A stretch of DNA of 64,000 nucleotides, taken from assembly GCA_964648795.1 (NCBI GenBank), contig CAZYMB010000002.1, positions 3,643 to 67,642 on the forward strand, written 5' to 3'. Shown in pieces: positions 1 through 64,000 of the stretch. Numbering within the stretch: the stretch's first letter is position 1; each line of letters begins with the position of its first letter. This stretch comes from an uncultured Acidimicrobiaceae bacterium. GTDB lineage: Bacteria; Actinomycetota; Acidimicrobiia; Acidimicrobiales; SZUA-35. The translations under genes and the position numbers were made by a program. Under the pieces are notes generated by a model, which was given only the letters and a program-made list of their open reading frames with translations, was not told where the DNA came from and made no database searches.

Positions 1-1707
1 CGTCTCGTATTTACCAGAAACAAGCACCTTTTCGGTTCGACTCACAAGCTGCATAACCAGATCTGCCTTCCAGTTACCCCACGCAGAAGGGCCTGTAGAG
101 AGGGCATCGGCCTCGGTCATTGCGTGTAACAAATGTAAGAACTCTACGTTGTCTACCGCTCCCGCAACTAGCGCCGCGGTTGCAGGGTCCGCCAAGTCTC
201 GCCTAGTCGCAACATCAGGCAGCAGTAGGTGGTGTTCGCATAAGTCGACCAATATATCTATGTCAGAGCTGTCAAAGCCCATGCGTTCGCCAATCTCTGC
301 GATCAGCTCGACCCCAACTTCGGTGTGATCCCCGGGAAACCCTTTTCCAATGTCGTGCAGCAAGGCACCGACTACAAGAAGGTCTTTTCGCTTGAGCCTC
401 TTTTTGCGTTCCGGGTCTGCGTTGTTGTATATGTCAGCTGCAGTCGCCGCTGCTTCGCAGAGATGGCGATCGACAGTGAATGTGTGAAGAGCATTTCGCT
501 GTGGCTTGCAGCTAACTTTGGCCCATTCTGGAAAGATAACTTCCATTAGACCAAAGTGGTCTAGGTCTTCTACCACCCTGATCGTTGAAGGGCCTGCAGA
601 GAATAAATCGACAAATTGTGACCTTTCCTCGTCGCCCCAAGGAGTTTCTAACTCAATAGCACTATCGGCAAGTCGACCCAACGTCTGGCGATTCATTGGC
701 ATTTCATTGACTGCTGCGAGAGAAGCTAGTTTTAAAACAAGACAAGGTGACTCTTCTATGTCTATTTCTTCTCGAATTGCCAAGGTCCCATCTACACATT
801 CGAACTCAGAATCATCTGGACCTAACGAAATTAGCTTGCAGGCGTCCTCATTGGTTGCTTTCCAGCGTCTCCAGGCATTGTCTGAATGCCAGCCAACTCG
901 ACGTGCTGCTCGCGCAAGGCGTTGCATAAGTGAAGCCGCCGACTTAGACCATAGCTGGGGATAAATGTCATCTTGCTCGTTGAACGTTAACTTATTCGTC
1001 GAAGAACGGGTAGCCCTGTGAAGTTCCACCCTGGCAGCGAGCAGCAGCTCCCACTCTTTTGCTAGCCGAGATAAGTCGTCGTCAACAAACCCTGGTTGCG
1101 CTTTTTCTGCCCAACGCAGAGCGTGTACATCTCGTAAACCTCCACGACCATTCTTCAAGTTGGGTTCTATTTGGAATGCTGCATCACCAAAACTCCGCTG
1201 GCGTTCTTTCACAGCAGTTTGAAGGGTTCTTAGCTTAGATTGAACATCCGACGTCCACCAAGTCCGGCCTATTGAGCTAGCTTGATTCCCCAGCTCACTA
1301 CTGCCACCCACTAAGTGAGCGTCAAGAATCGAAGTAGACCACTCGAAATTGTCTCTTATTAATTCTTCGAGCTGGCTAAGAGTAACTACAGAATGGCCAA
1401 GACTCAGGCCTTCGTCCCAAACCGGATACCATAGCTTCTCGCAGAACTCGTCAATGTTTTCTATGTTGTTGTGGACCAGTAGTACATCGATGTCGCTGTG
1501 AGGGCAAAGCTCGCGTCGACCATAACCTCCAACAGCTAAGAGAGCCACCTGAGATGTCTCCACCCCGACTGCTTGGCTAGCGTTGGCGAACAAACCAGCC
1601 AGAAACTCGTCAATTAGAACCGAATAAGCCTTCGTAAACTCACTGCCGGTGACTGTCGGCGATATTGAGTCATAAATATAGGTTTGTTGTTTGGTATCGG
1701 AGGCCAC
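1..1707 (-). CDS. glnD: [Protein-PII] uridylyltransferase/uridylyl-removing enzyme GlnD; partial, with the C-terminus beyond the left edge
   Basis: This frame is missing from the ORF track because it runs off the window. My minus-strand translation is open from nt 1 up to an in-frame TGA at 1810-1812. It contains LLAVGGYGRRELCPHSDIDVLLVH (nucleotidyltransferase motif, about nt 1470-1540) and GALLHDIGKGFPGDHTEVG (HD domain, about nt 320-370). Candidate starts are GTG 1707 and TTG 1791, so the start is uncertain. Confidence 0.85.
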   Translation of the reverse strand, partial: MASDTKQQTYIYDSISPTVTGSEFTKAYSVLIDEFLAGLFANASQAVGVETSQVALLAVGGYGRRELCPHSDIDVLLVHNNIENIDEFCEKLWYPVWDEGLSLGHSVVTLSQLEELIRDNFEWSTSILDAHLVGGSSELGNQASSIGRTWWTSDVQSKLRTLQTAVKERQRSFGDAAFQIEPNLKNGRGGLRDVHALRWAEKAQPGFVDDDLSRLAKEWELLLAARVELHRATRSSTNKLTFNEQDDIYPQLWSKSAASLMQRLARAARRVGWHSDNAWRRWKATNEDACKLISLGPDDSEFECVDGTLAIREEIDIEESPCLVLKLASLAAVNEMPMNRQTLGRLADSAIELETPWGDEERSQFVDLFSAGPSTIRVVEDLDHFGLMEVIFPEWAKVSCKPQRNALHTFTVDRHLCEAAATAADIYNNADPERKKRLKRKDLLVVGALLHDIGKGFPGDHTEVGVELIAEIGERMGFDSSDIDILVDLCEHHLLLPDVATRRDLADPATAALVAGAVDNVEFLHLLHAMTEADALSTGPSAWGNWKADLVMQLVSRTEKVLVSGKYET

Positions 1708-1717
1708 CTTGCCAAGG

Positions 1718-2047
1718 CTAGCAAACGAATTGGGCAGGATTGCCGAAAAACTTGCTGCGGGCCAACACTTCGAAACCCAAGCTCTGGGCAAGTTCTCTGT
1801 GTTCTTGGTTCACATGTGAACAAAACCCAACCTTTACTGCACCCGTTGTCGAGCTACTACCGAATAGTTCGCTCAGTTCTTCAGGTTCAACTTTGTCGAG
1901 GTCTACCAACAGCTTCGCAGCTTGGGTAATCTCAGCGTCAGTCAAATTCTTAACTCGAATCAGTCCTTCGATGCTCGACAGCTTTGACCAGTCCATTAGG
2001 TCAGGCACGTAGGCCAAGATGTCTTGAGGGCTATCCGTGGAATTCAT
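1718..2047 (-). CDS. Hypothetical 109-aa protein, or a frameshifted N-terminal extension of GlnD
   Basis: The ORF is in the track. Its ATG overlaps the end of the S1-protein gene by 17 nt, and its TAG lies 10 nt upstream of the GTG-1707 candidate start of glnD. I recognised no family motif. Confidence 0.35.
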   Translation of the reverse strand: MNSTDSPQDILAYVPDLMDWSKLSSIEGLIRVKNLTDAEITQAAKLLVDLDKVEPEELSELFGSSSTTGAVKVGFCSHVNQEHRELAQSLGFEVLARSKFFGNPAQFVC

Positions 2048-3176
2048 TTGCCTGGCGAATAGAAAAACTTAGGCGACGCTTCTTGGCGTCTACCTCGGTC
2101 AATTTAACCGAAACAGTTTCCCCTGGCATCACGACCTCTGATGGGTGCGACACCCTGTACTCTGACAATTCTGAGATATGGACTAGGCCTTGTAGGGAGT
2201 CGACTTTTACGAAGGCTCCATAGTCAACGAGGCAGTCAATTACGCCTGTATGAACTGACCCAACTTCTAAAGCCGCCCACGGGTCAGGCTTGCAAGCTTT
2301 GGCCGATAGCGAAATTTGTCGTTTCTTCTTGTTTACTTGCTCAATACGAACTTCTATTTCATCGCCCACCGAGACAGCATCGGTCAACTTTTTGGGCTGG
2401 TTCCAATCAAGCTCAGTCTTATGCACGAGACCAATAAGGTCTCCCATCTTTACAAAGACTCCGTACTCGGCAATCGAGTCAACTTTGCCTTTGTGAACGG
2501 ACCCAACTTTTAAATTCGAGAAGGCTTCTTGTTGCTGCTTTCTTTTTTCAGCATTCAGAATAGAACGACGAGAAACAATCAGCTTTTGTTTATCACGGTT
2601 AACTTCAACAACTTTGAACTCTAAGAGTTGACCAATGTAGCCCTCTAAGTCATCAGTTGGAGAAAGGGTGAGGTGCGACTTCGGCAAGAATGCTGGCACT
2701 CCTAGGTCTACCTCTAGACCACCACCACGTGTTCTAGTTACTAGACCTTTTGTCATTTCTTTAGATTCGAGTAACTCTTCTGCTTTGTGCCATGCTTGAT
2801 CTTTAAGTGCCCATGCTCGAGACAGCACCACTCGTTTAGACACATGTTCACGGTCTAGCTCGACGCCAAAACACTTGTCACCAACCGACACAATGTCATC
2901 TGGTCGTTCGTTATGTAGCCCAAATTCGTTTCGTTCAATTATTGCCGGACGACCATCGTCTAGATCTAACTCAACTGACTGGACAGAAACAGCTGTTACC
3001 ACGCCTTCAATTACAGAACCTATGTTGGTCTTAACTGGTTTAGCTTCGACCATTGTGGTCTCTGCACTGATCGAGTCACCAACCGTTGGTGTTTCCGAGC
3101 TGCTTTCACTCGCTGACACAGAGACATCTTTAGTCCCAGCGTCAGTTTCTGAATTGTCAGTAGCTGGGGTATCCAC
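2031..3176 (-). CDS. S1 RNA-binding domain protein (ribosomal protein S1-like, about four S1 repeats, acidic Ser/Thr-rich N-terminus)
   Basis: The protein has repeated S1-type segments (GSVIEGVVTAV..., GDKCFGVEL..., GQLLEFKVVEVN..., GSVHKGKVDSIAEYGVFVK..., GSVHTGVIDCLVDYGAFVKV...GLVHISEL). The GTG start overlaps the hemQ stop (TAGTG). An internal start at MVEAKP is also possible. Confidence 0.7.
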   Translation of the reverse strand: MDTPATDNSETDAGTKDVSVSASESSSETPTVGDSISAETTMVEAKPVKTNIGSVIEGVVTAVSVQSVELDLDDGRPAIIERNEFGLHNERPDDIVSVGDKCFGVELDREHVSKRVVLSRAWALKDQAWHKAEELLESKEMTKGLVTRTRGGGLEVDLGVPAFLPKSHLTLSPTDDLEGYIGQLLEFKVVEVNRDKQKLIVSRRSILNAEKRKQQQEAFSNLKVGSVHKGKVDSIAEYGVFVKMGDLIGLVHKTELDWNQPKKLTDAVSVGDEIEVRIEQVNKKKRQISLSAKACKPDPWAALEVGSVHTGVIDCLVDYGAFVKVDSLQGLVHISELSEYRVSHPSEVVMPGETVSVKLTEVDAKKRRLSFSIRQANEFHG

Positions 3177-3868
3177 TAGTCCTCTATCCCAGCCGCCGCT
3201 GCTACATCTGATGGTGTTCCTACAGTCCCAACAAAGAAATCGCCAAAGTCAGCATATTTAGATGAAGCTTCGTCGAATCTCATGGTGTAGACAGCATCCT
3301 TTACATCGTCAGGGTTCTTCCCAAATAAGGTAACCCCCCACTCATAGCGATCTAGTCCCGTAGAGCCCGTAATTAATTGGACAATTCTGCCTCGGAAAGT
3401 TTTGCCTGATTTGCCATGACCCATCATTAAGGCTTGTCTGGTCTCAAAATCTGTGTCGTACCAGTTAGCTCCAGGGATGCGAAGTTTACTCATTGGGTAG
3501 AAGCAGTATGAATTCATGCCTTCTGGAGGAAGGTTTGGATACAGACGAGCGTTTTTCATCTCTTCGGGGACTCCGGCGGCGTATTCGCTGACTTCAGTTA
3601 GCGAAACGTAGCTGTCTACCGGATCTAACCCGACTTTAGCGAGGTCTGATTGAAGTAAACGTAAGTCGTTAAAGTCAGGTGAGAGAGCAAGGACGCTTAG
3701 GTCTGCTTTGTGTCCAAGAATTGTTGCCGTCACAGCCTGGCAGTCATCTTTGGAAGAGAATTTATCGATAGTTGATGCAAAATCGCTGATCGAAGCCTCG
3801 GAATTGGCCTTATAAAAAAGGTGCAGGCAGCCAAGACCTTCACTGGGAATGGTGTTTGGAAGTGTCAT
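3176..3868 (-). CDS. hemQ: Coproheme decarboxylase / hydrogen-peroxide-dependent heme synthase (chlorite dismutase family, HemQ/ChdC)
   Basis: The family hallmarks are present: FYPMSKLR...NWY, GSTGLDRYEWGVTLF and MRFDEASSKYADFGDFFVG. Confidence 0.8.
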   Translation of the reverse strand: MTLPNTIPSEGLGCLHLFYKANSEASISDFASTIDKFSSKDDCQAVTATILGHKADLSVLALSPDFNDLRLLQSDLAKVGLDPVDSYVSLTEVSEYAAGVPEEMKNARLYPNLPPEGMNSYCFYPMSKLRIPGANWYDTDFETRQALMMGHGKSGKTFRGRIVQLITGSTGLDRYEWGVTLFGKNPDDVKDAVYTMRFDEASSKYADFGDFFVGTVGTPSDVAAAAGIED

Positions 3869-3974
3869 TGTCTGAGCCTACCAAGTCGAGTAAAACTCTG
3901 TCCACCGAGACCTTGCAATTAGGGGTGCTAGTTCGCAAATTACCTGCTACATTGACAAAGCCTATTTATTGCTG

Positions 3975-4047
3975 GCCCCCATCGTCCAGCGGCCTAGGAC
4001 GCCTGCCTTTCACGCAGGTAACACGGGTTCAAATCCCGTTGGGGGTA
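3975..4047 (+). tRNA. tRNA-Glu (anticodon UUC)
   Basis: I folded a cloverleaf by eye. The acceptor is GCCCCCA/TGGGGGT (G1-U72 wobble), the D stem GTCC/GGAC, the anticodon stem CCTGC/GCAGG with loop CT-TTC-AC, and the T arm ACGGG-TTCAAAT-CCCGT. Confidence 0.85.
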
Positions 4048-4062
4048 CTCGCTTTAAATTCT

Positions 4063-4137
4063 GGTCCCGTGGTTCAGTTTGGTTAGAACGCCGCCCTGTC
4101 AAGGCGGAGGTCGCGAGTTCAAATCTCGTCGGGACCG
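4063..4137 (+). tRNA. tRNA-Asp (anticodon GUC)
   Basis: The acceptor is GGTCCCG/CGGGACC, the anticodon loop CT-GTC-AA within GCCGCCCTGTCAAGGCGG, and the T arm GCGAG-TTCAAAT-CTCGT. Confidence 0.9.
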
Positions 4138-4190
4138 CTCATTGGCTCTTCAAAGCCTGGCTTTAGCCGGGTGATGAGAAGTCAAGGGGA

Positions 4191-4266
4191 GGTCGGGTAG
4201 CTCAGTTGGCAGAGCGGACGCCTGAAAAGCGTTAGGTCGCCGGATCGACGCCGGCCCCGACCACCA
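4191..4266 (+). tRNA. tRNA-Phe (anticodon GAA), with an encoded CCA end
   Basis: The acceptor is GGTCGGG/CCCGACC, the D arm is TAGCTCAGTTGGCAGAGC, the anticodon loop is CT-GAA-AA, and the 3' end reads ACCA. Confidence 0.9.
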
Positions 4267-4267
4267 C

Positions 4268-4298
4268 AAAAAGCCCGCAGTTAATAGCTGTGGGCTTT
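4268..4298. terminator. Hairpin between the tRNA cluster and the convergent lipoprotein gene; probably a bidirectional intrinsic terminator
   Basis: AAAGCCCGCAG-ttaatag-CTGTGGGCTTT forms an 11-bp stem with one G-U pair. The minus strand has a T5 run after the stem (rc of CACAAAAA). The plus strand has only a weak TTT. Confidence 0.6.
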
Positions 4299-4311
4299 AG
4301 TGTTTGTAGCT

Positions 4312-4989
4312 CTATCGAGTCAGACGTTGAGGTGGCTGACACTGCAATGCCATATTCGTCCTGGTGTCAACATCGACAGTCTGTGCATTGATAACTTGGG
4401 AAACAATTTCCTCAAAAGAACGGTCTCGACTTCCTTCTGCCAACCAGGTGGGACCAATGCCTTCTACTTGAACACGCATAAGACGTGAAGGGTTGCCCGT
4501 TTGTCGCAGTCCCAGGTTCTGTAATGTCTCGATGTAATTGTCAAAGCCAATGAATATTTGCGTCTCTAAAGATCTGTCGATTTGGCAGTTAACGATCGAT
4601 GGCAAATCGATAACAAGAAATAGATTTCCCGAGGAGTCAGAAAATGGGCCATTGCTGACCAGCCAGGCGTCCCCGAAGTCCTCGCCACTATCTCTCCAAC
4701 CCTGCAAGAAGCTCGTAGCGTTAGTCCTTGCTGCCAAGAACTCGTATCTTTCTGCAGCCTCAGCAAACGCTTCGTTTCTATCTAGCTGAACTTCAGGTGG
4801 AGCTGTTGGAGGATCCTCAAAGGCCGATCCCTGCGATAAATTCTCTGGCAAGCTTTCTGATAGTGGTCGATTCTCTGCAACAAATGGAAGTTCACCGCTA
4901 CAGGCGCTAGCCGCTACAGCTGTACCAAGAAAGCCTGCTCTTCGCAGGAAGACTCTTCGAGAAAACACTCTTGAACTTGGATTCGCCAC
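4312..4989 (-). CDS. Hypothetical Tat-signal lipoprotein
   Basis: The N-terminus SRRVFLRRAGFLGTAVAASAC carries a twin-arginine-like motif followed by a lipobox Cys. The mature part shows no recognisable domain. Confidence 0.5.
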   Translation of the reverse strand: MANPSSRVFSRRVFLRRAGFLGTAVAASACSGELPFVAENRPLSESLPENLSQGSAFEDPPTAPPEVQLDRNEAFAEAAERYEFLAARTNATSFLQGWRDSGEDFGDAWLVSNGPFSDSSGNLFLVIDLPSIVNCQIDRSLETQIFIGFDNYIETLQNLGLRQTGNPSRLMRVQVEGIGPTWLAEGSRDRSFEEIVSQVINAQTVDVDTRTNMALQCQPPQRLTR

Positions 4990-5008
4990 AGTAGTTAATT
5001 GTACAGAG

Positions 5009-5992
5009 TTAGCTAGAAAGTGCTCTGGCTACGTCCTTGGCGAAGTAGGTCAGAATAAATGATGCCCCGGCACGCTTGATAGAGGTCAGTGTTTCCCACA
5101 TTAGGGCGTCTCCGTCGACCCAGCCGTTGGCTGCTGCTGCTTTTATCATGGCGTACTCGCCACTCACTTGGTATGCCGCTACTGGGCAGTTAACTTCGCT
5201 TCTTATCTTTGCGATTACATCTAGGTATGCAAGCGCTGGTTTAACCATGACCATGTCTGCGCCTTCAAGAATGTCTAGCTCAACTTCGACGGAAGACTCA
5301 TTCGTGTTGTGCCAGTCCTGTTGGTAGGCCTTGCGGTTTCCGCCGCCAGCTATCTGGACATTAACAGCATCACGGAATGGCCCGTAGAAAGAGCTAGCGA
5401 ACTTGGCTGAGTAGGCAAGTATTGGAAGATCAACAAACCCTTCGCCATCTAGTGCTTTACGAATGGCGCCTACTTGGCCATCCATCATTCCCGACGGAGC
5501 AATTACTTGGGCTCCTGCTCTTGCTTGAGCGAGTGCTACTTCTGCATAAAGACCAATAGTTTCGTCGTTGTTGATAGTTCCATCTTTTTCAACGATGCCG
5601 CAGTGGCCGTGGTCGGTGTATTCGTCGAGACAAAGGTCTGACATGATTGAGATTTCAGAACCGAACTTTGCTGAAATTTCTGACAACGCTACTTGGACTA
5701 CACCATCAGGGTTCCAAGCCTCAGAACCAACAGCGTCTTTGTTTTTTGGCAGACCGAACAAAATAATTCCTGGAACACCGAGCTCCACAAGTTCTGCAAC
5801 TTCATTAAGCAGCGAGGTTTGGGTGTGTTGAAAAACTCCAGGCAAAGATGAGACTTCTGCTGGCTCTGTCAAGGTTTCTGAAACAAAGAGAGGAGCTACT
5901 AAATCGGACACACCAATGTTTGTTTCTGCGACCAATCTACGAATCGATTCGGTTGATCTAAGTCTGCGGGGGCGGAAGTCTGGGTAAGCCAT
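5009..5992 (-). CDS. hemB: Porphobilinogen synthase (delta-aminolevulinate dehydratase)
   Basis: The N-terminus FRPRRLRSTESIRRLVAET is typical. The length is 327 aa, and MVKPALAYLDVI and SGEYAM motifs are present. It lies next to hemD and hemC. Confidence 0.9.
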   Translation of the reverse strand: MAYPDFRPRRLRSTESIRRLVAETNIGVSDLVAPLFVSETLTEPAEVSSLPGVFQHTQTSLLNEVAELVELGVPGIILFGLPKNKDAVGSEAWNPDGVVQVALSEISAKFGSEISIMSDLCLDEYTDHGHCGIVEKDGTINNDETIGLYAEVALAQARAGAQVIAPSGMMDGQVGAIRKALDGEGFVDLPILAYSAKFASSFYGPFRDAVNVQIAGGGNRKAYQQDWHNTNESSVEVELDILEGADMVMVKPALAYLDVIAKIRSEVNCPVAAYQVSGEYAMIKAAAANGWVDGDALMWETLTSIKRAGASFILTYFAKDVARALSS

Positions 5993-6003
5993 GAAAGCTC
6001 AGC

Positions 6004-6711
6004 CTACCTGGGCATTGATGAGAGCCAATTCTTGAGCTGGACTAAAAGCTCGATATCAGAACCCATATCAGCAATAAAATCGGCAGCAAAATCCAGCCGC
6101 TCGAGATGAGCTGCCGTTGTATACCCTATTACACCAATATTTCCCTTGTACGAACTGAGAAACCCATCTGCGGCTTCGATTGCACTCGGACTAGCGAAGA
6201 ATACGGCAGAACTCGAGTTTAAAGTGGCTTGCTCCTCTTCTGAAATAGGGATCGAAACATTTTTGTAGACCTCTCTGGTCTCAACTGCAGCACCAGAACC
6301 TGCACATAGGTGAGCTATTTGTGAATCAGACGATGAACCTTGCAGTACAAACACTTTGTTTGATTCTTCTAAACAAGCGACAGCTTCGACAGCCAAAGTC
6401 TTTCCATCAGGATTAGAAGCAACTTGAATCTGGTCGAAACCACCAGTGCGCAGCTTTGCGCCAAGGCGTTCAGAAAGGACAGCGAAACTACTATTTTGAA
6501 AATCTTTTGCATGGGCCAAGACATAGTCAACGGCATAACTAGAAGAGCAAACAACGAGACGACTATTTCCACGAAGCCACGTCGGCTCGTCATCTGAGAT
6601 TGAAATCTCAATCAGCGGAAGGTGCTCGACACTGAAGCCATCGGCAATAAGGTCGCCACAAAGACTACCTAACGATCTACCCGCATGAGTTAAAACTAGA
6701 TCTACGCTCAC
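6004..6711 (-). CDS. hemD: Uroporphyrinogen-III synthase
   Basis: The 235-aa protein sits between hemC and hemB. It shows the two-lobed HemD pattern (VVCSSSYAVDYV... and AVFFASPSAIEA...). Sequence conservation is weak, as is usual for this family. Confidence 0.65.
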   Translation of the reverse strand: MSVDLVLTHAGRSLGSLCGDLIADGFSVEHLPLIEISISDDEPTWLRGNSRLVVCSSSYAVDYVLAHAKDFQNSSFAVLSERLGAKLRTGGFDQIQVASNPDGKTLAVEAVACLEESNKVFVLQGSSSDSQIAHLCAGSGAAVETREVYKNVSIPISEEEQATLNSSSAVFFASPSAIEAADGFLSSYKGNIGVIGYTTAAHLERLDFAADFIADMGSDIELLVQLKNWLSSMPR

Positions 6712-6715
6712 AGGC

Positions 6716-7582
6716 CTAGTCTAAGTCGGCTACGAGAGCCTTGGCGAGGGTGTTGCCCACATCGTCGGCTGTAGAGCCAGCGGCTTCGCTATGAGCAAAC
6801 TTTGATTCTCCGTCGCTTAGGAAGCCAAGTATTGAGATTTGGTCGCCGTCTATTGTGGCATGAGCACCACCTGGAAGATCACAATTGCCGTCTAGTGCAG
6901 TAAGAAAAGCTCGCTCGGCATCTACTGCCAGCTGTGTTTCACGATGGTTTATCATTGCACATAGCTCAAGAGTTGAAACATCATCTGATCTTGTTTCGAC
7001 TGCAATTGCAGCTTGTCCAACCTGAGGCACAAAGTCTTCTAATGGAAGAACGTCGACAACTTCGGGCTCTCTACCCAGGCGAGTGAGCGCACAGTATGCC
7101 ATCACAATAGCGTCCACCTCATCAAGCTTCATGAGCCTTGTGTCTATGTTGCCACGCAACTCGACAAAGTTAAGATCCGGTCTGCGCTCCAAGAGTTGTG
7201 CACGTCGACGCGCTGACCCGGTCGCAATAGTTGCACCCTTAGCTAGACCATCGAGCGTTGAACCAATAAGGCAGTCTCTGGCGTCGCCTCGCTCTATATA
7301 GCCTGCGATTGAAAGACCAGGCACCTCAACGGCCTGCATATCTTTTGATGAGTGAACGGCTATGTCTGCTTCGCCTGCAAGTACCAAATTCTGAACCTCT
7401 TTACAGAATGCACCCTTGCCAGCAAATGAAGAAATAGGAATTGTTAAGTCTTTGTCAACTTTGGTTTCAACACCAACCATTCGTGGTTCGATCGAAGGGT
7501 CAGCCGCAACGAGGGCTTTGGCGACAGCTTTTGCCTGCCACATTGCCAATGAACTTCGTCTTGTCGCTATACGAACAATCAT
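6716..7582 (-). CDS. hemC: Hydroxymethylbilane synthase (porphobilinogen deaminase)
   Basis: IRIATRRSSLAMWQAKAV, VHSSKDM and RGNIDTRL motifs are present. The likely start is the MIVRIATR Met at 7582 rather than the ORF maximum at 7612. Confidence 0.9.
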   Translation of the reverse strand: MIVRIATRRSSLAMWQAKAVAKALVAADPSIEPRMVGVETKVDKDLTIPISSFAGKGAFCKEVQNLVLAGEADIAVHSSKDMQAVEVPGLSIAGYIERGDARDCLIGSTLDGLAKGATIATGSARRRAQLLERRPDLNFVELRGNIDTRLMKLDEVDAIVMAYCALTRLGREPEVVDVLPLEDFVPQVGQAAIAVETRSDDVSTLELCAMINHRETQLAVDAERAFLTALDGNCDLPGGAHATIDGDQISILGFLSDGESKFAHSEAAGSTADDVGNTLAKALVADLD

Positions 7583-7760
7583 GTGTCTAGTTCCGTGATT
7601 CGCACATGACAAAGGCTACGCCTCAGAACCGCAAAAACCGCTTACAGAACTAGTGTTTGAGCACTTTGGAGTGCCAACTAGGCGAGCACCAGAACTTGAA
7701 CTAGGAAAGCCCCCAGAATTAGGGCTAAAAGGAGTGCGAGCGTTATTACTACAGAAAGTC

Positions 7761-8579
7761 TCATTGCTTAATCTCAACGTGGGTCGACGAGCCTGATTCT
7801 AGCGTTGCGGCTGCTATCTGAACGTGTGCGCCAACCAAAATGCCGGCAATCTCGGCTGCATTAGCCCGCAATGCTGCGATCGATACCAAGCCCGACGAGT
7901 TAGGCAACACACCAACTTCTCCCTCAGCCAATTCAGAAATCGCATTTACTGCTTTCATTACCGAACTCGATTTGTCGACAGTTACTTCGACAGTTGCGCC
8001 AAGCTTAGCCACATGCTCGCCTTCCAAGTTTAGGTGGATGTTGCCGAACCGATCTATCCAAAGCACCTGAGCATCAACACTTCCATCTTCTCGAATCTCG
8101 GCCACTGGCATAAGTTGTGGTACAAGTGTTGAGCTATCGATTTGTTTTCCTAGCTCGTTCGCCGGTGTCCCCGCCGCAAGTTTGGCTACAACTGGTGCCA
8201 TGATGTCTCGTGACTTGGAGACACCAACAGAAGAATCAAATTCGATCTCGAAGGCGTTGGTTGCTCCCCCAACTAAAGCAACAGCTGCTGCCATTACCCC
8301 GTTATCGGGGCCAACAAGATAGGACTGGCCGTCTCCAACTTCGACTATTACTGGTCTCCCATCGTGAGGGTCCACCATGCACATAACTATTCCTGGTTGA
8401 AGAAAGTCAACTGAGCGAGCCAAGACATAGGATGCTTCGTTTGTGGCAAATGGAGTGACATCGTGTGTTAGGTCAACAATGTTTGCAAGCGGTGCAAACT
8501 CGGCAATAACAGATTTAATCTGGCCGACTTGTCCGTCAGCCGAGCCCAGGTCTGAAATTAGAGTGATTGTATTAGCCAC
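7761..8579 (-). CDS. SAM hydroxide adenosyltransferase family protein (DUF62; chlorinase/fluorinase-like)
   Basis: The N-terminus ITLISDLGSADGQVGQIKSVI...IVDLTHDV...MVDPHDG matches the family signature as I remember it. Confidence 0.7.
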   Translation of the reverse strand: MANTITLISDLGSADGQVGQIKSVIAEFAPLANIVDLTHDVTPFATNEASYVLARSVDFLQPGIVMCMVDPHDGRPVIVEVGDGQSYLVGPDNGVMAAAVALVGGATNAFEIEFDSSVGVSKSRDIMAPVVAKLAAGTPANELGKQIDSSTLVPQLMPVAEIREDGSVDAQVLWIDRFGNIHLNLEGEHVAKLGATVEVTVDKSSSVMKAVNAISELAEGEVGVLPNSSGLVSIAALRANAAEIAGILVGAHVQIAAATLESGSSTHVEIKQ

Positions 8580-8596
8580 AGAAATAGGATTCTAGG

Positions 8597-9136
8597 CTAC
8601 TTTCTGAATGCGTCCTCAGTTGTGGCTGCACCACTGGCGTAGCGGCCACCAATTTCACGTTGGATGCCATCAATCTTTTCGTGAAGTTCACGGCGCCCAC
8701 CAGATAGGTCCTCTTCGAATGACTTTAGTGAAGCCAAATGCTCGTTGAGATCTTGTTCTGAAGCGTCACCAATACTGGAGAGCTGGCTTGCTGAGATTAA
8801 GCTATCGAGCTTTGAGATAAGTTCGTGTGCAACTGGTCCTGGCTCGTTGATAGTTAGCCGGCCACTTCGAGAAGCGGCTGGGGCATCCGCCAAAATATCT
8901 GGTAGCTCGAACAGCACCTCAGTTGCATCCACTTCTGTGGCTGCTTCACGGTTTTCTCGGTTAGCTACTTCGTGACCGACAATATCCATACGGCCTTGAG
9001 TAAGTCGGCGAACTAAAGATAGATCTGTTTCGGCGCCCTGTAGTTGAGTTCTCATCTCACGGAGTTGAGGCAACTCTGCACCCGCTAGGTCAGAATGAAT
9101 AGAGTCTTCGAGTAATTGGCTTATTGCTTGTATCAC
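8597..9136 (-). CDS. RsiG-like coiled-coil protein (putative c-di-GMP-binding anti-sigma factor family)
   Basis: The protein has two copies of the E-x3-S-x2-R-x3-Q-x3-D type motif. The first, ETDLSLVRRLTQGRMD (aa 36-51), matches exactly. The second, EEDLSGGRRELHEKID (aa 141-156), has Q replaced by H. The size (179 aa) and helical character also fit. Confidence 0.55.
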   Translation of the reverse strand: MIQAISQLLEDSIHSDLAGAELPQLREMRTQLQGAETDLSLVRRLTQGRMDIVGHEVANRENREAATEVDATEVLFELPDILADAPAASRSGRLTINEPGPVAHELISKLDSLISASQLSSIGDASEQDLNEHLASLKSFEEDLSGGRRELHEKIDGIQREIGGRYASGAATTEDAFRK

Positions 9137-9172
9137 TCAACCAAGCTTAGCATTCACACCGATTGTGGCTTG

Positions 9173-10126
9173 CTATGCCTGCCCTGCAAGCTCTAGGACG
9201 ATCATGATCCCAAGCCAAATAGGAGCTGCCAGTAAGTATGAGTCCAAACGACGAAGCGCTGGCGCCCAAGATGTAGGCCTTGGAAGAAGAATCGATGCAA
9301 ACATCTGTCCGATGATTCCACTGATACCGGTTATCAAACCAAGGACCGCAAAGAACACCAAGTCACTTGGTAGCGCTGCGGGTGGAAACAAGAAGATGCC
9401 GAGGGTGACTACTACTAAGGCAATAAAGCCAGCTATTGGGCCTTCGAATGCGTTGTGCGCACCCGAACCAACAATAAAATCACCAATTTCGTACGCAGAA
9501 ATAACCAGTATGAGAGCGATAAAGACTTCGAAACCTGACCCTACTTCGACTTCTCTCACCGCAATAGTGATGGCACTGGCTGCAGCTATTCCTACTGGGA
9601 AAATAGACCTGATCATTATTCCCATTACTTGCGCAAAGGTCTTTGCTCCGTCCTTTGTGAGCGCTGCTCCGACTAGAACCATGACAAATGCTGCTAAGGC
9701 TCCCACCGGTATCGCCACAAGCCCAAAGAAAGAACTAAACGCTAGAAGGAACGCCCCAAGCCCTGCTGCAGAGCGACTCTCAGCCGCAGAGCCGAGCCAA
9801 GTGTTTGCAATCTGCAAACCAGCTAGCCCGGCAACTGTTGAAAACACAAGTGCGATAAACGGAGCGGCAAACTGGGCTTGAGAAAACAGAATTAGCGCAG
9901 ATGGAACAAGAAGCACAAGGCCAAACCAAATAATACCGAGTGTAACTTTTGGGCCATCTGTCGAGTATGGGATAGCGAGTCTTGATTGGTTCCACCTTTT
10001 GTGGCGAGCCATATCTTCTTGTCGTGCTTTGTCAGAACGACTCTGAGCTCGACGAGACTGAGTTCTCATCTTTGGGCCCGTTGGCACCTTCGGTGGAGGC
10101 TGTCGATTCCCTGGATGCTGTGCCAC
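9173..10126 (-). CDS. Polytopic membrane protein, divergent CdsA (CTP-transferase 1)-like
   Basis: A basic disordered N-terminus is followed by about 8 hydrophobic segments. The C-terminal RRLDSYLLAAP resembles the DRxDSxxxAAP end of phosphatidate cytidylyltransferases, but the PGHGG-type motif is not evident. The GTG start abuts the moaD-like stop, and a later Met start is possible. Confidence 0.4.
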   Translation of the reverse strand: MAQHPGNRQPPPKVPTGPKMRTQSRRAQSRSDKARQEDMARHKRWNQSRLAIPYSTDGPKVTLGIIWFGLVLLVPSALILFSQAQFAAPFIALVFSTVAGLAGLQIANTWLGSAAESRSAAGLGAFLLAFSSFFGLVAIPVGALAAFVMVLVGAALTKDGAKTFAQVMGIMIRSIFPVGIAAASAITIAVREVEVGSGFEVFIALILVISAYEIGDFIVGSGAHNAFEGPIAGFIALVVVTLGIFLFPPAALPSDLVFFAVLGLITGISGIIGQMFASILLPRPTSWAPALRRLDSYLLAAPIWLGIMIVLELAGQA

Positions 10127-10363
10127 TTATCCCCCAGACACCGGAGGTAGAACGGCGACTTCGTCACCTGCTGTTAGATCTCTATTCAAAGGAGCTGATG
10201 AACCGTTAACCCAAACCTGTGACTGTTTCAGTAGAGTCTCGAATTCGTCGCCGTAAAGTTTGATGAGTTCAGCTGAAATCTCGCTGACTGTTGAACCAAC
10301 AATCTCGATTTCTGATTTAGCCGCTATTTCTGCCGCTTGTGCGAATAACTTTACTGAGACCAC
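10127..10363 (-). CDS. MoaD/ThiS-family sulfur-carrier (ubiquitin-like) protein
   Basis: The 78-aa protein ends in DEVAVLPPVSGG, the typical MoaD C-terminal GG. Confidence 0.75.
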   Translation of the reverse strand: MVSVKLFAQAAEIAAKSEIEIVGSTVSEISAELIKLYGDEFETLLKQSQVWVNGSSAPLNRDLTAGDEVAVLPPVSGG

Positions 10364-10443
10364 TTAACCAGTGTGGCACAGCAAAGCGCTAATTCCTCTG
10401 CGCGAATACCCTTAAGAGCCGCTATTTCTAGCTAATTACGCCC

Positions 10444-11049
10444 TTAAAGGGCGCTTTCTTTGCCGCCACCGGTGGATATATCGCTATCTATTAGCTCCAT
10501 CCGATCCCCAATTTCAATATTGTCCTCTGTTACCGTCACCCAGATTCCGCCAAGGTTGCTGATTCTGCCACGCTCTAGGTCGTGGTATTTCTCTAAAGTT
10601 ATGATTATCCCCGAGTGAGCAACGACGAGGACTTGAGCTCCTTCGAACTGTTTTGAGATCTTAAGAAGGCCTGTAAATACTCGAGCAAGAAAGGCGCTGT
10701 CGGGTTCCCAACCTTCGGGGCGGTAGCCAGACGCCTCCCAGTCTGGAGCAATCTCTTTGATCTCAGCTCGAGTCTTACCAGACCACTCCCCAACATCTCG
10801 CTCTACAAGCTCTGGCACCTCTAAGACGGGGCCAATCCCAGCCTTATCTGCAATGAGATCAGCTGTTTCTTTGGCTCTGATTAGTGTTGAGCTAGCTATC
10901 AAATCGATTTGGCCTATACCCGAAGCTGCGGCCTGGGCTTGAGTGCGCCCGAGGTCAGAAAGGGGCGCGTCGGCTCGGCCTTGCCAGCGGTGCTCGATAT
11001 TCCAAGTTGATTGTCCATGCCTTACCAGCAGGATTCGGGTTGCAGCCAC
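10444..11049 (-). CDS. Histidine phosphatase family protein (phosphoglycerate mutase-like)
   Basis: The catalytic RHG motif is present in ILLVRHGQSTWN, and a later VVAHSG histidine is also present. Confidence 0.8.
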   Translation of the reverse strand: MAATRILLVRHGQSTWNIEHRWQGRADAPLSDLGRTQAQAAASGIGQIDLIASSTLIRAKETADLIADKAGIGPVLEVPELVERDVGEWSGKTRAEIKEIAPDWEASGYRPEGWEPDSAFLARVFTGLLKISKQFEGAQVLVVAHSGIIITLEKYHDLERGRISNLGGIWVTVTEDNIEIGDRMELIDSDISTGGGKESAL

Positions 11050-11108
11050 ATCGACACGTTATCGCATCAACATGTGATCGTACGACTTTGGTCTATCCCA
11101 GGTATCGT

Positions 11109-11900
11109 ATGAGGGTGCCAAACACAGGAATTAACCCTTGGAATAGAGCCCTAGTCACAGGAGCATCTTCTGGCATTGGCCGCGACATGTGCAAAATCCT
11201 GAGCGCCCAGGGAACTGACTTGATTATTGTAGCTAGACGCCAAGATCGTCTAGAAGAATTGGCCGCCCAGCTAGAAACCGACGTCGAAATTCTAGTTGCG
11301 GATTTAACTAAGCAGTCCGATATCGAGGCAGTCGCTAAGAGATTACAAGATGAATCCAAACCGGTTGATCTTCTGATCAACAATGCAGGCCTCGGCAACT
11401 TTGGTACTTTCACAGACCTTGACTTAGATGCAGAGAAAACTGTTATCCAAGTAAACGTCGATGCTCTTCATACGCTTTGCCATGTTGCAGCTAACACCAT
11501 GAAAGAACGTAAGCACGGTTGGATCCTGAACGTAAGTTCGATCTCTGGTTTCGCACCGTATCCTCGCTCTGCAACATATGGCGGGACTAAAGCCTTCGTA
11601 CTCAATTTCTCTGAAGCTCTTCAAGCTGAACTTTCAAAAGATGGTGTTGTAGTTTCAGCGTTGTGTCCTGGGCCAACTCGTACAGAGTTTCAAAGCAACG
11701 CCAAGGTCGACCTAGGCGTGCTGCCGGACTTTCTAATTACAGAGTCGTTAGAAGTTGCAGCAATTGGTTTGTCAGATCTGGCAAAGAAAAAGGCAGTCAG
11801 CGTTCCAGGAACTTCAATGAAAGCAACTCGAGTAATAATCAAGTTGCTTCCAGGTAGCGCTATCCGAAAGATAAGCGACTACATAAGTTCGAAGCGTTAA
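11109..11900 (+). CDS. SDR-family oxidoreductase
   Basis: ALVTGASSGIGRD (TGxxxGIG), NNAG, and a catalytic S...YGGTK motif are present. I moved the start to MRVPNTG because the longer ORF overlaps the divergent phosphatase gene. Confidence 0.8.
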   Translation: MRVPNTGINPWNRALVTGASSGIGRDMCKILSAQGTDLIIVARRQDRLEELAAQLETDVEILVADLTKQSDIEAVAKRLQDESKPVDLLINNAGLGNFGTFTDLDLDAEKTVIQVNVDALHTLCHVAANTMKERKHGWILNVSSISGFAPYPRSATYGGTKAFVLNFSEALQAELSKDGVVVSALCPGPTRTEFQSNAKVDLGVLPDFLITESLEVAAIGLSDLAKKKAVSVPGTSMKATRVIIKLLPGSAIRKISDYISSKR

Positions 11901-12176
11901 CCCGCTAGGTCGCCAAGGTCGCTGTCGATCTGGTCAAGCTCGGCGGTGAGAGAATCTAGTTCTGCCGCATCAGGCAGAACCTCTTCCGCAGTAGCTACAT
12001 CAGCCTCTTGTGATTCGTTTGATTGAGTAATTGGTTCTAGCACAGCGCTCTAAGCTACACACCCCCGACCTGAGCCCACAACCCCAGGCAAACATTAGTT
12101 ACAAGCCCATACAAATAGGCCTTATATATGGCTATTTCTGAGTCATTAATGGATTTAATGACGCTAGATTGTATGC

Positions 12177-12251
12177 GCCCCTGTGGCGCAGTCTGGTTAG
12201 CGCAGCGGACTTTTAATCCGTTGGTCCTGGGTTCGAATCCCAGCGGGGGCA
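12177..12251 (+). tRNA. tRNA-Lys (anticodon UUU)
   Basis: The acceptor is GCCCCTG/CGGGGGC (one G-U pair), the D arm GCGCAGTCTGGTTAGCGC, the anticodon loop CT-TTT-AA, and the T arm CTGGG-TTCGAAT-CCCAG. Confidence 0.9.
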
Positions 12252-12349
12252 CACTTACACGTCAAAACTTCTGCATAACAAAGCCCGCACCAGTCGGCCT
12301 GCTACAAACCTAACAACCAACCAAAGCCCTAAACCACCCAAAGAGCCTC

Positions 12350-12376
12350 CGGTTCGAATCCCAGCGGGGGCACACT
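12350..12376 (+). repeat. Perfect 27-bp direct repeat of the tRNA-Lys 3' end (T-loop to 5 nt past the discriminator); att-like scar
   Basis: GGTTCGAATCCCAGCGGGGGCACACTT occurs at 12230-12256, inside and just after the tRNA. It occurs again at 12350-12376 without the 5' part of a tRNA. Confidence 0.85.
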
Positions 12377-12377
12377 T

Positions 12378-12923
12378 TTACTCGAAGCAGTTTGGAGCTT
12401 GCTCCCTCATCTCTACACCGATTGTGGCAGCATCCACTCCAAAGAATAGATCTCTGTCAGCAGTCTCTACAATGCACCTGACCTGCTCCTCTTCAGACCC
12501 AGTTGCAACCAGACTCTTGATGACCTCTTCATCGGTCATACTTTCGATTACAAAGTCCTCGGACTGCAAGTTAATGTTTTCGTCAGTAACCTGTCGGCCA
12601 GTATTAACTGCTCGGAGTACCGCTTCTTGGTCAGCGTCTGCAAGAAAGCTAGTAGTAACGCAATCAAAAGTTTCGTCCGACAGATCGAAGAGCTCATTTA
12701 TTGGCAGCTGTCCCTCGACCAATTCATCTGATTCAAACAACTCAACAATGGCGTTCCGAGAATAATTGAAGACTTTTTCCTGATCACGCTCATTGAGCCC
12801 ATCTGCGTTAGTGAGAGTACTTACAGTCGAGTCATCGTCCAGAATTTCGACTTGCTGATCCCCTAAGACATTTGAATCCACTGCAATATCAGCGCCGCCA
12901 CATCCAACTAAGAAAACGAACAT
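12378..12923 (-). CDS. Hypothetical acidic lipoprotein
   Basis: The N-terminus MFVFLVGCGG carries a lipobox. The mature part is very D/E-rich and I recognised no domain. Confidence 0.5.
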   Translation of the reverse strand: MFVFLVGCGGADIAVDSNVLGDQQVEILDDDSTVSTLTNADGLNERDQEKVFNYSRNAIVELFESDELVEGQLPINELFDLSDETFDCVTTSFLADADQEAVLRAVNTGRQVTDENINLQSEDFVIESMTDEEVIKSLVATGSEEEQVRCIVETADRDLFFGVDAATIGVEMREQAPNCFE

Positions 12924-13032
12924 TCCAATAACTACTAGTCTTATAACAAGTCATCGACACAAGCCCGGAGCCCCTTTAACTAGGTTTCTTTTATTGCCTG
13001 TACAATATAAAGGTAGTTAGAAGGCGGTTACG

Positions 13033-13803
13033 GTGGCAAAAGTATCAGAACAGAATTACAAGCTGGCGAAGTTCGGCACAAATCACCCTGGCGCTCTTGT
13101 GAGGGCTATTGCTGTTGCGACAGTTGCTATGGCTGTTAGTTTAGTGGCGCTACTACAGGGGCTTTCTTCCGGCGCTCCAGTGGTATCAGCAGCGGGCACA
13201 GCGGGCATTATTCTATCGGCAGGCGCTCTTTGGACCGGCCTGGAGGCACATAGAACGGCCTCTAGTGCAATGACAGTATTCGAGGGTTTATACAGTCATG
13301 TAAACCTTGCATTGTCATGGAGGCACAGCCTCTGGCTAAATGTACAACTTGAAGAGCACACGAATATGCCTCTAGTAAGAACAAGAAACCTTGCTTCTCT
13401 AAACGTAAAGCAAGTCAACGAACTCTTCGAGGGGTACTTCCAGACAGTTCAAACTGAGTGTGTGTGGAGCGAGCCGACTCAAACCAACTTTAGACTCTTA
13501 GATTTAGACACAGGAAATTCTCGAGACTTTGCGATTGCTACCCTTACAAAAGACGACCTTCTTGATTTTCACCTACAATCCTATAAAAAGCTGGAAACAA
13601 TCCAAGCCGAACTCGCCAACGACACGCCTACCACCGCACTAAACGCTGACGGAGTAGCTGGCCAGGCTATTGAGGGAAGTAATGCGTTTGGAACCGGATC
13701 AGTCGACCCAGATATAGCTGATAGCGTATTTACTACAAATTCAACTGAACTAGCAGCTCCACTATCTTTGCCATTGCACCCTGCACGTAGGCTTCATCAA
13801 TAA
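13033..13803 (+). CDS. Hypothetical membrane protein (two N-terminal TM segments)
   Basis: The ORF has a GTG start and two hydrophobic stretches (AIAVATVAMAVSLVALL and GTAGIILSAGALW). I recognised no motif. Confidence 0.45.
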   Translation: MAKVSEQNYKLAKFGTNHPGALVRAIAVATVAMAVSLVALLQGLSSGAPVVSAAGTAGIILSAGALWTGLEAHRTASSAMTVFEGLYSHVNLALSWRHSLWLNVQLEEHTNMPLVRTRNLASLNVKQVNELFEGYFQTVQTECVWSEPTQTNFRLLDLDTGNSRDFAIATLTKDDLLDFHLQSYKKLETIQAELANDTPTTALNADGVAGQAIEGSNAFGTGSVDPDIADSVFTTNSTELAAPLSLPLHPARRLHQ

Positions 13804-13812
13804 ACCTTCCGC

Positions 13813-14076
13813 TTGTCTTTGCATTTGGCGCAGATCACAAAGACATATAACTTTCCTTCTGACGACAACAAGCAAGTAGCTCTAGGCGTAGGCGACGTAA
13901 TGCAATGGTTCGCTGACTCAGAACAAGGGCTGGTCTTCTACGAAGTCTGCAAACCACCATACGAAGACGGACGTTTCGAAGACTTGGGTCAATCCAACTC
14001 TAAGGTTCCAACAACAACTACGCAGACCGGCGTTATCGCCGCACAGAACAAACCTGGTCCAGCACTCGGCAAATAG
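13813..14076 (+). CDS. Small cupin-like protein or cupin fragment
   Basis: GVGDVMQWFADSEQGLVFYEVCKPPYEDGRFEDL resembles the C-terminal strands of a cupin barrel. The ORF has a TTG start, is only 87 aa, and may be truncated. Confidence 0.3.
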   Translation: MSLHLAQITKTYNFPSDDNKQVALGVGDVMQWFADSEQGLVFYEVCKPPYEDGRFEDLGQSNSKVPTTTTQTGVIAAQNKPGPALGK

Positions 14077-14107
14077 ATCAATCCAAAGAAGCTGCTAACG
14101 TAGCCCT

Positions 14108-14779
14108 ATGGATGAAGTCGATCATAAAGAACTAGCCAAGCAACTACGCCAGCCTGAGGGCGAAGAGGGCAAAGAAGTTGCTCTAGCCCTGAACGAAACT
14201 AACTCTGAGATGATAGGTCGAACACTACAGGCCCTCCAAGTAATCGAAGGCCAAGTTGTCCTTGAGCTTGGGCCCGGCAACGGCGCACACATCCCAGCTT
14301 TCGTTGAGCAAACCAAACCAGCTCGTTTCATTGGACTAGACATCTCGACCACGATGGTGGCTGAAACTACTGCGCTACTCTCGGACCACACTTCTAGTAC
14401 CGAGTTTGACTTTGTTGTTTATGATGGCCTAACAATCCCGCTCGAAGATAGCTCGGTCGACAAGATAGTGACAGTCAACACTCTCTACTTCTGGGAAAGC
14501 CCGGTGGACCTGCTAAACGAATTGTTTCGTGTTCTAAAACCTGGAGGCAAGCTTGTTATTGCTTACATCCAAAAAGAAGCCATGAAAGACAGACCATTTG
14601 TTCAGTACGGGTTCACCATGTACAACAACGACGATGTCCAACAACTCGTTACAGATTCAGACTTTGAATCTGTGGAGATACAAGATCTACACGATGAAGT
14701 AACAATGCCAGACGGCGAACAAATGAGCCGAGACTACTCGTTGGCCATAATCAATAGACATTACCTAGATAGCCTCTAG
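14108..14779 (+). CDS. Class I SAM-dependent methyltransferase
   Basis: Motif I VLELGPGNG is present, along with the post-I acidic residue (GLDIS) and the typical LKPGGKLVI. Confidence 0.8.
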   Translation: MDEVDHKELAKQLRQPEGEEGKEVALALNETNSEMIGRTLQALQVIEGQVVLELGPGNGAHIPAFVEQTKPARFIGLDISTTMVAETTALLSDHTSSTEFDFVVYDGLTIPLEDSSVDKIVTVNTLYFWESPVDLLNELFRVLKPGGKLVIAYIQKEAMKDRPFVQYGFTMYNNDDVQQLVTDSDFESVEIQDLHDEVTMPDGEQMSRDYSLAIINRHYLDSL

Positions 14780-14782
14780 GTA

Positions 14783-15331
14783 ATGTCTGAGATTTCCATC
14801 ATCGACGCATCGCCAGAACGGTTGAAAGAATACACACGATTCCTTCAACCTTGCTACGTCGGTGCCTATGTTTCAAATGAACTGGGGCTAACAGAAGATT
14901 GCTTTTCGACTGAAGTGTTTAACACTCCTGATACTCAACAGTACCTGCGCTCTCATCTAGTGAATTCTGAGGCACAGAAAACTTATTTAGCAATAGCCAA
15001 CGTAGGCGATAACGAGCAACTGATTGGATGCATCACGGTGGAGCGCCTAGACGAAGAGACCGGTGAGATAAAAGGTTTCTATGTAGCACCCAATTTGCAA
15101 GGAACTGGCCTCGGAACAAAGCTGTACGAAACCGCCCTGAACTTTCTAGGTCCCAGAGCCATACTTCTCGACACCTACTGCCACAACGAGAACCCCATAG
15201 AAATCTACAAACATTGGGGTTTCGAGCTCGATACTGCACGTGGTGAAGACGGATACTTCTATCGCCACTGGCCCGAATGGCCAGACGATCTACAAGCCAA
15301 GTGTCTGTACATGCACAAACCTGGGAGCTAA
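14783..15331 (+). CDS. GNAT-family N-acetyltransferase
   Basis: The acetyl-CoA binding motif A is present (VAPNLQGTGLGTKLYETAL), and the protein ends in YKHWGFE. Confidence 0.8.
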   Translation: MSEISIIDASPERLKEYTRFLQPCYVGAYVSNELGLTEDCFSTEVFNTPDTQQYLRSHLVNSEAQKTYLAIANVGDNEQLIGCITVERLDEETGEIKGFYVAPNLQGTGLGTKLYETALNFLGPRAILLDTYCHNENPIEIYKHWGFELDTARGEDGYFYRHWPEWPDDLQAKCLYMHKPGS

Positions 15332-15383
15332 TAGATACAGCCATACTGGCATTCGAATTGTTGTCGACTAAGATCTATGGCCG

Positions 15384-15767
15384 ATGCCTAGAAAGTCAAA
15401 AGCAGATCTAGATACGCCATTCAAAGTGGGCGAACGCGTACGCATACTGGAGTCTGTCGACAACATTCCTGCTGGAACCGTCGCAAAGGTCCGTCTCGCT
15501 AACGGACTTGGTGTCTACAGACGCTACTGGCTCCGTGTTGGTGAGCAAGTTGTTGGCCAGGTGCCTCACAGTAACTTAGTTAGACCTGACCAGTTTGAGG
15601 CTTGGCAACAACGTGAAGCTGACCGTGAAAATGAAGCCGAACAAGCTGCCCTCGCTGTAGCTGAAGAGGCAGAAGGCGATGCAGCTGGCGGTTCCTCATC
15701 TGATCTTGGAATCCCCGAAGCACTACTAGAACGAAGCCGTGCAGCTAAGCAAAGATTGCTCGGTTAA
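15384..15767 (+). CDS. Hypothetical protein
   Basis: The ORF is clean, with a small beta-rich N-terminal region and an acidic, alanine-rich tail. I recognised no family. Confidence 0.45.
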   Translation: MPRKSKADLDTPFKVGERVRILESVDNIPAGTVAKVRLANGLGVYRRYWLRVGEQVVGQVPHSNLVRPDQFEAWQQREADRENEAEQAALAVAEEAEGDAAGGSSSDLGIPEALLERSRAAKQRLLG

Positions 15768-15786
15768 TCTCGACGCAATAAGTTAC

Positions 15787-16719
15787 TTAGTCTGTAAGTG
15801 AAACTTCTTCAGCAGCTGCTTGGCGCTCTTTACGATCCTTCAGACGATTAGCCACACGACCGGACTTTTCGATAAACGCCATAGTGCGCTCTCTACTTTG
15901 TTCTGCTTCTGCATCTAGTCCTTCAATGTTTGGAAGATCCCAGAAGTTAAGAACAATTGGCTCGATGATCTGCTCGTGATGAACGTGTAGGTCGTATATT
16001 CCGGCCTTAGCTATCTTCTTCGAGTGCTCTTCGAAGTTAGGGATACCGGTTCCTGGCATGTCAAAATTCAGAATGTGCTTCTCCATCGACTGAACAACCA
16101 TGCTCGGGTTCAAATCAAGGGCTGCCTTAGTAATATCTCTGTAGAACAAGAAGTGGTGGTTCTCGTCCATAGCGACTCGACGCATAATGTCATAACCAGC
16201 AGGGTCATCGACTAGAGCACCAGTGTTACGATGCGAAATACGTGTTGCAAGCTCTTGCAGAGTCACATAAACCATTCCATCAGTTGCTGTCTCTGGCTCT
16301 GGAACCTCTCCCGTAGACATCTGAACCATACGCGCACGCTCAAGCGCCACCGGGTCAATAGCACGTGTAATTGTCAGATAGTCACGGATAGCAACAGCGT
16401 GGCGACCTTCTTCGGCGGTCCAACGACGCACCCACTCACCCCAAGCACCATCACGACCAAACATGCGTTCGATGTCACGGAAATAGTAAGGCAAGTTGTC
16501 TTCGGTCAAGATATTTACGAATAGGGCGCTACGCACCTCATCTGGAAGTGGAAACTCCTCAGGTGACCATTCATAGTCGGATGGAAAGTCTTCGCCTCGG
16601 CTCCAGGGAACAAAAGTGTGGGGATGCCATTCCTTTGTCTTTTCGATGTGGTTTTCGAGCAACTGCTCGGCCACGGGCTCTAATTGCCCTAAAAGATCTA
16701 AATCAGCATCAATAACCAT
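15787..16719 (-). CDS. Acyl-ACP desaturase (soluble di-iron fatty acid desaturase, DesA-like)
   Basis: Di-iron motifs are present: WTAEEGRHAVAIRDYL (EExxH) and DENHHFLFYRD. The length is 310 aa. Confidence 0.8.
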   Translation of the reverse strand: MVIDADLDLLGQLEPVAEQLLENHIEKTKEWHPHTFVPWSRGEDFPSDYEWSPEEFPLPDEVRSALFVNILTEDNLPYYFRDIERMFGRDGAWGEWVRRWTAEEGRHAVAIRDYLTITRAIDPVALERARMVQMSTGEVPEPETATDGMVYVTLQELATRISHRNTGALVDDPAGYDIMRRVAMDENHHFLFYRDITKAALDLNPSMVVQSMEKHILNFDMPGTGIPNFEEHSKKIAKAGIYDLHVHHEQIIEPIVLNFWDLPNIEGLDAEAEQSRERTMAFIEKSGRVANRLKDRKERQAAAEEVSLTD

Positions 16720-16723
16720 TATT

Positions 16724-16751
16724 CCAGCCTACCGACCGGTAGGTAGGCTGG
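16724..16751. promoter_or_regulatory. Perfect 10-bp GC-rich inverted repeat between the dut stop and the desaturase start
   Basis: The repeat reads CCAGCCTACC-gaccggta-GGTAGGCTGG. On the minus strand it ends 4 nt upstream of the desaturase ATG (16719). It begins 44 nt downstream of the dut stop. Confidence 0.6.
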
Positions 16752-16795
16752 CAATGATTCAGTGAAATTCCGCTTAAATAGACAAGAATACGTGT

Positions 16796-17272
16796 CTAGG
16801 CGACGCCTGAAGAGCCGAAACCCGCAACGCCGCGGTCGTCAATACCCTCTGGCAGTTCATCAGTAGCCAAAAAGCTGACTTTATCTAGTCCAAGAATCAT
16901 AAACTGAGCAATACGATCGCCTGCTTCGACAACGAAGTCTTCATCAGAAGAGTTATAGAGAATGATCTTTAGTTCTCCCCTATAACCAGAATCAATCAAA
17001 CCTGGCGAATTAAGCAGTGTGACCCCGTGCTTAGCAGCCAGCCCACTACGAGGCAGCACCAAACCACAAGCTGTAGGTGGGATAGCAACTGCAAGGCCAG
17101 TACCAACCATTGCACGCCCACCAGCTGCTATCTTGGCGGGCTCAGATGCCCTTAGATCGGCTGCGGCATCCCCTGCTCGCATAGGTTTTGGTGGCTCTGC
17201 ACCAGAGGCTGGGTCTAGGACTTTAATTGGAACTTCAATCACAACCCGATGATAGCGCTCCCCTAGGTCCAT
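16796..17272 (-). CDS. dut: dUTP diphosphatase
   Basis: GLIDSGYRGEL, RSGLAAKHG and ERGxxGFGSSG-like (DRGVAGFGSSG) motifs are present. I set the start at MDLGER; the longer ORF would overlap orn. Confidence 0.85.
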   Translation of the reverse strand: MDLGERYHRVVIEVPIKVLDPASGAEPPKPMRAGDAAADLRASEPAKIAAGGRAMVGTGLAVAIPPTACGLVLPRSGLAAKHGVTLLNSPGLIDSGYRGELKIILYNSSDEDFVVEAGDRIAQFMILGLDKVSFLATDELPEGIDDRGVAGFGSSGVA

Positions 17273-17310
17273 CGACACTGAAACTGATAAGCAGCAGCTA
17301 GGATGATGGC

Positions 17311-17862
17311 TTGCTTGCATGGATTGATCTAGAAATGACCGGCCTCGACGCCGACACAGACGTAATCGTAGAGATTGCCTCAATCATCACCGATGACAAC
17401 CTAGAGATAGTGGCCACCGGCCCCGAACTAGTCATGGCTGCCGAGCAGAAATTTCTAGACGGCATGGACAAGATTGTTGTCGATATGCACACCAAGTCAG
17501 GGTTGCTCGACCGCATTGCCGCCTCGACCATGACAATCGCTGAAGCGCAAGCACAAACACTTGAATTCTTCAAAGAACATATCTCCCAGCCAAAGACTGT
17601 TCCACTCTGTGGCAACTCAATTGGCATGGACCGAAGATTCTTAGCAAAACAAATGCCCGAAATCGAAGAGTTTCTGCACTACCGATCCGTCGATGTTTCA
17701 ACTCTTAAAGAACTAGCAAGGCGTTGGTACCCAGAAGTCTTAAAGACCGCTCCTCGTAAAGAAGCCGACCATCGAGCGCTGGCTGACATAACTGAGAGTA
17801 TTAAAGAGCTCCAGTTCTATCGCTCAACTCTTTTTAAAGAAATCACAAAAGAACAGAACTAG
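17311..17862 (+). CDS. orn: Oligoribonuclease
   Basis: LAWIDLEMTGLD (DEDDh exonuclease motif I) and the C-terminal HRALADI are present. The length is 183 aa. Confidence 0.9.
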   Translation: MLAWIDLEMTGLDADTDVIVEIASIITDDNLEIVATGPELVMAAEQKFLDGMDKIVVDMHTKSGLLDRIAASTMTIAEAQAQTLEFFKEHISQPKTVPLCGNSIGMDRRFLAKQMPEIEEFLHYRSVDVSTLKELARRWYPEVLKTAPRKEADHRALADITESIKELQFYRSTLFKEITKEQN

Positions 17863-17932
17863 CCAAAAACGAAGTTGACCCCTGCCCAATATGGACAGAG
17901 GCCAACTTCCCCGCACGCTATAAGCCCAGAAC

Positions 17933-18454
17933 TTATGCAGTGAAACTTGTTTCGGCTATGCCAGCAGAATCCTTGTTCTTGAAGCCTCTCTTGAACTTGC
18001 CAGAACGCTCTTTCACACTGTTTACCTTTTCGGTAACGGCCTCTGTTAGTTCTTCTGTCGACTTCTCTAGCTCACGATCATTCTCTTGCGCCAAACTTTC
18101 GATCTGAGAAACAATCGCACCAACAAGGTCATCTTCAGACACGCCTTCGGCTTCTGCAATCTCAGCCAAAGTCAAACCTTGAGTTCGACCTTCTTTTATG
18201 GTTTCTTTTTCTAGACCCAGTTCGCTAAGTACTTCGCCCTTAGCTGAACGAAGTTTTCCACGCTTACCAGAACGCTTCTCTGTTTGTGATTCAGTCGACT
18301 CAGTTTCTGTATCAACCTCAGCTTCTTGAGCTGATGCCACACTTGGACCAAATGCAGCTCCAACGCCTATTGCTGTAGCCAACCCTAAAGCTCCTAAACC
18401 GAGCTTGCCTGCCTTTACCTTGTCCATCATTTTCTCCTTGTGTTGTCGGGACAC
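17933..18454 (-). CDS. Hypothetical secreted charged protein
   Basis: A signal peptide is present (KLGLGALGLATAIGVGAAFGPSVASAQE), followed by a K/E-rich low-complexity region. Confidence 0.5.
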   Translation of the reverse strand: MSRQHKEKMMDKVKAGKLGLGALGLATAIGVGAAFGPSVASAQEAEVDTETESTESQTEKRSGKRGKLRSAKGEVLSELGLEKETIKEGRTQGLTLAEIAEAEGVSEDDLVGAIVSQIESLAQENDRELEKSTEELTEAVTEKVNSVKERSGKFKRGFKNKDSAGIAETSFTA

Positions 18455-18518
18455 AATTATGATCGCCGCTTACTGTTATGAGTATCGCACGCCTTTGTTA
18501 AGCCTAGATTAGGATTTC

Positions 18519-19250
18519 CTAGTCTTTTTGGACTACCGCCGCCGCCGCTTGTTCCATTTTATGCCAAAAAACCAGCTGTTTTAGGTCGCCCTGGCTATCT
18601 GCGGATATCTCAACCTTGTCAGTTACAGGGACTCCGCCATAAAAATCAATAACTGCGGTGAACTCTCCGTCTAACGAACCGGTCGTTAACTGCTCTATTA
18701 ATGCTCCGTACGCTGCATTATTCATGTGACCAAACACATCAAAGTCCGAGACTCTTGTTAAAAAAGTGGCCGTTTCATCAATATTATGGTCTAGGTCCAA
18801 CAATCTTGAAGCCTTGACCTTGCGACCCGCGGCCGCTAGCCCAAAGGTTTCTAAGAAATCCTCGCTCAAACGCTTTGGACGATGCGTTACTGGGTCAATA
18901 CAAATCCACATAACGACCAAGTCATACTCACAGCCAAGTTGACCCCTAATTTCGATTCTTCTCTCAGCCCAGCGGCCACCCAAGCCACTACAAGCTGTCC
19001 TCATATCTAGCGCTTCGCCTAAAGCGCCTGGTTTGCCGCATTTAACGACAACGGAGCGAACCACCCAGTTGCTGTCAGCCGCTAACTGGGCATCGGTGGT
19101 GTCGTCATCTGATAAATCCTGGGCGAAACGTAGAAGCGCATCAAGGCGCATCCGACCTGCCTGATTGCAGTCACCGAGCCGAACTTTGCGATTCTCTTGG
19201 AAAATACGCCCGCTTTCAGGAAATTCAGGGATGTTTGGTAGGGCGGTCAC
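18519..19250 (-). CDS. Acyl-ACP thioesterase-family (double hotdog) protein
   Basis: The architecture is two hotdog halves. The second half contains RVSDFDVFGHMNNAAY, which is typical of 4HBT/acyl-ACP thioesterases. Confidence 0.65.
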   Translation of the reverse strand: MTALPNIPEFPESGRIFQENRKVRLGDCNQAGRMRLDALLRFAQDLSDDDTTDAQLAADSNWVVRSVVVKCGKPGALGEALDMRTACSGLGGRWAERRIEIRGQLGCEYDLVVMWICIDPVTHRPKRLSEDFLETFGLAAAGRKVKASRLLDLDHNIDETATFLTRVSDFDVFGHMNNAAYGALIEQLTTGSLDGEFTAVIDFYGGVPVTDKVEISADSQGDLKQLVFWHKMEQAAAAVVQKD

Positions 19251-19343
19251 AGCGCCAAGCCTATATGACGTGTTTTTTATAATGCGAAAAAACTTCTAAT
19301 TAAAGGAATCTACGGTCTAGTGGTAGTTGTTAACATCTAAAGT

Positions 19344-19922
19344 ATGGAAGGCGCAGAACCAACTCCAGAGGCTAAAGTTGGCCAAAAATCAGCCGTTTCA
19401 GTTTGGGCTGCCCGAGTTGTCTTCGGCATCCTTGGCCTTTCCGTAGCCGCCCTTGGCTTCGCTATTTTCGCCGGTGGAGAAGAAGTCGATCTCAACCCTG
19501 CATTCACCGCAGCACTCGCTACGACTGTATTGACCGAAGACGGTGAATCTACAACTTTCGCCGATGCCTTGCCAGAAGGACCAGTTGTAGTCAACTTCTA
19601 TGCATCTTGGTGTGGTCCATGTCGGGCAGAACTCCCAGACTTTGACGAAGTTAGTCTTAGGGTCGAAGACCAAGTTACTTTCTTAGGTATCAACGTTGAC
19701 CAATCAGAGACCACATGGCGATCATTCAACGAAGAAATACCTGTCTCATACGGGACAGTCTTTCAACCTGGTAGTGAAATCAGAATGCAACTCGATCTAC
19801 TAGCAATGCCAACTACCTTGTTTATTTCAGCCGACGGTGAAATCGTACAACAACACGGCGGCATCTTGGACGACGACTCTCTAATAGAAATACTCGCAGA
19901 ACAGTTTGGAGCAGAGGTATAA
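19344..19922 (+). CDS. TlpA/ResA-like thiol:disulfide oxidoreductase (membrane-anchored thioredoxin fold)
   Basis: An N-terminal TM segment is followed by FYASWCGPCRAELP, which contains the CxxC active site. Confidence 0.85.
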   Translation: MEGAEPTPEAKVGQKSAVSVWAARVVFGILGLSVAALGFAIFAGGEEVDLNPAFTAALATTVLTEDGESTTFADALPEGPVVVNFYASWCGPCRAELPDFDEVSLRVEDQVTFLGINVDQSETTWRSFNEEIPVSYGTVFQPGSEIRMQLDLLAMPTTLFISADGEIVQQHGGILDDDSLIEILAEQFGAEV

Positions 19923-19925
19923 ACC

Positions 19926-20831
19926 ATGGAAGTATTCAGCGCAGCGGCCCTAGCGGCAGGGTTCTTGTTCTTACTAAACCCTTGCAGCTTTGCACTTTTA
20001 CCCAGTTACCTAGGCGTCTTTCTCAACATTAGCCAAGACGACGCACAACGAAGCATCTGGCACAGCATCAGTAAGGCGCAGGTTGTATCACTAATGATGT
20101 CAGCAGGAATGCTCGCAGTCTTCTTACCAGTGGCGTTCTCATTTCAGGGAATCAACGCTGCGCTCGGCGACGCTAGAGCGTGGATCAGCATTGTGCTTGG
20201 CATTGGCCTAGCAATTCTGGGTGTGGCACTATTGAGTGGCTTTAACCTAAACATTACGCTCCCAAAGGTAAAGACCGGCGATACCAAAACCACTTTCGCT
20301 GGAATGTTCGCCTACGGAGCTACCTATGCCATAGCGGCGATGGGCTGCTCTCTTCCAATTCTTCTAGTTGGGCTTAGAGCTGCACCTGGCGCTAGCTTTG
20401 GTACACAACTTGGAACCGCCCTATCTTTCGCTGCCGGCATGGTCGCAGCTCTTATTACACTAACTGTCGCCGTTGCTACAGGTGCTAGTTCAGTCGTGGG
20501 AGTCTTTCGCAAAATCATGACGAAGATGAACCTGATCACTGGGATAATTCTTATCCCAGCTGGTATCTACCTGGCATACTTTGGCTGGTGGGAACTCGAT
20601 CCAGTCAACCGACCACGAGGACCTATTGTCATTCAAGACTTCATTGATGGTGAAGTTGTAGCGTGGATGCGCACCACAGTCGCAGGCGTCAACATAAGTC
20701 GAGCGGCACTTCTTGGAATCATATTCTTGGTGCTAAACCTAGCTCTGGCTGCTCTTGGCTGGTTAAAGCGACCAAACATCGAAACTCAGATTGAAACCGA
20801 CTCTGGTGACGTTAAGGCCAAAGTCGCCTAA
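19926..20831 (+). CDS. ccdA: Cytochrome c biogenesis thiol-reductant transporter CcdA (DsbD family)
   Basis: LNPCSFALLPSYLG and a second conserved Cys (AAMGCSLPIL) are present in a polytopic protein. It lies directly downstream of the ResA-like gene. Confidence 0.85.
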   Translation: MEVFSAAALAAGFLFLLNPCSFALLPSYLGVFLNISQDDAQRSIWHSISKAQVVSLMMSAGMLAVFLPVAFSFQGINAALGDARAWISIVLGIGLAILGVALLSGFNLNITLPKVKTGDTKTTFAGMFAYGATYAIAAMGCSLPILLVGLRAAPGASFGTQLGTALSFAAGMVAALITLTVAVATGASSVVGVFRKIMTKMNLITGIILIPAGIYLAYFGWWELDPVNRPRGPIVIQDFIDGEVVAWMRTTVAGVNISRAALLGIIFLVLNLALAALGWLKRPNIETQIETDSGDVKAKVA

Positions 20832-21444
20832 CACTCCAAACGTCATCCATAAGCTCATAGACGAACCGATCATGCAGTCGGTTTGGCCTTCCCTGCCAGA
20901 ACTCGATTGTCGTTGGTTTCAACTCCCAACCAAGCCAACCTTCGGGTCTAGTCACTACCTCTGAGCTTGCGCTCTCAAGTGTGCTAAACGCCTCCTCCAT
21001 AGCTTCACGGGAAGCTACGGTCTGACTCTGAGATGAAACGGCCGAACCTAGTTGAGAGCGACGACTACGTTTAGCCCAATAAGCATCAGCCACTTCTACA
21101 GACGCAGGTGCGACTGTTCCCCCAACATTAACTTGCCGCTCAAGTGCCAGCCAAGAAAACGTTGCAGAGACGTGCGAGTTCGCTTCGATATCTTGTGATT
21201 TGCGACTCCCAGCATGAGAAAAGTAGATCAGCTTTGAGCCATCAATCTGTTTTAGTAACACATTACGGCTCTTGGGCTGACCTTGCGCGTTCACGGTGGC
21301 AAGGACCATGGCATTCGGCTCGGTGAGGTCCGCTTCGATTGCTTCACCCAACCAAGACTTGAGTAGCTCCACTGGCTCCTCAGTCAAATCCGACTCAGAC
21401 AGGCCTCGCTGCGAATACTCAACTCTAAGATCGTTCAAATCCAC
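20812..21444 (-). CDS. pdxH: Pyridoxamine 5'-phosphate oxidase
   Basis: The 210-aa protein has N-terminal LR.EY and the C-terminal motif WQGRPNRLHDRFVY...W...RLWP. Confidence 0.85.
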   Translation of the reverse strand: MDLNDLRVEYSQRGLSESDLTEEPVELLKSWLGEAIEADLTEPNAMVLATVNAQGQPKSRNVLLKQIDGSKLIYFSHAGSRKSQDIEANSHVSATFSWLALERQVNVGGTVAPASVEVADAYWAKRSRRSQLGSAVSSQSQTVASREAMEEAFSTLESASSEVVTRPEGWLGWELKPTTIEFWQGRPNRLHDRFVYELMDDVWSVRRLWP

Positions 21445-21483
21445 AAACCAGAGCCTAGTGGCCTATCCAAACCTGAGTCGGAC

Positions 21484-22314
21484 TTATACGAGAGTTCCCG
21501 CAGGCTCGCTTTGAAGAGCAACCCGATCCTTGGCGAGCTCTTTGTTTGCCCAACGGAAGAATATCGTGGCAATAACTGCCCACAAGAAGAACCCACCAAC
21601 AAGCTTCATAATTACACCGGCAGCCTGCTGGTCGGTTAAGACGTTTATATCCCACAGCCTCTGCGCTGTATCGTAGTGCCGATAAACAACGCCCTCAGCA
21701 AAGACCAGCCAACCACCAGGTACTGTTGGCACAATAGACATTGCAAACAAATAGATGCATTTATTCATTGGAGCTAGGTGCCAACTTTTCACAGGCCCAA
21801 TAGCTGGCATCCACATGGCCAATCCGGCAGTGAATATCAAAAGGTGCAAACCGAAGTGAAGTGGACCAGAGTCTGCTGACCACTGCACCAGGAAAGACCA
21901 ATGCAGTAGCAGTGTCAAAGCATTGAAGGTTACTCCTGCCACAACTGGCTTAGAGAACCAACGGAAAGCCTGCCAACCCTTCTTTGCTGGGTCAAAGAAC
22001 AACTCGAATAGCCAAGATGGAAACGAGAGTAGGAACATGCCTGGAATCACTAGCGACAACGCTAGATGCTGCAACATGTGTACCGAATACAGGCGAAACT
22101 CTGCTATTTCGTGCACTGGCCAGTCTGAGACAAGCCACATCGCCCCAACCGCAGCCAGAAACCAAGCCTTCTGTTTGGTTGTGATTGCCGGATACCCAGC
22201 TTTGATTGCCAATGGCTGCAAAACTCTGGCGGTATAGAACCCGATAACAATTACTCCCGCGATCAAGGCCCAAACTTCGAGATGAAGCTCAAACGGAACC
22301 AGAGTATCGAACAT
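21484..22314 (-). CDS. ctaG: Cytochrome c oxidase assembly factor CtaG (caa3 type, membrane)
   Basis: The polytopic protein contains HMLQHLALSLVIP. It is the last gene of the cta cluster, as in Bacillus. Confidence 0.7.
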   Translation of the reverse strand: MFDTLVPFELHLEVWALIAGVIVIGFYTARVLQPLAIKAGYPAITTKQKAWFLAAVGAMWLVSDWPVHEIAEFRLYSVHMLQHLALSLVIPGMFLLSFPSWLFELFFDPAKKGWQAFRWFSKPVVAGVTFNALTLLLHWSFLVQWSADSGPLHFGLHLLIFTAGLAMWMPAIGPVKSWHLAPMNKCIYLFAMSIVPTVPGGWLVFAEGVVYRHYDTAQRLWDINVLTDQQAAGVIMKLVGGFFLWAVIATIFFRWANKELAKDRVALQSEPAGTLV

Positions 22315-22324
22315 TAACTACCGC

Positions 22325-22633
22325 CTAGATTTGAAATTCAAAAGTCGCTAAAGCTGCTATGAAAACCAAGGTAGCGAGTACCACCCCTGTGCCGAACACA
22401 ATCGAAAAAATCTTGCCATTAACTTTACCGTCAAAGCGCAGATGCATAAACACTGCTCCTACCAGAAGGAACTTACCCACCATCATCCCAATGAGAGGCA
22501 ACACCAAAGTAGGCCCTTCAAAGCCAAGGAAACTCCAAGCAACTTCAACCGCTGTTACGACAGCCAGAATTGCAAAGATAATCCAGTAAGACTTCTCTTC
22601 TGGATGTGCGTGTTCTTCATGTGTTGGAGACAT
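22325..22633 (-). CDS. ctaF: Cytochrome c oxidase subunit IV (prokaryotic COX4 family)
   Basis: The 102-aa protein has three TM segments and an N-terminus HEEHAHPEEKSYW. It follows ctaE directly. Confidence 0.75.
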   Translation of the reverse strand: MSPTHEEHAHPEEKSYWIIFAILAVVTAVEVAWSFLGFEGPTLVLPLIGMMVGKFLLVGAVFMHLRFDGKVNGKIFSIVFGTGVVLATLVFIAALATFEFQI

Positions 22634-22643
22634 AAGCGACTTC

Positions 22644-23405
22644 CTAGGGGATCAGGTAAACAATAGTAAAGATTAGCACCCAGACAATATCTACAAAGTG
22701 CCAATACAGGCCCACTAGCTCTACTGTCTCGGCTCTGTCTGATTTAAGCTTTCCTGTGAACGAGAGAATCAGCAGCGTGACCAGCATCAAAATTCCGATA
22801 GTCACGTGAACACCGTGAAACCCAGTGAGAGTATAAAAGGCGGAGCCGAAGAGGTTTCCATCGAAGAAAATACCTTCTCTAAAGAAGACTGTGAACTCGA
22901 CAACCTGACCTGCAATGAAAGTAGAACCTAAGAGCGCTGTAGCGGCCAACCAAACACGAGTGCCTTTGTAATCTCGCTTAGAGATCGCAGAGTGAGCAAG
23001 AACCATTGACAGCGAACTCATTAGCAGAATGAAAGAACTTGCTGACGTGAACGGGATGTCGAAGATTGGCTCTATTGAAGCCTCTTCAATTACCTTCGCA
23101 TACTTTTCTGGCTCAACTTCTCGCAATGTCTCTAGTGAGGCCAACACGTTGGGGTTGCCAGCTGTTAGCTCGGTAATGAAATTCGCCTTTGACAGCAAAT
23201 AGGTCGAAATTAGAGCCCCGAACAACAGGCACTCAGAAGCAAGGAAGATCCACATCGCAAGCTTTAAATTTGAGACTCCCATTGACGTTTCATGCTCGTC
23301 ATGGTCACCATGTCCATCGTCACTGTCGTGGGCGCCATGTTCTTCTGCGTCTGATGTTGGGGGGTTCGGTTCTAATAGGTCGTCATGTTCTAACAGGTCA
23401 CTCAT
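22644..23405 (-). CDS. ctaE: Cytochrome c oxidase subunit III
   Basis: FYTLTGFHGVHVTIG and LYWHFVDIVWVLIF motifs are present. The start at MSDLLEH overlaps the ctaD stop (ATGAGTGA). Confidence 0.9.
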   Translation of the reverse strand: MSDLLEHDDLLEPNPPTSDAEEHGAHDSDDGHGDHDEHETSMGVSNLKLAMWIFLASECLLFGALISTYLLSKANFITELTAGNPNVLASLETLREVEPEKYAKVIEEASIEPIFDIPFTSASSFILLMSSLSMVLAHSAISKRDYKGTRVWLAATALLGSTFIAGQVVEFTVFFREGIFFDGNLFGSAFYTLTGFHGVHVTIGILMLVTLLILSFTGKLKSDRAETVELVGLYWHFVDIVWVLIFTIVYLIP

Positions 23406-25353
23406 GCGTGGCTCCCACCTTCGCTGGTTCCACATCATGGCCGTGTGGGGCATCTAGATCGTCAGCTGGCTCAAGAGCCCAACCAAACATTGCTGCTGTC
23501 ATCAGCAGGACACCTGGGATTACTAGCCAAAGTGTAAATACAAGGCCGTACCCAATAGGAATCATTGAAGCAGCCAACACCATTGGCCAGTAACTTGAAG
23601 CTGGGAGGTGAACGCCCGTACCATCGCCTTCTTGAGCAAGCTCCTCGCCGGTAGCTACACGTTCGAACTTGTTAGTCTCGGCATTGGTCTTAAACTTTTG
23701 GTGCCAGAAATCGTCGAGTGTTTTAACTATTGGGGTCTTGTCGAAATTGTGCTCGGGAGCCGGCGACTGGATTGACCACTCAAGGGTTCTGGCATCCCAA
23801 GGGTCAGCTCCAACATTTGGCCTGCCCATTGACTTCCAAGCTTTGTATGACTTAAAGGCGTTTACTAGAACAAGGATGGTTCCGATTCCAAGGATTAGTG
23901 AACCGATTGATGCAACCTGGTTCCAGAATGTGAAACCCTGCACTGAGCTGTAGGAGTCGAGACGGCGTGGCATACCCTGCAAGCCAAGAACGTGCATTGG
24001 GCCGAAGGTTAGGTTGAAGCCAATTACCATCATCCAGAAGTTGACTTTGCCAAGCTTCTCGTCCAGTTTGTAACCAAAGGCTTTTGGCCACCAGAAGTAA
24101 AGTCCAGCAAAGAAACCGAAGAGTGCTCCACCAAATAATACGTAGTGGAAGTGAGCAACAATGTAGTAGGTGTCTGTTTGCTGTGTGTCAGAAGAAGCAA
24201 ATGCGTGAGAGACGCCACTTAGCCCACCGATGGTGAACTGTGTAACAAGACCAATAGCAAACAGCATCGCGGTGTTGAGGATTATCTTTCCGCCCCACAT
24301 TGTGGCTACCCAATTAAGGACCTTTACGCCGGTTGGGATAGCAATGAACATTGTTGCCAAACTGAAGGCAGTAACGCTTAAAGGGCCTATCCCTGAAACG
24401 AACATGTGGTGGGCCCAAACACCCCAGCCCATGAACCCAATGGCGATCCCACTCATAACCATGAATGGGTAACCGAAGATTGGCTTTCTAGAGAAGGTTG
24501 GGATCACTTCTGAGACAATTCCGAATGCTGGCAGGATCATCAAGTACACCTCAGGGTGCCCGAAGATCCAGAATAGGTGCTGCCATAACAGCGGATCAGC
24601 GCCTTGAGCGACATTAAAGAAGTTCGCCCCAAAGGTTCTGTCTAATAATAAGAGCAGCTGAGCAACGGTAAGTACTGGGATAGCGAACAAAAGTAAGAAC
24701 TGAGTTACAAGCGCCATCCAAACAAAGACAGGCATGCGCATAAGACTCATGCCTGGCGCTCTCATATTTAGAATCGTTGTAATTAAGTTGACTGCACCAG
24801 TTAATGAACCAATACCAACAATTAGAAGAGATACATTCCAGAAGTCGATCCCGACATCTGGGTTGAAGGTCACTCCGGTATTCGGTGCGTACATGAACCA
24901 ACCACCATTCGGGCTGCCTCCAAGGAACCAGCTGGTGTTGAGCATTAAACCACCGGCCAGGAAGACCCAGAAACTGAATGCGTTGATTCTTGGGAACGCT
25001 ACGTCTCGCGCCCCGATCATAAGAGGAAGTAAGTAGTTAGCGAAAGCCGCACCCAATGGCATTACAACCAAGAACACCATAATCGTTCCGTGCATGGTGA
25101 ATATGCGGTTGTAAGTGTCGCCACTAAAGATTGCATCAGCTGGCGTATCAGCCGGAGTGGCAAGCTGAAGACGAATAAGAAGCGCTGCGAAGCCGCCAAT
25201 AATGAAGAAAATCATTGAAGCTATGCCATACATGATGCCGATCTTCTTGTGATCGACGGTTGTCATCCAATCAAGAACGCCCGTTAAATTACGAGGGCGA
25301 GTTAACGAGCCAAGTCCGGCTGTTCTGTTCATTGTTAGCGGGATATCAGTCAT
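23398..25353 (-). CDS. ctaD: Cytochrome c oxidase subunit I (14-helix long form)
   Basis: All canonical ligand motifs are present: FTMHGTIMVF, WIFGHPEVY, WAHHMF and VAHFHYVL. The C-terminal two-helix extension resembles that of Bacillus CtaD. Confidence 0.95.
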   Translation of the reverse strand: MTDIPLTMNRTAGLGSLTRPRNLTGVLDWMTTVDHKKIGIMYGIASMIFFIIGGFAALLIRLQLATPADTPADAIFSGDTYNRIFTMHGTIMVFLVVMPLGAAFANYLLPLMIGARDVAFPRINAFSFWVFLAGGLMLNTSWFLGGSPNGGWFMYAPNTGVTFNPDVGIDFWNVSLLIVGIGSLTGAVNLITTILNMRAPGMSLMRMPVFVWMALVTQFLLLFAIPVLTVAQLLLLLDRTFGANFFNVAQGADPLLWQHLFWIFGHPEVYLMILPAFGIVSEVIPTFSRKPIFGYPFMVMSGIAIGFMGWGVWAHHMFVSGIGPLSVTAFSLATMFIAIPTGVKVLNWVATMWGGKIILNTAMLFAIGLVTQFTIGGLSGVSHAFASSDTQQTDTYYIVAHFHYVLFGGALFGFFAGLYFWWPKAFGYKLDEKLGKVNFWMMVIGFNLTFGPMHVLGLQGMPRRLDSYSSVQGFTFWNQVASIGSLILGIGTILVLVNAFKSYKAWKSMGRPNVGADPWDARTLEWSIQSPAPEHNFDKTPIVKTLDDFWHQKFKTNAETNKFERVATGEELAQEGDGTGVHLPASSYWPMVLAASMIPIGYGLVFTLWLVIPGVLLMTAAMFGWALEPADDLDAPHGHDVEPAKVGATHE

Positions 25354-25364
25354 GTACGGTCATC

Positions 25365-26669
25365 CTAGTCTAGGCTCGACAAGTAGGCAATTACGTCATC
25401 AAGGTTTTCATCAGTCAGTTGGGAGAAAGAAGGCATACCCTGAAGGGATTCTGGGGCCATATCTTTACGACTAGAGGCATCTGAGATCCAACGGGCCAAC
25501 TCCGGTTCGTTAACACGGAACCCTGAGCCTTCTTCAGAAGACAACTGAGCCAAAGCCAAATAGTTGTCGACATCTAGAGCATCATCATTAGGGTCACCGA
25601 TTTCTTCGCCCAGGTAGACACCATAGATCCCACCAGCAAAAGATGAACGGCTAGCAAAGTGTGTCAGATTAGGAGCTGCCAGAGAGTCAAGTGGAGCTAC
25701 GAAGTCATCGGCGTATTCAATTGGGGTTATGTCTGGGCGACCCGACGATTCTTCGTTGATGATGTGGCAGCTTGCGCAGTTCTGAGCGAATATTTCTCGA
25801 CCAGCTAGCGCTGACTCATCTTCTGGAACAGATGCCAGAGTTGACTGGTTCTCTAGCCATGAATCGAAATCTTCTGGCTCTAAGGCGATTGTCGACATCC
25901 TCATACGGGCATGCGACAACCCACAAAACTCTGTACACCAGCCAACAAACTTTCCTGGCTCATCAGCTTCAAGAGACCAAGTATGCAGACGTCCAGGTAC
26001 AGCGTCACGCTTACCATTTAAGCGAGGAATCCAAAATGAATGGATAACATCACGAGAAGTAATAAGTAGGTCAACTTGTTCGCCCGCTGGGATTACCAGT
26101 TCGGTCGCAGTCGCTACGTCATCTCTATCGAGCGAAATCTCTAACGGCAGTTCTTCATCTTGTTCGTCGACAACACCATCACCGTTGGCATCTTGGAAGA
26201 AACCATCGCCGTCAATGTCGTAACGATACTCCCACCACCATTGCTGGCCGATAACCATAACGTCAAGCTCTGAAGGTTCGTTTTCTTCCTCGAGTTCCCA
26301 GATAGTTCCTACCATTGGGATGGAAAGCCCCACAAGAAGAATGAATGGTGCAATAGTCCAACCCCACTCAAGTGTCGGGTTCCCATGAACTTGTTCTGGT
26401 AAGTCATCGAGATCGTCGTCAGCGCTTACTCTGCCCTTAACGGCTAGGGCAATAGTTCCAAAAATGACACCAAACCCGATTAAGAACATGATGACCCAAA
26501 CCCAAGGGGTCATCAGGTCATAGATTGTTTGAGCCCGAGGGCCGCGTGGTTCGAAAGTATTGAGAGGCTTGTCGTCCGCGCAAGCTGATACAACGAGGGT
26601 CAAAAATCCGAGAAACAAAAGCTTCTTTGGATAATAAGACTTGAATCTACTCATCAACTGATTCTCCAA
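25365..26669 (-). CDS. ctaC: Cytochrome c oxidase subunit II with fused C-terminal cytochrome c domain (caa3 type); probable lipoprotein
   Basis: The CuA motif is present (HSFWIP...CTEFCGLSHARM), as is the heme c motif CASCH and the lipobox LVVSAC. An EF-hand-like insertion is reported under findings. Confidence 0.9.
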   Translation of the reverse strand: MENQLMSRFKSYYPKKLLFLGFLTLVVSACADDKPLNTFEPRGPRAQTIYDLMTPWVWVIMFLIGFGVIFGTIALAVKGRVSADDDLDDLPEQVHGNPTLEWGWTIAPFILLVGLSIPMVGTIWELEEENEPSELDVMVIGQQWWWEYRYDIDGDGFFQDANGDGVVDEQDEELPLEISLDRDDVATATELVIPAGEQVDLLITSRDVIHSFWIPRLNGKRDAVPGRLHTWSLEADEPGKFVGWCTEFCGLSHARMRMSTIALEPEDFDSWLENQSTLASVPEDESALAGREIFAQNCASCHIINEESSGRPDITPIEYADDFVAPLDSLAAPNLTHFASRSSFAGGIYGVYLGEEIGDPNDDALDVDNYLALAQLSSEEGSGFRVNEPELARWISDASSRKDMAPESLQGMPSFSQLTDENLDDVIAYLSSLD

Positions 26670-27411
26670 CAGCCTCTTGCTCGTGACTAAAACTTCGTTC
26701 GCCTATCCCAGCCGAAACTATAGCGCCAACCAGAACCGCAAGTGCTCCGAAGCCTAATACTCCGACAATTACATTTCTTGAAGGGCTCTTTTTGGCGAAG
26801 AACGTTGCCCCAACAAAGATCAACAAAGCTACAACTGATACAACAGCAGTTGCCCAAGCAGCTGGCAGCGCTAATAGGATTCTTGATAGCCCAATTACTA
26901 TAAAACCAATCAGGGCCAGCGATGTCATCGGGATGTCGAAGATACCCCCAACCCTGGACTTAAATTCACCAGCAACCGTCGGGTCATCAGAAATTGAATC
27001 CGACCAGGCTTGCAACGCCCACTGCATCCCAACTACAAAACCTAAGACCAACCCGGCGACCAAAAATATTGTTCCAAGCGCTACTCCAGTCACTGTGAGA
27101 GCAGCTGCCAAAGCAAGCAACAATGGCGCAGGGCTCGGGTTCGAGCGTTCTACGGGGTCAACACTCTGAGCTATCCCAGCACTGTCAACTACTACACCCT
27201 CGCGTGTGAGAACTGCTATGACTCCTAAGACAGCGAAGCCAAATGTTAAAGCAATGGCAATCCCGTAACCGAGATGTTCGCCGACACCGTTTCGATACCC
27301 AACGCTAAGAGTTCCGATTATGTTGCCACCGGTCGCTATCCCATAAACAGAAGCAGCTGCATAGCTCAAAAGACTAAGTGACAGAAAGTATCTTGCTCCC
27401 CATTTAATCAT
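26647..27411 (-). CDS. Uncharacterised polytopic membrane protein, co-operonic with the oxidase genes
   Basis: The 254-aa protein has about 7 hydrophobic segments. Its 3' end overlaps the ctaC ORF start by up to 23 nt. I recognised no motif. Confidence 0.55.
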   Translation of the reverse strand: MIKWGARYFLSLSLLSYAAASVYGIATGGNIIGTLSVGYRNGVGEHLGYGIAIALTFGFAVLGVIAVLTREGVVVDSAGIAQSVDPVERSNPSPAPLLLALAAALTVTGVALGTIFLVAGLVLGFVVGMQWALQAWSDSISDDPTVAGEFKSRVGGIFDIPMTSLALIGFIVIGLSRILLALPAAWATAVVSVVALLIFVGATFFAKKSPSRNVIVGVLGFGALAVLVGAIVSAGIGERSFSHEQEAVGESVDE

Positions 27412-27418
27412 CTCAAAC

Positions 27419-28030
27419 CTACTTAGTTATATAAATCGTGTACCAAAGCACACCATAGATCGAAGCGACAGCAGTCCAATAAATGGCAACGGCAGTAACT
27501 GCCTCATACCGTTCACCATCGAAGTCACCAACAACAGTTCTAAAGAGGTTCAAAGCAATGGCCACAAGACCTGCGAGAGTTAGCACCAGTTGAACACCGG
27601 CCATTGCAACTATTAGTACAGCCTGCAGACTCTCTTGCGGGTTTAGCTCTAACAATGTGAATAAGTAGAACGATTGAACAACGAAACCGAACCCAAATAA
27701 CAGTGTCATGCCTTGGGCGAGCATAGCGTTCGACCGATCGCCGTTAGCGGCAGCTGACCGAGCCCACCAGATGCAGACAAAGCTGAAAAGCATGGAGAGA
27801 CCCATGTAGTTTGGCTGTGTCAGCGGGATAGTCACACCATCGGGCAGCCAAACTTCCCCCGTAGAAATTACTTCAGCACGCTCGGCGACATATAACGCTG
27901 TCAGAGCCCCATATGCTGCGAACAAAATAGCAGAAATAAACGTTGCACCAGCGACCACGAGGTTCGGTCGCTTGGCTTCTTTAGTGAGGTCAAGCTCAGA
28001 AAGCGGCTGATATGGAGTCACATCTACCAT
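27419..28030 (-). CDS. Divergent heme-copper oxidase subunit III-like protein
   Basis: By eye, the C-terminal half aligns to CtaE in this window: AVAIYWTAVASIYGVLWYTIYI against LVGLYWHFVDIVWVLIFTIVYL. The upstream helices also align. The length is 203 aa. Confidence 0.6.
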   Translation of the reverse strand: MVDVTPYQPLSELDLTKEAKRPNLVVAGATFISAILFAAYGALTALYVAERAEVISTGEVWLPDGVTIPLTQPNYMGLSMLFSFVCIWWARSAAANGDRSNAMLAQGMTLLFGFGFVVQSFYLFTLLELNPQESLQAVLIVAMAGVQLVLTLAGLVAIALNLFRTVVGDFDGERYEAVTAVAIYWTAVASIYGVLWYTIYITK

Positions 28031-29722
28031 CTAGGAAACTCCTGCTTCTAGTTCTGGCATGTCGCTAGCAGCCTCTAACTCTGGGCCTTTGTTATCCGAC
28101 ACAGACACAAACACATCTTCAGTCAAAGGAACAGCACTACTAACCACAGGAGGTGAAACGAAGTTCTCTTTCACTGGAGGGTTAGCTGTAGCCCACTCCA
28201 AGGTGAGACCTTCCCACTTAGGCTTGGCCGAACCTGTCACTTTAGAAGTTGCGAGCGAAGCAATGTTGCTAATCATGACTAAAGACGCCACGACCATTGC
28301 GACCATGCCAGCGACAGGAAGTACCGCAAACCATTCGCCACCATTGTCAGCGGCTCCCACCGCTAACTCAAGTGTGTCAATCGATACCGTTGAAGCGATT
28401 TGTCCTATAGCCCAAACCACAGCGCCAACTGCGGTGAATACAACACTCATCATTACTAACGATGACTTAATGTGTCGGCCCCAAATTTTAACAGACCAAT
28501 GAAGACTCGCTGCCTGTAAACACACCAGACCAGCCCCGACCACCAAAGGAAATACAGCACCGAAGGCGAACAGGCCTTCAGCTTCTAGTAGACCGCCATC
28601 GATCAGGTCTGGATCAACTGTTGAAATGGAAAGAGGGTCAATTCCGATCTCTGAGATTCGAGTACCAATAGCGTCCACGGCAATTAACACCGAAGCAGCC
28701 AAGGCAAGTTTCAGGCTTAAAGAACTTCCGAGCAATGCTGGAGAAAGCTTGCGAGACTTAGCAATCTTTACGAAGTTATAGAACCAAATACTGGCAACAC
28801 AACCAACCATGCCTGCAGCTACCAAACCATGAAAGTAAACGTTCTCTACGAGACGGATCGACGTGAAATATGCTGAGCCACCGATCACGCTCAAGAAACC
28901 AAGGAAACCAATTGGGACCATAGCCGGTCTGGTGTCTGTAATAGGGCGATCTGTATGAACTGCCACTACCTCACTAGCAAGACCAAGCACTGGCACCAGC
29001 AGCACTAGAGCGCTGGCAGATCTAACAAATGGTGCCATCGTAGTGAGTAATTCGGAGGTATTGCCTAGGGGCAAGTGACCTGAGCGAACTCTAATAAAGC
29101 TGACCACTAACTCGGCAACAAACGCTCCGAGTACGAATGAACCTGAGAATGCAAATACTAAGAAAGCCCATGCACTAACTGGTGCATCGGACAGGTCCAT
29201 ACCCTGAGCCCTTCCAGCAAGAAGTGTGGCCGCTATGCTCGACAAACACCAAATAAGACCAACGGCCATTAAGGCAGCCGACATGGTCCACAACAGTACG
29301 AAGTCAAGTCGTTCCCCACCTGGGCCGCCATCAAACACGTATGAGACGACTAGCAGAATTAAGCCAGCCACCCATATCCAGAAACCTGCAGTTGCACCCT
29401 TTTCAAAAGCAAGCCCGTTCGCTCCAACTTGCAATGGCACAGCATAAAGTCCCAAACCAACAAAACCTGGAAAGATAGCTCCGAGTATTAAAGCCTCCCG
29501 GGCAAAGGACCAAATTTGACGGAACTGGCCGGCATTCTGGAAGAGATCAAAAGTAGCTAAATCAGTTGCCTCAAAGGCTGCCCCTCCAGCCGCTATTAGA
29601 GCAAGTAGCAATACTAGAATCGACGCGCCAATCATCAACCGACCGATCTCTTTGTGACCGGAGGAAAGAATCTGTGTAGTCGCAGCGGGATAACTAGTTT
29701 GAGTAGTGGTCATGGGCCCCAA
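28031..29722 (-). CDS. Heme-copper oxidase subunit I paralog lacking the canonical heme and CuB histidine ligands
   Basis: The protein aligns collinearly by eye to CtaD. GHKEIGRLMIGAS aligns to DHKKIGIMYGIAS, AVPLQVGANGLAFEKGATAGFWIW to [24 protein letters not shown], and LTLEWATANPPVKENF to RTLEWSIQSPAPEHNF. The ligand positions instead read FAREALIL, RSASAL and LFAFGAVF. Confidence 0.7.
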   Translation of the reverse strand: MGPMTTTQTSYPAATTQILSSGHKEIGRLMIGASILVLLLALIAAGGAAFEATDLATFDLFQNAGQFRQIWSFAREALILGAIFPGFVGLGLYAVPLQVGANGLAFEKGATAGFWIWVAGLILLVVSYVFDGGPGGERLDFVLLWTMSAALMAVGLIWCLSSIAATLLAGRAQGMDLSDAPVSAWAFLVFAFSGSFVLGAFVAELVVSFIRVRSGHLPLGNTSELLTTMAPFVRSASALVLLVPVLGLASEVVAVHTDRPITDTRPAMVPIGFLGFLSVIGGSAYFTSIRLVENVYFHGLVAAGMVGCVASIWFYNFVKIAKSRKLSPALLGSSLSLKLALAASVLIAVDAIGTRISEIGIDPLSISTVDPDLIDGGLLEAEGLFAFGAVFPLVVGAGLVCLQAASLHWSVKIWGRHIKSSLVMMSVVFTAVGAVVWAIGQIASTVSIDTLELAVGAADNGGEWFAVLPVAGMVAMVVASLVMISNIASLATSKVTGSAKPKWEGLTLEWATANPPVKENFVSPPVVSSAVPLTEDVFVSVSDNKGPELEAASDMPELEAGVS

Positions 29723-30633
29723 CCAACTAACTGATCAACCGCCATGGCGACGAACAGGATAGTTAAGTAAGTAATCGAAAACTGAAAATACTTTATCGCT
29801 TGCTGGGCCTGTATTGATGTATTTTTGGAAAGGTATAGTCGCAGGGCCTTCCAGGTAAACATTGCACCCGCTATAAGAGCAGTTGTTATGTAAATTACGC
29901 CCATTTCAGCGGCTGCAGCGAAGCCCAATGAGAAGAACCATGTAATGGCAGCATAAACAGTCATTTGCAGGGCTGTATTTGAGTGACCGGCCACGGCGGG
30001 CATCATGGGAACAGAGGCGTTCTTGTAATCGTTTTCGTACTTTATGGCTAAGGCCCAAAAGTGTGGAGGTGTCCAGAAGAAGATGACTGCAAACAGAATC
30101 CATGGGGCGAGAGCCAACTCGTTTGTTACTGCACTCCAACCAACCAATGCTGGAACAGCGCCTGCAGCACCACCAATAACAATGTTCTGCTCATTGCTAC
30201 GCTTTAGCCAGAGCGTGTAGATAAAGACGTAAAAAAGGCAGGCCGCCACAGCCAATACTGCTGACAGGTAATTAACAGTAAGGCTAAGCCACAGAAACGC
30301 AGCAATTTCTAACACGTAGGCAAACAGCTTGGCTTCCCAAGGCTTGATGGCGCCTGTAACAAGTGGCCTGCGAGCTGTTCGCTCCATTAAATGGTCGATG
30401 TCGCGATCGATATACATGTTGAATGCATTCGCTCCACCTGCTGCCAAAGCCCCACCAATCAAGGTATAGAACATCAGTGAAATGCTTGGCAAACCACGCT
30501 GGGCGACAAACATCGTCGGAATTGTGGTCACTAACAACAGCTCGATAATACGTGGTTTAGTAAGGGCCAAAAAGTGACGCCAACGACCTAAGCCAGTGAT
30601 GTGAGTTTGAGGTGCACGGACTGCTGTTACCAC
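29710..30633 (-). CDS. ctaB: Protoheme IX farnesyltransferase (heme O synthase)
   Basis: The UbiA-family motif GGANAFNMYIDRDIDHLMERTARRPLVTG is present in a polytopic 307-aa protein. Confidence 0.9.
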   Translation of the reverse strand: MVTAVRAPQTHITGLGRWRHFLALTKPRIIELLLVTTIPTMFVAQRGLPSISLMFYTLIGGALAAGGANAFNMYIDRDIDHLMERTARRPLVTGAIKPWEAKLFAYVLEIAAFLWLSLTVNYLSAVLAVAACLFYVFIYTLWLKRSNEQNIVIGGAAGAVPALVGWSAVTNELALAPWILFAVIFFWTPPHFWALAIKYENDYKNASVPMMPAVAGHSNTALQMTVYAAITWFFSLGFAAAAEMGVIYITTALIAGAMFTWKALRLYLSKNTSIQAQQAIKYFQFSITYLTILFVAMAVDQLVGWGP

Positions 30634-30673
30634 AGTCGCAATCCTACCTTACGTCGTGGCCATAGCCCTCGCC

Positions 30674-32014
30674 TCAGCCAAACAACGCTTTAAGCGATTC
30701 ATCGCTTTGATTCTGGTAAAGCGTAAATGGATCTATTAGAGAAACTCCAAGGCCTTCTGTGAATTCTGGCTCTGAGCCCACGGAGTGAGTGGGACTAGCA
30801 TCTGGAGATAGGTTCGATTGGAAAATGCTGGCTGCCGACACAGGGAGAAAATCCTCATAAATAATGGGGTCAGCACGTACAAAACCCTCACCAACTAGCT
30901 CATCTAGGTCTTGGGGCGTTGCCCCTGCAGGTAACGGTTGGATGGCCCTAAATTCAAAGTAACCCAAGCCACGACGACGCAACTCATCATAAGAATCAGG
31001 AAAACTTGCAAATGCCATACTCAGCGCAGCGTGAGCATTGCCTCCCTCTGCTAGAAGACCCTGAGATTTTTTGAGGGCAAGATCATAAAGCTGGCGACCT
31101 TCCGGGGTTAGCGCTATGCCGCGTTGTTCGATCTCACCGAATCGGGCAGTATGCGAACCTGGACGTAACTCTCCACCCGGTGACGGAAAATTGACTGATT
31201 CTGACAGCGCCATGAACGATGTTTGGCGAAGCAGTATCGGACACTTTCGTTTTGGTGGACCTTCAATCGTTTCTTTCGGAGTGATTCCACGCTTGCTCAT
31301 AGTTGCGTGCGCTACATCAATGTCGAGCGTCCGAGGAGTTAAATGGTTTATGTGCGGTCCTTGGAAGCTAACTATGTCTGCAACCAGGCGGTGCGAGTCC
31401 AGTAACCTTTCATAGAGCTGAAGCCCGATGCTTGCATCCGAGTGCCAGCGAAAAGTTTCCATAAACGCCGAGATAAATTCGCTTGTCTCAGATTTTGATA
31501 GGCCTTCACCAGTCTCTGCTAAGTCGAGCATCCGAAGAGCATTTCTAGAAAAGATGTTTCTATTGTCGATTAGTTCTTTAGCGGTCTCACGTAGCTCCGG
31601 GTCTTCTATTGCCGCCAGATTCAGAACAGAGGTAAACATCCTAAATGGAGATGTAGCCAGAGCTTCTGAAGTAATTGGCCTAAAGGAAGTTGACTGAACT
31701 GGGATACCGGCTGGACCTAGGTCGTAATAGCCAACTGGATGCATACCTAGTACCCGGAAGAAACGGGCCATCGTCTTCAACTCGGCGAAACTACCAAGTC
31801 TTATTGCCCCGTGGCGTTCATCGTTTACACGCTCAAGGCCACCATTAACCGATAGTTGCTGTTCTAATGTTTCGTCTCGTGCCAATACTTCGGCATTGAT
31901 GTCTTCAACTAGTTCGATAAGGGTTCCGTACGCTGGAACTTCCGCTCGATACATTTTAGATATAGCTGCGGCGAACTCTGACCGAATATCGTCTTGTGGT
32001 TCGGGGGTGCGCAC
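30674..32014 (-). CDS. DUF1338 / HglS-YdcJ family protein (putative 2-oxoadipate dioxygenase/decarboxylase)
   Basis: The 446-aa length matches E. coli YdcJ. The N-terminal pattern (F...MY..EVP.Y..L) and the HGAIRLGS...FFRVLGMHPVGYYDL segment fit my memory of the family. Confidence 0.6.
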   Translation of the reverse strand: MRTPEPQDDIRSEFAAAISKMYRAEVPAYGTLIELVEDINAEVLARDETLEQQLSVNGGLERVNDERHGAIRLGSFAELKTMARFFRVLGMHPVGYYDLGPAGIPVQSTSFRPITSEALATSPFRMFTSVLNLAAIEDPELRETAKELIDNRNIFSRNALRMLDLAETGEGLSKSETSEFISAFMETFRWHSDASIGLQLYERLLDSHRLVADIVSFQGPHINHLTPRTLDIDVAHATMSKRGITPKETIEGPPKRKCPILLRQTSFMALSESVNFPSPGGELRPGSHTARFGEIEQRGIALTPEGRQLYDLALKKSQGLLAEGGNAHAALSMAFASFPDSYDELRRRGLGYFEFRAIQPLPAGATPQDLDELVGEGFVRADPIIYEDFLPVSAASIFQSNLSPDASPTHSVGSEPEFTEGLGVSLIDPFTLYQNQSDESLKALFG

Positions 32015-32018
32015 GAGC

Positions 32019-34769
32019 CTACGCTATCTGGGCTGCCAGTAATTCAATTGGATGCATGGGTTTATAACCAAATCTTCGCATCTGTGTCCTACACGAGTAA
32101 CCCTCTGCCAATAACTGTCCTGTCGATTCTTCGATAACTGGCTGCCAGTACTGGGAAAACAGTGAATGGCTCATTTCAGCATTCTCTTGTTCATGGCCAA
32201 ATATCCCAGCCATGCCACAGCATGTAAGAGCATGGACATCTACATTAACCCCGGCTCCGGCCAATAGGTCTTGGTAACTTGATCTACTCTGATGACCTTG
32301 TGAGCAATGTCTAAAAAGACTTCCGCTTCCTGAAGCGTTAACATGAATTCTTTCATTGGCCAAATAGTCACCAAGGTCTTGGACCACCTCAGATGGAAAG
32401 TTTGGGTCAGCCTTTACATACTCGTTTGAGTACAAAGAAACAATTGACGGCTCCAAACCCACTACTGGTTTATCAAGCCTTTGTAAAACTTGGATGAGTT
32501 CGCTTTGTGCTACCACACCTTTAGCAAATTTTGAGCGGCGCCCTTTTACATGGTCAAATTTAGCGGATGGCAAAAACTTAGTCACAGCTACTTGCTTGCC
32601 AGCAGATTGAAGGAACTCAATAGCAGCTGCCAGAACGCTTGGGTCAAGATATGTCGTAAAGAAGTCAGACGCAATAATTACATCTGCCGTGCAAGCTTGG
32701 GTCTTACCATTGACCCTTTCAAGGCCTTTCAGCTGAGTTGGTGCGGCTTTTATTTTTGGCAGATCAACCAGTCCTAGCGCTACTGCTCCAGCTGGCTTAC
32801 CCAGGTTTAACAAGGGCCGCATAGCCGATTTTGAGCCCAACTGTTCGAAATCTGACAATATCCGATTACGAAGTTTGTGCCTGAGCCCAAGACCGTCGTA
32901 GCGGCTAAAGAAATTCGATTTGAGCTCGCCCATGTCAACATTTACAGGGCACTGAGTTGTGCATGCCGTACAAGATAGACATTGATGCATCGACGAAGCG
33001 AGTTCGTCAGCTAGAAGACCATCGGTTGGATCCGCCAACCAAGAACGAACTAAATCCGCTCTACCCTTGGGCGAAAGCCTTGGGTCTAAGGTCACCTTAT
33101 ATGAGGGACACATAGCGTCAGTGGCAGACCAACTATGACAAATGCCGTTGCCATTGCAATCGAGAGCCGAAGAAAAGTCAGCTTCACTAATCTGTTTGTT
33201 CGTTTCTCCTCTGAGAGGAACTGCATCTATGCGAAGGAGTTCTTCATCTACTTGGAACGGAGCATAAAGTTTGCGAGGGTTAAATATGTTCGACGGGTCA
33301 AAGGCTGTTTTGATTTCTCGCATCGACTTGTGTAGCTCGTCTGAGATTCCATGATACTCGCCTCTAAAACCTCGACCGTGCTCGCCCCAAAGCACACCTC
33401 CAAAAGAACTCACCAACGCCGAGACTTCGTTCGACAAGGTACGGACGAGTTGCACATCTTTGGATTCACGCAAATCAAGCACAGGCCGGACGTGGATACA
33501 ACCGACATCGGCATGCCCAAACATCCCATAGGAAAGGTCGTAACGGTCGAGGAGCTTCGTAAATTGTTTTACAAAGTGCCCCATACTGGCTGGCGGTACG
33601 GAGCAGTCCTCAATAAATGCAACGGCTGCTCCAGACGATGTTGGTTTGGCTAGAAAACCAACCGCATCTGCCCTTAGTCTCCAAAGCTCGGTCACAAGTT
33701 CTGCTGAATCGAGCTCTACCACATTTGATACAACCTCAGACAGTCGTTCCTGCACTCCCGTGACTTCGGCATCGAACTCTAAAATTAGGAGTGCCGAATT
33801 TTCTAGGTTTAAGTTTCGAGACAGACGGCGCGCACTGACCGAAGTTGCAGCCAACTTTAGAGTTCTCTCGTCTAGAGCTTCGATAACTCGTGGTTCAAGT
33901 GTCCGTAATACGACCGAAGCTTCGACTGCTTCTTGAAAGGAACCGAACGACGCTACAAACGTCTGGCTTTTAGTTTCGATTGGAACGAGATTAATTTCTA
34001 TAGCTGTAACCAACCCAAGTGTTCCTTCTGCACCACAAAGTAACTTTGTAAAGTCGACTAATTCGCCAGCGGCCTCTGCCAAGTTGTAGCCAGAGAACCC
34101 TCGCTCAAGATTTGGCAACGAACCTATGTCTGCGTTTGAAATAGTGGCGCCGACTGAAGCCACCAGTGATGCTGGAGCCAGATCTTTCTCGGGCAATTTT
34201 GATTGATGCCCAGGCTTAGTAAAACGTACTGACGAGCCGTTGAACAATACAGATTCTATGGCTAGAACATGCTTGTTAGTTCGACCATACACCAGCGACC
34301 CTTTACCAGAGGCATCGGTGGCCACCATCCCACCAATTGTTGCCCTTGAAGAGGTAGAGGTATGTGGGGCAAACATTAAGCCACTTGGAGCGAGTTCGTT
34401 GTTCAATTCTCCAAGTACTACCCCTGGCTCCACTATCGCTGTTCGCGATTGGGCATCTACCGAGACAATACGATTCATGGAGCGGCGAAAATCAACTACC
34501 ACCTCGGTGGTCAGGCTTTGACCGTTTGTGCCAGTGCCACCACCACGAGCCACCAACCCAAACGGCTCCTTCAACGAGTTATTCGCCCTAACTAACGCTG
34601 CTACGTCAGCTGACGTTTCAGGAATTACGATCATTGCTGGCTCTAATTGGTAAATAGAATTATCAGTTGAATACGCGATTCGACTAGAAACCTCTGACTC
34701 GAGTTTCCCGGCAAAGCCTTGCTCGACAATTACCTCAGACAATAAATTGAGTTGTGTGACTAACGACAC
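32019..34769 (-). CDS. FAD-binding (GlcD-like) plus 4Fe-4S and CCG-domain fused oxidoreductase, YdiJ-like (putative D-2-hydroxyacid dehydrogenase)
   Basis: The N-terminal FAD_binding_4 signature is present (ARGGGTGTNGQS), together with a ferredoxin-type CLSCTACTTQCP and a cysteine-rich CCG motif (LTCCGMAGIFGHE). The length is 916 aa. Confidence 0.7.
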   Translation of the reverse strand: MSLVTQLNLLSEVIVEQGFAGKLESEVSSRIAYSTDNSIYQLEPAMIVIPETSADVAALVRANNSLKEPFGLVARGGGTGTNGQSLTTEVVVDFRRSMNRIVSVDAQSRTAIVEPGVVLGELNNELAPSGLMFAPHTSTSSRATIGGMVATDASGKGSLVYGRTNKHVLAIESVLFNGSSVRFTKPGHQSKLPEKDLAPASLVASVGATISNADIGSLPNLERGFSGYNLAEAAGELVDFTKLLCGAEGTLGLVTAIEINLVPIETKSQTFVASFGSFQEAVEASVVLRTLEPRVIEALDERTLKLAATSVSARRLSRNLNLENSALLILEFDAEVTGVQERLSEVVSNVVELDSAELVTELWRLRADAVGFLAKPTSSGAAVAFIEDCSVPPASMGHFVKQFTKLLDRYDLSYGMFGHADVGCIHVRPVLDLRESKDVQLVRTLSNEVSALVSSFGGVLWGEHGRGFRGEYHGISDELHKSMREIKTAFDPSNIFNPRKLYAPFQVDEELLRIDAVPLRGETNKQISEADFSSALDCNGNGICHSWSATDAMCPSYKVTLDPRLSPKGRADLVRSWLADPTDGLLADELASSMHQCLSCTACTTQCPVNVDMGELKSNFFSRYDGLGLRHKLRNRILSDFEQLGSKSAMRPLLNLGKPAGAVALGLVDLPKIKAAPTQLKGLERVNGKTQACTADVIIASDFFTTYLDPSVLAAAIEFLQSAGKQVAVTKFLPSAKFDHVKGRRSKFAKGVVAQSELIQVLQRLDKPVVGLEPSIVSLYSNEYVKADPNFPSEVVQDLGDYLANERIHVNASGSGSLFRHCSQGHQSRSSYQDLLAGAGVNVDVHALTCCGMAGIFGHEQENAEMSHSLFSQYWQPVIEESTGQLLAEGYSCRTQMRRFGYKPMHPIELLAAQIA

Positions 34770-34797
34770 CGCCCAAGATTACTTTAGATCGCCTAGT

Positions 34798-36123
34798 ATG
34801 ACCGGCATGAATGAAGCTGATCCGCTATTCGAAGCAATCGTCAACTTATCAAAACGTCGTGGGATTGTTTTTCAGTCCGCCGACATTTACGGCGGATTTC
34901 GCTCGACCTATGACTACGGACCCATCGGTGTACTTATGCTGCGCAATGTCAAGGACGCCTGGTGGCAGTCAATGGTGCAGCGACGCCATGAAGTAGTAGG
35001 GCTTGATGCTTCGATTCTGTCTCCCCCACAGGTTTGGGAAGCCTCTGGACACCTTGCTAACTTTACTGACCCTCTTGTTGACTGCAAAAACTGTGGCGCA
35101 CGCCATCGCGAAGACAAACTAGAGGACCCAAATCAGTGCCCAAGTTGCGGGACTAAGGACTCGTTCACCGAAGCACGTCAATTCAACCTTATGTTTGAAA
35201 CTCAAGCCGGCCCTGTTGCCGACGCTGGGGCTGTTGCATACCTTCGACCTGAAACAGCTCAAGGTATGTTTATCAACTTCGCAAATGTGCTCAATACCTC
35301 CCGCAAGAAACCACCATTTGGAATTGCCCAAGTTGGAAAGAGTTTCCGAAACGAAATCACACCCGGCAACTTTGTATTCCGAACTCGAGAATTTGAACAG
35401 ATGGAAATGGAGTACTTTGTACCGCCCGAAGAAGCAAGCAAATGGTACGAGTACTGGTGTGAAGAGCGAATGAATTGGTATTTGGACTTAGGGATGACTA
35501 AAGAAAAAGTTCGCCTGAGGCCACACGACGATGACGAACTAAGCCACTATTCTTCTGGCACCTCAGATGTTGAATACGAATTTCCTTGGGGCTGGGACGA
35601 GTTAGAAGGCATCGCTAATCGTGGCGACTACGATCTCAAACAGCACGCCGAACACTCAGGCCAGAAACTGGACTACTTTGACCCCAAAACTGAGACTCGT
35701 TGGACCCCGCATGTCATTGAACCTGCAGCAGGCGCAACTAGAACGCTAATGGCGTTTCTAATTGACGCATACACAGAAGAAACCGGCGAAACCGAACGCA
35801 CCGTACTTAAGCTGCATCACAAGCTCGCCCCTTATAAAGTCGCCGTTCTACCTCTAAGTAAAAAGACAGAGCTAGAAGGGCCTGCTCGCAAACTCTTTGA
35901 TGAGTTAGCAGCAACTTACATGTGTGACTACGACGAGACTCAGGCAATTGGCAAGCGTTACCGACGCCAAGACGAAATTGGAACACCATTTTGTGTAACC
36001 GTCGACTTCGAAACACTCGAAGACCAAGCCGTAACCATTAGAGACAGAGATTCGATGGCTCAAGAACGAATCGCCCTCGATAAAGTCAGCCAATGGCTCG
36101 ATGACCATATGGCCGATTCTTAA
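34798..36123 (+). CDS. glyQS: Glycine--tRNA ligase (class II, dimeric GlyQS type)
   Basis: LSKRRGIVFQSADIYGG, YLRPETAQGMF and FRNEITPGNFVFRTREFEQMEMEYF motifs are present. I set the start at an internal Met (34798 or 34807) to avoid overlap with the divergent gene. Confidence 0.9.
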   Translation: MTGMNEADPLFEAIVNLSKRRGIVFQSADIYGGFRSTYDYGPIGVLMLRNVKDAWWQSMVQRRHEVVGLDASILSPPQVWEASGHLANFTDPLVDCKNCGARHREDKLEDPNQCPSCGTKDSFTEARQFNLMFETQAGPVADAGAVAYLRPETAQGMFINFANVLNTSRKKPPFGIAQVGKSFRNEITPGNFVFRTREFEQMEMEYFVPPEEASKWYEYWCEERMNWYLDLGMTKEKVRLRPHDDDELSHYSSGTSDVEYEFPWGWDELEGIANRGDYDLKQHAEHSGQKLDYFDPKTETRWTPHVIEPAAGATRTLMAFLIDAYTEETGETERTVLKLHHKLAPYKVAVLPLSKKTELEGPARKLFDELAATYMCDYDETQAIGKRYRRQDEIGTPFCVTVDFETLEDQAVTIRDRDSMAQERIALDKVSQWLDDHMADS

Positions 36124-36659
36124 AACGCATCCCGATCTTTAGGCTGCACAATATCGAACTCGTGTAGCGAAGCCAGACAAACTGTCTGCAGAACATGAAC
36201 CGGTATCTCAGCTGTGTCATAAGAGGTTCTAAGTATTTCAACCACCCACTCGTCTGACTCGCACCCAAATTGTTCTATCTCGGACTCAGTGGCTGGCCGA
36301 GACCGCAGAATTTCATCAGCATGCCCAAATTCGTGTCCGGCAGATCGAATCTCTGATTGAAGAGTCGGCATAATGAACTCGCCTACGTCAAGACCACCTT
36401 CTGGAAACAGTACCGGTGAAAAATATGATGTAGCTATTCGCACTGGCACGTGATCGGCCATAAGTTTCTTGCGTCTAGCAATAACCTCACTACCTGCTGC
36501 TAACCCGAGCCGAGAGGTAATGTCCTCGACTCCGGGCTCACGGCCAACAAAAATCATTTCTCTACTTGGCGTTAGACCTTGTCGTTCTAGTTCGGCAAAG
36601 AATGGACTCTTTGAGTCTCGGTCGTTTGGAGCTGTGGGTAGCGATCGACAAATCAACAC
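36120..36659 (-). CDS. Stand-alone UTRA (HutC/GntR effector-binding) domain protein without an HTH
   Basis: The UTRA-like pattern is present (RRKKLMADHVPVRIATSYF...EILRSRPATESEIEQF...VEILRTSYDTAEIPVHV). The ORF starts 4 nt after the upstream REC gene stop, which leaves no room for a winged-helix domain. Confidence 0.55.
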   Translation of the reverse strand: MLICRSLPTAPNDRDSKSPFFAELERQGLTPSREMIFVGREPGVEDITSRLGLAAGSEVIARRKKLMADHVPVRIATSYFSPVLFPEGGLDVGEFIMPTLQSEIRSAGHEFGHADEILRSRPATESEIEQFGCESDEWVVEILRTSYDTAEIPVHVLQTVCLASLHEFDIVQPKDRDAF

Positions 36660-36663
36660 GACA

Positions 36664-37038
36664 CTAGCCTTCGAGTAATTCTTCGACCGATTGTTGTAGC
36701 CGAACTGGATCCAACGGTTTCACAAACCAAGAATCAGCACCAGATTTACTTGCAATGAACTCATCCGCTTGCCTGTCTAGTAACAACAGAATCTTTATGC
36801 CAGGCAACCGATCATAACCTTGTTCCTGACGCAATGCCTTAGTTACAGCAAAGCCTCCCATATTCTCAATTTGGGAATCCAAGATTACTATCTCAGGCTC
36901 TATCTGAGCAACAGCTGAAACCACTTGTTGGCCCTTTGCAACCCTCGAAACACTCAGTTCTTCTGAAGCCACTGAGGCGTCTACGCTCTTAAAAACGTCA
37001 TCTGAATCTGTTGCTAAAAGTACCAAGGTCAAGGGCAA
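36664..37038 (-). CDS. Single-domain response-regulator receiver (CheY-like) protein
   Basis: The acidic pocket (LLATDSDD), putative phospho-acceptor (VILDSQ) and conserved Lys (WFVKPLD) are present. The usual Thr/Ser position appears substituted (LLLLDRQ). Confidence 0.65.
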   Translation of the reverse strand: MPLTLVLLATDSDDVFKSVDASVASEELSVSRVAKGQQVVSAVAQIEPEIVILDSQIENMGGFAVTKALRQEQGYDRLPGIKILLLLDRQADEFIASKSGADSWFVKPLDPVRLQQSVEELLEG

Positions 37039-37160
37039 AGAGCTTACCCCACTTACGCCTAAATAACATCGGAATCTTTTAGGAGTCCAGATTAATATTT
37101 ACCTAACCTTAGTTAATGACGCTAGCATCACAGATATCTTGCCCGGGAGGGGTATAACAA

Positions 37161-37520
37161 ATGCTAGAAGTAGAGATCCAGGATGAAGACACCTACACAG
37201 TGTGTCGACCAAAAGGCGAACTGGACGCTTACACAGTGGGCTCATTTCGAGACGCTTTGGCGGGTCTAGAAGAAGAGATAGCTCTTCTAATTGACCTATC
37301 AGATGTTCCATTTATGGACTCAGCTGGGCTGGGGGCTCTCATCGGAGGAATCCGCAAGACTCGTAGCAGCAATGGCAAAGTAGTTGTTGCTTGCAACCGG
37401 CCAGCATTGACTCGCCTGCTTCATACCACTGGATTCGACCGAATCGTATCTGTTACCGAAACTGTAGAAGAAGCTGCCGAAACTCTAGATGCTGAAGAAG
37501 AGATCACTGAAGCTCAATAG
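37161..37520 (+). CDS. STAS-domain anti-sigma-factor antagonist (SpoIIAA/RsbV-like)
   Basis: CRPKGELDAYTVGSFRDAL...DLSDVPFMDSAGLGALIG, including the conserved Ser, is present. A GGGAGGGG RBS lies upstream. Confidence 0.8.
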   Translation: MLEVEIQDEDTYTVCRPKGELDAYTVGSFRDALAGLEEEIALLIDLSDVPFMDSAGLGALIGGIRKTRSSNGKVVVACNRPALTRLLHTTGFDRIVSVTETVEEAAETLDAEEEITEAQ

Positions 37521-37583
37521 CTCTTTGGCCTCTCTTCACATCGAAGTGGCCCAATCCTGGGTAAGCGCCTAGACTGTTCGCTC

Positions 37584-38960
37584 ATGGCGATCAGAAGAAT
37601 CTTTGCAACCTTACTTATAGCTGGCTCGCTCCTTACTAGTTCTGTATTTACTAGTACACCAGCGTTTGCCCAATCCATCGACACAGATGAGCCTGATCCC
37701 CAGGACCTACCTGCCTGTATAGTCCAAGGTAGTGTTCTTCTAAGTCAGTCTTCGATCGAAGGAACCTTCCTGGTTTCTAAAGTTGCGGGCCTAATAGACC
37801 CAGTCGTACTCAGCTATCTAAATTCGGAGCTAGACAAAGCTGAAGAGGGTAATGCCGGAGCTTTTATCATATGGATGGACTCACAGGGGTCTGTTGTTGA
37901 TTCCGATGATCTCGCAGAATTTACCAACCGACTCAATGAAACTGACGTTCCGACTGGTTTATGGGTTGGAAATAGCGTTGGTAACGCAGGTAGAGGTAAC
38001 GCAAATGCACTCGGAGGCGCAGGGTCCCTAGCTGCACACGTCGACCGGTTCGCTCTCACCCCGGGGTCAACGTTTGGCCAACTTGGCGAAAGTATTGCCG
38101 ATCCAGCAGTTGAAACTACCTTTGGAACCGAGACCACCTTCTTAAGTCGCAACACTTACTCAGCAGCCGAAGCTGAAGCACTCGGACTGTCGCAAGGCCC
38201 ATTAGAAATCGTTGCAGACATAAAGCAGTTCCTTGCATCATTTGAAAACTTTGAAACCACCGACTGTCTAACCGAAGCCGGCGCAACTGTTCGACAATCA
38301 GTTACAGGTACTCAGATTTCAGGACTCTCTTTGACTTCTCAACTATTCCACACAGCATCAAGCCCAGAAATTGCACTGCTGTTCTTCGCTATGGGCTTAG
38401 GCCTCTTGGTATTTGAACTATACACAGCGGGAATCGGTGTCGCCGGCGCCCTAGGGGCCGTATCTATCCTGCTCGGCAGCTACGGGCTCTTCAACCTCCC
38501 TACTCGACCTCTTGCAGTCCTCGGCCTTGTCGTCGGTACTATTGCAATTGCTGTAGATATCCAAACCAATCTGCCCCGCATATATACAGCCGTCGGAGTG
38601 TCGCTATTTAGCTTCAGCAGCATCTTTTTATACTCTGGCCTTAGAGCAAGCTGGGTGACGATAGGTGTAGTAATAATTTCAACAATCATCTACGCATACT
38701 CGGCGATGCCCGCAATGGTGCGCTCAAGGTTCTCGACACCGACGATTGGTCGACGAGCCATGATTGGCAAAGTTGGAGTTGCTGTAGATGATATTTCTCC
38801 TGATGGAACTGTCGTAGTAGACGGAGCAAAGTGGAGTGCTATCACTAATCGAGCTACTCCAATAAATTCTGGTGACAATGTCATAGTTGCGAGTATTGAT
38901 CGTCTCACTCTTGAAGTTGAACCAACCGAAGGCGCCGCTCGCGATTATCGCAAAAGGTAA
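37584..38960 (+). CDS. NfeD-family membrane protein (ClpP-like N-domain, TM region, C-terminal OB domain)
   Basis: A signal or TM segment is followed by multiple central TM helices. The C-terminal segment GKVGVAVDDISPDGTVVVDGAKWSAI...GDNVIVASIDRLTLEVEP is typical of the NfeD OB fold. Confidence 0.7.
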   Translation: MAIRRIFATLLIAGSLLTSSVFTSTPAFAQSIDTDEPDPQDLPACIVQGSVLLSQSSIEGTFLVSKVAGLIDPVVLSYLNSELDKAEEGNAGAFIIWMDSQGSVVDSDDLAEFTNRLNETDVPTGLWVGNSVGNAGRGNANALGGAGSLAAHVDRFALTPGSTFGQLGESIADPAVETTFGTETTFLSRNTYSAAEAEALGLSQGPLEIVADIKQFLASFENFETTDCLTEAGATVRQSVTGTQISGLSLTSQLFHTASSPEIALLFFAMGLGLLVFELYTAGIGVAGALGAVSILLGSYGLFNLPTRPLAVLGLVVGTIAIAVDIQTNLPRIYTAVGVSLFSFSSIFLYSGLRASWVTIGVVIISTIIYAYSAMPAMVRSRFSTPTIGRRAMIGKVGVAVDDISPDGTVVVDGAKWSAITNRATPINSGDNVIVASIDRLTLEVEPTEGAARDYRKR

Positions 38961-39126
38961 TTTGGCGCAACTAAAAGTAGTTGATGACTAAGTGCTGTAA
39001 GCACAAATTTTTTAGTGACAATTTGGTTGTAACCAGAAAAGTTCGGTAGCTATAGTCACTGCAGGCGTGCAAAGAGGCGGCCTCAACCCGTTCAAATAAT
39101 TTTCTTAGGCGAGGAGTCTTAATTTA

Positions 39127-39399
39127 ATGGAGCTTGCACGTCCCATGGAAGTATGGCAGTCAGAGGCTGCATGCAAAGGTCCATATCACGAAGTCTTTTA
39201 TCCACCCACGAAAACTGAAAGACGACGCGACAAACGCAAACGTGAAGCCAGAGCAAAAGAAATTTGCCTGAGGTGCCCTGTGATTGATGAGTGCAGAGAA
39301 TACTCCTTTACTGTTCGCGAACAACACGGCATTTGGGGCGGACTAACCGAAAACGAACGAAACGAAATCTGGAAGCTGTCTGAAGGCATCTTGGCCTAA
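39127..39399 (+). CDS. WhiB-family (Wbl) Fe-S transcriptional regulator
   Basis: Four Cys are present (AACKG...CLRCPVIDEC), as is the GIWGG turn. The length is 90 aa. Confidence 0.9.
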   Translation: MELARPMEVWQSEAACKGPYHEVFYPPTKTERRRDKRKREARAKEICLRCPVIDECREYSFTVREQHGIWGGLTENERNEIWKLSEGILA

Positions 39400-39401
39400 G
39401 G

Positions 39402-39983
39402 CTAGTTCAGAACCCGCGAGCGAAGCTCTTCACACGTTTCGAACCAATCACATCCAACCACATGGTCATTGACTAGACCTTCGCTTTGCATAAATGCATA
39501 CGCAGTTGTTGGCCCAACAAAGCTCCAACCCTTTTTCTTTAAAGCTTTCGCCATTTCTTTCGACTGGTCCGTCGTTGCTGGGACCGAATCAATTTCAAGC
39601 TGTCTGTAGTCTGACGAAAACGGATCAGCAAAACTCCAAACCCAATCGACTAGACCATCGGTACTTTCAAGCTCGATTGCCCTTTTGGCGTTGTTGATAA
39701 CCGATTCAATCTTTCCCCGGTGTCGAATGATCCCAGCGTCGCCCAAAAGCAACGCAATTTCTTTGTCACCGTACTTCGCCACAGCTTCAAAATCGAATCC
39801 AGAAAAGACCTCTCGGAACCTCTCACGCTTTTTGAGCACGGTTATCCAACTAAGGCCGCTCTGAAAGCCCTCGAGACAGATTTTCTCGAAAACCTGAACA
39901 GCAGTTTGAGCCGGCCTCCCCCACTCATCATCGTGATAATCAGCATAAATAGCTGAATTATCGGGTACCCAGGCGCATCGCAT
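39402..39983 (-). CDS. tag: DNA-3-methyladenine glycosylase I
   Basis: RCAW...YHDDEWGRP and FQSGLSW motifs are present. The length is 193 aa. Confidence 0.9.
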   Translation of the reverse strand: MRCAWVPDNSAIYADYHDDEWGRPAQTAVQVFEKICLEGFQSGLSWITVLKKRERFREVFSGFDFEAVAKYGDKEIALLLGDAGIIRHRGKIESVINNAKRAIELESTDGLVDWVWSFADPFSSDYRQLEIDSVPATTDQSKEMAKALKKKGWSFVGPTTAYAFMQSEGLVNDHVVGCDWFETCEELRSRVLN

Positions 39984-40053
39984 GGACCCAATCTACAACA
40001 CCGGGCCCGTTTAGGGCTCAACAAGTATCGACCCGAGCCGATTTAGAAAGCTT

Positions 40054-41247
40054 ATGACTGCGTCCGGCAACGACCTAGAACAATGGCAAATAGCTGATGA
40101 AAACCCCGACGAAAGTTGGGAATCATATGCAAAGTCAACTTCACGAACCCCCAAGAAGCTACTAATTATTCTTCTCGTCACTCTTAGCCTTGGTGGAATC
40201 GTGTTCGTCGTTGGGCGTTTCCTGGCCGGAGCCTCAGCAGAAGAAACAGCTCCGACCACCACAGCCACGCAGATAACAGTCCCCGAAACCCAAGATGTCA
40301 ACACTCTTCTAAGCGATATGGCTCTACGGCTGAATGAACCTGCAACCGAACCATTCCTAGCCGTACAAATTTTTAGCTCAGACATCGGCGTACTCGGGCG
40401 AGTTGGCACCACTCAAGAACGCGACCAAATAGTCACTCTCTTGGAAGAAACATTCACAGCAGAATTAGAATCTGATGCAATAACAGTCGACCCCGAAGTC
40501 GATGCTGTGGGTTGGCTTGATCAGGCACAAAACGCTATTGACGTATTCAGTAACGAACCGATTCTCTCAAACGGCTTTGGCATCAACAACTCTCAAATCA
40601 TTCTTGATGCTGATCTCCCGCAGACATTATCGCAAACAAATCTGATCGAAGCATTTGGAACCATAGACCTTGATTTGGTCGATGACACTACTGTGTCTAG
40701 CCGCGATCAAACTGCAGAACTCAGGGTCTCTCTAATTGAAGGGGTAGTAGAGGTAAACGGGACTGTTCCTTCGCAGGGGGTTGCCGAACAGGTTGAATCC
40801 TCAGCTGTAGGAGTTTACGGCGAGGGCGTCCAAACAGACCTCGATGTATCCGAGGCAGCGTTTGCGAGTCTTCAATTTGGACAAGTCGGTTCCGAAATAA
40901 GCCTGGCCGGAGTTTTTGAAACATATGAACTCGTACTAAACGATCAAACGAAAGTCATTACTATTCCGAGCGACCAGGCTTTCAGCGTTGACAACACACA
41001 ACTGACACAGCGCTTACAAACATTTCTAGTTCTTCTTTCACAGTCTGAATTAGCCACCTCAGACATTTTGATTGAGAATCAGACAGATTCTCAAAGTGAA
41101 GCTCAGAACAATCTAATAACGTCCAACGTTGCGTCCGAACCTCTGCCACTACCGTCACTAACTATTACGAACACGGCAACTACTGGTGACCCTGAGAGCA
41201 GAATTGCCAACAACAGAGTAGTCATCACTATTTCGAACGCTTCCTAG
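40054..41247 (+). CDS. Membrane-anchored protein with BON-like and degenerate OmpA-C-like regions (ArfA-like architecture)
   Basis: The protein has a single N-terminal TM segment and a BON-like stretch (VSLIEGVVEVNGTVPSQGVAEQVESSAVGVYGEGVQTDLDV). The C-terminus FSVDNTQLTQRLQ...ENQTDSQSEAQNNL...NNRVVITI resembles an OmpA-like domain with altered key residues. Confidence 0.35.
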   Translation: MTASGNDLEQWQIADENPDESWESYAKSTSRTPKKLLIILLVTLSLGGIVFVVGRFLAGASAEETAPTTTATQITVPETQDVNTLLSDMALRLNEPATEPFLAVQIFSSDIGVLGRVGTTQERDQIVTLLEETFTAELESDAITVDPEVDAVGWLDQAQNAIDVFSNEPILSNGFGINNSQIILDADLPQTLSQTNLIEAFGTIDLDLVDDTTVSSRDQTAELRVSLIEGVVEVNGTVPSQGVAEQVESSAVGVYGEGVQTDLDVSEAAFASLQFGQVGSEISLAGVFETYELVLNDQTKVITIPSDQAFSVDNTQLTQRLQTFLVLLSQSELATSDILIENQTDSQSEAQNNLITSNVASEPLPLPSLTITNTATTGDPESRIANNRVVITISNAS

Positions 41248-41297
41248 TCCACCCACCAATAGCTACAGGACCCTCACCCCAGCGGTAGAATGACCAA

Positions 41298-41729
41298 ATG
41301 CTAAAAAGAGGATTCTGGTTTGTTGCATCATTTCTCCTGCTGGAGATACTGATATTTGCCATTTCAGTAAGATTTGTTGGCTTTCTGCCAACAATTGCCA
41401 TCATCTTGGGCACCACTATCGGAGCCGCATTAGCCAAAGAATTCATCGCAGACCGCATTAAATCAGAGTTTAGCCTGAGGCTAGTTATCACCTTATTGCT
41501 CGTTCCACTACCTATTTCTACAATCGTTGGAGTCCTCGGATTGGTTCCACCGATTCGTCGATATGCTGAACAACAGGTAATTAAAACTCCACTAGGGTCC
41601 AGAATCTCTCGTATAGCAACGGCGCTCCGAGATATGACACAACCCGGTCACCGCTCTGACGTAATCGATGTAGATGCCGTTGAAGATGATGAAGGAGTCC
41701 AAGACCCCAAACTTCTACCAGGAGACTAA
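41298..41729 (+). CDS. fxsA: FxsA-family cytoplasmic membrane protein
   Basis: The N-terminus FLLLEILIFAISVRFVGFLPTIAIILGTTIGAALAK is typical of FxsA, and the tail is charged. Confidence 0.7.
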   Translation: MLKRGFWFVASFLLLEILIFAISVRFVGFLPTIAIILGTTIGAALAKEFIADRIKSEFSLRLVITLLLVPLPISTIVGVLGLVPPIRRYAEQQVIKTPLGSRISRIATALRDMTQPGHRSDVIDVDAVEDDEGVQDPKLLPGD

Positions 41730-41731
41730 TA

Positions 41732-42319
41732 GTGGCTTTAAGCGAGACAGATTCAATACCAGTTCCACCCGTAACACCGGGAGTGGCTCGAGCTCTTAGC
41801 CCGCTTGTTCGTAGAATTACAGCACCTGCAGCCGAAGGTTCAGACGCTGAATTTGGCGTTAACTCCTACCTTGTGGGAATCGATGAAATCGTAATCGTCG
41901 ATCCAGGCCCAATGGATCCAACCCACCTAGACATTCTCTTAGGCTGTGGCGGCGAACACATCAAATGGATCGTACTAACAAGCTCTGATCCAGAATTTTC
42001 TGAGTCAGCTTTGCATCTAAAGAAAAAGACCGGAGCAAAGCTTATTGCTCTGTCTGATGTAGAAGGTGTTGACGAAGTACTCGGCGATGGTGTGAAGATT
42101 GATGCTACCGAGTTCCGCTTAATTGCAATGAAGATCGGCCGCAGCGGCAAGAAGTTCGCATATGTTCTAGAGCAAGAGCGAGCAATGTTTACTGGCGATC
42201 ACATCACAGACACAGTTCCAAAAGAACTAGTCAAGAAGATTAAGCCATTCCGAATCCGCGCAATCGCTCCCGGCCATGGACAGTACATCGAAGATGCACG
42301 TCCAATGATGGCTGACTAG
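41732..42319 (+). CDS. MBL-fold protein with a degenerate metal-binding motif
   Basis: NSYLVG...VIVDPGP, TGDH and APGHG resemble the MBL fold. The HxHxDH position instead reads LTSSDPEF. The start is GTG. Confidence 0.55.
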   Translation: MALSETDSIPVPPVTPGVARALSPLVRRITAPAAEGSDAEFGVNSYLVGIDEIVIVDPGPMDPTHLDILLGCGGEHIKWIVLTSSDPEFSESALHLKKKTGAKLIALSDVEGVDEVLGDGVKIDATEFRLIAMKIGRSGKKFAYVLEQERAMFTGDHITDTVPKELVKKIKPFRIRAIAPGHGQYIEDARPMMAD

Positions 42320-42657
42320 CAGAAGCTCTTACCGCAACCACAGCTACTCTGAGCGTTTGGGTTGTCGATTTTAAAGCCGGCGTCAGTTAGACCGTCCTTG
42401 TAGTCCAGCGTTGCACCGGTGAGCAGGTCAGCACTAGCAGAATCAAGTATTACTTTTACCCCGCCAATTTCTGTTGTCTGGTCATCCTCTACTGAGTCGG
42501 CGTCGAAGAACATCTCGTAAGAATACCCTGAGCAACCTCCGGGTCTAACGGCTACTCGCAACGCCATTTCGTTGTTCTCTTCTTCGGCTAGAAGCTCTTT
42601 TACCTTTGATGCCGCTGAGTCTGTTACGGTAATCATTCGCCGCTCCTTTATTAGCAA
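42316..42657 (-). CDS. Iron-sulfur cluster insertion/assembly protein (HesB/IscA/ErpA family)
   Basis: RVAVRPGGCSGYSY and the C-terminal CGCGKSF motif are present. Confidence 0.9.
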   Translation of the reverse strand: MLIKERRMITVTDSAASKVKELLAEEENNEMALRVAVRPGGCSGYSYEMFFDADSVEDDQTTEIGGVKVILDSASADLLTGATLDYKDGLTDAGFKIDNPNAQSSCGCGKSFC

Positions 42658-42748
42658 TGAGTAAACCTTTAAGTCGCTAGACTTAGTGTGACCATCTTAC
42701 CAAAGGTTAGTGAGATGGGAAATATTCCAAGTTAGCTATTCCTTGATG

Positions 42749-43903
42749 AACACTACAAAGATAGAGAACCAGCTTAAAGACCAGCTACGAAGCGTTATTG
42801 ACCCTGAGCTGGGCTCAAACATTGTGGATTTAGAAATGGTCAAGGGCATTTCTGTTACTGACGGGTCTGTGGAAGTCTCCGTTGACCTAACAACGCTTGG
42901 GTGCCCACTGCGTAACGAAATTGAGACCGGCATTAAATCTGCATGTGAAACTCTCGCCGATGGCCGTGAAGTCAAAATCACTTGGTCCGAGATGGAACCA
43001 AACCAAAAAGACAAGACCATGCGTGAGGCTCGCAGACGGATGGCTGAAGCTAACTCGTCTCGAGTGGCTAGCACTACGCGAATTTTAGCCATAGCTTCTG
43101 GCAAGGGTGGTGTAGGCAAGTCTTCGGTTTCAGCCAACTTAGCTGTTGCACTCGCAAGCTCTGGGCAGAAGGTAGGTTTCATTGACGCAGATATTTGGGG
43201 TTACTCGATTCCGCCCATGCTTGGGATCACTCAAAGACTCGAAGCAGGACGCACGCCAGCGGATAGCGATAAACCTTTGCTTGTTCCAAGCAGGAAATCT
43301 GTAGGAGATGGTTTCATTGATCTTGTCTCCATGGGGCTTCTAACAGATGACGAATCAAACGCCCTGATGTGGCGAGGGCTCATGCTCAACCGAGCGGTAC
43401 AACATTTTTGCGAAGACGTAGATTGGGACCCTGAATTAGACACTCTTGTTATTGATCTGCCGCCAGGGACTGGGGACGTAGCTATGGGCATTGCTCAGCA
43501 ACTCCCTCGAGCTGAGGTCCTTGTTGTGACTACCCCCTCAAAGGCAGCTCAAAGGGTGGCCGTTAGGGCAGTGTCGCTCGCTCGTAAGAGCAACCTTAGG
43601 GTTCTAGGGGTCATAGAAAACATGTCATACCTTCCAACTCCAGATGGAGAGCGACTAGAGGTCTTCTCTTCTGGCGGTGGTCAAGCACTAGCTGAACAGT
43701 GCAACATTGCCTTAATAAGCTCTATCCCTATTAACCCAAACATCGCTGACGGTGAAGACTTCGATAACCAAAATGTTTTGAGCGAAGATTTAACCCAAGC
43801 GGCTTTCGAAGAGATAACAGATTTCCTCGAACGCACAAAGGCACCAGAACTAAAGGGCTGCTCTACAAGATTGGTCGAGCAAATTGAAAAAATGTTTGAC
43901 TAG
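42749..43903 (+). CDS. Mrp/ApbC/NBP35-family Fe-S cluster carrier ATPase with N-terminal DUF59 domain
   Basis: DPELGSNIVDLEMVK (DUF59) and the deviant Walker A ASGKGGVGKSS are present. I set the start at MNTTKIEN. Confidence 0.85.
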   Translation, partial: NTTKIENQLKDQLRSVIDPELGSNIVDLEMVKGISVTDGSVEVSVDLTTLGCPLRNEIETGIKSACETLADGREVKITWSEMEPNQKDKTMREARRRMAEANSSRVASTTRILAIASGKGGVGKSSVSANLAVALASSGQKVGFIDADIWGYSIPPMLGITQRLEAGRTPADSDKPLLVPSRKSVGDGFIDLVSMGLLTDDESNALMWRGLMLNRAVQHFCEDVDWDPELDTLVIDLPPGTGDVAMGIAQQLPRAEVLVVTTPSKAAQRVAVRAVSLARKSNLRVLGVIENMSYLPTPDGERLEVFSSGGGQALAEQCNIALISSIPINPNIADGEDFDNQNVLSEDLTQAAFEEITDFLERTKAPELKGCSTRLVEQIEKMFD

Positions 43904-43916
43904 CTAGGGCCCTTAA

Positions 43917-44639
43917 CTAGGAACCACTCTTTGTAAGAGTGTATTGACCACCCATGACCTGCGTCGCTGGAACCTTCAGTACCCCAGCCCCATCCGAAAT
44001 AGACAAGTGAGTGGGGCCAACCTCAACCACCTCGCCGCTTATCCCATCAATCGATATGCGGTCACCGGCCTCAATAACACGGCGCAACGAGCGAGCGCTT
44101 GAAATTTGCTTAGCAACGGGATGGCCGCCCAACCCAATCAACAACACGATGCTTGCAGCAATTGCAAACAACACCGCAGCCAAAACCATATTTACTACTT
44201 CGGTATCAATCCCAACCTGGCTGACAGCAAGAAGAGCGGCGAAGGTAACGATCACGATCTTAACCACAAGGTTGATCTTGCTTTGCACATCGACGGGCAT
44301 TCGAGCCGTAGCAGGTGATAAGGCTGTGGCCGCAAAAGTAGAAAGCACATTTGCGCCGATCAGGATAATTCCTGCAACCAGTGCTCTTGGGATGAAGTCA
44401 ACAAAGTCAGTAGCAAGCTTGTCGACAGTCTCTGGCCTAAATACAGAAAGAACCACAACTAGCGAAATGACTATCGCCAACCAGAAGAAGAGACTAGATA
44501 TTGGTTTAGCAGAATTTCTGAGTGCTTCTGGACGATGTGGCGCCCCAACAACGGACGAAACAACCTTGCTCAAGATGGTCCCAATTATTGGGCCTAACAC
44601 AATGGCTGCGCCTATTATTATCCAGTCAGCTAACGTCAT
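43917..44639 (-). CDS. Membrane protein with conserved-TM-helix repeats and a small C-terminal beta domain (MscS-like?)
   Basis: The protein has about 5 TM segments. The C-terminal GDRISIDGISGEVVEVGPTHLSI resembles an MscS beta-domain strand. It is the last gene of the sigma/anti-sigma operon, with a 4-nt overlap. Confidence 0.4.
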   Translation of the reverse strand: MTLADWIIIGAAIVLGPIIGTILSKVVSSVVGAPHRPEALRNSAKPISSLFFWLAIVISLVVVLSVFRPETVDKLATDFVDFIPRALVAGIILIGANVLSTFAATALSPATARMPVDVQSKINLVVKIVIVTFAALLAVSQVGIDTEVVNMVLAAVLFAIAASIVLLIGLGGHPVAKQISSARSLRRVIEAGDRISIDGISGEVVEVGPTHLSISDGAGVLKVPATQVMGGQYTLTKSGS

Positions 44640-44950
44640 AAATCCTCCGATACTAGAATTTTTGAGGTCTCAACTCCAGAAACAAACAGTCCGGAAACAA
44701 GTTCTAGCACTTCCCTCGACTCGAGTTTAGACGCAACTGCTTCTTCTAACCGTAATGTCATATCTTCTGGTGGCTCAAGCACCTTGGCCAGAACTTCTCC
44801 AAGTTGAGAGGTTTCGGCATCTGCAGAGATCTGTTCGATTGTGGTAGCGCAGCGCTCGCAGCTCGCTATGTGATCGTCGACCTTGGGATTAGCTACCCCA
44901 TCGAGCCAAGCAGCAAGCTTCGACTTAGATGGATGGAAGAACTTACTCAT
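44636..44950 (-). CDS. Soluble zinc-binding anti-sigma factor (ZAS, HxxxCxxC)
   Basis: In FFHPSKSKLAAWLDG...DDHIASCERC, the H6, H27, C31 and C34 spacing resembles ChrR/RsrA-type ZAS domains. There is no convincing TM segment. The ATG overlaps the sigma stop (ATGA). Confidence 0.7.
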   Translation of the reverse strand: MSKFFHPSKSKLAAWLDGVANPKVDDHIASCERCATTIEQISADAETSQLGEVLAKVLEPPEDMTLRLEEAVASKLESREVLELVSGLFVSGVETSKILVSEDL

Positions 44951-45645
44951 GACTGCCAACCCTTCAAAGCAACACCTAGACGCCGTCTTGAACGTAGAAG
45001 TCGCGTTTTTACTGTCGGTAATGGAACCTTTAGCAACTGGGAGATCTCCTCATAGGACAAACCTTCAACCTCTCTGAGTACCAGAATTGACCGAGACAGT
45101 TCATCTAAATGATCTAAAGCCTCGACGAACTCGCCGTAGGCTTCAGAATCTTCAACTTTCTTTTCGACTAAGTCACTACGAGTAGGGTTACTGTCTACAA
45201 GGTCTATTGGGTCTACAACGATAGCTTTGCGAGCCCTAATGGCTGAGATAGCAGTGTTATGAGCTATACGCAATACCCATCCTTTAAGTGAGCCATCGCC
45301 CCGGAAACTAGGAAGCGCCAACCAGGCTTTAACTAAAGTGTCTTGTGTAATGTCTTCCGCCAGAGCTCTATCAGAAACTATCGAGTAGGCCAAGCGAAAA
45401 ATCGAATCTGAGTGCTCTGTAACAAGCTTGTTTAGAGCCTCTGGGTCCACGTCGCTGCTATTCTCGCCAGATGCCTCTACTCTACCTTCGGTAGGTTCAC
45501 CCTTATGTAAACTCTGATCAGTTGAAGCCTCTAAGACTTCAACCTCTGAATCACTGTTGTTTGATGAAGCGGCGGAAGTCTCAGCAACATTAGAATCAGA
45601 ACTCTTTGAAGGTAATATAGATTCTTGAATTGAGGCTTCACCCAC
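44947..45645 (-). CDS. ECF-type sigma-70 family RNA polymerase sigma factor
   Basis: Region 2 (IFRLAYSIVSDRALAEDITQDTLVKAW) and region 4 (LVLREVEGLSYEEISQLLKVPLPTVKTRLLRSRRRL) are present. The Ser/Glu-rich 65-aa N-terminal extension may not be translated, because GTG 45450 is an alternative start. Confidence 0.85.
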   Translation of the reverse strand: MGEASIQESILPSKSSDSNVAETSAASSNNSDSEVEVLEASTDQSLHKGEPTEGRVEASGENSSDVDPEALNKLVTEHSDSIFRLAYSIVSDRALAEDITQDTLVKAWLALPSFRGDGSLKGWVLRIAHNTAISAIRARKAIVVDPIDLVDSNPTRSDLVEKKVEDSEAYGEFVEALDHLDELSRSILVLREVEGLSYEEISQLLKVPLPTVKTRLLRSRRRLGVALKGWQS

Positions 45646-45795
45646 CGGGTACCTACCAAATACTTGCTAATAATTCCAATTGCCATACAGGCTATCGGGA
45701 TATTGAGTCAAGGCAATTATTGATAATGAGATGTTTCTCGCGACGAAACTGCACTAACCTCGTCCCTAATTAAGCAAGCTAACAAAGGAAGTACA

Positions 45796-46563
45796 ATGCT
45801 CGCACAAGCAAACGATGCCATTGATGAAGCAGCAGGAGCAGCAGGCGATACCGCCGATAGTGCTACTGAGGCTGCGTCGAGTGGTAGTGGAGACTTCGAC
45901 ATAGTCGATACTCTTACAAATAGCGCCGAAGATCTTATAGAGATCTTTACTACATGGATTCCACGAATAGTCTTATTTGTGCTCATCCTTGTGATCGGAC
46001 GATTCGTCGCCAAGTTGATTGCAAAACTTGTCCGCAAGGTATTGAAGAAGGTCAACATCGATTACTACATGGACAAAGCCGGTATCGGTGGCCCACTCGA
46101 AAGAGCTGGATTTGCTGATAGTGGTGCCTTTGTAGGCAAGATTGTCTTCTACCTGATCTTCTTATTCGTACTAAAGATTGCTTTCGATGCGCTTGGTGTT
46201 CTAGCACTGAATGAGACTCTAGATGAGCTCATCTTGTGGCTACCTAGACTAATCGTTGCTCTAATCTTGGTCGTTGTTGGTGGCATTGTTGCTAACACAG
46301 TTAGAGACCTTGTTGCAGGTGCAACTTCTGGTCAGTCTTACTCTGCAACTGTCACGAAGATAGCGTTCTTCGCTATTTGGTTAATCTTTGGCCTTGCAGC
46401 ATTGAACCAAGTAGAAGTAGCAGCAGACTTAGTTAATACAATAACTGAGACCATCTTCTTGTCACTTGGAGCAATCCTTGTACTTAAGTTCGGTATAGGT
46501 GGAATCTGGGCAGCACGTGACCGTTTCTGGCCAAAAGTTTACGACACCATTTCTGGTAAGTAA
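45796..46563 (+). CDS. Membrane protein with conserved-TM-helix repeats (MscS-related family?)
   Basis: The protein has repeated hydrophobic helices with flanking basic residues (IVLFVLILVIGRFVAKLIAKLVRKVLKK). It is divergent from the ECF sigma operon and is followed by a clean terminator. Confidence 0.4.
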   Translation: MLAQANDAIDEAAGAAGDTADSATEAASSGSGDFDIVDTLTNSAEDLIEIFTTWIPRIVLFVLILVIGRFVAKLIAKLVRKVLKKVNIDYYMDKAGIGGPLERAGFADSGAFVGKIVFYLIFLFVLKIAFDALGVLALNETLDELILWLPRLIVALILVVVGGIVANTVRDLVAGATSGQSYSATVTKIAFFAIWLIFGLAALNQVEVAADLVNTITETIFLSLGAILVLKFGIGGIWAARDRFWPKVYDTISGK

Positions 46564-46587
46564 CCCAAAAACAATTAGTAGCTTAAT

Positions 46588-46627
46588 GTTGTGGAGTGGA
46601 CTATCGGTTCACTCCACAACTGTTTTT
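46588..46627 (+). terminator. Rho-independent terminator
   Basis: GTTGTGGAGTG-gactatcggtt-CACTCCACAAC forms an 11-bp perfect stem followed by TGTTTTT. Confidence 0.8.
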
Positions 46628-46666
46628 ATAGTCAAAGATTGACAGGCAAGCTGATAGCATCAGAAC

Positions 46667-47014
46667 ATGTCAAAACCAATCGCACCCTACTCGCCGTTCA
46701 GAGAAGCTGACGGGCTCATATTCTTTTCTGGACAAATTGGCCATGCTGATGGCAGTTTGGTTGAAGGTGGAATCCAGGCTGAGTTGGAACAAGTATTTAT
46801 AAACATTTCGGCGCTCCTATCAGAGACGAACCTTACACCTAATGACATAGTGAAGGCCACTGTCCTGTTAGCGGATATTGCTGATTATGAGACAATGAAC
46901 GATGCTTATGGTTCCTTCTTTAGCGACGTAAAGCCTGCCAGGTCAGCCTACGCTATCGGAGCCTTACCACGAGGTGCTCGAGTAGAGATAGAGCTAATAG
47001 GACAGCGCCCCTAG
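46667..47014 (+). CDS. RidA/YjgF-family reactive-intermediate deaminase
   Basis: PYSPFREADGLIFFSGQIG and ARSAYAIGALPRGARVEIE motifs are present. Confidence 0.8.
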   Translation: MSKPIAPYSPFREADGLIFFSGQIGHADGSLVEGGIQAELEQVFINISALLSETNLTPNDIVKATVLLADIADYETMNDAYGSFFSDVKPARSAYAIGALPRGARVEIELIGQRP

Positions 47015-48024
47015 ACCACAGAACTAACGGCAGCCCTTAGCTCTGTAGCATCAAATATATTGTCGAGTCGCTCTACTAAAACCCCATTGGCATTAACGAC
47101 ATAAAGCACTGGCTCGAAGTCAAGTCCCAAATCTCTCAGATATTGAGCTATCTCTATATTCGGATCAGAAAAGTTTCCGTTGACATCATCGGTATTTGAG
47201 TAAACCTCTCCGTGCATGAATTCAACCGACGGGAACTCATTAGTTATACTCAGAACCGTTTCGATTACGGGACCACAAAAGGCAGTGGCGCAGAATGCTG
47301 GTGTGGCTACGAGCAATACGAATGCTTGCGTACCGAGAATCTGGTCAACTGAGACATTGTGCAGACCGCAATGTTCAAACCTCGTACAAACTCGGTCAAC
47401 TCCTGCTGAGTCTGCATCAGTTGGCGTCTGGACCGATGGAAATAGCTGACCAGGCAATGTCCCTTGAACTTCATCTCGTTCAAAAGCTTGAACCGGAAGG
47501 GAAAGAAACTCACCGTTGACTCTTGTCTCGATATCGTAAACACCAGCTGTTGGAAAGTCGACCCTCAAAGGGTAATAGCGACTGATGTCTGCGTGTTGGT
47601 GGCCGTCACCGGCAACCTGGCCTACGTGATCGTGCGCCGCAACATGGCCAACGACTGTTAGCTCTGAGATAGTCTCCCCGTCTTTACGGATTATAATTGG
47701 AAGGCTTTCTCCATCTTGCAAGGTCTTTTCGCCTGATTCGACAACACCGAATGGCACGCGCTGTCCCGGTTGGTTAGCTGCGATTACTCGTGAAGGCGAA
47801 TACAGCGCCACCAACTCTGTGCGATCTGATGCAGTTGGCGGAATTTGAAACCCTCTAACAGAAGTAGTTGGCCCAGCTATCGCTGACGCAAACGAGTCCG
47901 TTGTAGCACAGCCTGAAGCTATTAATCCAGTTGCGCCAAGTAAAGCACTAAAAAAAGCTCGACGGCTCGGATTAGTTGAATCCCGAACGGATAGAAGCTC
48001 CCCTGAGCTGGCTTTGTCAACCAC
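47011..48024 (-). CDS. Tat-signal lipoprotein with a His-rich segment and a thioredoxin-like C-terminal region
   Basis: SRRAFFSALLGATGLIASGC carries a Tat motif and a lipobox. The protein also has HVAAHDHVGQVAGDGHQHAD and the C-terminal LLVATPAFCATAFCGP. The functional assignment is speculative. Confidence 0.45.
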   Translation of the reverse strand: MVDKASSGELLSVRDSTNPSRRAFFSALLGATGLIASGCATTDSFASAIAGPTTSVRGFQIPPTASDRTELVALYSPSRVIAANQPGQRVPFGVVESGEKTLQDGESLPIIIRKDGETISELTVVGHVAAHDHVGQVAGDGHQHADISRYYPLRVDFPTAGVYDIETRVNGEFLSLPVQAFERDEVQGTLPGQLFPSVQTPTDADSAGVDRVCTRFEHCGLHNVSVDQILGTQAFVLLVATPAFCATAFCGPVIETVLSITNEFPSVEFMHGEVYSNTDDVNGNFSDPNIEIAQYLRDLGLDFEPVLYVVNANGVLVERLDNIFDATELRAAVSSVV

Positions 48025-48088
48025 ACAAATGAGTCTAACCGAGAGATTGTTGTGACCATAGTGGATTGAGCATTGATAGGTTATATGG

Positions 48089-49342
48089 GTGATAGATGTT
48101 CAAAAACTTTGCTCTGACGCTAGTTATCGGCAACGCTCAATCGATAAAGGTGCTGATCCTGGACTAATCGACAAGGTATGTGACCTGTCTTCGGCGAGGT
48201 CCAAGCATCTGCAAACGACTGAAGCAATCCGAGCTAAAGCCAATTCCATGGCTAAAGAGATTGGTGCTGCGGCTCCAGATGAACGAGAAGCTAAAATTGC
48301 CGAAGCTTCGGAGCTTAAGGCCGAGTTGGCTGTAGCAGAAAAAAAACTAGAGACAATTCAGTCAGAGTTCGATTCGCTGAGTCTTGAAATTCCAAACCCA
48401 GCACATGAATCAGTGCCTCAAGGTGGTGAAGAAAACTTTCAGGTCGAGGAAGTTTTTGGTAACACGCCGGCTGCCAAAATTAGTCACGGAGATATCGGTG
48501 AAGCTCTTGGGATTGTAGACACCGAACGCGCCGTGCGCATGTCAGGCAGTCGCTTTGGTTACATCATGGCCGAAGCCGCAAGACTTCAGTTTGGTTTGAT
48601 CCAGTGGACACTAGAAAAGCTCGACAGCTACGGCTTCGTTCCTGTAGTTACCCCTGTACTAGTTAGAGAAGAAATGATGGAGCTTTCAGGCTTCTTCCCC
48701 ACTGACAAAAGCACCGCCTACAAGATCGAAGGCGACGACCACTACTTGATTGGGACATCCGAAGTTGCTTTGGCTGGCCTTCACAGACAAGAACAACTTG
48801 ATGTTGACAACCTTCCTCTACGATATGCAGGCTACTCAAGTTGCTTTAGACGTGAAGCCGGAACCTATGGCAAGGACACCAGTGGACTCTTCAGGCTTCA
48901 CCAATTCGATAAAGTCGAAATGTTCACCTACGTTCACCCAGACAACTCTTGGGATGAGCTTGAACGAATCCGCAAGATTCAGACCGAAATTTTCTCTGAG
49001 TTAGAGCTTCCGTTTAGAGTAATCACAACCGCAGCCAAGGACTTAGGGTCAGCTGCGGCCAAAAAGTATGACCTCGAAGTATGGTTACCATCCGAGCAAC
49101 GCTATAGAGAAATCACTAGTTGTTCTAACTACACCGATTACTCGGCACGAAGAATGAACACAACGGTAAAGATTGATGGCAAAAAGCAGTTGGTCCATAC
49201 CCTAAATGGAACAGCTTGTGCTGTCGGTAGAACGCTGTTGAATATCTTTGAGAACCACCAAACCGACGACGGTACCGTGTTGATTCCGAAAGTTTTGCAG
49301 CCATATTGTGGTGGCATCGAAGCAATAGAGCCTAAAAACTAG
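48089..49342 (+). CDS. serS: Serine--tRNA ligase
   Basis: A coiled-coil N-terminus is followed by class II motifs (SSCFRREAG, RLHQFDKVEMF, GTACAVGRTL). The start is GTG. Confidence 0.9.
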   Translation: MIDVQKLCSDASYRQRSIDKGADPGLIDKVCDLSSARSKHLQTTEAIRAKANSMAKEIGAAAPDEREAKIAEASELKAELAVAEKKLETIQSEFDSLSLEIPNPAHESVPQGGEENFQVEEVFGNTPAAKISHGDIGEALGIVDTERAVRMSGSRFGYIMAEAARLQFGLIQWTLEKLDSYGFVPVVTPVLVREEMMELSGFFPTDKSTAYKIEGDDHYLIGTSEVALAGLHRQEQLDVDNLPLRYAGYSSCFRREAGTYGKDTSGLFRLHQFDKVEMFTYVHPDNSWDELERIRKIQTEIFSELELPFRVITTAAKDLGSAAAKKYDLEVWLPSEQRYREITSCSNYTDYSARRMNTTVKIDGKKQLVHTLNGTACAVGRTLLNIFENHQTDDGTVLIPKVLQPYCGGIEAIEPKN

Positions 49343-49420
49343 CTAATTTAGACAAATACACCGCGCTGTAGGCACTGAGTCACTAATATCGGCGTCCAGC
49401 GATCCGAATAGGTTACTACC

Positions 49421-50686
49421 ATGTCAAGCCAGCACCAGAGCCTTCACGAAGCTTCAGTAAGCCAATTTCAAAAAGCCGCTGAGATTATCGATGTAAAAGA
49501 GAAATATCGGAAGATTCTCGCAGCTCCGAAAAACGAGATAATCGTAAACTTTCCAGTCTCGCTAGATGATGGCTCGATGAAAATCTTTACTGGCTACAGG
49601 ATTCAACACAACAACATCCTCGGTCCATTTAAGGGCGGCCTCCGTTTCCACCACACGGTTAATCTTGATGAAGTCAGAGCACTGGCTGCTTGGATGACAT
49701 TTAAGACAGCTCTTAGCGACATCCCATTTGGTGGAGCCAAAGGTGGAGTCACAATGAACCCCCGTGACTACTCCCAAGCTGAACTAGAACGAATTGTTCG
49801 TCGTTTCACTCATGCTCTCGGTCAGAACATTGGACCAGATCATGACATACCGGCCCCCGATGTGGGCACCAATAGCCAAACCATGGACTGGCTAATGGAC
49901 ACATATGTTAATACAGCCACACCAGGGTCTCGCCAAGCAACTAAGGGTGTTGTAACCGGTAAGTCCATTGAGTGTGGCGGCTCAAAGGGTCGTGATGCTG
50001 CGACTGGTCAAGGTGTGCTCTACAGTCTTCGTCACTGGTGTGGTGAAACTGATACACGCCTAAACTCACTCAAAATCGCGATTCAGGGCTTTGGTAATGT
50101 GGGTGGTCACTTCGCTCGCCTTGCGTCTGAAGCTGGCTGTAAAGTTATTGCTATTGCGGATCATACTGGGACAATTGCTGATGAGGCTGGTATCGATATT
50201 GGCGCCCTCACTGAGTATGCCAAAGCTAACGGTGGTATTGCAGGCTTTGACAAAGCCGATGAAATCGACACTGAGGAACTCTTTTCTGTTGATGTAGACG
50301 TACTAGTCCCAGCTGCGTTGGAGAATCAAATTACCGTTGAACGCGCAAAGTCAATGAAGGCAAAGCTAGTAATCGAAGCCGCCAACGGTCCCACCACACC
50401 AGAAGCTGATCAACTTTTAATAGACAACGGCATTGAAGTCATCCCGGACATTCTTGCCAATGCTGGTGGTGTAATTGTTTCCTACTTTGAATGGCTACAA
50501 AATAAATCATCTCGTAGTTGGTCAACTGATGATATTGAAGATCGCTTTCGAGAAATTGTTTGGCGAGCTCATGATTCTGTAGTCGATGCCAAACAAGAAC
50601 TCGTTTGTTCTATGCGTGATGCTGCTTACGTGGTGGCACTGAAGCGAATCATCTCAACTTACGAACGTCGCGGGATTTTTCCTTAA
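49421..50686 (+). CDS. gdhA: Glutamate dehydrogenase (Glu/Leu/Phe/Val dehydrogenase family)
   Basis: GPFKGGLRFH, PFGGAKGG and the GFGNVG Rossmann motif are present. Confidence 0.85.
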   Translation: MSSQHQSLHEASVSQFQKAAEIIDVKEKYRKILAAPKNEIIVNFPVSLDDGSMKIFTGYRIQHNNILGPFKGGLRFHHTVNLDEVRALAAWMTFKTALSDIPFGGAKGGVTMNPRDYSQAELERIVRRFTHALGQNIGPDHDIPAPDVGTNSQTMDWLMDTYVNTATPGSRQATKGVVTGKSIECGGSKGRDAATGQGVLYSLRHWCGETDTRLNSLKIAIQGFGNVGGHFARLASEAGCKVIAIADHTGTIADEAGIDIGALTEYAKANGGIAGFDKADEIDTEELFSVDVDVLVPAALENQITVERAKSMKAKLVIEAANGPTTPEADQLLIDNGIEVIPDILANAGGVIVSYFEWLQNKSSRSWSTDDIEDRFREIVWRAHDSVVDAKQELVCSMRDAAYVVALKRIISTYERRGIFP

Positions 50687-50767
50687 ACAACTATCTGCGA
50701 ATCTAGTAGTGCGATAATAGGGCTTAGCTACCTGCTTCTCATAAATGAGTTGCACTATGGAGGAAAC

Positions 50768-51781
50768 ATGGTTTATCGCGCAGAATATCTGTGGATAGAT
50801 GGAACTGAGCCCACTGCCGAAATCAGATCCAAGACAAAAGTCTTGGCCGATGGTGAAGCACCTGGGACTTGGGGTTACGACGGGTCCAGCACTAATCAAG
50901 CAGCCGGCGATGACTCAGATATTGTTCTAGAACCAAAGTTCACATGCCCTGACCCAATCCGAGGTGGAAGCGACATCTTGGTAATGTGCGAAACATACAC
51001 TCCTAGCGACATGTTGCCCCATTCGACTAATCATCGTGCTGCGGCAGTCAAAGCCTTAGAAACCTACGCTGACCAAGAACCGTTGTTTGGTCTCGAGCAG
51101 GAATATACAATGCTTGACCCTGTAACTGAGTGGCCATACGGATTTCCTGCAGGCGGCTACCCACGCCCACAGGGCCCTTACTACTGTGGTGTTGGTGCAG
51201 TTGCCATCTCAGGACGAGATATTGTCGAAGAACACACCACTCTTTGTATTGAAGCAGGGCTTGCAATTTCTGGTACAAACGCAGAGGTTATGCCGGGGCA
51301 ATGGGAGTTCCAAATCGGGCCAGTCGACACCGTTACGGTAGCTGACCACACCTGGATTGCCAGATACCTTCTTTACAGAGTTGGTGAAAAGTACAACGTT
51401 GAAATCTCACTAGCAGCCAAGCCAATGAAGGGTGATTGGAATGGGGCTGGGATGCACACGAACTTCTCGACCAAGGCTATGCGTGAGTCCTACCCCCCAA
51501 TCGAACAAGCTGCACAATCACTGGGTGCCCCCGGCAAGCCAGAAGAACATCTAGCCGGCTACGGTCAAGGGATCGAAGAGCGCCTAACTGGAGCTCACGA
51601 AACGCAACGATACGATGAGTACTCTTATGGAGTATCTGATCGTGGAGCTTCCGTTCGTATTCCATGGCAAGTCGCTCAAGACCAGAAGGGCTACATCGAG
51701 GATCGTCGCCCTAATGCGAATGCTGACCCTTATGTTGTTGCTCGTCTAATGACAAATACTGTCTGCGCAGCACTGGCCTAA
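50768..51781 (+). CDS. glnII: Glutamine synthetase type II (GlnII, eukaryote-like)
   Basis: The protein is about 338 aa and begins YRAEYLWIDG...RSKTK. GQWEFQIGP and HTNFST motifs are present. A GGAGGA RBS lies 5 nt upstream of the ATG at 50768. Confidence 0.85.
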   Translation: MVYRAEYLWIDGTEPTAEIRSKTKVLADGEAPGTWGYDGSSTNQAAGDDSDIVLEPKFTCPDPIRGGSDILVMCETYTPSDMLPHSTNHRAAAVKALETYADQEPLFGLEQEYTMLDPVTEWPYGFPAGGYPRPQGPYYCGVGAVAISGRDIVEEHTTLCIEAGLAISGTNAEVMPGQWEFQIGPVDTVTVADHTWIARYLLYRVGEKYNVEISLAAKPMKGDWNGAGMHTNFSTKAMRESYPPIEQAAQSLGAPGKPEEHLAGYGQGIEERLTGAHETQRYDEYSYGVSDRGASVRIPWQVAQDQKGYIEDRRPNANADPYVVARLMTNTVCAALA

Positions 51782-51861
51782 ACGCCAAAAAGCCTAATAA
51801 ACAAGGCCATTTAGGGCGCGCTGACAAATTAACAAACGACATGTAATCTAGTTACTAGAAC

Positions 51862-51903
51862 GTTGAGGAGCTTCGGGCGGGAGGCTCCTCAACCTCTGTT
51901 TTT
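51862..51903 (+). terminator. Rho-independent terminator after glnII, overlapping the asd stop codon
   Basis: GTTGAGGAGC-ttcgggcgggag-GCTCCTCAAC forms a 10-bp perfect stem followed by CTCTGTTTTT. Confidence 0.75.
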
Positions 51904-52921
51904 AGGACTCTTTTGCGAGCAACTCTGCGATCTGCACCGCATTGAGTGCGGCGCCTTTGCGTAAGTTGTCTCCAACAACAAACAGGCTCAGTCCATTTTC
52001 AAATACTTCTGACGGGCGAATTCGTCCGACTAGAGATTCATCTATCCCCGCTGACTTGAGCGGCGTTGGAATGTTATCTACAATCACATCTGAGCGTTGA
52101 GATAACAGGTTAGTTGCCTCAGCTGGAGTGATTGGCGACTCGAACGACGCAGTAATCGCCAACGAGTGACCTGTATAAACCGGAACACGAACACAGGTCG
52201 GGGCTACCGTCAAATCTTCAATTCCCAAAATCTTGCGACTCTCATAACGAAGTTTCTGTTCTTCTGATGTCTCGTATAGACCATCATCAACTAGATCGCC
52301 AGCCCATGGAAGAGCGTTATAGGCAATTGGTTCTGCATAGGTAGCTGGCTCAGAAAAGCTAACACTTTGACCATCTGTCACTAGCGATGCAGGAGAAGAG
52401 GCTGAATCAATCTGATTAGTCAGCTCGTCTACTCCAGCAAGACCGCTTCCAGAAACTGCTTGGTAAGAGCTAACGATCATTGCTTTAAGGCCAGCTGCCT
52501 CATGAAGTGTTTTCATAACTGGCATTGCAACCATGGTCGTACAGTTCGGATTCGCAATAATGCCCTTAGGACAATTGGCTACATCCTCATCATTGGCGCC
52601 AACAACGACCAGAGGAACTCCGTCATCTTGTCGCCAGGCGGAAGAATTGTCAACTACAACTGCGCCATCTAGTACAACCTTGGGAGCTAACTCTTTAGAA
52701 GTTGAACCACCGGCAGAGAACAACACTATATCTAAGCCTTCGTAAGACGCTGCTGAAGCATCTTCAACAATTATTGACCGACCATTCCAGGTGATCTCTT
52801 TGCCAGCGGACCGAGGACTAGCAAACAATCTGAGCTCATCAATGTCTGGCATCCTCTTAGCCAAAATATCTAGCATCACCCCGCCAACTTGACCAGTGGC
52901 CCCTACAATTCCTATATTCAT
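51902..52921 (-). CDS. asd: Aspartate-semialdehyde dehydrogenase
   Basis: MNIGIVGATGQVG and the active-site NPNCTT motif are present. It lies directly downstream of the aspartokinase gene. Confidence 0.9.
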   Translation of the reverse strand: MNIGIVGATGQVGGVMLDILAKRMPDIDELRLFASPRSAGKEITWNGRSIIVEDASAASYEGLDIVLFSAGGSTSKELAPKVVLDGAVVVDNSSAWRQDDGVPLVVVGANDEDVANCPKGIIANPNCTTMVAMPVMKTLHEAAGLKAMIVSSYQAVSGSGLAGVDELTNQIDSASSPASLVTDGQSVSFSEPATYAEPIAYNALPWAGDLVDDGLYETSEEQKLRYESRKILGIEDLTVAPTCVRVPVYTGHSLAITASFESPITPAEATNLLSQRSDVIVDNIPTPLKSAGIDESLVGRIRPSEVFENGLSLFVVGDNLRKGAALNAVQIAELLAKES

Positions 52922-52928
52922 TTTGTTC

Positions 52929-54173
52929 CTAACCTAATCCGAAGCCGGCGTGTAGTTCTACGACAGCTCTTTCGGCAAAGTCTTCGTCGATAACACAACT
53001 TACTCTTACAGGAGAAGTAGAGATCATATGAATGTTGATGCCGTTGTCTCCAAGGATGTCAAACATCTTTGCGGCCACCCCTGGATTTGATTTCATAGCT
53101 GCTCCAACAATTGTTACCTTGGCGACCGCATCGCTACCAGCTACAGCGGTGGCACCAAGCTCAGCAAGTAGATCTTTACTTAGGGCATCGGCCACCTTGT
53201 CAGACTCTTCTGTCGCAGCAGTAAATGTAATGTCGGTCTTGCCGTCAGGCGATACATTCTGGACGATCATGTCAACTGACACGCCGGCGTCTGCCAAAGT
53301 GCCGAAGAGCTTCGCTGAGTGACCAGGGATGTCACTGACATCTGAGATCGTGTGCTTGGACATGTCTGAATCGTGAGTGACAGCGGTAATGCTTGAGCGT
53401 TCCATAATGTTGATTCCTTGTTGTTTGGTTGCTGGCGGATACTCTGACCCAGCTACGTTTGTGCCTGCTTCCCAGGTAAAAGCTGAGCGAATATGCAAAG
53501 GCACACCCCAAAGATGTGCCAGTTCTACAGATCTTAAAGCAGGCTTAGGACAACCTGCTGCCGTGAGCTCTAGGAGTTCGTCGAATGAAATCTCACTAAG
53601 TTTCTGTGCGTTTGGTACAAGCCTCGGATCGGCTGAGAACACACCGGACACATCTGTAAATAACTCACATGCATCAGCGTCTAGAGCCATGGCCAGCCCA
53701 ACAGCTGTTGTGTCACTCCCACCTCGACCTAAGAAAGTAATGTCCTTCTCTGTCGATACGCCCTGACTTCCAGCAACTACTGGAACTACGCCGGCATCGA
53801 TCGCCTCTGAAATTCGGAATGGGTTAATCTCTAGAATCTTTGCATTGCGATGATTAGTGTCGGTCAAGAAACCAGCCTGAGAACCGGTGAAGGATTCTGC
53901 TTCGATTCCTAGGTCATTTAGAGCCATACAAACCAAAGCAATTGCTTTACGTTCTCCAGCAGTAATTAGCATGTCCATTTCTCGCCCCGGCTTAGACCTA
54001 GAGACCTGATTGGCTACATGCAGAAGATCGTCAGTTTCTTTGCCCATCGCAGAAACAACCAACGCAATAGAGTCACCAAGATTGACTCTTCGGGCAACCT
54101 GATCTGCCACTGCCTTGATTCTGTCAGGGGAGGCAACCGAGGTGCCGCCAAACTTTTGAACTAGTAAAGCCAC
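52929..54173 (-). CDS. lysC: Aspartate kinase (with probable internal beta-subunit start at 53405)
   Basis: The GTG start gives VALLVQKFGGTSV, and the C-terminus carries ACT domains. The longer ORF to 54326 has a non-homologous leader and would overlap the divergent ppi gene. Confidence 0.9.
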   Translation of the reverse strand: MALLVQKFGGTSVASPDRIKAVADQVARRVNLGDSIALVVSAMGKETDDLLHVANQVSRSKPGREMDMLITAGERKAIALVCMALNDLGIEAESFTGSQAGFLTDTNHRNAKILEINPFRISEAIDAGVVPVVAGSQGVSTEKDITFLGRGGSDTTAVGLAMALDADACELFTDVSGVFSADPRLVPNAQKLSEISFDELLELTAAGCPKPALRSVELAHLWGVPLHIRSAFTWEAGTNVAGSEYPPATKQQGINIMERSSITAVTHDSDMSKHTISDVSDIPGHSAKLFGTLADAGVSVDMIVQNVSPDGKTDITFTAATEESDKVADALSKDLLAELGATAVAGSDAVAKVTIVGAAMKSNPGVAAKMFDILGDNGINIHMISTSPVRVSCVIDEDFAERAVVELHAGFGLG

Positions 54174-54293
54174 AGTTATATAACGTACAAGATCAAACAC
54201 CTCTTTAGTAATCGCTGAGCAGAGTTTAAGCAGTAAATCGCGACCTTCAGCAATATTGTCCGGTATGGCGCACAGAATTGATAGTTTTGAGCT

Positions 54294-55178
54294 GTGGCAA
54301 CAGAAAAACGTGAAAGACAGCGCCAAAATAGGGCGAAAAAGAACGAAATTGAAGCGGCTCAGGCCAAAAAGGCTTCAACCGGTAAGGTAGTGCGAAATAT
54401 AAGCCTAATTGCGGTGGTAATCATAGGTGTTGTGTTAGCTATCAACTTCTTTGGTGGAGACGACGAAATAGCTATTGAAACTACTGAAGGCGCCGACTCT
54501 GCTGATATTGACGAATTCGAAGACTTCCTAGAAGACGCTCAAGCAGACGGGTTGATCGAGCCAGAAATCGAAATAACTGAAACAGAAGATGATAACGATG
54601 AAGCTGGGCTCGAAGTAGTTGAATCTAGTTTCCCATGTCCGGCCACAGATGGGTCTAGCGAACAAGTTAGAGTATTTGATGGAGTACCACCAAGTTGTTT
54701 AACTGCAGGTGTCGACTACTCAGCAGTATTAGATACAAGTTTTGGAACGCTCGAAATAGATCTAGCCCAAGACACCGCTCCTACTACGGTGAACAACTTT
54801 GTTTACCTAAGTCGCTACCAATACTACGACGGGCTTAGCTTCCACCGAATTGTCGAAGACTTCGTTATTCAGGGTGGCGATCCAGACGGTAATGGAACCG
54901 GTGGGCCTGGTTACAGCTTCGAAGATGAACTTCCAGATGACATTTCGGCGTACCAACCGGGGACAGTGGCTATGGCAAACTCGGGCCCTAACACTAACGG
55001 TAGCCAGTTCTTCATTGTTACTGCCGACGAATGGCCCGGACAACCAGCATTTAGCATCTTTGGTGAAGTTACAGAAGGCCTAGACGACGTTATAGAAGTA
55101 AGCCAAGTCCAAGTCGATCCAGGCAGTGTTCCAGTTGACGATGTAATCATAAACTCAGTGGAGATTATTGAGTCTTGA
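54294..55178 (+). CDS. Cyclophilin-type peptidyl-prolyl cis-trans isomerase, membrane-anchored
   Basis: A basic N-terminus and a TM segment (ISLIAVVIIGVVLAINFF) are followed by FHRIVEDFVIQGGDP...GGPGY.F.DE...MAN.GPNTNGSQFFI. Confidence 0.85.
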   Translation: MATEKRERQRQNRAKKNEIEAAQAKKASTGKVVRNISLIAVVIIGVVLAINFFGGDDEIAIETTEGADSADIDEFEDFLEDAQADGLIEPEIEITETEDDNDEAGLEVVESSFPCPATDGSSEQVRVFDGVPPSCLTAGVDYSAVLDTSFGTLEIDLAQDTAPTTVNNFVYLSRYQYYDGLSFHRIVEDFVIQGGDPDGNGTGGPGYSFEDELPDDISAYQPGTVAMANSGPNTNGSQFFIVTADEWPGQPAFSIFGEVTEGLDDVIEVSQVQVDPGSVPVDDVIINSVEIIES

Positions 55179-55813
55179 GTGAGCAAAGCTCTATTGCATT
55201 CTTTGACATAACCACATTAGAGCTCGCTCAAGATCTCGTCTTTGTTGGCGGCGACTTAACAACTCCAAACTTGTTGGCTGCATACACCGCTGGCTACTTC
55301 CCGATGCCAGTCGAAAATGAAATCGGGTGGTTCTCTCCGCTCGAGCGAGCCGTCATGCTCACCGATGAATTTGAACCTTCACGATCCTTAAAGTCGTCGA
55401 AGAAAAAATTCGATGTCGATTTCAACACAGCGTTCGAGACCGTAATTGATGCATGCGCTGACCCAGCTCGTTCTGGGTCATGGATAGATCCACAAATCAA
55501 GAAGGCATACACTGAGCTTCATCAACTTGGGATTGCGCACAGTGTCGAAGTATTCTCCGGAGACGAACTTGTCGGAGGACTCTATGGGGTCCGCATTGGC
55601 CGCCTATTTGCCGGCGAATCTATGTTCCATCACGAAACTGATGCTTCGAAAGTCGCCTTCTGGGCTCTGTGCGAGTGGCTGGAAGAGACTTATGGATCCT
55701 GTCTGGTAGACGCCCAATGGATCACCCCACATCTGCGGACTCTTGGCTTTCGCACACTAAGCAGAGGCCAATATGCTCGCCTGCTCGCAACCGCCCTAAA
55801 AGACACGGAATGA
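55175..55813 (+). CDS. aat: Leucyl/phenylalanyl-tRNA--protein transferase
   Basis: LLAAYTAGYFPMP...IGWFSP..R, H(S)VEV...ELVGGLYGV..G..F.GESMF motifs are present. The TTG start overlaps the ppi stop by 4 nt. Confidence 0.8.
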   Translation: MSEQSSIAFFDITTLELAQDLVFVGGDLTTPNLLAAYTAGYFPMPVENEIGWFSPLERAVMLTDEFEPSRSLKSSKKKFDVDFNTAFETVIDACADPARSGSWIDPQIKKAYTELHQLGIAHSVEVFSGDELVGGLYGVRIGRLFAGESMFHHETDASKVAFWALCEWLEETYGSCLVDAQWITPHLRTLGFRTLSRGQYARLLATALKDTE

Positions 55814-55817
55814 TCAA

Positions 55818-57506
55818 CTAGATAGGCTTGATAAGCGATGGCTCGTAGTCGGCCGGAGCTTCAAAGCCAAGCAGATTAAAGATCGTCGCCGCCAAGTTTG
55901 CCAATCCCATGTCTAGGCTTGCCTCGCCTCGAACTAGTTCGTAGTTAACGTCGCTCCTAGAATCGCTAATTGCAAACGGAGCCGGATTCACAGTATGTGA
56001 GGTAACGGGACTACGTTCGCCGTCAACTTCTTTAAACATCACATCAGCATTGCCATGGTCAGCAGTAAATATGATCACGCCCGAAGCAGCGTGAACTGCA
56101 TCTGCAAGTCGGCGAAGTTCTCTGTCCATGTGTTCCATCGAAGCAATCGTGGCCTCTAGGTTTCCGGTATGACCTACCATGTCCCCGTTGGGGTAATTGA
56201 TTCGGCCAAAGCTGTAGTCACCTGATTCGACTAGTTCTATGGCGGCATCGGTAATTTCGGTGGCTTTCATCGCTGGGGCTTGAGATGGATCAATGTTGTC
56301 TGACGGGATCTCTACATAAGTCTCGAGCGCCTCATCGACAAATCCCGATGAGTTTCCATTCCAGAAGTAAGTTACGTGACCGAACTTTTGGGTTTCAGAA
56401 ATAGCAAAGCTCTTTAGCCCAAGCTCGCAGACAAACTCTGACATTGTTCTGTCGATTGCAGGTGGGTCTACCAGGTAGTTGTTTGGAATGTTTAGGTCAC
56501 CGTCGTATTCGAGAAGTCCAAAATATGAAATGTCTGGCATTTCTCCCCGATCGAAAGCATCGAAATCTGGTTCCTCTAGTGCTCTGGATATTTCGATGGC
56601 CCGATCGCCCCGAAAGTTGAACAACACCACGACATCTCCATCTTGAATTTTTCCAATTGGTTCTCCGTCGGCTACCACCACGAACTCGGGAAGGTTTTGA
56701 TCCCCGGCGTCGGACTCGGCATAGAAGGTTTCTAGAGCTTCATGGGCAGACCCAAACCTGCGACCAATTCCGTGCACATGGCATTCAAACCCCCGCTGCA
56801 CCATTGACCAATCTGCTTCATAGCGATCCATAGTGATGCTTTGGCGGCCACCACCAGATGCAATCTCATAACTGATGGTCCTGCCATCACCGCTAGCCTG
56901 GCTTCGCAGCTCGTCCAAAACAGCCTGAGTCTGGTCCAAGTACTCTTTGGCGGATCGTTCAGGAGTATCTCGACCATCAAATAGCAGGTGCAGACGTACT
57001 TTTTCAATCCCACTTTCATAAGCATTGCGGACAAAGGCATGTAAGTGCGCAATGTCAGAGTGGACCCGCCCATCAGAATGAAGGCCTAAAAAGTGGAGTG
57101 TCGATCCCTGCGCAGAATCAATAACTTGTTTCCAGTTCCTAGATGAGAACAAGTCCCCGCTAGAGATTGCACCATTAACCAACTTTGCACCTTGGTCGAA
57201 AACACGACCTGCACCCATTGCGTTGTGACCTACTTCGGAGTTACCAATGTCTGAATCGCTGGGTAGACCAACATATGTCCCATGAGCTTTTAGTTCTCTA
57301 TATAAATGTGAGTCAGAAAACGAGTCAATTGTTGGCGTGGCGGCCTCAGTCACTGCGTTAGCCTCGCCTTCTGGAGCTACTCCTACGCCATCGGCAATAA
57401 CTAGAACCACAGGGCCAGCGCAACCAGTGAAACCGGGGTGACTCGTGAGGGTCTCTATCTCAGATTCAGTTGTTTCTGTTACCGGTGTTTGTTGCGAGGC
57501 TGCCAT
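55818..57506 (-). CDS. gpmI: 2,3-bisphosphoglycerate-independent phosphoglycerate mutase (long form)
   Basis: VLVIADGVG, GNSEVGHNAMGAGR and the C-terminal ADHGNA motif are present. The length is 562 aa. Confidence 0.9.
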   Translation of the reverse strand: MAASQQTPVTETTESEIETLTSHPGFTGCAGPVVLVIADGVGVAPEGEANAVTEAATPTIDSFSDSHLYRELKAHGTYVGLPSDSDIGNSEVGHNAMGAGRVFDQGAKLVNGAISSGDLFSSRNWKQVIDSAQGSTLHFLGLHSDGRVHSDIAHLHAFVRNAYESGIEKVRLHLLFDGRDTPERSAKEYLDQTQAVLDELRSQASGDGRTISYEIASGGGRQSITMDRYEADWSMVQRGFECHVHGIGRRFGSAHEALETFYAESDAGDQNLPEFVVVADGEPIGKIQDGDVVVLFNFRGDRAIEISRALEEPDFDAFDRGEMPDISYFGLLEYDGDLNIPNNYLVDPPAIDRTMSEFVCELGLKSFAISETQKFGHVTYFWNGNSSGFVDEALETYVEIPSDNIDPSQAPAMKATEITDAAIELVESGDYSFGRINYPNGDMVGHTGNLEATIASMEHMDRELRRLADAVHAASGVIIFTADHGNADVMFKEVDGERSPVTSHTVNPAPFAISDSRSDVNYELVRGEASLDMGLANLAATIFNLLGFEAPADYEPSLIKPI

Positions 57507-57527
57507 AGTGCAAGACTAATTGAATCT

Positions 57528-58145
57528 ATGGACGATACTAAGCCAAACATCAAAGCCGTACTGTTTGATATCGGCGGGGTCTTACTTCGCACCACCGACC
57601 CAGTCCCGCGAGCAGAAATCAATGCAGACTACGGCCTAGGCGCTGGAGGCATCGAGCAGCTCGTCTTTAACAGCGAACATGGCCAAGCGGCTCAACTTGG
57701 CCAACTAACCGAAGGCCAGCTTTGGGAAAAAGTGGGCGTCCAAATTGGGCAACTAGATAACATCACTGCAGTGCGAGACAAGTTCTGGGCCGGAGACAGC
57801 ATTGATCTTGACATCGTGGACTGGCTCCGACAACTCAAAACAAAAGCCGACATTACTACCGCAGTAATTTCAAACTATGCCGACAACTTGATCCCAGACC
57901 TCACCAAGTACAAAGTCTTGGATCTGTTTGACCATGTAACTGTTTCTTGCCAGGAGGGAGTTCTAAAACCAAATCCCAAGATCTACACCGATACGCTTTC
58001 GACTATCGAAGCAACAGCCCAAGAGTCAATATTTATTGATGACACTCTGGTCAACGTCCAAGCCGCTCAAGAACTTGGCATAACAGCACTACATTTTCAA
58101 CCTGACCAAACTCTTGCTGAGTTAAAGAAGCTTGTAAAAATATGA
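57528..58145 (+). CDS. HAD-superfamily hydrolase
   Basis: Motif I is present (AVLFDIGGVL), along with a later S/T motif (VISN) and the C-terminal FIDD. I moved the start to MDDTKPN. Confidence 0.8.
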   Translation: MDDTKPNIKAVLFDIGGVLLRTTDPVPRAEINADYGLGAGGIEQLVFNSEHGQAAQLGQLTEGQLWEKVGVQIGQLDNITAVRDKFWAGDSIDLDIVDWLRQLKTKADITTAVISNYADNLIPDLTKYKVLDLFDHVTVSCQEGVLKPNPKIYTDTLSTIEATAQESIFIDDTLVNVQAAQELGITALHFQPDQTLAELKKLVKI

Positions 58146-58927
58146 AATACGATGCTATCTTCCTCAGTCCCCATCTCGACGATGCCGTTTACTCTTGTGG
58201 TGGAACAATTGCCAAGCTAACTCAACAAGGTAAGAGTGTTTTGGTCGTTACTATTACCGCTGGCAGCCCCAACCTTGATTCGTTGTCTGAATTCGCACAA
58301 CAACACCATGATCGCTGGCCTGCAAATTCTGAAGCTACGATAATTGAAACTAGACGCGATGAAGATGCTCGGGCTCTCGGTTTACTTGGCGCCGACTACC
58401 GACACGACCAAATTCTGGACTGCATCTATAGAACGAACGAAAGTGATAACCACCTTTACCAAACTGAATCTGAACTATTTGGCAAGATTCACTCCCAAGA
58501 TGGGCCAACGATTGCTGCGACAGCATTGACTATTGTTCAGGTACTGTCAGAGCATCTAAATGCCAGTGATACTTGCGTTTATGCTCCGTTAAGAGTCGGA
58601 AACCATGTCGACCATCAAGTAGTTTTTGCCTCAACTAAAGGCCTCATTAAAAAGTCAAAGCTGGCAAGAGATCAAGTATTTTTCTACGAGGACTACCCCT
58701 ACCATGAAACACAAGCCTCAGAGCCTGAGCTGGACACAGAAGGTAGGTGGCAGCCTGTTCTAGTTGATACTACACAAGCCCAGAATCAGCTCCGGATTCA
58801 AGCAATGGCACTCTACGCCAGCCAGATGAGTGATTTCTGGGACGACACAGACGACCTAACAGCACAGTTAACTGCGAGATGGGATAGGTACGGTCGAGCT
58901 GAGAGATTTTGGCAACTTAGCGCTTAG
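58142..58927 (+). CDS. PIG-L/LmbE-family N-acetylglucosaminyl deacetylase (MshB/Mca-like)
   Basis: The LSPHLDDAVYSCGGTIA (PHxDD) and HVDH motifs are present. Its start overlaps the HAD gene stop by 4 nt, and it is convergent with the mshA-like gene. Confidence 0.7.
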   Translation: MKYDAIFLSPHLDDAVYSCGGTIAKLTQQGKSVLVVTITAGSPNLDSLSEFAQQHHDRWPANSEATIIETRRDEDARALGLLGADYRHDQILDCIYRTNESDNHLYQTESELFGKIHSQDGPTIAATALTIVQVLSEHLNASDTCVYAPLRVGNHVDHQVVFASTKGLIKKSKLARDQVFFYEDYPYHETQASEPELDTEGRWQPVLVDTTQAQNQLRIQAMALYASQMSDFWDDTDDLTAQLTARWDRYGRAERFWQLSA

Positions 58928-60194
58928 CGACGAGCTGTTCGTCGACCAAAGATTCATAGACATCTACTATTCGTGTCGCTATGATCTGCCAATTGAACTT
59001 GGCTGCATCTTCGCCTGCTTGGGTAGCTAACTTCTTAGCAAACTCAGGGTTTCCTAAAACCTTACCTATCGCGCTGGCTAGGCTAGCTGCATCTCGAGAC
59101 GGCACATGCAACCCATTGACGCCATCAACCACTAGGTCACTTAGGCCGCCAACTTCAGATGCTATAACTGGTTTGCCCATGGCCATTGCTTCAAGAGCCA
59201 CCATGCCAAAGCTTTCATAGTGCGACGGCATGACTACTACATCAGCCGCTGCAAAATAGTTTGGTAGCGAATACTGATCTTTGGCCCCCACAAAGGCAAC
59301 ATGAGATCCTATCTCCAACTCTTGAGTCAATTTCTGAAGCCGATACATTTCTGGTTCGGGGTCATCGGCCCATGGGTCTCCACCAACAATTACCACGCAA
59401 CGCTTAGGATCGTCATCGCTTTGACTCTCCTCGAGAATATCCATTGCCCTCAAAAGAGTGTCAATCCCCTTTAGCTTTTCGATTCGACCAGCAAAGACAA
59501 TTAGCTGTTCACCACAGTCAACATTGATGGCTTCTTTGGCGGTGTCCGCCGAACGGGGACTGAAGCGTTCTAAATCGACCCCTGGTGGAACTTGAACGAT
59601 TGCTTCTGGGTTCGCTCCATAGTGAGTTACCAGCTCATCAGCCTCGTTTTGTGAAGCTGCAATAATCTTGTTTGCTACCTCACTTACGATTTGCTCTTCT
59701 GCAGTTAGTCGAACTGGCGAAACTATATCTTGCCCATCAATAGCATAAATATTCTTTAGGTGTCCGAGCGTGTGGAACATTTGCAGAACAGGTATGGGCT
59801 CTGGCAGTAATGTGTTTAACTCTCCGGCCACTAAACCAGAAAGCCAATAGTGACTATGAATAACGTCGTAGTCACTAAAGCTGCTTACTTCCTCATCGTT
59901 TGAAACAAACTCAACTAACGATGTTGTGAACTCTGTCACGTGATCTGCGAGTGCATCAGTATGAATTGGGCTGTAAGGGCCGGCTTCCAGATGCACAACT
60001 CGAACATTATCTCCAAGACTCTGGTGCACCTGAGGTTGACAGCGAGCATCAAGCCTGGTGTAGATATCGACTTTGATACCCATTTCACCAAGTGTCTCTG
60101 ACAAGAATCTGACATAGACATTCATCCCGCCAGACTTCTTTCCGCCTAGCATCGCCAAAGGACATGTGTGCATACTGATGACTGCTACTCTCAC
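58917..60194 (-). CDS. mshA: GT4 glycosyltransferase, MshA-like (D-inositol-3-phosphate glycosyltransferase)
   Basis: The N-terminus MRVAVISMHTCPL...GGMNVYV resembles the MshA signature. The C-terminal GT-B motif is ESFGMVALEAMAMGKPVIAS. Confidence 0.6.
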   Translation of the reverse strand: MRVAVISMHTCPLAMLGGKKSGGMNVYVRFLSETLGEMGIKVDIYTRLDARCQPQVHQSLGDNVRVVHLEAGPYSPIHTDALADHVTEFTTSLVEFVSNDEEVSSFSDYDVIHSHYWLSGLVAGELNTLLPEPIPVLQMFHTLGHLKNIYAIDGQDIVSPVRLTAEEQIVSEVANKIIAASQNEADELVTHYGANPEAIVQVPPGVDLERFSPRSADTAKEAINVDCGEQLIVFAGRIEKLKGIDTLLRAMDILEESQSDDDPKRCVVIVGGDPWADDPEPEMYRLQKLTQELEIGSHVAFVGAKDQYSLPNYFAAADVVVMPSHYESFGMVALEAMAMGKPVIASEVGGLSDLVVDGVNGLHVPSRDAASLASAIGKVLGNPEFAKKLATQAGEDAAKFNWQIIATRIVDVYESLVDEQLVAKR

Positions 60195-60231
60195 ACCAAA
60201 TCCTCTTTAAAGCCGAACAAGCATTCGAGTT

Positions 60232-60579
<348 letters not shown>

Positions 60580-60625
60580 CTAGCCGGCCGGAGAGCTGAG
60601 TGCACGAATCTCTGAAGACCTGGAT

Positions 60626-61564
60626 CTAGTCTGACTCGGTCTCAGATACCACGAAGTCAATCTGATCGCCATTTGACTCTTCGATTATCAAGTTTGAACC
60701 CTCCATCGAGCCGTTTATGTCAAACACGGCGAGATACCGAGTCTCCTCACCTCGTGGCTGAGAGTCTAGGGAGACCATCTCATAATCGGCTTCATCTAAC
60801 GACAGCGACCAAGCATCGGTATCAGCTAGGTAAGTTGTTGCCTCAAGATCAGCCGTCGAAATCTCGGCAAAGAAGAAACTCTTTCCTTCAAGAGAACGAC
60901 GGCCTTCAAGGTTTGGATTTAATGATGCTCTACCAGAGAACAAAGAGGCACCGTCAGAATCAAGCTGGGTTTGCGGCGACAACTCGTAACTAACAATCTC
61001 TACGACTGGTTCACCTTGCAACGGCAGAAGGGCAGGTCTTGCCGAATCTTTGTGTCGTATTTCTATGACCCAGTCTTCTAATTCGAAATTGCTTCGCTTT
61101 GTCTTGAACGCAAGTGTTATGTGTTGGGTCGCTTCATTATCGACTCTCAAAATTCTCGTCGATTCGCTGTTAGCAAATCTATCGAGTTCAATAACCGAGC
61201 TCGGTGAGATCTGTTCGGGTTCTTGGTCTAATGACCTGACTGACCGCAGCACTAGACCCTCACTAAAGAAAGTAGCTGAACCCGTCTCGTTTGAGTTGTA
61301 CACATCAACGTCTGCGACAACTGTGATAACACCTTCTTGGTCGGGTTCGGTAATACGAGCGTTTACAAGAGACCAATAGACGTTTGCATAGTTAACTGAA
61401 GCATGCGGCGATGTGAAGCGCTGTGAATTTAGTGGATCAGCCGCCACAGTCTCTGACGTTGCCAACTGGGTAACGATTGAAGCCACTCCGAGCACTAAAG
61501 CTACGCCCGCCCAAAGTAATCGAGACATACGATTAAATCGTTTTAATCTCAAATTACGGTTCAT
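60626..61564 (-). CDS. Hypothetical secreted or signal-anchored protein
   Basis: A basic N-terminus and a hydrophobic segment (LLWAGVALVLGVASIV) are followed by a beta-rich acidic ectodomain. I recognised no motif. Confidence 0.45.
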   Translation of the reverse strand: MNRNLRLKRFNRMSRLLWAGVALVLGVASIVTQLATSETVAADPLNSQRFTSPHASVNYANVYWSLVNARITEPDQEGVITVVADVDVYNSNETGSATFFSEGLVLRSVRSLDQEPEQISPSSVIELDRFANSESTRILRVDNEATQHITLAFKTKRSNFELEDWVIEIRHKDSARPALLPLQGEPVVEIVSYELSPQTQLDSDGASLFSGRASLNPNLEGRRSLEGKSFFFAEISTADLEATTYLADTDAWSLSLDEADYEMVSLDSQPRGEETRYLAVFDINGSMEGSNLIIEESNGDQIDFVVSETESD

Positions 61565-61636
61565 TACCTTTTTATGTTGTCACACTTTGTAAGTGCTGTC
61601 TACCAGAGACACTAAAGTAATTTCAAATCTCGCGAC

Positions 61637-62386
61637 TTAACCAAGCTCGAGAATTGATGCTTCGACAGCGCGTCGGTGGGACTCACGTATCGACAAAATG
61701 TTGTTGGGACCGTACTCTGCTTGACCCGTCAACTCAAACAACATCGCAATTGGGATGCTCTCGTTTGCTTGCAACTGAAACCTAGGTGTGCGATCAATAC
61801 AGTCAAGAACAACCTGTTGTGAATCAGACACAAACTGACGAGCACTATTACCGCAATCAAAAAAGTCTGCTCCTACTTCAGAACCAGAGTCAACCACAAG
61901 GTTAATGTCACCAATGTCGATCACTTTGGGAGAGTTACCTGGATTAGAAACAATAGTTTCGACAACAACAATATCGTTGCAACCAATCCCGTTGTCACAA
62001 CGCTGTGCATCTGAAGTAAATCGACTATCTACTAGAAACCAATCGACATCGTTATGTTCGGTGTTCTCTAACTCAGAAGCTAACTGGTCAATATCGATAT
62101 CAACCGTCTGAGCTTGCGCTCTATCGACCGCAAACCACGATGTTGCTCCAATTAAAAGAAGAGTAAGAGCTATCCAGACACTGACTAGCAACTTATGACC
62201 AATGGTCCCGCGTTGCATATTTATCATCGCCGCCACGAAGAGGTCCCTTCCGATCGTTGTGCCCTGAGGCCCGCTGTAGTCAATTACTCCATATTTGCTA
62301 GAGACTGCTTTATCCGCAATCAAAGACACTTGTCCGCCATTTCTAGCCCGCATTAACAGTGTGGCAGAAAAACCTTCAACATCCAA
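61637..62386 (-). CDS. Hypothetical signal-anchored protein
   Basis: The TM segment LLVSVWIALTLLLIGATSWFAV is followed by an acidic ectodomain with 4 Cys. The start is uncertain: the ORF maximum is 62386, and internal Mets lie at 62227 and 62218, just before the TM segment. Confidence 0.45.
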   Translation of the reverse strand: MDVEGFSATLLMRARNGGQVSLIADKAVSSKYGVIDYSGPQGTTIGRDLFVAAMINMQRGTIGHKLLVSVWIALTLLLIGATSWFAVDRAQAQTVDIDIDQLASELENTEHNDVDWFLVDSRFTSDAQRCDNGIGCNDIVVVETIVSNPGNSPKVIDIGDINLVVDSGSEVGADFFDCGNSARQFVSDSQQVVLDCIDRTPRFQLQANESIPIAMLFELTGQAEYGPNNILSIRESHRRAVEASILELG

Positions 62387-62427
62387 GTCGATGGTGGTAA
62401 AAGATTGATGGGACAGCAGTTATTTAC

Positions 62428-62910
62428 TCATGTTTGATGCAACTTAGCCCTGAGTGCAGAAAAAAAGTTTTTCAGCAGCGTTTCTGCCTCTTGAGCACCC
62501 ACTCCAGCAGTTACCTCGACAGAATGGTTGAATCTGTCCTCGCTACTAAAGTCGTATAGAGAGCCAAATACGCCGGCTTTGGGGTCATAGGCTCCAAAGA
62601 CAACTCTGTCTATCCGAGCCTGGAAAATCGCACCAGCGCACATTAAGCATGGTTCTAAGGTTACGTAAAGGGTGCACCCCTCTAGACGCCAATTTTTAAG
62701 CGATTTAGCTGCCTGTGAAATGGCCTGAATTTCTGCGTGACCCATGGGGTCCTGATGAGACTCTCTACTATTGCGACCTAATCCAATAACGGTGTCAGTC
62801 TCTTTGTGGTAAACCACGGCTCCAATCGGAACCTCGGACTCTTTTCCCGCTAGGCGAGCTTGCCCAAGAGCCTTTGCCATTAACGCTAAGTCTTGCTTAT
62901 ATTCCGCCAT
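62428..62910 (-). CDS. tadA: tRNA adenosine(34) deaminase
   Basis: The CDA zinc motifs HAEIQAI and LYVTLEPCLMCAGAI are present. Confidence 0.9.
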   Translation of the reverse strand: MAEYKQDLALMAKALGQARLAGKESEVPIGAVVYHKETDTVIGLGRNSRESHQDPMGHAEIQAISQAAKSLKNWRLEGCTLYVTLEPCLMCAGAIFQARIDRVVFGAYDPKAGVFGSLYDFSSEDRFNHSVEVTAGVGAQEAETLLKNFFSALRAKLHQT

Positions 62911-62971
62911 AATGCAGTACTGTCCTAATTCGCGTCTGGATTAAGTAAAACACCACTATATACTATTAAGT

Positions 62972-64000
62972 ATGGCGGAAAACTTCGATTCGTTCTGGCA
63001 AGAGCCAGAATCGGGGCAACTGAATAGTGCGTGGTCAGCCCGCGGCGGTATGACCAGTACCGAGAACCCCCCTGGCCCAGAACACACAACAACACTTAGC
63101 CCGATCGACAATCCGATTCCTGTTCAAGACTTTGAAGACTTCCGACCATCTGACCAACCTCGCCACCCTAGAGGCGGCTGGCTAGCTAGCCACATCTTAG
63201 TGACTGCGCTAAAAGTTGTTGGTATCGTCTGCCTTTTAGTCTTCGGGCTTTTCCTGGCTACTAGATTTAGCGGATCATCCGAAATAGCGGGTAGCGAAAC
63301 CGACCCAACTTCTACTTCCGTTGGAGAAAACCAAAATCAAAGTCCGACCACTACGTCTTCACAAGATCAAGACCCGAGCTCACCGATAACCAGCTCGGGT
63401 GAAGCTACTGATTCAACGTCGCAAGGCTTAGGGGCAAGCTCTACTAGCTCCGAACTAGATGCTACGACCCCAAGTACTGCAACTGGTTCTACTACTGACA
63501 GGGCTGCACAACAGTCAACTGCTACTACCGTTGCTCCATTGGCCGCAGCACCTACTACGACAGCAACGCCAACAACCTCAACTCCTACTACTTCGACACC
63601 AACGACGGCGGCCCCAACGACGGCGGCCCCAACGACTGCAGCTTCGGAAACGACGACTCCGGCTACCACCACATTTGCCAGTACCTTTATAACTATTGAT
63701 TCAAACATCATTAGTCAACCAAGCAGCCCGATCTATGTAACACGGGTACTAGTTCTTGCATCCAAAGACACTTTGCGCTTCGAATTGGGTCTGGATTGCA
63801 AAGGCAGCACCGAAAGAGTCTCACTATATGTGAACACCGCTACGGGTGAATGGCCTCTTATAGCTGATCAGCCGTGTGGACCAGCACTATCTGCGCGAAT
63901 TGAAGGACTTAACTCAGGTCAACGATACAGAACTAACCTGTTGTTTGGCGATAACCCTGACTGGACTCAGCAGGACTTAGTCATCGACTTCGCCAACATC
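62972..64000 (+). CDS. Membrane-anchored protein with a Ser/Thr/Pro-rich linker and a C-terminal globular domain (partial, continues past the right edge)
   Basis: This frame is missing from the ORF track because it has no stop in the window. My translation from ATG 62972 is open to nt 64000. It contains a TM segment (ILVTALKVVGIVCLLVFGLFLA) and then about 130 aa of S/T/P-rich sequence, including TPTTSTPTTSTPTTAAPTTAAPTTAAS. Confidence 0.7.
   Translation, partial: MAENFDSFWQEPESGQLNSAWSARGGMTSTENPPGPEHTTTLSPIDNPIPVQDFEDFRPSDQPRHPRGGWLASHILVTALKVVGIVCLLVFGLFLATRFSGSSEIAGSETDPTSTSVGENQNQSPTTTSSQDQDPSSPITSSGEATDSTSQGLGASSTSSELDATTPSTATGSTTDRAAQQSTATTVAPLAAAPTTTATPTTSTPTTSTPTTAAPTTAAPTTAASETTTPATTTFASTFITIDSNIISQPSSPIYVTRVLVLASKDTLRFELGLDCKGSTERVSLYVNTATGEWPLIADQPCGPALSARIEGLNSGQRYRTNLLFGDNPDWTQQDLVIDFANI

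Follow-up and report, generated by a model that had tools for sequence, protein, structure and literature searches.

Does the minus-strand gene described here encode a c-di-GMP-dependent anti-sigma factor in a small, uncultured member of the Acidimicrobiales, and why does it lie next to a gene for a DUF62 SAM hydroxide adenosyltransferase? Both questions are raised by a locus in the window, by which the whole analysed stretch of 64,000 nucleotides is meant (C2:3643-67642 of genome G000). The genome consists of 47 contigs with a total of 1.83 Mb at 48.5% G+C and an estimated completeness of 95%. A sequence-only reading of the locus had described a helical protein of 179 residues with two copies of the signature with which the Streptomyces anti-sigma factor RsiG binds c-di-GMP, and had noted a pairing with the DUF62 gene that it could not explain. 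The RsiG of S. venezuelae (AmfC) is a c-di-GMP-armed anti-sigma factor of WhiG and is known from the structures 6PFJ and 6PFV (PMC7005675).

Family membership, motifs and predicted fold

The protein scores 82.6 bits with the Pfam family PF22802 (RsiG-like), for which the cut-off is 27. The match falls into two stretches, one for each half of the protein, and both halves were also recovered in a genome-wide profile scan (61.7 and 29.2 bits). In a phmmer search against PDB sequences, residues 8-176 were aligned with residues 13-174 of the S. venezuelae RsiG chain 6pfj_T with an E-value of 2.4e-17; the RsiG chain of 6PFJ and 6PFV was deposited under the name 'AmfC protein'. A profile search yielded more than 2,000 relatives, all of them with PF22802, and those that bear a name are called 'aerial mycelium formation protein' or 'RsiG family protein'. 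An NCBIfam search of the 179-residue protein matched no model. The start position of the open reading frame agrees with that of the homologs in their alignment. Comparison with the 79% identical ortholog of relative L024 gave a pN of 0.15 and a pS of 0.76, with the synonymous sites saturated, and rsiG is under purifying selection. The RsiG-like identity proposed from the sequence is thus borne out by the Pfam profile, by the alignment to 6pfj_T and by the structural comparison described below. Homology was found over the full length of the protein and extends well beyond both motifs, which supports its assignment as an ordinary member of the known RsiG family. It is part of the twin-motif RsiG group of the Acidimicrobiales that has already been published (PMC8325347).

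The coordinates of the gene, its predicted elements and its neighbours are collected in Table 1. Both motifs were confirmed where the sequence-only reading had placed them, with Gln in the first (residues 36-51) and His in the second (residues 141-156). Motif 1, ETDLSLVRRLTQGRMD, is an exact match to E-x3-S-x2-R-x3-Q-x3-D and stands opposite EADLSYVRRMLQGRID of S. venezuelae RsiG in the phmmer alignment; motif 2, EEDLSGGRRELHEKID, has the same spacing with a histidine (H152) at the [Q/H] position and stands opposite EQQISRRRHHLQRTAD. Residues E36, S40 and D51 of the first motif and E141, S145 and D156 of the second are invariant among the homologs, and the arginine residues R43 and R148 are each present in 121 of 122. 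In the stop-free translation of all six frames of the 1.83-Mb genome (about 896,000 residues), the pattern E-x3-S-x2-R-x3-[QH]-x3-D occurs three times, twice within the rsiG open reading frame, and its presence there is not due to chance. That both motifs are chance matches within an unrelated coiled-coil protein, an idea for which nothing but the short motif speaks, has a next to negligible probability and is refuted by the Pfam profile, the phmmer alignment and the Foldseek results, which give full-length homology in sequence, profile and fold, as well as by the mere three occurrences of the motif in the translated genome.

Table 1. Features of the rsiG locus, with positions counted from the first nucleotide of the window.
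Feature	Position	Strand	Basis or remark
rsiG CDS, twin-motif RsiG-family anti-sigma factor	8597..9136	(-)	179 aa, GTG start, TAG stop
Predicted long helix alpha1, residues 22-66, first arm of antiparallel coiled-coil	8939..9073	(-)	AlphaFold2, pLDDT >90
Predicted c-di-GMP-binding motif 1, helix alpha1	8984..9031	(-)	ETDLSLVRRLTQGRMD, residues 36-51
Predicted long helix alpha5, residues 127-168, second coiled-coil arm, duplicate of alpha1	8633..8758	(-)	AlphaFold2
Predicted c-di-GMP-binding motif 2, helix alpha5	8669..8716	(-)	EEDLSGGRRELHEKID, residues 141-156
DUF62 / SAM hydroxide adenosyltransferase, downstream neighbour	7761..8579	(-)	Pfam SAM_HAT_N and SAM_HAT_C
Gene for 317-aa polytopic membrane protein (memb317), directly upstream of rsiG	9173-10126	(-)	
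MoaD/ThiS-like gene, upstream of rsiG	10127-10363	(-)	ThiS/MoaD family matches

The histidine of the second motif had led to the question whether such a variant still binds the nucleotide. The published motif, E(X)3S(X)2R(X)3[Q/H](X)3D, already includes His, which is able to make the same stacking contact as Gln, and the Conexibacter RsiG with His at the Gln position binds c-di-GMP with a Kd of 25 uM (PMC8325347). The question is therefore largely answered, since His lies inside the published motif and an RsiG with His only is known to bind (PMC8325347). Among the best 122 database homologs, 112 carry His in motif 1 and Gln in motif 2, and the clade of the window protein, with 10 of the 122 sequences, shows the reverse arrangement of Gln in motif 1 and His in motif 2. 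Across the order, the motif-2 position of 24 distinct sequences is His in 14 and Phe in 8, and two further sequences have His in both motifs; the window's family of Acidimicrobiales regularly has His there in motif 2. The variants with Phe at the stacking position of motif 2, such as ERKLSDMRRKLFARID, come from L025-L033 and L052 and fall outside the published motif.

A structural model of the protein was calculated with AlphaFold2 from an alignment of 122 sequences and reached a pLDDT of 85.5 and a pTM of 0.74. Each motif is located on its own long helix in this model, at residues 22-66 and 127-168, in agreement with the earlier proposal that the two motifs occupy separate helices. Shorter helices lie between the long ones, and residues 84-96 are disordered in the model. 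A Foldseek search against the PDB gave significant matches only to 6pfv_T, 6pfv_B and 6pfv_E, all RsiG chains, with E-values of 9e-6 to 2e-5, TM-scores of 0.59-0.67 and 32-33% identity, and the next-best match had an E-value of 0.28. The fold predicted by the model is accordingly that of RsiG, with a linker between the two arms of an antiparallel coiled-coil. The halves containing alpha1 and alpha5 can be aligned without gaps and are identical at 19 of 57 positions (33%, E 9e-6); for the alpha1/alpha5 duplication of S. venezuelae RsiG an identity of 33% has been reported (PMC8325347).

Partner sigma factor, c-di-GMP enzymes and proposed switch

The sequence-only reading had found neither a WhiG/FliA-type sigma factor nor a diguanylate cyclase in the window. 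Genome-wide profile hits agree with this, as none of the GGDEF, EAL or sigma-28 matches of the genome lies inside C2:3643-67642. A search of the whole genome, however, located a WhiG ortholog on a different contig from rsiG (G000:C11:29882-30865), between dprA and rpsB, so that the organism does not lack a WhiG-type sigma factor. This protein scores 267.6 bits with TIGR02479 (cut-off 189.6) and matches the WhiG chain 6pfj_A with an E-value of 1.2e-86. Residues K57 and R62 (6PFJ chain numbering) are kept, as are all of the sigma-4 contacts T235, L236, Y239, E240 and L242 listed in a 2026 preprint, according to which RsiG pairs with sigma factors of the WhiG2 clade (bioRxiv 10.64898/2026.01.14.699351). 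The gene in the window can be named rsiG and the sigma factor gene on contig C11 whiG.

One position of the sigma factor differs. The S. venezuelae Gly61, one of three sigma-2 contacts to c-di-GMP (K57, G61 and R62), is replaced by Ser, and position 61 has been argued to need Gly because any side chain would clash with the c-di-GMP ribose (bioRxiv 10.64898/2026.01.14.699351). The residue is Ser in 21 and Gly in 9 of 30 orthologs of the family, and certain other families have Ser as well. Among the sampled genomes, Ser or Ala at position 61 occurs only together with a Q/H pair of RsiG motifs and never with Q/F or H/H. Phylogeny confounds this association, which bears on the argument about a clash. 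On the simplest reading, Ser61 is tolerated. Together with the His or Phe that motif 2 has at its stacking position, it offers a minor lead on the tolerance of the nucleotide pocket for substitutions. A second sigma-28-like factor is encoded at G000:C2:139967-140614; it reaches 190 bits with the FliA/WhiG model, for which the cut-off is 189.6, and has no K-x3-G-R segment.

RsiG and WhiG co-occur across the Acidimicrobiales. RsiG is present in 53 of the 61 genomes of the order, nearly always with both halves, and twin-motif RsiG had previously been found in three of four Acidimicrobiales species (PMC8325347). Of the eight genomes without RsiG, four also have no WhiG-like match of any kind, one has only a paralogous sigma factor, one has a whiG split in two frames, and the remaining two have an intact whiG ortholog in assemblies that are 91% and 70% complete. 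The split whiG lies in two adjacent frames at G045:C2:158425-159194, and its state in a genome without rsiG may reflect a joint decay of the pair.

The genome was also searched for the enzymes of c-di-GMP turnover, and this machinery was found. There are 12 GGDEF matches, of which five or more have the GGDEF site intact, and seven EAL matches above cut-off, six of which contain the E-x-L-x-R motif, in five cases as EAL. Several of the enzymes are GGDEF-EAL fusion proteins. No HD-GYP domain and no c-di-GMP-I riboswitch (RF01051) were detected in the genome. The c-di-GMP complement is large for a genome of 1.83 Mb. A gene for FlhA (FHIPEP) was not found in the genome; a flagellar role of WhiG was therefore rejected, and the sigma factor does not serve flagella in this organism. 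Three ATPases of the T2SSE type are encoded, and given these, pili are possible.

Promoters of the WhiG type were sought by scanning the whole genome and all upstream regions for sites resembling T(A/C)AA-N15-17-GCCGATAA. The matches to the consensus were not enriched over shuffled sequences (16 versus about 24, and 3 versus 2.5), and no regulon could be defined from them. With relaxed criteria, 11 of 37 matches were intergenic, a figure that is inflated by A+T-rich spacers. No WhiG-type promoter was found within two mismatches before rsiG or its operon. Three perfect TAAA-N15/16-GCCGATA sites, a number no higher than in shuffled sequence, are located at G000:C5:19772-19799, C9:10074-10100 and C11:38284-38310. 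They lie 13-29 nt upstream of genes for a hypothetical Cys-rich protein, a ThuA-like protein and an M50/PDZ site-2 protease, respectively, and the protease gene follows a GGDEF gene about 7.5 kb from whiG. As candidate promoters the three sites are to be taken as leads only.

We consider it most probable, with a likelihood of about 0.86, that the gene is the RsiG ortholog of a small-genome uncultured member of the Acidimicrobiales and that its product is a monomeric twin-motif anti-sigma factor that sequesters WhiG in a c-di-GMP-dependent manner. In the proposed mechanism, alpha1 and alpha5 would pack as an antiparallel coiled-coil with one E(X)3S(X)2R(X)3[Q/H](X)3D motif on each helix, and the two motifs would jointly clamp a c-di-GMP dimer. 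[quoted passage not shown] At high c-di-GMP, produced by the GGDEF enzymes, WhiG would be held inactive, and a decrease of c-di-GMP through the EAL enzymes would set WhiG free to transcribe its regulon. Ser61 in WhiG and the lack of enrichment among the matches to the WhiG-type promoter consensus speak against this explanation. For the window protein, we infer the binding of c-di-GMP, the binding of WhiG and the direction of regulation by analogy, the underlying structures being those of S. venezuelae and Rubrobacter RsiG.

The arrangement of this switch could differ from that mechanism. [quoted passage not shown] The frequency of Ser61 in the family orthologs and its appearance in other families are in line with such a change, as is the occurrence of Ser or Ala61 solely beside the Q/H motif pair in the sampled genomes, and the second sigma factor does just pass the FliA/WhiG model. 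All RsiG residues that contact c-di-GMP are nevertheless conserved, and WhiG has retained K57, R62 and all five listed sigma-4 contacts. Ser is small and alternates with Gly among close relatives that have kept RsiG, so that it looks like a tolerated variant; its association with the His-containing pair is weakened by the confounding phylogeny, and the second sigma factor is without the K-x3-G-R segment. Rewiring is thus regarded as unlikely, and c-di-GMP-dependent sequestration of WhiG is preferred.

Gene neighbourhood of rsiG

The DUF62 gene starts 17 nt past the rsiG stop codon on the same strand, and the gap described in the sequence-only reading was confirmed at 8580-8596. No terminator-like site was found in this gap, and a scan of positions 5800-11200 for sigma-70 promoters and terminators gave no excess over the shuffled expectation. 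On the upstream side, the 317-residue membrane protein had no family match in family profile searches. The neighbouring genes were compared by tblastn with the corresponding loci of 21 relatives and with 80 more distant rsiG loci from Streptomyces, Pseudonocardiaceae and other taxa.

An RsiG match was found in 19 of the 21 relatives' loci. Of these 19, 14 have memb317 upstream of rsiG and 16 have the MoaD-like gene no more than 3 kb upstream. The MoaD-like gene, memb317 and rsiG therefore form a conserved gene block of the order, which is absent from the 80 distant loci. Two genomes have the MoaD-like gene right next to rsiG. A more far-reaching idea is that the RsiG-WhiG switch of this planktonic lineage, which has no flagella, does not sporulate and has a reduced genome, has drifted away from the Streptomyces model and that the block of MoaD-like gene, membrane protein gene and rsiG is a functional unit as well; we regard this as rather doubtful, if somewhat less so than the rewiring discussed above.

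The downstream side is arranged differently in the relatives. At 14 of the 21 loci, rsiG and DUF62 are roughly 2.7 to 5.4 kb apart, with a distance of about 3 kb in most relatives of the order, and at five loci tblastn found no DUF62. In most loci of this kind, from larger genomes, the interval between rsiG and DUF62 is occupied by a gene for an XRE-type HTH protein, an mshA-like glycosyltransferase gene, a ybjN-like gene and proC. In G001 and G002, genomes of the same genus, proC is the only one of these four genes that remains there, directly after rsiG; in G001 it sits between rsiG and DUF62, and no DUF62 was found at the G002 locus. The window and its 79% identical relative L024 have none of the four between rsiG and DUF62, and among the 21 relatives' loci and the 80 distant loci they are the only places where the two genes are adjacent. 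With an E-value threshold of 1e-5, tblastn against the whole assembly G000 detected no homolog of the proC, ybjN-like or XRE-type HTH genes that flank rsiG in relatives (cf. L039 2939-5950). This absence could mean proline auxotrophy or a gap in the assembly.

None of the 80 distant loci has DUF62 nearby, and the window's neighbours are absent from them with the exception of the HTH gene, which adjoins rsiG at two loci of the Nanopelagicales type and is found 2.7 to 4.7 kb downstream at four more. In the two former cases, both from Nanopelagicales-type MAGs, the XRE-type HTH gene is directly downstream of rsiG (L091 5634-5996 and L095 1209-1562), as it is in most Acidimicrobiales. This distribution suggests that rsiG and the HTH gene are an old neighbourhood that has been lost from the window's genome.

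With four intervening genes in relatives, only proC in the same-genus genomes and none here, the adjacency of rsiG and DUF62 is the endpoint of a stepwise deletion. It is a by-product of gene loss in a shrinking genome and not a functional pair, and the pairing that had remained unexplained is resolved in this way: the adjacency is not conserved and was left behind when the genes in between were deleted. The opposite view, that RsiG and the DUF62 SAM hydrolase form a co-transcribed functional module joining SAM turnover to c-di-GMP signalling, would fit the short same-strand gap without a terminator-like site and the recurrence of the adjacency in L024. It is, however, at odds with the distance of several kilobases in 14 of the 21 loci and the five loci in which DUF62 was not found, with the proC, ybjN-like, mshA and HTH genes that intervene in most of these loci, with the retention of proC directly after rsiG in the same genus, and with the count of zero among the 80 loci from Streptomyces, Pseudonocardiaceae and others. 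A functional pairing was rejected on this synteny and is very improbable. The DUF62 neighbour is to be annotated as context, outside the RsiG switch.

Comparison with known RsiG systems

The window protein belongs to the same family as S. venezuelae RsiG, with which it can be aligned over the full length at about 33% identity. The likeness includes the placement of the motifs on the helices alpha1 and alpha5, the coiled-coil with antiparallel arms and a linker (predicted in the present case) and the 33% identity between the duplicated helices, and it extends to the cognate sigma factor, which is about 60% identical to the S. venezuelae WhiG with the sigma-4 contacts kept. The two systems differ in the second motif, where S. 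venezuelae RsiG has Gln and the window protein His, and at position 61 of WhiG, which is Gly in S. venezuelae and Ser here. They also differ in their hosts, as the window derives from a non-filamentous, small-genome member of the Acidimicrobiales of an aquatic or marine type. The output of the switch can therefore not be the sporulation of aerial hyphae. The gene neighbourhood of rsiG in Streptomyces is entirely different from that in the window.

The RsiG proteins of Rubrobacter radiotolerans and Conexibacter woesei (PDB 7LQ2-7LQ4) have the same c-di-GMP motif as the window protein. They are, however, homodimeric proteins of about 85-118 residues with a single motif, whereas the window protein has 179 residues and two motifs, and in phmmer the single-motif RsiG gave a weak match to it that covered alpha1 alone (E 0.34). 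Both occur in unicellular hosts, in which the switch governs type IV pili.

The Acidimicrobiales RsiG proteins of Schumacher et al. 2021 (PMC8325347) share both the order and the twin-motif architecture with the window protein. In that study the Q/H exception was located in motif 1, on alpha1, whereas the position that varies within this order is that of motif 2. The switch of c-di-GMP, RsiG and WhiG, already reported for the Acidimicrobiales, would survive even in a streamlined, flagellum-less genome of 1.83 Mb.

Follow-up and report, generated by a model that had tools for sequence, protein, structure and literature searches.

The question raised by this locus is why three additional membrane-protein genes, here designated X, Y and Z, should lie inside an operon for a complete caa3 oxidase, and what their products may be doing there. 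The window, by which we mean the whole 64,000-nucleotide stretch that was analysed, comes from an uncultured Acidimicrobiaceae bacterium (contig CAZYMB010000002.1), which the comparison of genomes likewise places as an Acidimicrobiales relative. We put at about one in two the probability that the trio consists of degenerate paralogs of an actinobacterial-type aa3 core and forms a redox-dead pseudo-oxidase scaffold beside the caa3 oxidase. A non-catalytic role, which we infer for the trio, agrees with all of the evidence.

Organization of the cta operon

The operon lies on the minus strand and reads ctaB, X (563 amino acids), Y (203), Z (254), ctaC, ctaD, ctaE, ctaF and ctaG (Table 1). The positions of the first six of these reading frames had been given in an earlier note made from the letters of the DNA and a list of its open reading frames, and all six are as described there. 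The note also had ctaB and X overlapping by 13 nt, which holds if X begins at a TTG codon; if it begins at the ATG at 29713, the overlap is the 4-nt ATGA in which the TGA stop of ctaB and the X start are combined. The latter start, giving a protein of 560 amino acids, is likely the true one and is used by gene callers in relatives. The other junctions are as close as had been claimed: the TAG stop of X runs straight into the ATG of Y, whose AGGAG Shine-Dalgarno sequence sits within the 3' end of X, Z follows after 7 nt, and Z overlaps the ctaC start at 26654 by 8 nt, the open ctaC frame as a whole extending from 25365 to 26669. X, Y and Z are translationally coupled to the heme O synthase gene upstream and the caa3 oxidase genes downstream, and neither promoters nor terminators are over-represented inside the operon. 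The authentic subunit I, CtaD, has all six histidine ligands and the tyrosine, and carries a C-terminal two-helix extension resembling PF12270; the likely start of ctaE is at 23405, to judge by the gene call in one relative (L001).

Table 1. Genes of the cta operon and sequence features of X and Z (window coordinates).
Feature	Position	Strand	Basis or remark
ctaB, heme O synthase	29710..30633	-	Pfam UbiA 210.8 bits; NCBIfam heme o synthase 398.9 bits
X, COX1 (HCO subunit I) paralog	28031..29722	-	Pfam COX1
X helix II motif WSFAREA, replacing FTMHGTI	29492..29512	-	heme a ligand His replaced by A74
X helix VI motif FVRSASAL, replacing IFGHPEVY	29006..29029	-	CuB His replaced by S235, gating Glu by S237, cross-linked Tyr by L239
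X helix VII segment GGSAYF, aligned with WAHHMF	28865..28882	-	both CuB His ligands gone (profile-profile alignment)
X helix X segment GLFAFGAVF, aligned with VAHFHYVL	28550..28576	-	heme a3 and heme a ligands both gone
X C-terminal cytoplasmic motif TLEWAT, within W.G.TLEW.T..PP...NF	28187..28204	-	
Y, COX3 (subunit III) paralog	27419..28030	-	Pfam COX3
Z, membrane protein of about 7 helices	26647..27411	-	AF2 helices; weak CtaF likeness
Z residues 84-150, PS..P-type two-helix hairpin	26962..27162	-	matches subunit-IV-like CtaD C-terminal extension
ctaC, subunit II with fused cytochrome c domain	25365..26654	-	Pfam COX2, Cytochrom_C; NCBIfam CoxB 174.9 bits
ctaD, authentic subunit I	23398..25353	-	Pfam COX1 529.7 bits, Cyt_c_ox_IV 32.2 bits
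ctaE, authentic subunit III	22644..23453	-	Pfam COX3 77.1 bits
ctaF, caa3-type subunit IV	22325..22633	-	COX4_pro
ctaG, caa3-type copper assembly factor	21484..22314	-	Pfam Caa3_CtaG 126.6 bits

X and Y as paralogs of oxidase subunits I and III

X is a full-length subunit I homolog with 12 hydrophobic segments. It matches the Pfam COX1 family (PF00115) at 77.7 bits (cut-off 34.8, E 1e-21) and is, as had been noticed by eye, collinear with the authentic CtaD, both in BLASTP (21% identity, E 3e-14) and in hhalign (probability 100%, E 1e-54 to 1e-77, 534 columns). Y had been taken for a divergent subunit III paralog, and so it is: it scores 26.7 bits against Pfam COX3 (PF00510; cut-off 23.8), aligns to CtaE by hhalign with a probability of 98% (E 9e-14), and has as its top PDB match the CtaE of M. 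smegmatis, which like Y is 203 amino acids long and aligns with it from end to end. These comparisons support X and Y as genuine paralogs of the two subunits, albeit ones without ligands.

The loss of ligands from X was confirmed by BLASTP, HMMER, MAFFT and profile-profile alignment, the last of which places a histidine at none of the six heme and CuB ligand positions. In going from CtaD to X, H88 becomes A74, H266 becomes S235, E268 becomes S237, Y270 becomes L239, H315/H316 become A284/Y285, and H401/H403 become L384/A386. The earlier note had allowed one retained histidine in helix VII, in the segment VYFHGL (H298; 28823-28840), but this is seen in the pairwise BLAST alignment only; the profile alignment instead sets GGSAYF against WAHHMF, and most relatives have Asn in place of H298. 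X has six histidines in all, of which only H23 and H408 are conserved in the family, both at cytoplasmic helix ends, where true oxidases have no ligand; none of the ligand histidines is conserved in X. The cross-linked tyrosine and the residues of the D- and K-channels are likewise missing: the D-channel Asp of the GA.D.AFPR loop is Gly in X, and the helix VIII Lys region cannot be aligned to CtaD. Y contains no histidine at all, and the trio has no COX2 homolog (the CuA-bearing subunit II). X, Y and Z of this lineage have neither the canonical ligands nor the catalytic tyrosine or proton-channel residues, and cannot reduce O2 or pump protons by the known mechanism.

What is conserved in X lies elsewhere, in the N-side loops, helices I-V and the C-terminal tail, with residues 210-400 unconserved. 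The N-side loops and the motif containing TLEWAT are among the most conserved regions across the family, and cytoplasmic motifs common to X and true CtaD are retained. In helix II, the arginine R75 next to the lost ligand is a conserved residue, shared by 91% of family members, and is associated with loss of the heme ligand histidine (odds ratio 0.15, p 1e-6, uncorrected for phylogeny).

The Z protein

The earlier note considered Z unassignable, and indeed no family in Pfam or NCBIfam was matched; its N-terminal half is, however, weakly similar to the actinobacterial oxidase subunit IV, CtaF (PF12270), a four-helix protein with a PS.WP-type hairpin, and its relatives carry a cupredoxin domain. 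The best hit in a PDB profile search is a CtaF chain (9wcx_m, E 0.018), and the PF12270 matches among Z relatives, although sub-threshold (E 1.8e-4 to 0.017), always fall on the same hairpin. In Z itself this hairpin aligns with the C-terminal hairpin of CtaD (hhalign probability 74%, E 2.7e-5). Confidence in the structure models for Z is low to moderate. Relatives of Z end in a cupredoxin domain or a His/Glu-rich tail, the latter, predicted to face outward, being found in most Acidimicrobiales; the Z studied here has no cupredoxin domain, and its tail is down to two histidines.

Taken as a set, the trio finds its best solved relatives among the chains of the actinobacterial aa3 core (CtaD, CtaE and CtaF; PDB 6adq, 7rh5, 7q21, 9wcx), which come from the bcc-aa3 supercomplexes of Mycobacterium and Corynebacterium. 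The likeness extends to the 12-helix subunit I fold of X, the five-helix subunit III form of Y and the subunit-IV-like hairpin of Z. In contrast to that core, the trio has lost the heme and copper ligands, Tyr cross-link and channel residues of subunit I, lacks a CuA subunit II, has extra helices in Z, and is encoded alongside a complete and separate caa3 oxidase.

Distribution, selection and graded cofactor loss

The gene order ctaB-X-Y-Z-ctaCDEFG recurs without variation in about 55 genomes of Acidimicrobiales and Ilumatobacteraceae, so that the synteny that the earlier note suggested looking for across Acidimicrobiia was found; the module is not an insertion between ctaB and ctaCDEFG, as that note had it, but ancestral to the class. 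At 50% identity, 518 clusters match X at E<1e-3, and only 3 of the 148 full-length matches examined are true oxidases.

The note had also argued against a decaying pseudogene, and here it is borne out. The frames of X, Y and Z are intact in the approximately 55 species-level genomes, which span 22-75% identity, and dN (0.09-0.18) is well below dS, which is saturated above 1.2; the three genes are maintained by purifying selection. The rare broken copies share contigs with a broken true ctaC or ctaD and are therefore probably assembly errors. X, Y and Z are nonetheless the fastest-evolving genes of the operon, with a median pairwise identity of 0.42-0.47 vs. 0.77 for CtaD, and the constraint on them is accordingly weak. 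That they are functionless remnants of a duplicated oxidase on the way to being lost is scarcely credible: fast evolution would fit, and the single near-identical pair (4 synonymous vs. 3 non-synonymous changes) is uninformative, but the intact frames, the low dN, the conserved motifs and helix count and the preserved translational coupling all speak against it.

Residual evolutionary distances link X, Y and Z to ctaB (for X and Z, r 0.39-0.51, p 0.001) and show no link to ctaC, ctaD or ctaE, a pattern that fits a role in biogenesis, or a separate history, better than tight and stable association with the catalytic subunits. In one relative (L084) ctaA, ctaB, X, Y and Z are contiguous, and in another (L085) ctaB-X-Y-Z is accompanied by a CtaG-like gene, with no ctaCDEF within the 12-kb contig.

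The loss of cofactor sites is graded across the family. Basal relatives have an X with the low-spin heme histidine pair and a Z with a true type-1 (blue) copper domain; in Ilumatobacteraceae the ligand sites are occupied by Gln and the cupredoxin is without copper; and in the clade of the X studied all of the cofactor sites are gone. Both axial histidines of the low-spin heme are kept in about one-sixth of the X family, and the cupredoxins on Z are of the type-1 or copper-less kind, not CuA. The module thus outlasts the disappearance of its redox centres, and some members of the X family, given the histidine pair and type-1 copper domain of the basal forms, are probably redox-active.

Those basal forms are also what could be said for X itself still being a redox enzyme or electron carrier that holds a heme or metal through non-canonical ligands. 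We regard this as very improbable for the lineage studied, where the only family-conserved histidines are H23 and H408 at their non-ligand positions, Y has none, and Z is without the cupredoxin domain.

Possible functions of the trio

In the reading that we prefer, X, Y and Z would assemble into an oxidase-shaped, cofactor-free membrane complex acting as a scaffold beside the real enzyme, together with the heme O synthase and the caa3 oxidase. This complex may stay with the caa3 oxidase, or with a supercomplex, as a lasting structural partner, or it may serve as a biogenesis platform at which CtaB meets the oxidase subunits. The cytoplasmic-face loops of X, its helices I-V and its C-terminal tail would be the docking surfaces, leaving helices VI-X, the former catalytic core, presumably free to drift.

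The evidence can also be drawn together, more tentatively, into a history of staged loss, in which a class-wide HCO-derived complex of the Acidimicrobiia was stripped of its oxygen chemistry step by step. The basal forms would then be an unrecognised electron-transfer module, passing from type-1 copper to a single low-spin heme within a subunit I fold that has no binuclear centre, while the studied clade would have a fully cofactor-free pseudo-oxidase as a partner that the caa3 oxidase cannot do without, in structure or in biogenesis, and that docks it, for example, to CtaB or to a bc complex. Such a pseudo-oxidase would give the HCO superfamily its first described set of pseudoenzyme subunits.

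Alternatively, the trio could be a dedicated and transient assembly platform working with CtaB (and CtaA), an apo-oxidase mimic that is not part of the mature enzyme and that would hold heme O or A, and perhaps copper, and hand them over to nascent CtaD and CtaC. This is a possible reading, if a doubtful one. It would account for the ATGA overlap of ctaB and X, the gene arrangements of L084 and L085, the covariation of X and Z with ctaB and with none of ctaC, ctaD and ctaE, the low-spin heme ligands kept by a minority of the family, the outward-facing tail predicted on most Acidimicrobiales Z proteins, and the cytoplasmic motifs that X has in common with true CtaD. However, the studied X is without a heme ligand and its Z has a tail with just two histidines, so that cofactor handling by known chemistry is unsupported in this lineage; X, Y and Z show no similarity to known assembly factors (Surf1, Cox11/CtaG, Sco, PCuAC, CtaA and CtaM, none of which was matched in Pfam or NCBIfam); and the block structure of the Mantel comparisons could mark a recombination boundary rather than a function.

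A further proposal, that the three proteins form an independent, non-respiratory conduit or transporter for ions, protons or small molecules, reusing the three-pore HCO fold and linked to the operon by history, seems to us unlikely. The retained 12-helix fold, the intramembrane arginine conserved where the heme ligand was lost, and the module standing apart from ctaCDEF in L085 would all suit it, but the pore-lining helices VI-X are the least conserved part of X, the known D- and K-channel residues are lost, and some 55 genomes hold the module within the cta operon.

Comparison with other divergent oxidases

A full-text literature search turned up no description of a system of this kind, and the earlier note had known of none. 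Divergent HCOs that do not reduce O2 and lack the tyrosine cofactor have been reported, namely cNOR, qNOR, eNOR, bNOR, sNOR, gNOR and nNOR, with gNOR described as the first of the HCO families in which as much as one active-site histidine is replaced (bioRxiv 10.1101/2021.10.15.464467). These NOR-type families keep both hemes and the metal site, whereas X has lost six of six. In cytochrome bd, CydA', 'b-type' CydA and a fast-evolving CydB are degenerate paralogs that partner the catalytic subunit, having lost substrate- and proton-channel features and evolved faster (bioRxiv 10.1101/2021.01.16.426971). They offer a good functional analogy for X-Y-Z as a dead paralog beside a catalytic subunit, albeit from an unrelated superfamily; the bd paralogs keep one heme ligand and their association is demonstrated, while that of the trio with the oxidase is inferred. 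The cupredoxin-bearing Z proteins of relatives are comparable, by description, to AcoP, a cupredoxin from an Acidithiobacillus cytochrome c oxidase gene cluster that binds the oxidase tightly and keeps it active (PMC4059628); AcoP is membrane-anchored by a single helix, and the Z studied is without the domain.

The interest of the X family is that it is large and conserved and keeps its fold with all of the ligands gone, in a class of Actinomycetota abundant in marine, freshwater, soil and wastewater habitats. Should the trio prove to be a partner in structure or biogenesis, it would represent a new kind of accessory, one made out of an inactive copy of the very enzyme that it accompanies, and its relatives would provide a natural set of intermediate stages in which to study the loss of chemistry from a respiratory enzyme. 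The databases annotate X either as 'cbb3-type cytochrome c oxidase subunit I' or as 'heme/copper-type oxidase subunit 1'; metagenomic surveys may consequently over-count terminal oxidases in Acidimicrobiia and wrongly infer low-oxygen cbb3 respiration there.

Operon organization

Three extra membrane genes, here called X, Y and Z, lie between ctaB and ctaC of a caa3 oxidase operon whose canonical genes were verified by Pfam and NCBIfam. The X-Y-Z module is a real and well-supported feature; its genes are conserved and under selection, and look co-transcribed with ctaB and the caa3 genes.

Genes of the oxidase operon, with positions in the window
Gene	Position	Strand	Description
ctaB	29710-30633	-	heme O synthase
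X	28031-29722	-	563 aa
Y	27419-28030	-	203 aa
Z	26647-27411	-	254 aa
ctaC	25365-26669	-	with fused cytochrome c domain
ctaD	23398-25353	-	
ctaE	22644-23453	-	
ctaF	22325-22633	-	
ctaG	21484-22314	-	caa3-type

The tight junctions described in an earlier note on this DNA all stand, with one refinement: if X begins at the ATG at 29713, the start equivalent to the one picked by gene callers in relatives, then the ctaB stop and the X start form an ATGA overlap. The Y ATG, preceded by AGGAG, comes directly after the X stop codon, Y and Z are 7 nt apart, and Z overlaps the ctaC ATG by 8 nt. Consensus scans for promoters and terminators inside the cluster gave counts at or below chance, and a search for ctaA across the 64-kb window did not find it. 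An HGLS-family gene and one for a 916-aa FAD/Fe-S oxidase (30674-34769, same strand) lie 40 nt upstream of ctaB; the same pair precedes ctaB in the related locus L001, so the two may belong to a longer transcription unit. On the other side of the operon, a pyridoxamine-phosphate oxidase gene separates ctaG from a thioredoxin/TlpA-like gene (19344-19922) and a 301-aa ORF of no assigned family (19926-20831), which lie on the opposite strand about 650 bp away from ctaG; the two may have a role in copper or cytochrome c maturation.

X, a subunit I homolog lacking the metal ligands

X is collinear with the neighbouring CtaD (BLASTP 21% identity, E 3e-14), scores 77.7 bits against Pfam COX1 (cut-off 34.8) and has 12 membrane segments by hydropathy; profiles of X and CtaD, each built from about 55 orthologs, align with a probability of 100%. 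In that profile alignment, CtaD residues H88 (heme a, helix II), H266 (CuB), E268 (the gating Glu), Y270 (the cross-linked Tyr), H315/H316 (CuB) and H401/H403 (heme a3 / heme a) correspond to A74, S235, S237, L239, A284/Y285 and L384/A386 of X, respectively. By the same alignment X has likewise lost the heme-propionate Arg pair, the D-channel Asp and the K-channel region. The ligand loss that the earlier note had read by eye is borne out and extends to all six His, and for helices II and VI it is also given by HMMER alignments to solved oxidases. The single His which that note took to be retained (H298, in VYFHGL) did not hold up: it is aligned as such only by pairwise BLAST, and is Asn in most relatives. 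What the X family does conserve is an N-terminal DHK..GR motif, the cytoplasmic loops VPLQ.GA...AF.R, R..GM.....P...W and HW..K.WGR, a periplasmic GGPGG loop and the C-terminal tail W.G.TLEW.T..PP...NF. The former catalytic core (residues 210-400) shows essentially no conservation.

Assignment of X as a cbb3-type or NOR-type enzyme was rejected, the ligands being absent. X is a homolog within the heme-copper oxidase (HCO) superfamily but, by the superfamily's defining functional features, not an enzyme of it. Among the variant HCO families, gNOR was the first found to replace even one active-site His, these being otherwise completely conserved across HCO families (bioRxiv 10.1101/2021.10.15.464467). 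Full-text searches, mostly of literature outside subscription journals, turned up no account of HCO subunit I paralogs devoid of ligands or of an X-Y-Z module. The nearest relatives of X, Y and Z are the subunits of actinobacterial aa3 oxidases, and the best functional analogy is with the bd superfamily, in which a catalytic CydA is paired with degenerate paralogs (bioRxiv 10.1101/2021.01.16.426971).

Y and Z

Y passes the Pfam COX3 threshold, aligns with CtaE at a probability of 98%, and has as its best solved relative the CtaE of Mycobacterium smegmatis, itself of 203 residues and aligned end to end; it contains no His at all.

The Z protein of the window gave nothing above threshold in Pfam or NCBIfam, its AF2 model has seven helices at low confidence (pLDDT 60.8), and a Foldseek search with that model returned only generic seven-helix noise (TM-score about 0.2). 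Several independent weak signals nevertheless all fall on its third and fourth helices, and we consider a resemblance to subunit IV (CtaF) there to be moderately supported: residues 84-150 align with the two-helix C-terminal extension of the true CtaD (hhalign probability 74%, E 2.7e-5), this hairpin has sub-threshold matches in four relatives to PF12270, the actinobacterial subunit IV family (E 1.8e-4 to 0.82), and among PDB entries the Z profile matches best to an actinobacterial 'cytochrome c oxidase polypeptide 4' (E 0.018). In A-family oxidases a PS.WP-type hairpin makes up the first two helices of a seven-helix subunit III, and in oxidases with a five-helix subunit III it is found on subunit I or IV instead. 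On this view the 12 helices of X, the 5 of Y and the hairpin of Z, taken together, would match the core formed by CtaD (14) and CtaE (5).

Related segments were seen elsewhere. The C-terminal extension of the authentic CtaD (residues ~574-628; 23470-23634) itself passes PF12270, at 32.2 bits, and the operon has in addition a gene of its own for a caa3-type subunit IV (COX4_pro). In about 21 Dehalococcoidia genomes (loci L057-L082, around 5300-6450 in each) a conserved protein of ~380 aa is encoded directly upstream of ctaC; it combines a soluble N-terminal portion with two 'H.PPPS + hairpin' repeats in tandem, which are similar to PF12270 (E 2.7e-4) and to the CtaD extension (hhalign probability 95%) and show a weak likeness to Z (probability 73%).

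Distribution and synteny

An exhaustive HMMER search returned 518 clusters of X homologs (50% identity) at E<1e-3, 235 of them below 1e-10; the full HHYHHHH pattern is present in 3 of 148 full-length sequences examined. All named members are Acidimicrobiales, Acidimicrobiia, Iamia, Microthrixaceae, Ilumatobacteraceae or unclassified Actinomycetota. In NCBI and JGI, members of the family (proteins P0011, P0014 and P0042 among others) go by the names 'cbb3-type cytochrome c oxidase subunit I' or 'heme/copper-type oxidase subunit 1', so that surveys of Acidimicrobiia would over-count terminal oxidases.

The ctaB-X-Y-Z-ctaC synteny that the earlier note proposed to look for was recovered in about 55 Acidimicrobiia loci by a scan of one genome per species, with the order ctaB-X-Y-Z-ctaC-ctaD-ctaE-ctaF-ctaG in every locus long enough to show it. 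The scan used a 10-sequence X alignment, which biases it toward close relatives; an alignment of 38 sequences had no stretch conserved enough for the purpose. Some 25 Dehalococcoidia loci that it also returned are true CtaD genes sharing a TLEWA motif, and were excluded. An uncultured Acidimicrobiales MAG comes closest, with 75% identity in X and 90% in CtaD. Upstream of the module, ctaA is found in one lineage, on metagenome contigs. The operon of the divergent lineage L084 begins with ctaA, and has a 97-aa Cupredoxin_1-like gene (11060-11353, minus strand) between Z and ctaC, on the opposite strand.

Graded loss of cofactors

Both axial His of the low-spin heme are retained in 27 of 149 X-family sequences. 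They tend to be kept together (odds ratio 9.8), and sequences without the helix II His tend to have Arg at the following position (odds ratio 0.15), both figures being uncorrected for phylogeny. The commonest residue at the ligand columns is Gln (62/148 at H266, 85/148 at H315 and 45/148 at H401), one third-position codon change away from His.

Z varies as well. In loci L085 and L055 and in database protein P0186 it carries a C-terminal cupredoxin domain above Pfam thresholds, with an intact type-1 copper motif (H...C-x2-H-x3-M), analogous to the oxidase-bound cupredoxin AcoP (PMC4059628). The Ilumatobacteraceae Z, of ~380 aa, has a C-terminal domain matching only cupredoxins in the PDB (TM-scores 0.53-0.71; AF2 pLDDT 73.9 overall and ~85-90 in this domain), with two conserved Cys and no copper ligands. 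In most Acidimicrobiales, Z has a His/Glu-rich C-terminal tail, of which the window's clade has a short remnant only. The parallel variation of X ligands and Z domain gives a three-step series, from low-spin heme ligands with blue copper, through a Gln-substituted X with a copper-less cupredoxin, to nothing, as in the window; the module is present at every step.

An N-terminal His/Asp/Glu-rich stretch in the authentic CtaE ORF (residues ~37-55; 23289-23345), EEHGAHDSDDGHGDHDEHE, resembles these His/Glu-rich Z tails and may bind metal.

Possible function

X, Y and Z are homologs of subunits I, III and, probably, IV, and lack the canonical redox and proton machinery. We rank first a general non-catalytic partner role, at a probability of roughly 0.5, in which the three proteins would form an oxidase-shaped, cofactor-free complex and serve as a scaffold.

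Such a partner could be a permanent structural one or a biogenesis platform centred on CtaB; the latter, taken by itself, is the main rival reading, which we regard as possible, if clearly less probable than the general role. In an exploratory analysis, pairwise protein distances were regressed on the operon average, with curvature allowed. In the residuals, ctaB, X, Y and Z vary together (r 0.27-0.51, partial Mantel p<=0.008), and so do ctaC, D, E and G among themselves (r 0.27-0.60), with no positive correlation between the two blocks in these residual distances; the design partly forces such a two-block outcome, and a recombination boundary rather than function could produce it. The pattern agrees with the ATGA coupling of ctaB and X and with L085, a JGI metagenome contig (1-12384) which carries ctaB, a CtaG-like fragment, X, Y and Z, with ctaCDEF absent on its 12 kb. 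Genes for Fur, ZnuA and an ABC transporter come after this cluster.

A role as an independent conduit or transporter is unlikely. That X retains redox activity through non-canonical ligands is more doubtful still. In L085, X keeps both low-spin heme His, together with the blue-copper Z. The window's X has six His overall, of which the conserved H23 and H408 lie at cytoplasmic helix ends, where true oxidases too have non-ligand residues.

Least probable of all is a neutral relic, and X as a pseudogene was rejected. Comparison with relatives 75-86% identical gives a dN of 0.17-0.18 in X and of 0.09-0.10 in Y and Z; dS exceeds 1.2, so that synonymous sites are saturated and omega has only the nature of an upper bound. 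These values mean strong purifying selection, for which the earlier note had suggested a dN/dS test. A 99%-identical contig offers 7 changed codons, too few for a short-branch estimate. In a comparison of 38 genomes, X has a median pairwise identity of 0.42, and Y and Z one of 0.47, vs. 0.77 for CtaD, 0.70 for CtaE and 0.67 for CtaB; the module is constrained, but less so than the oxidase. Split copies occur only where the same contig also has a split true ctaC or ctaD, a pattern indicative of assembly errors.
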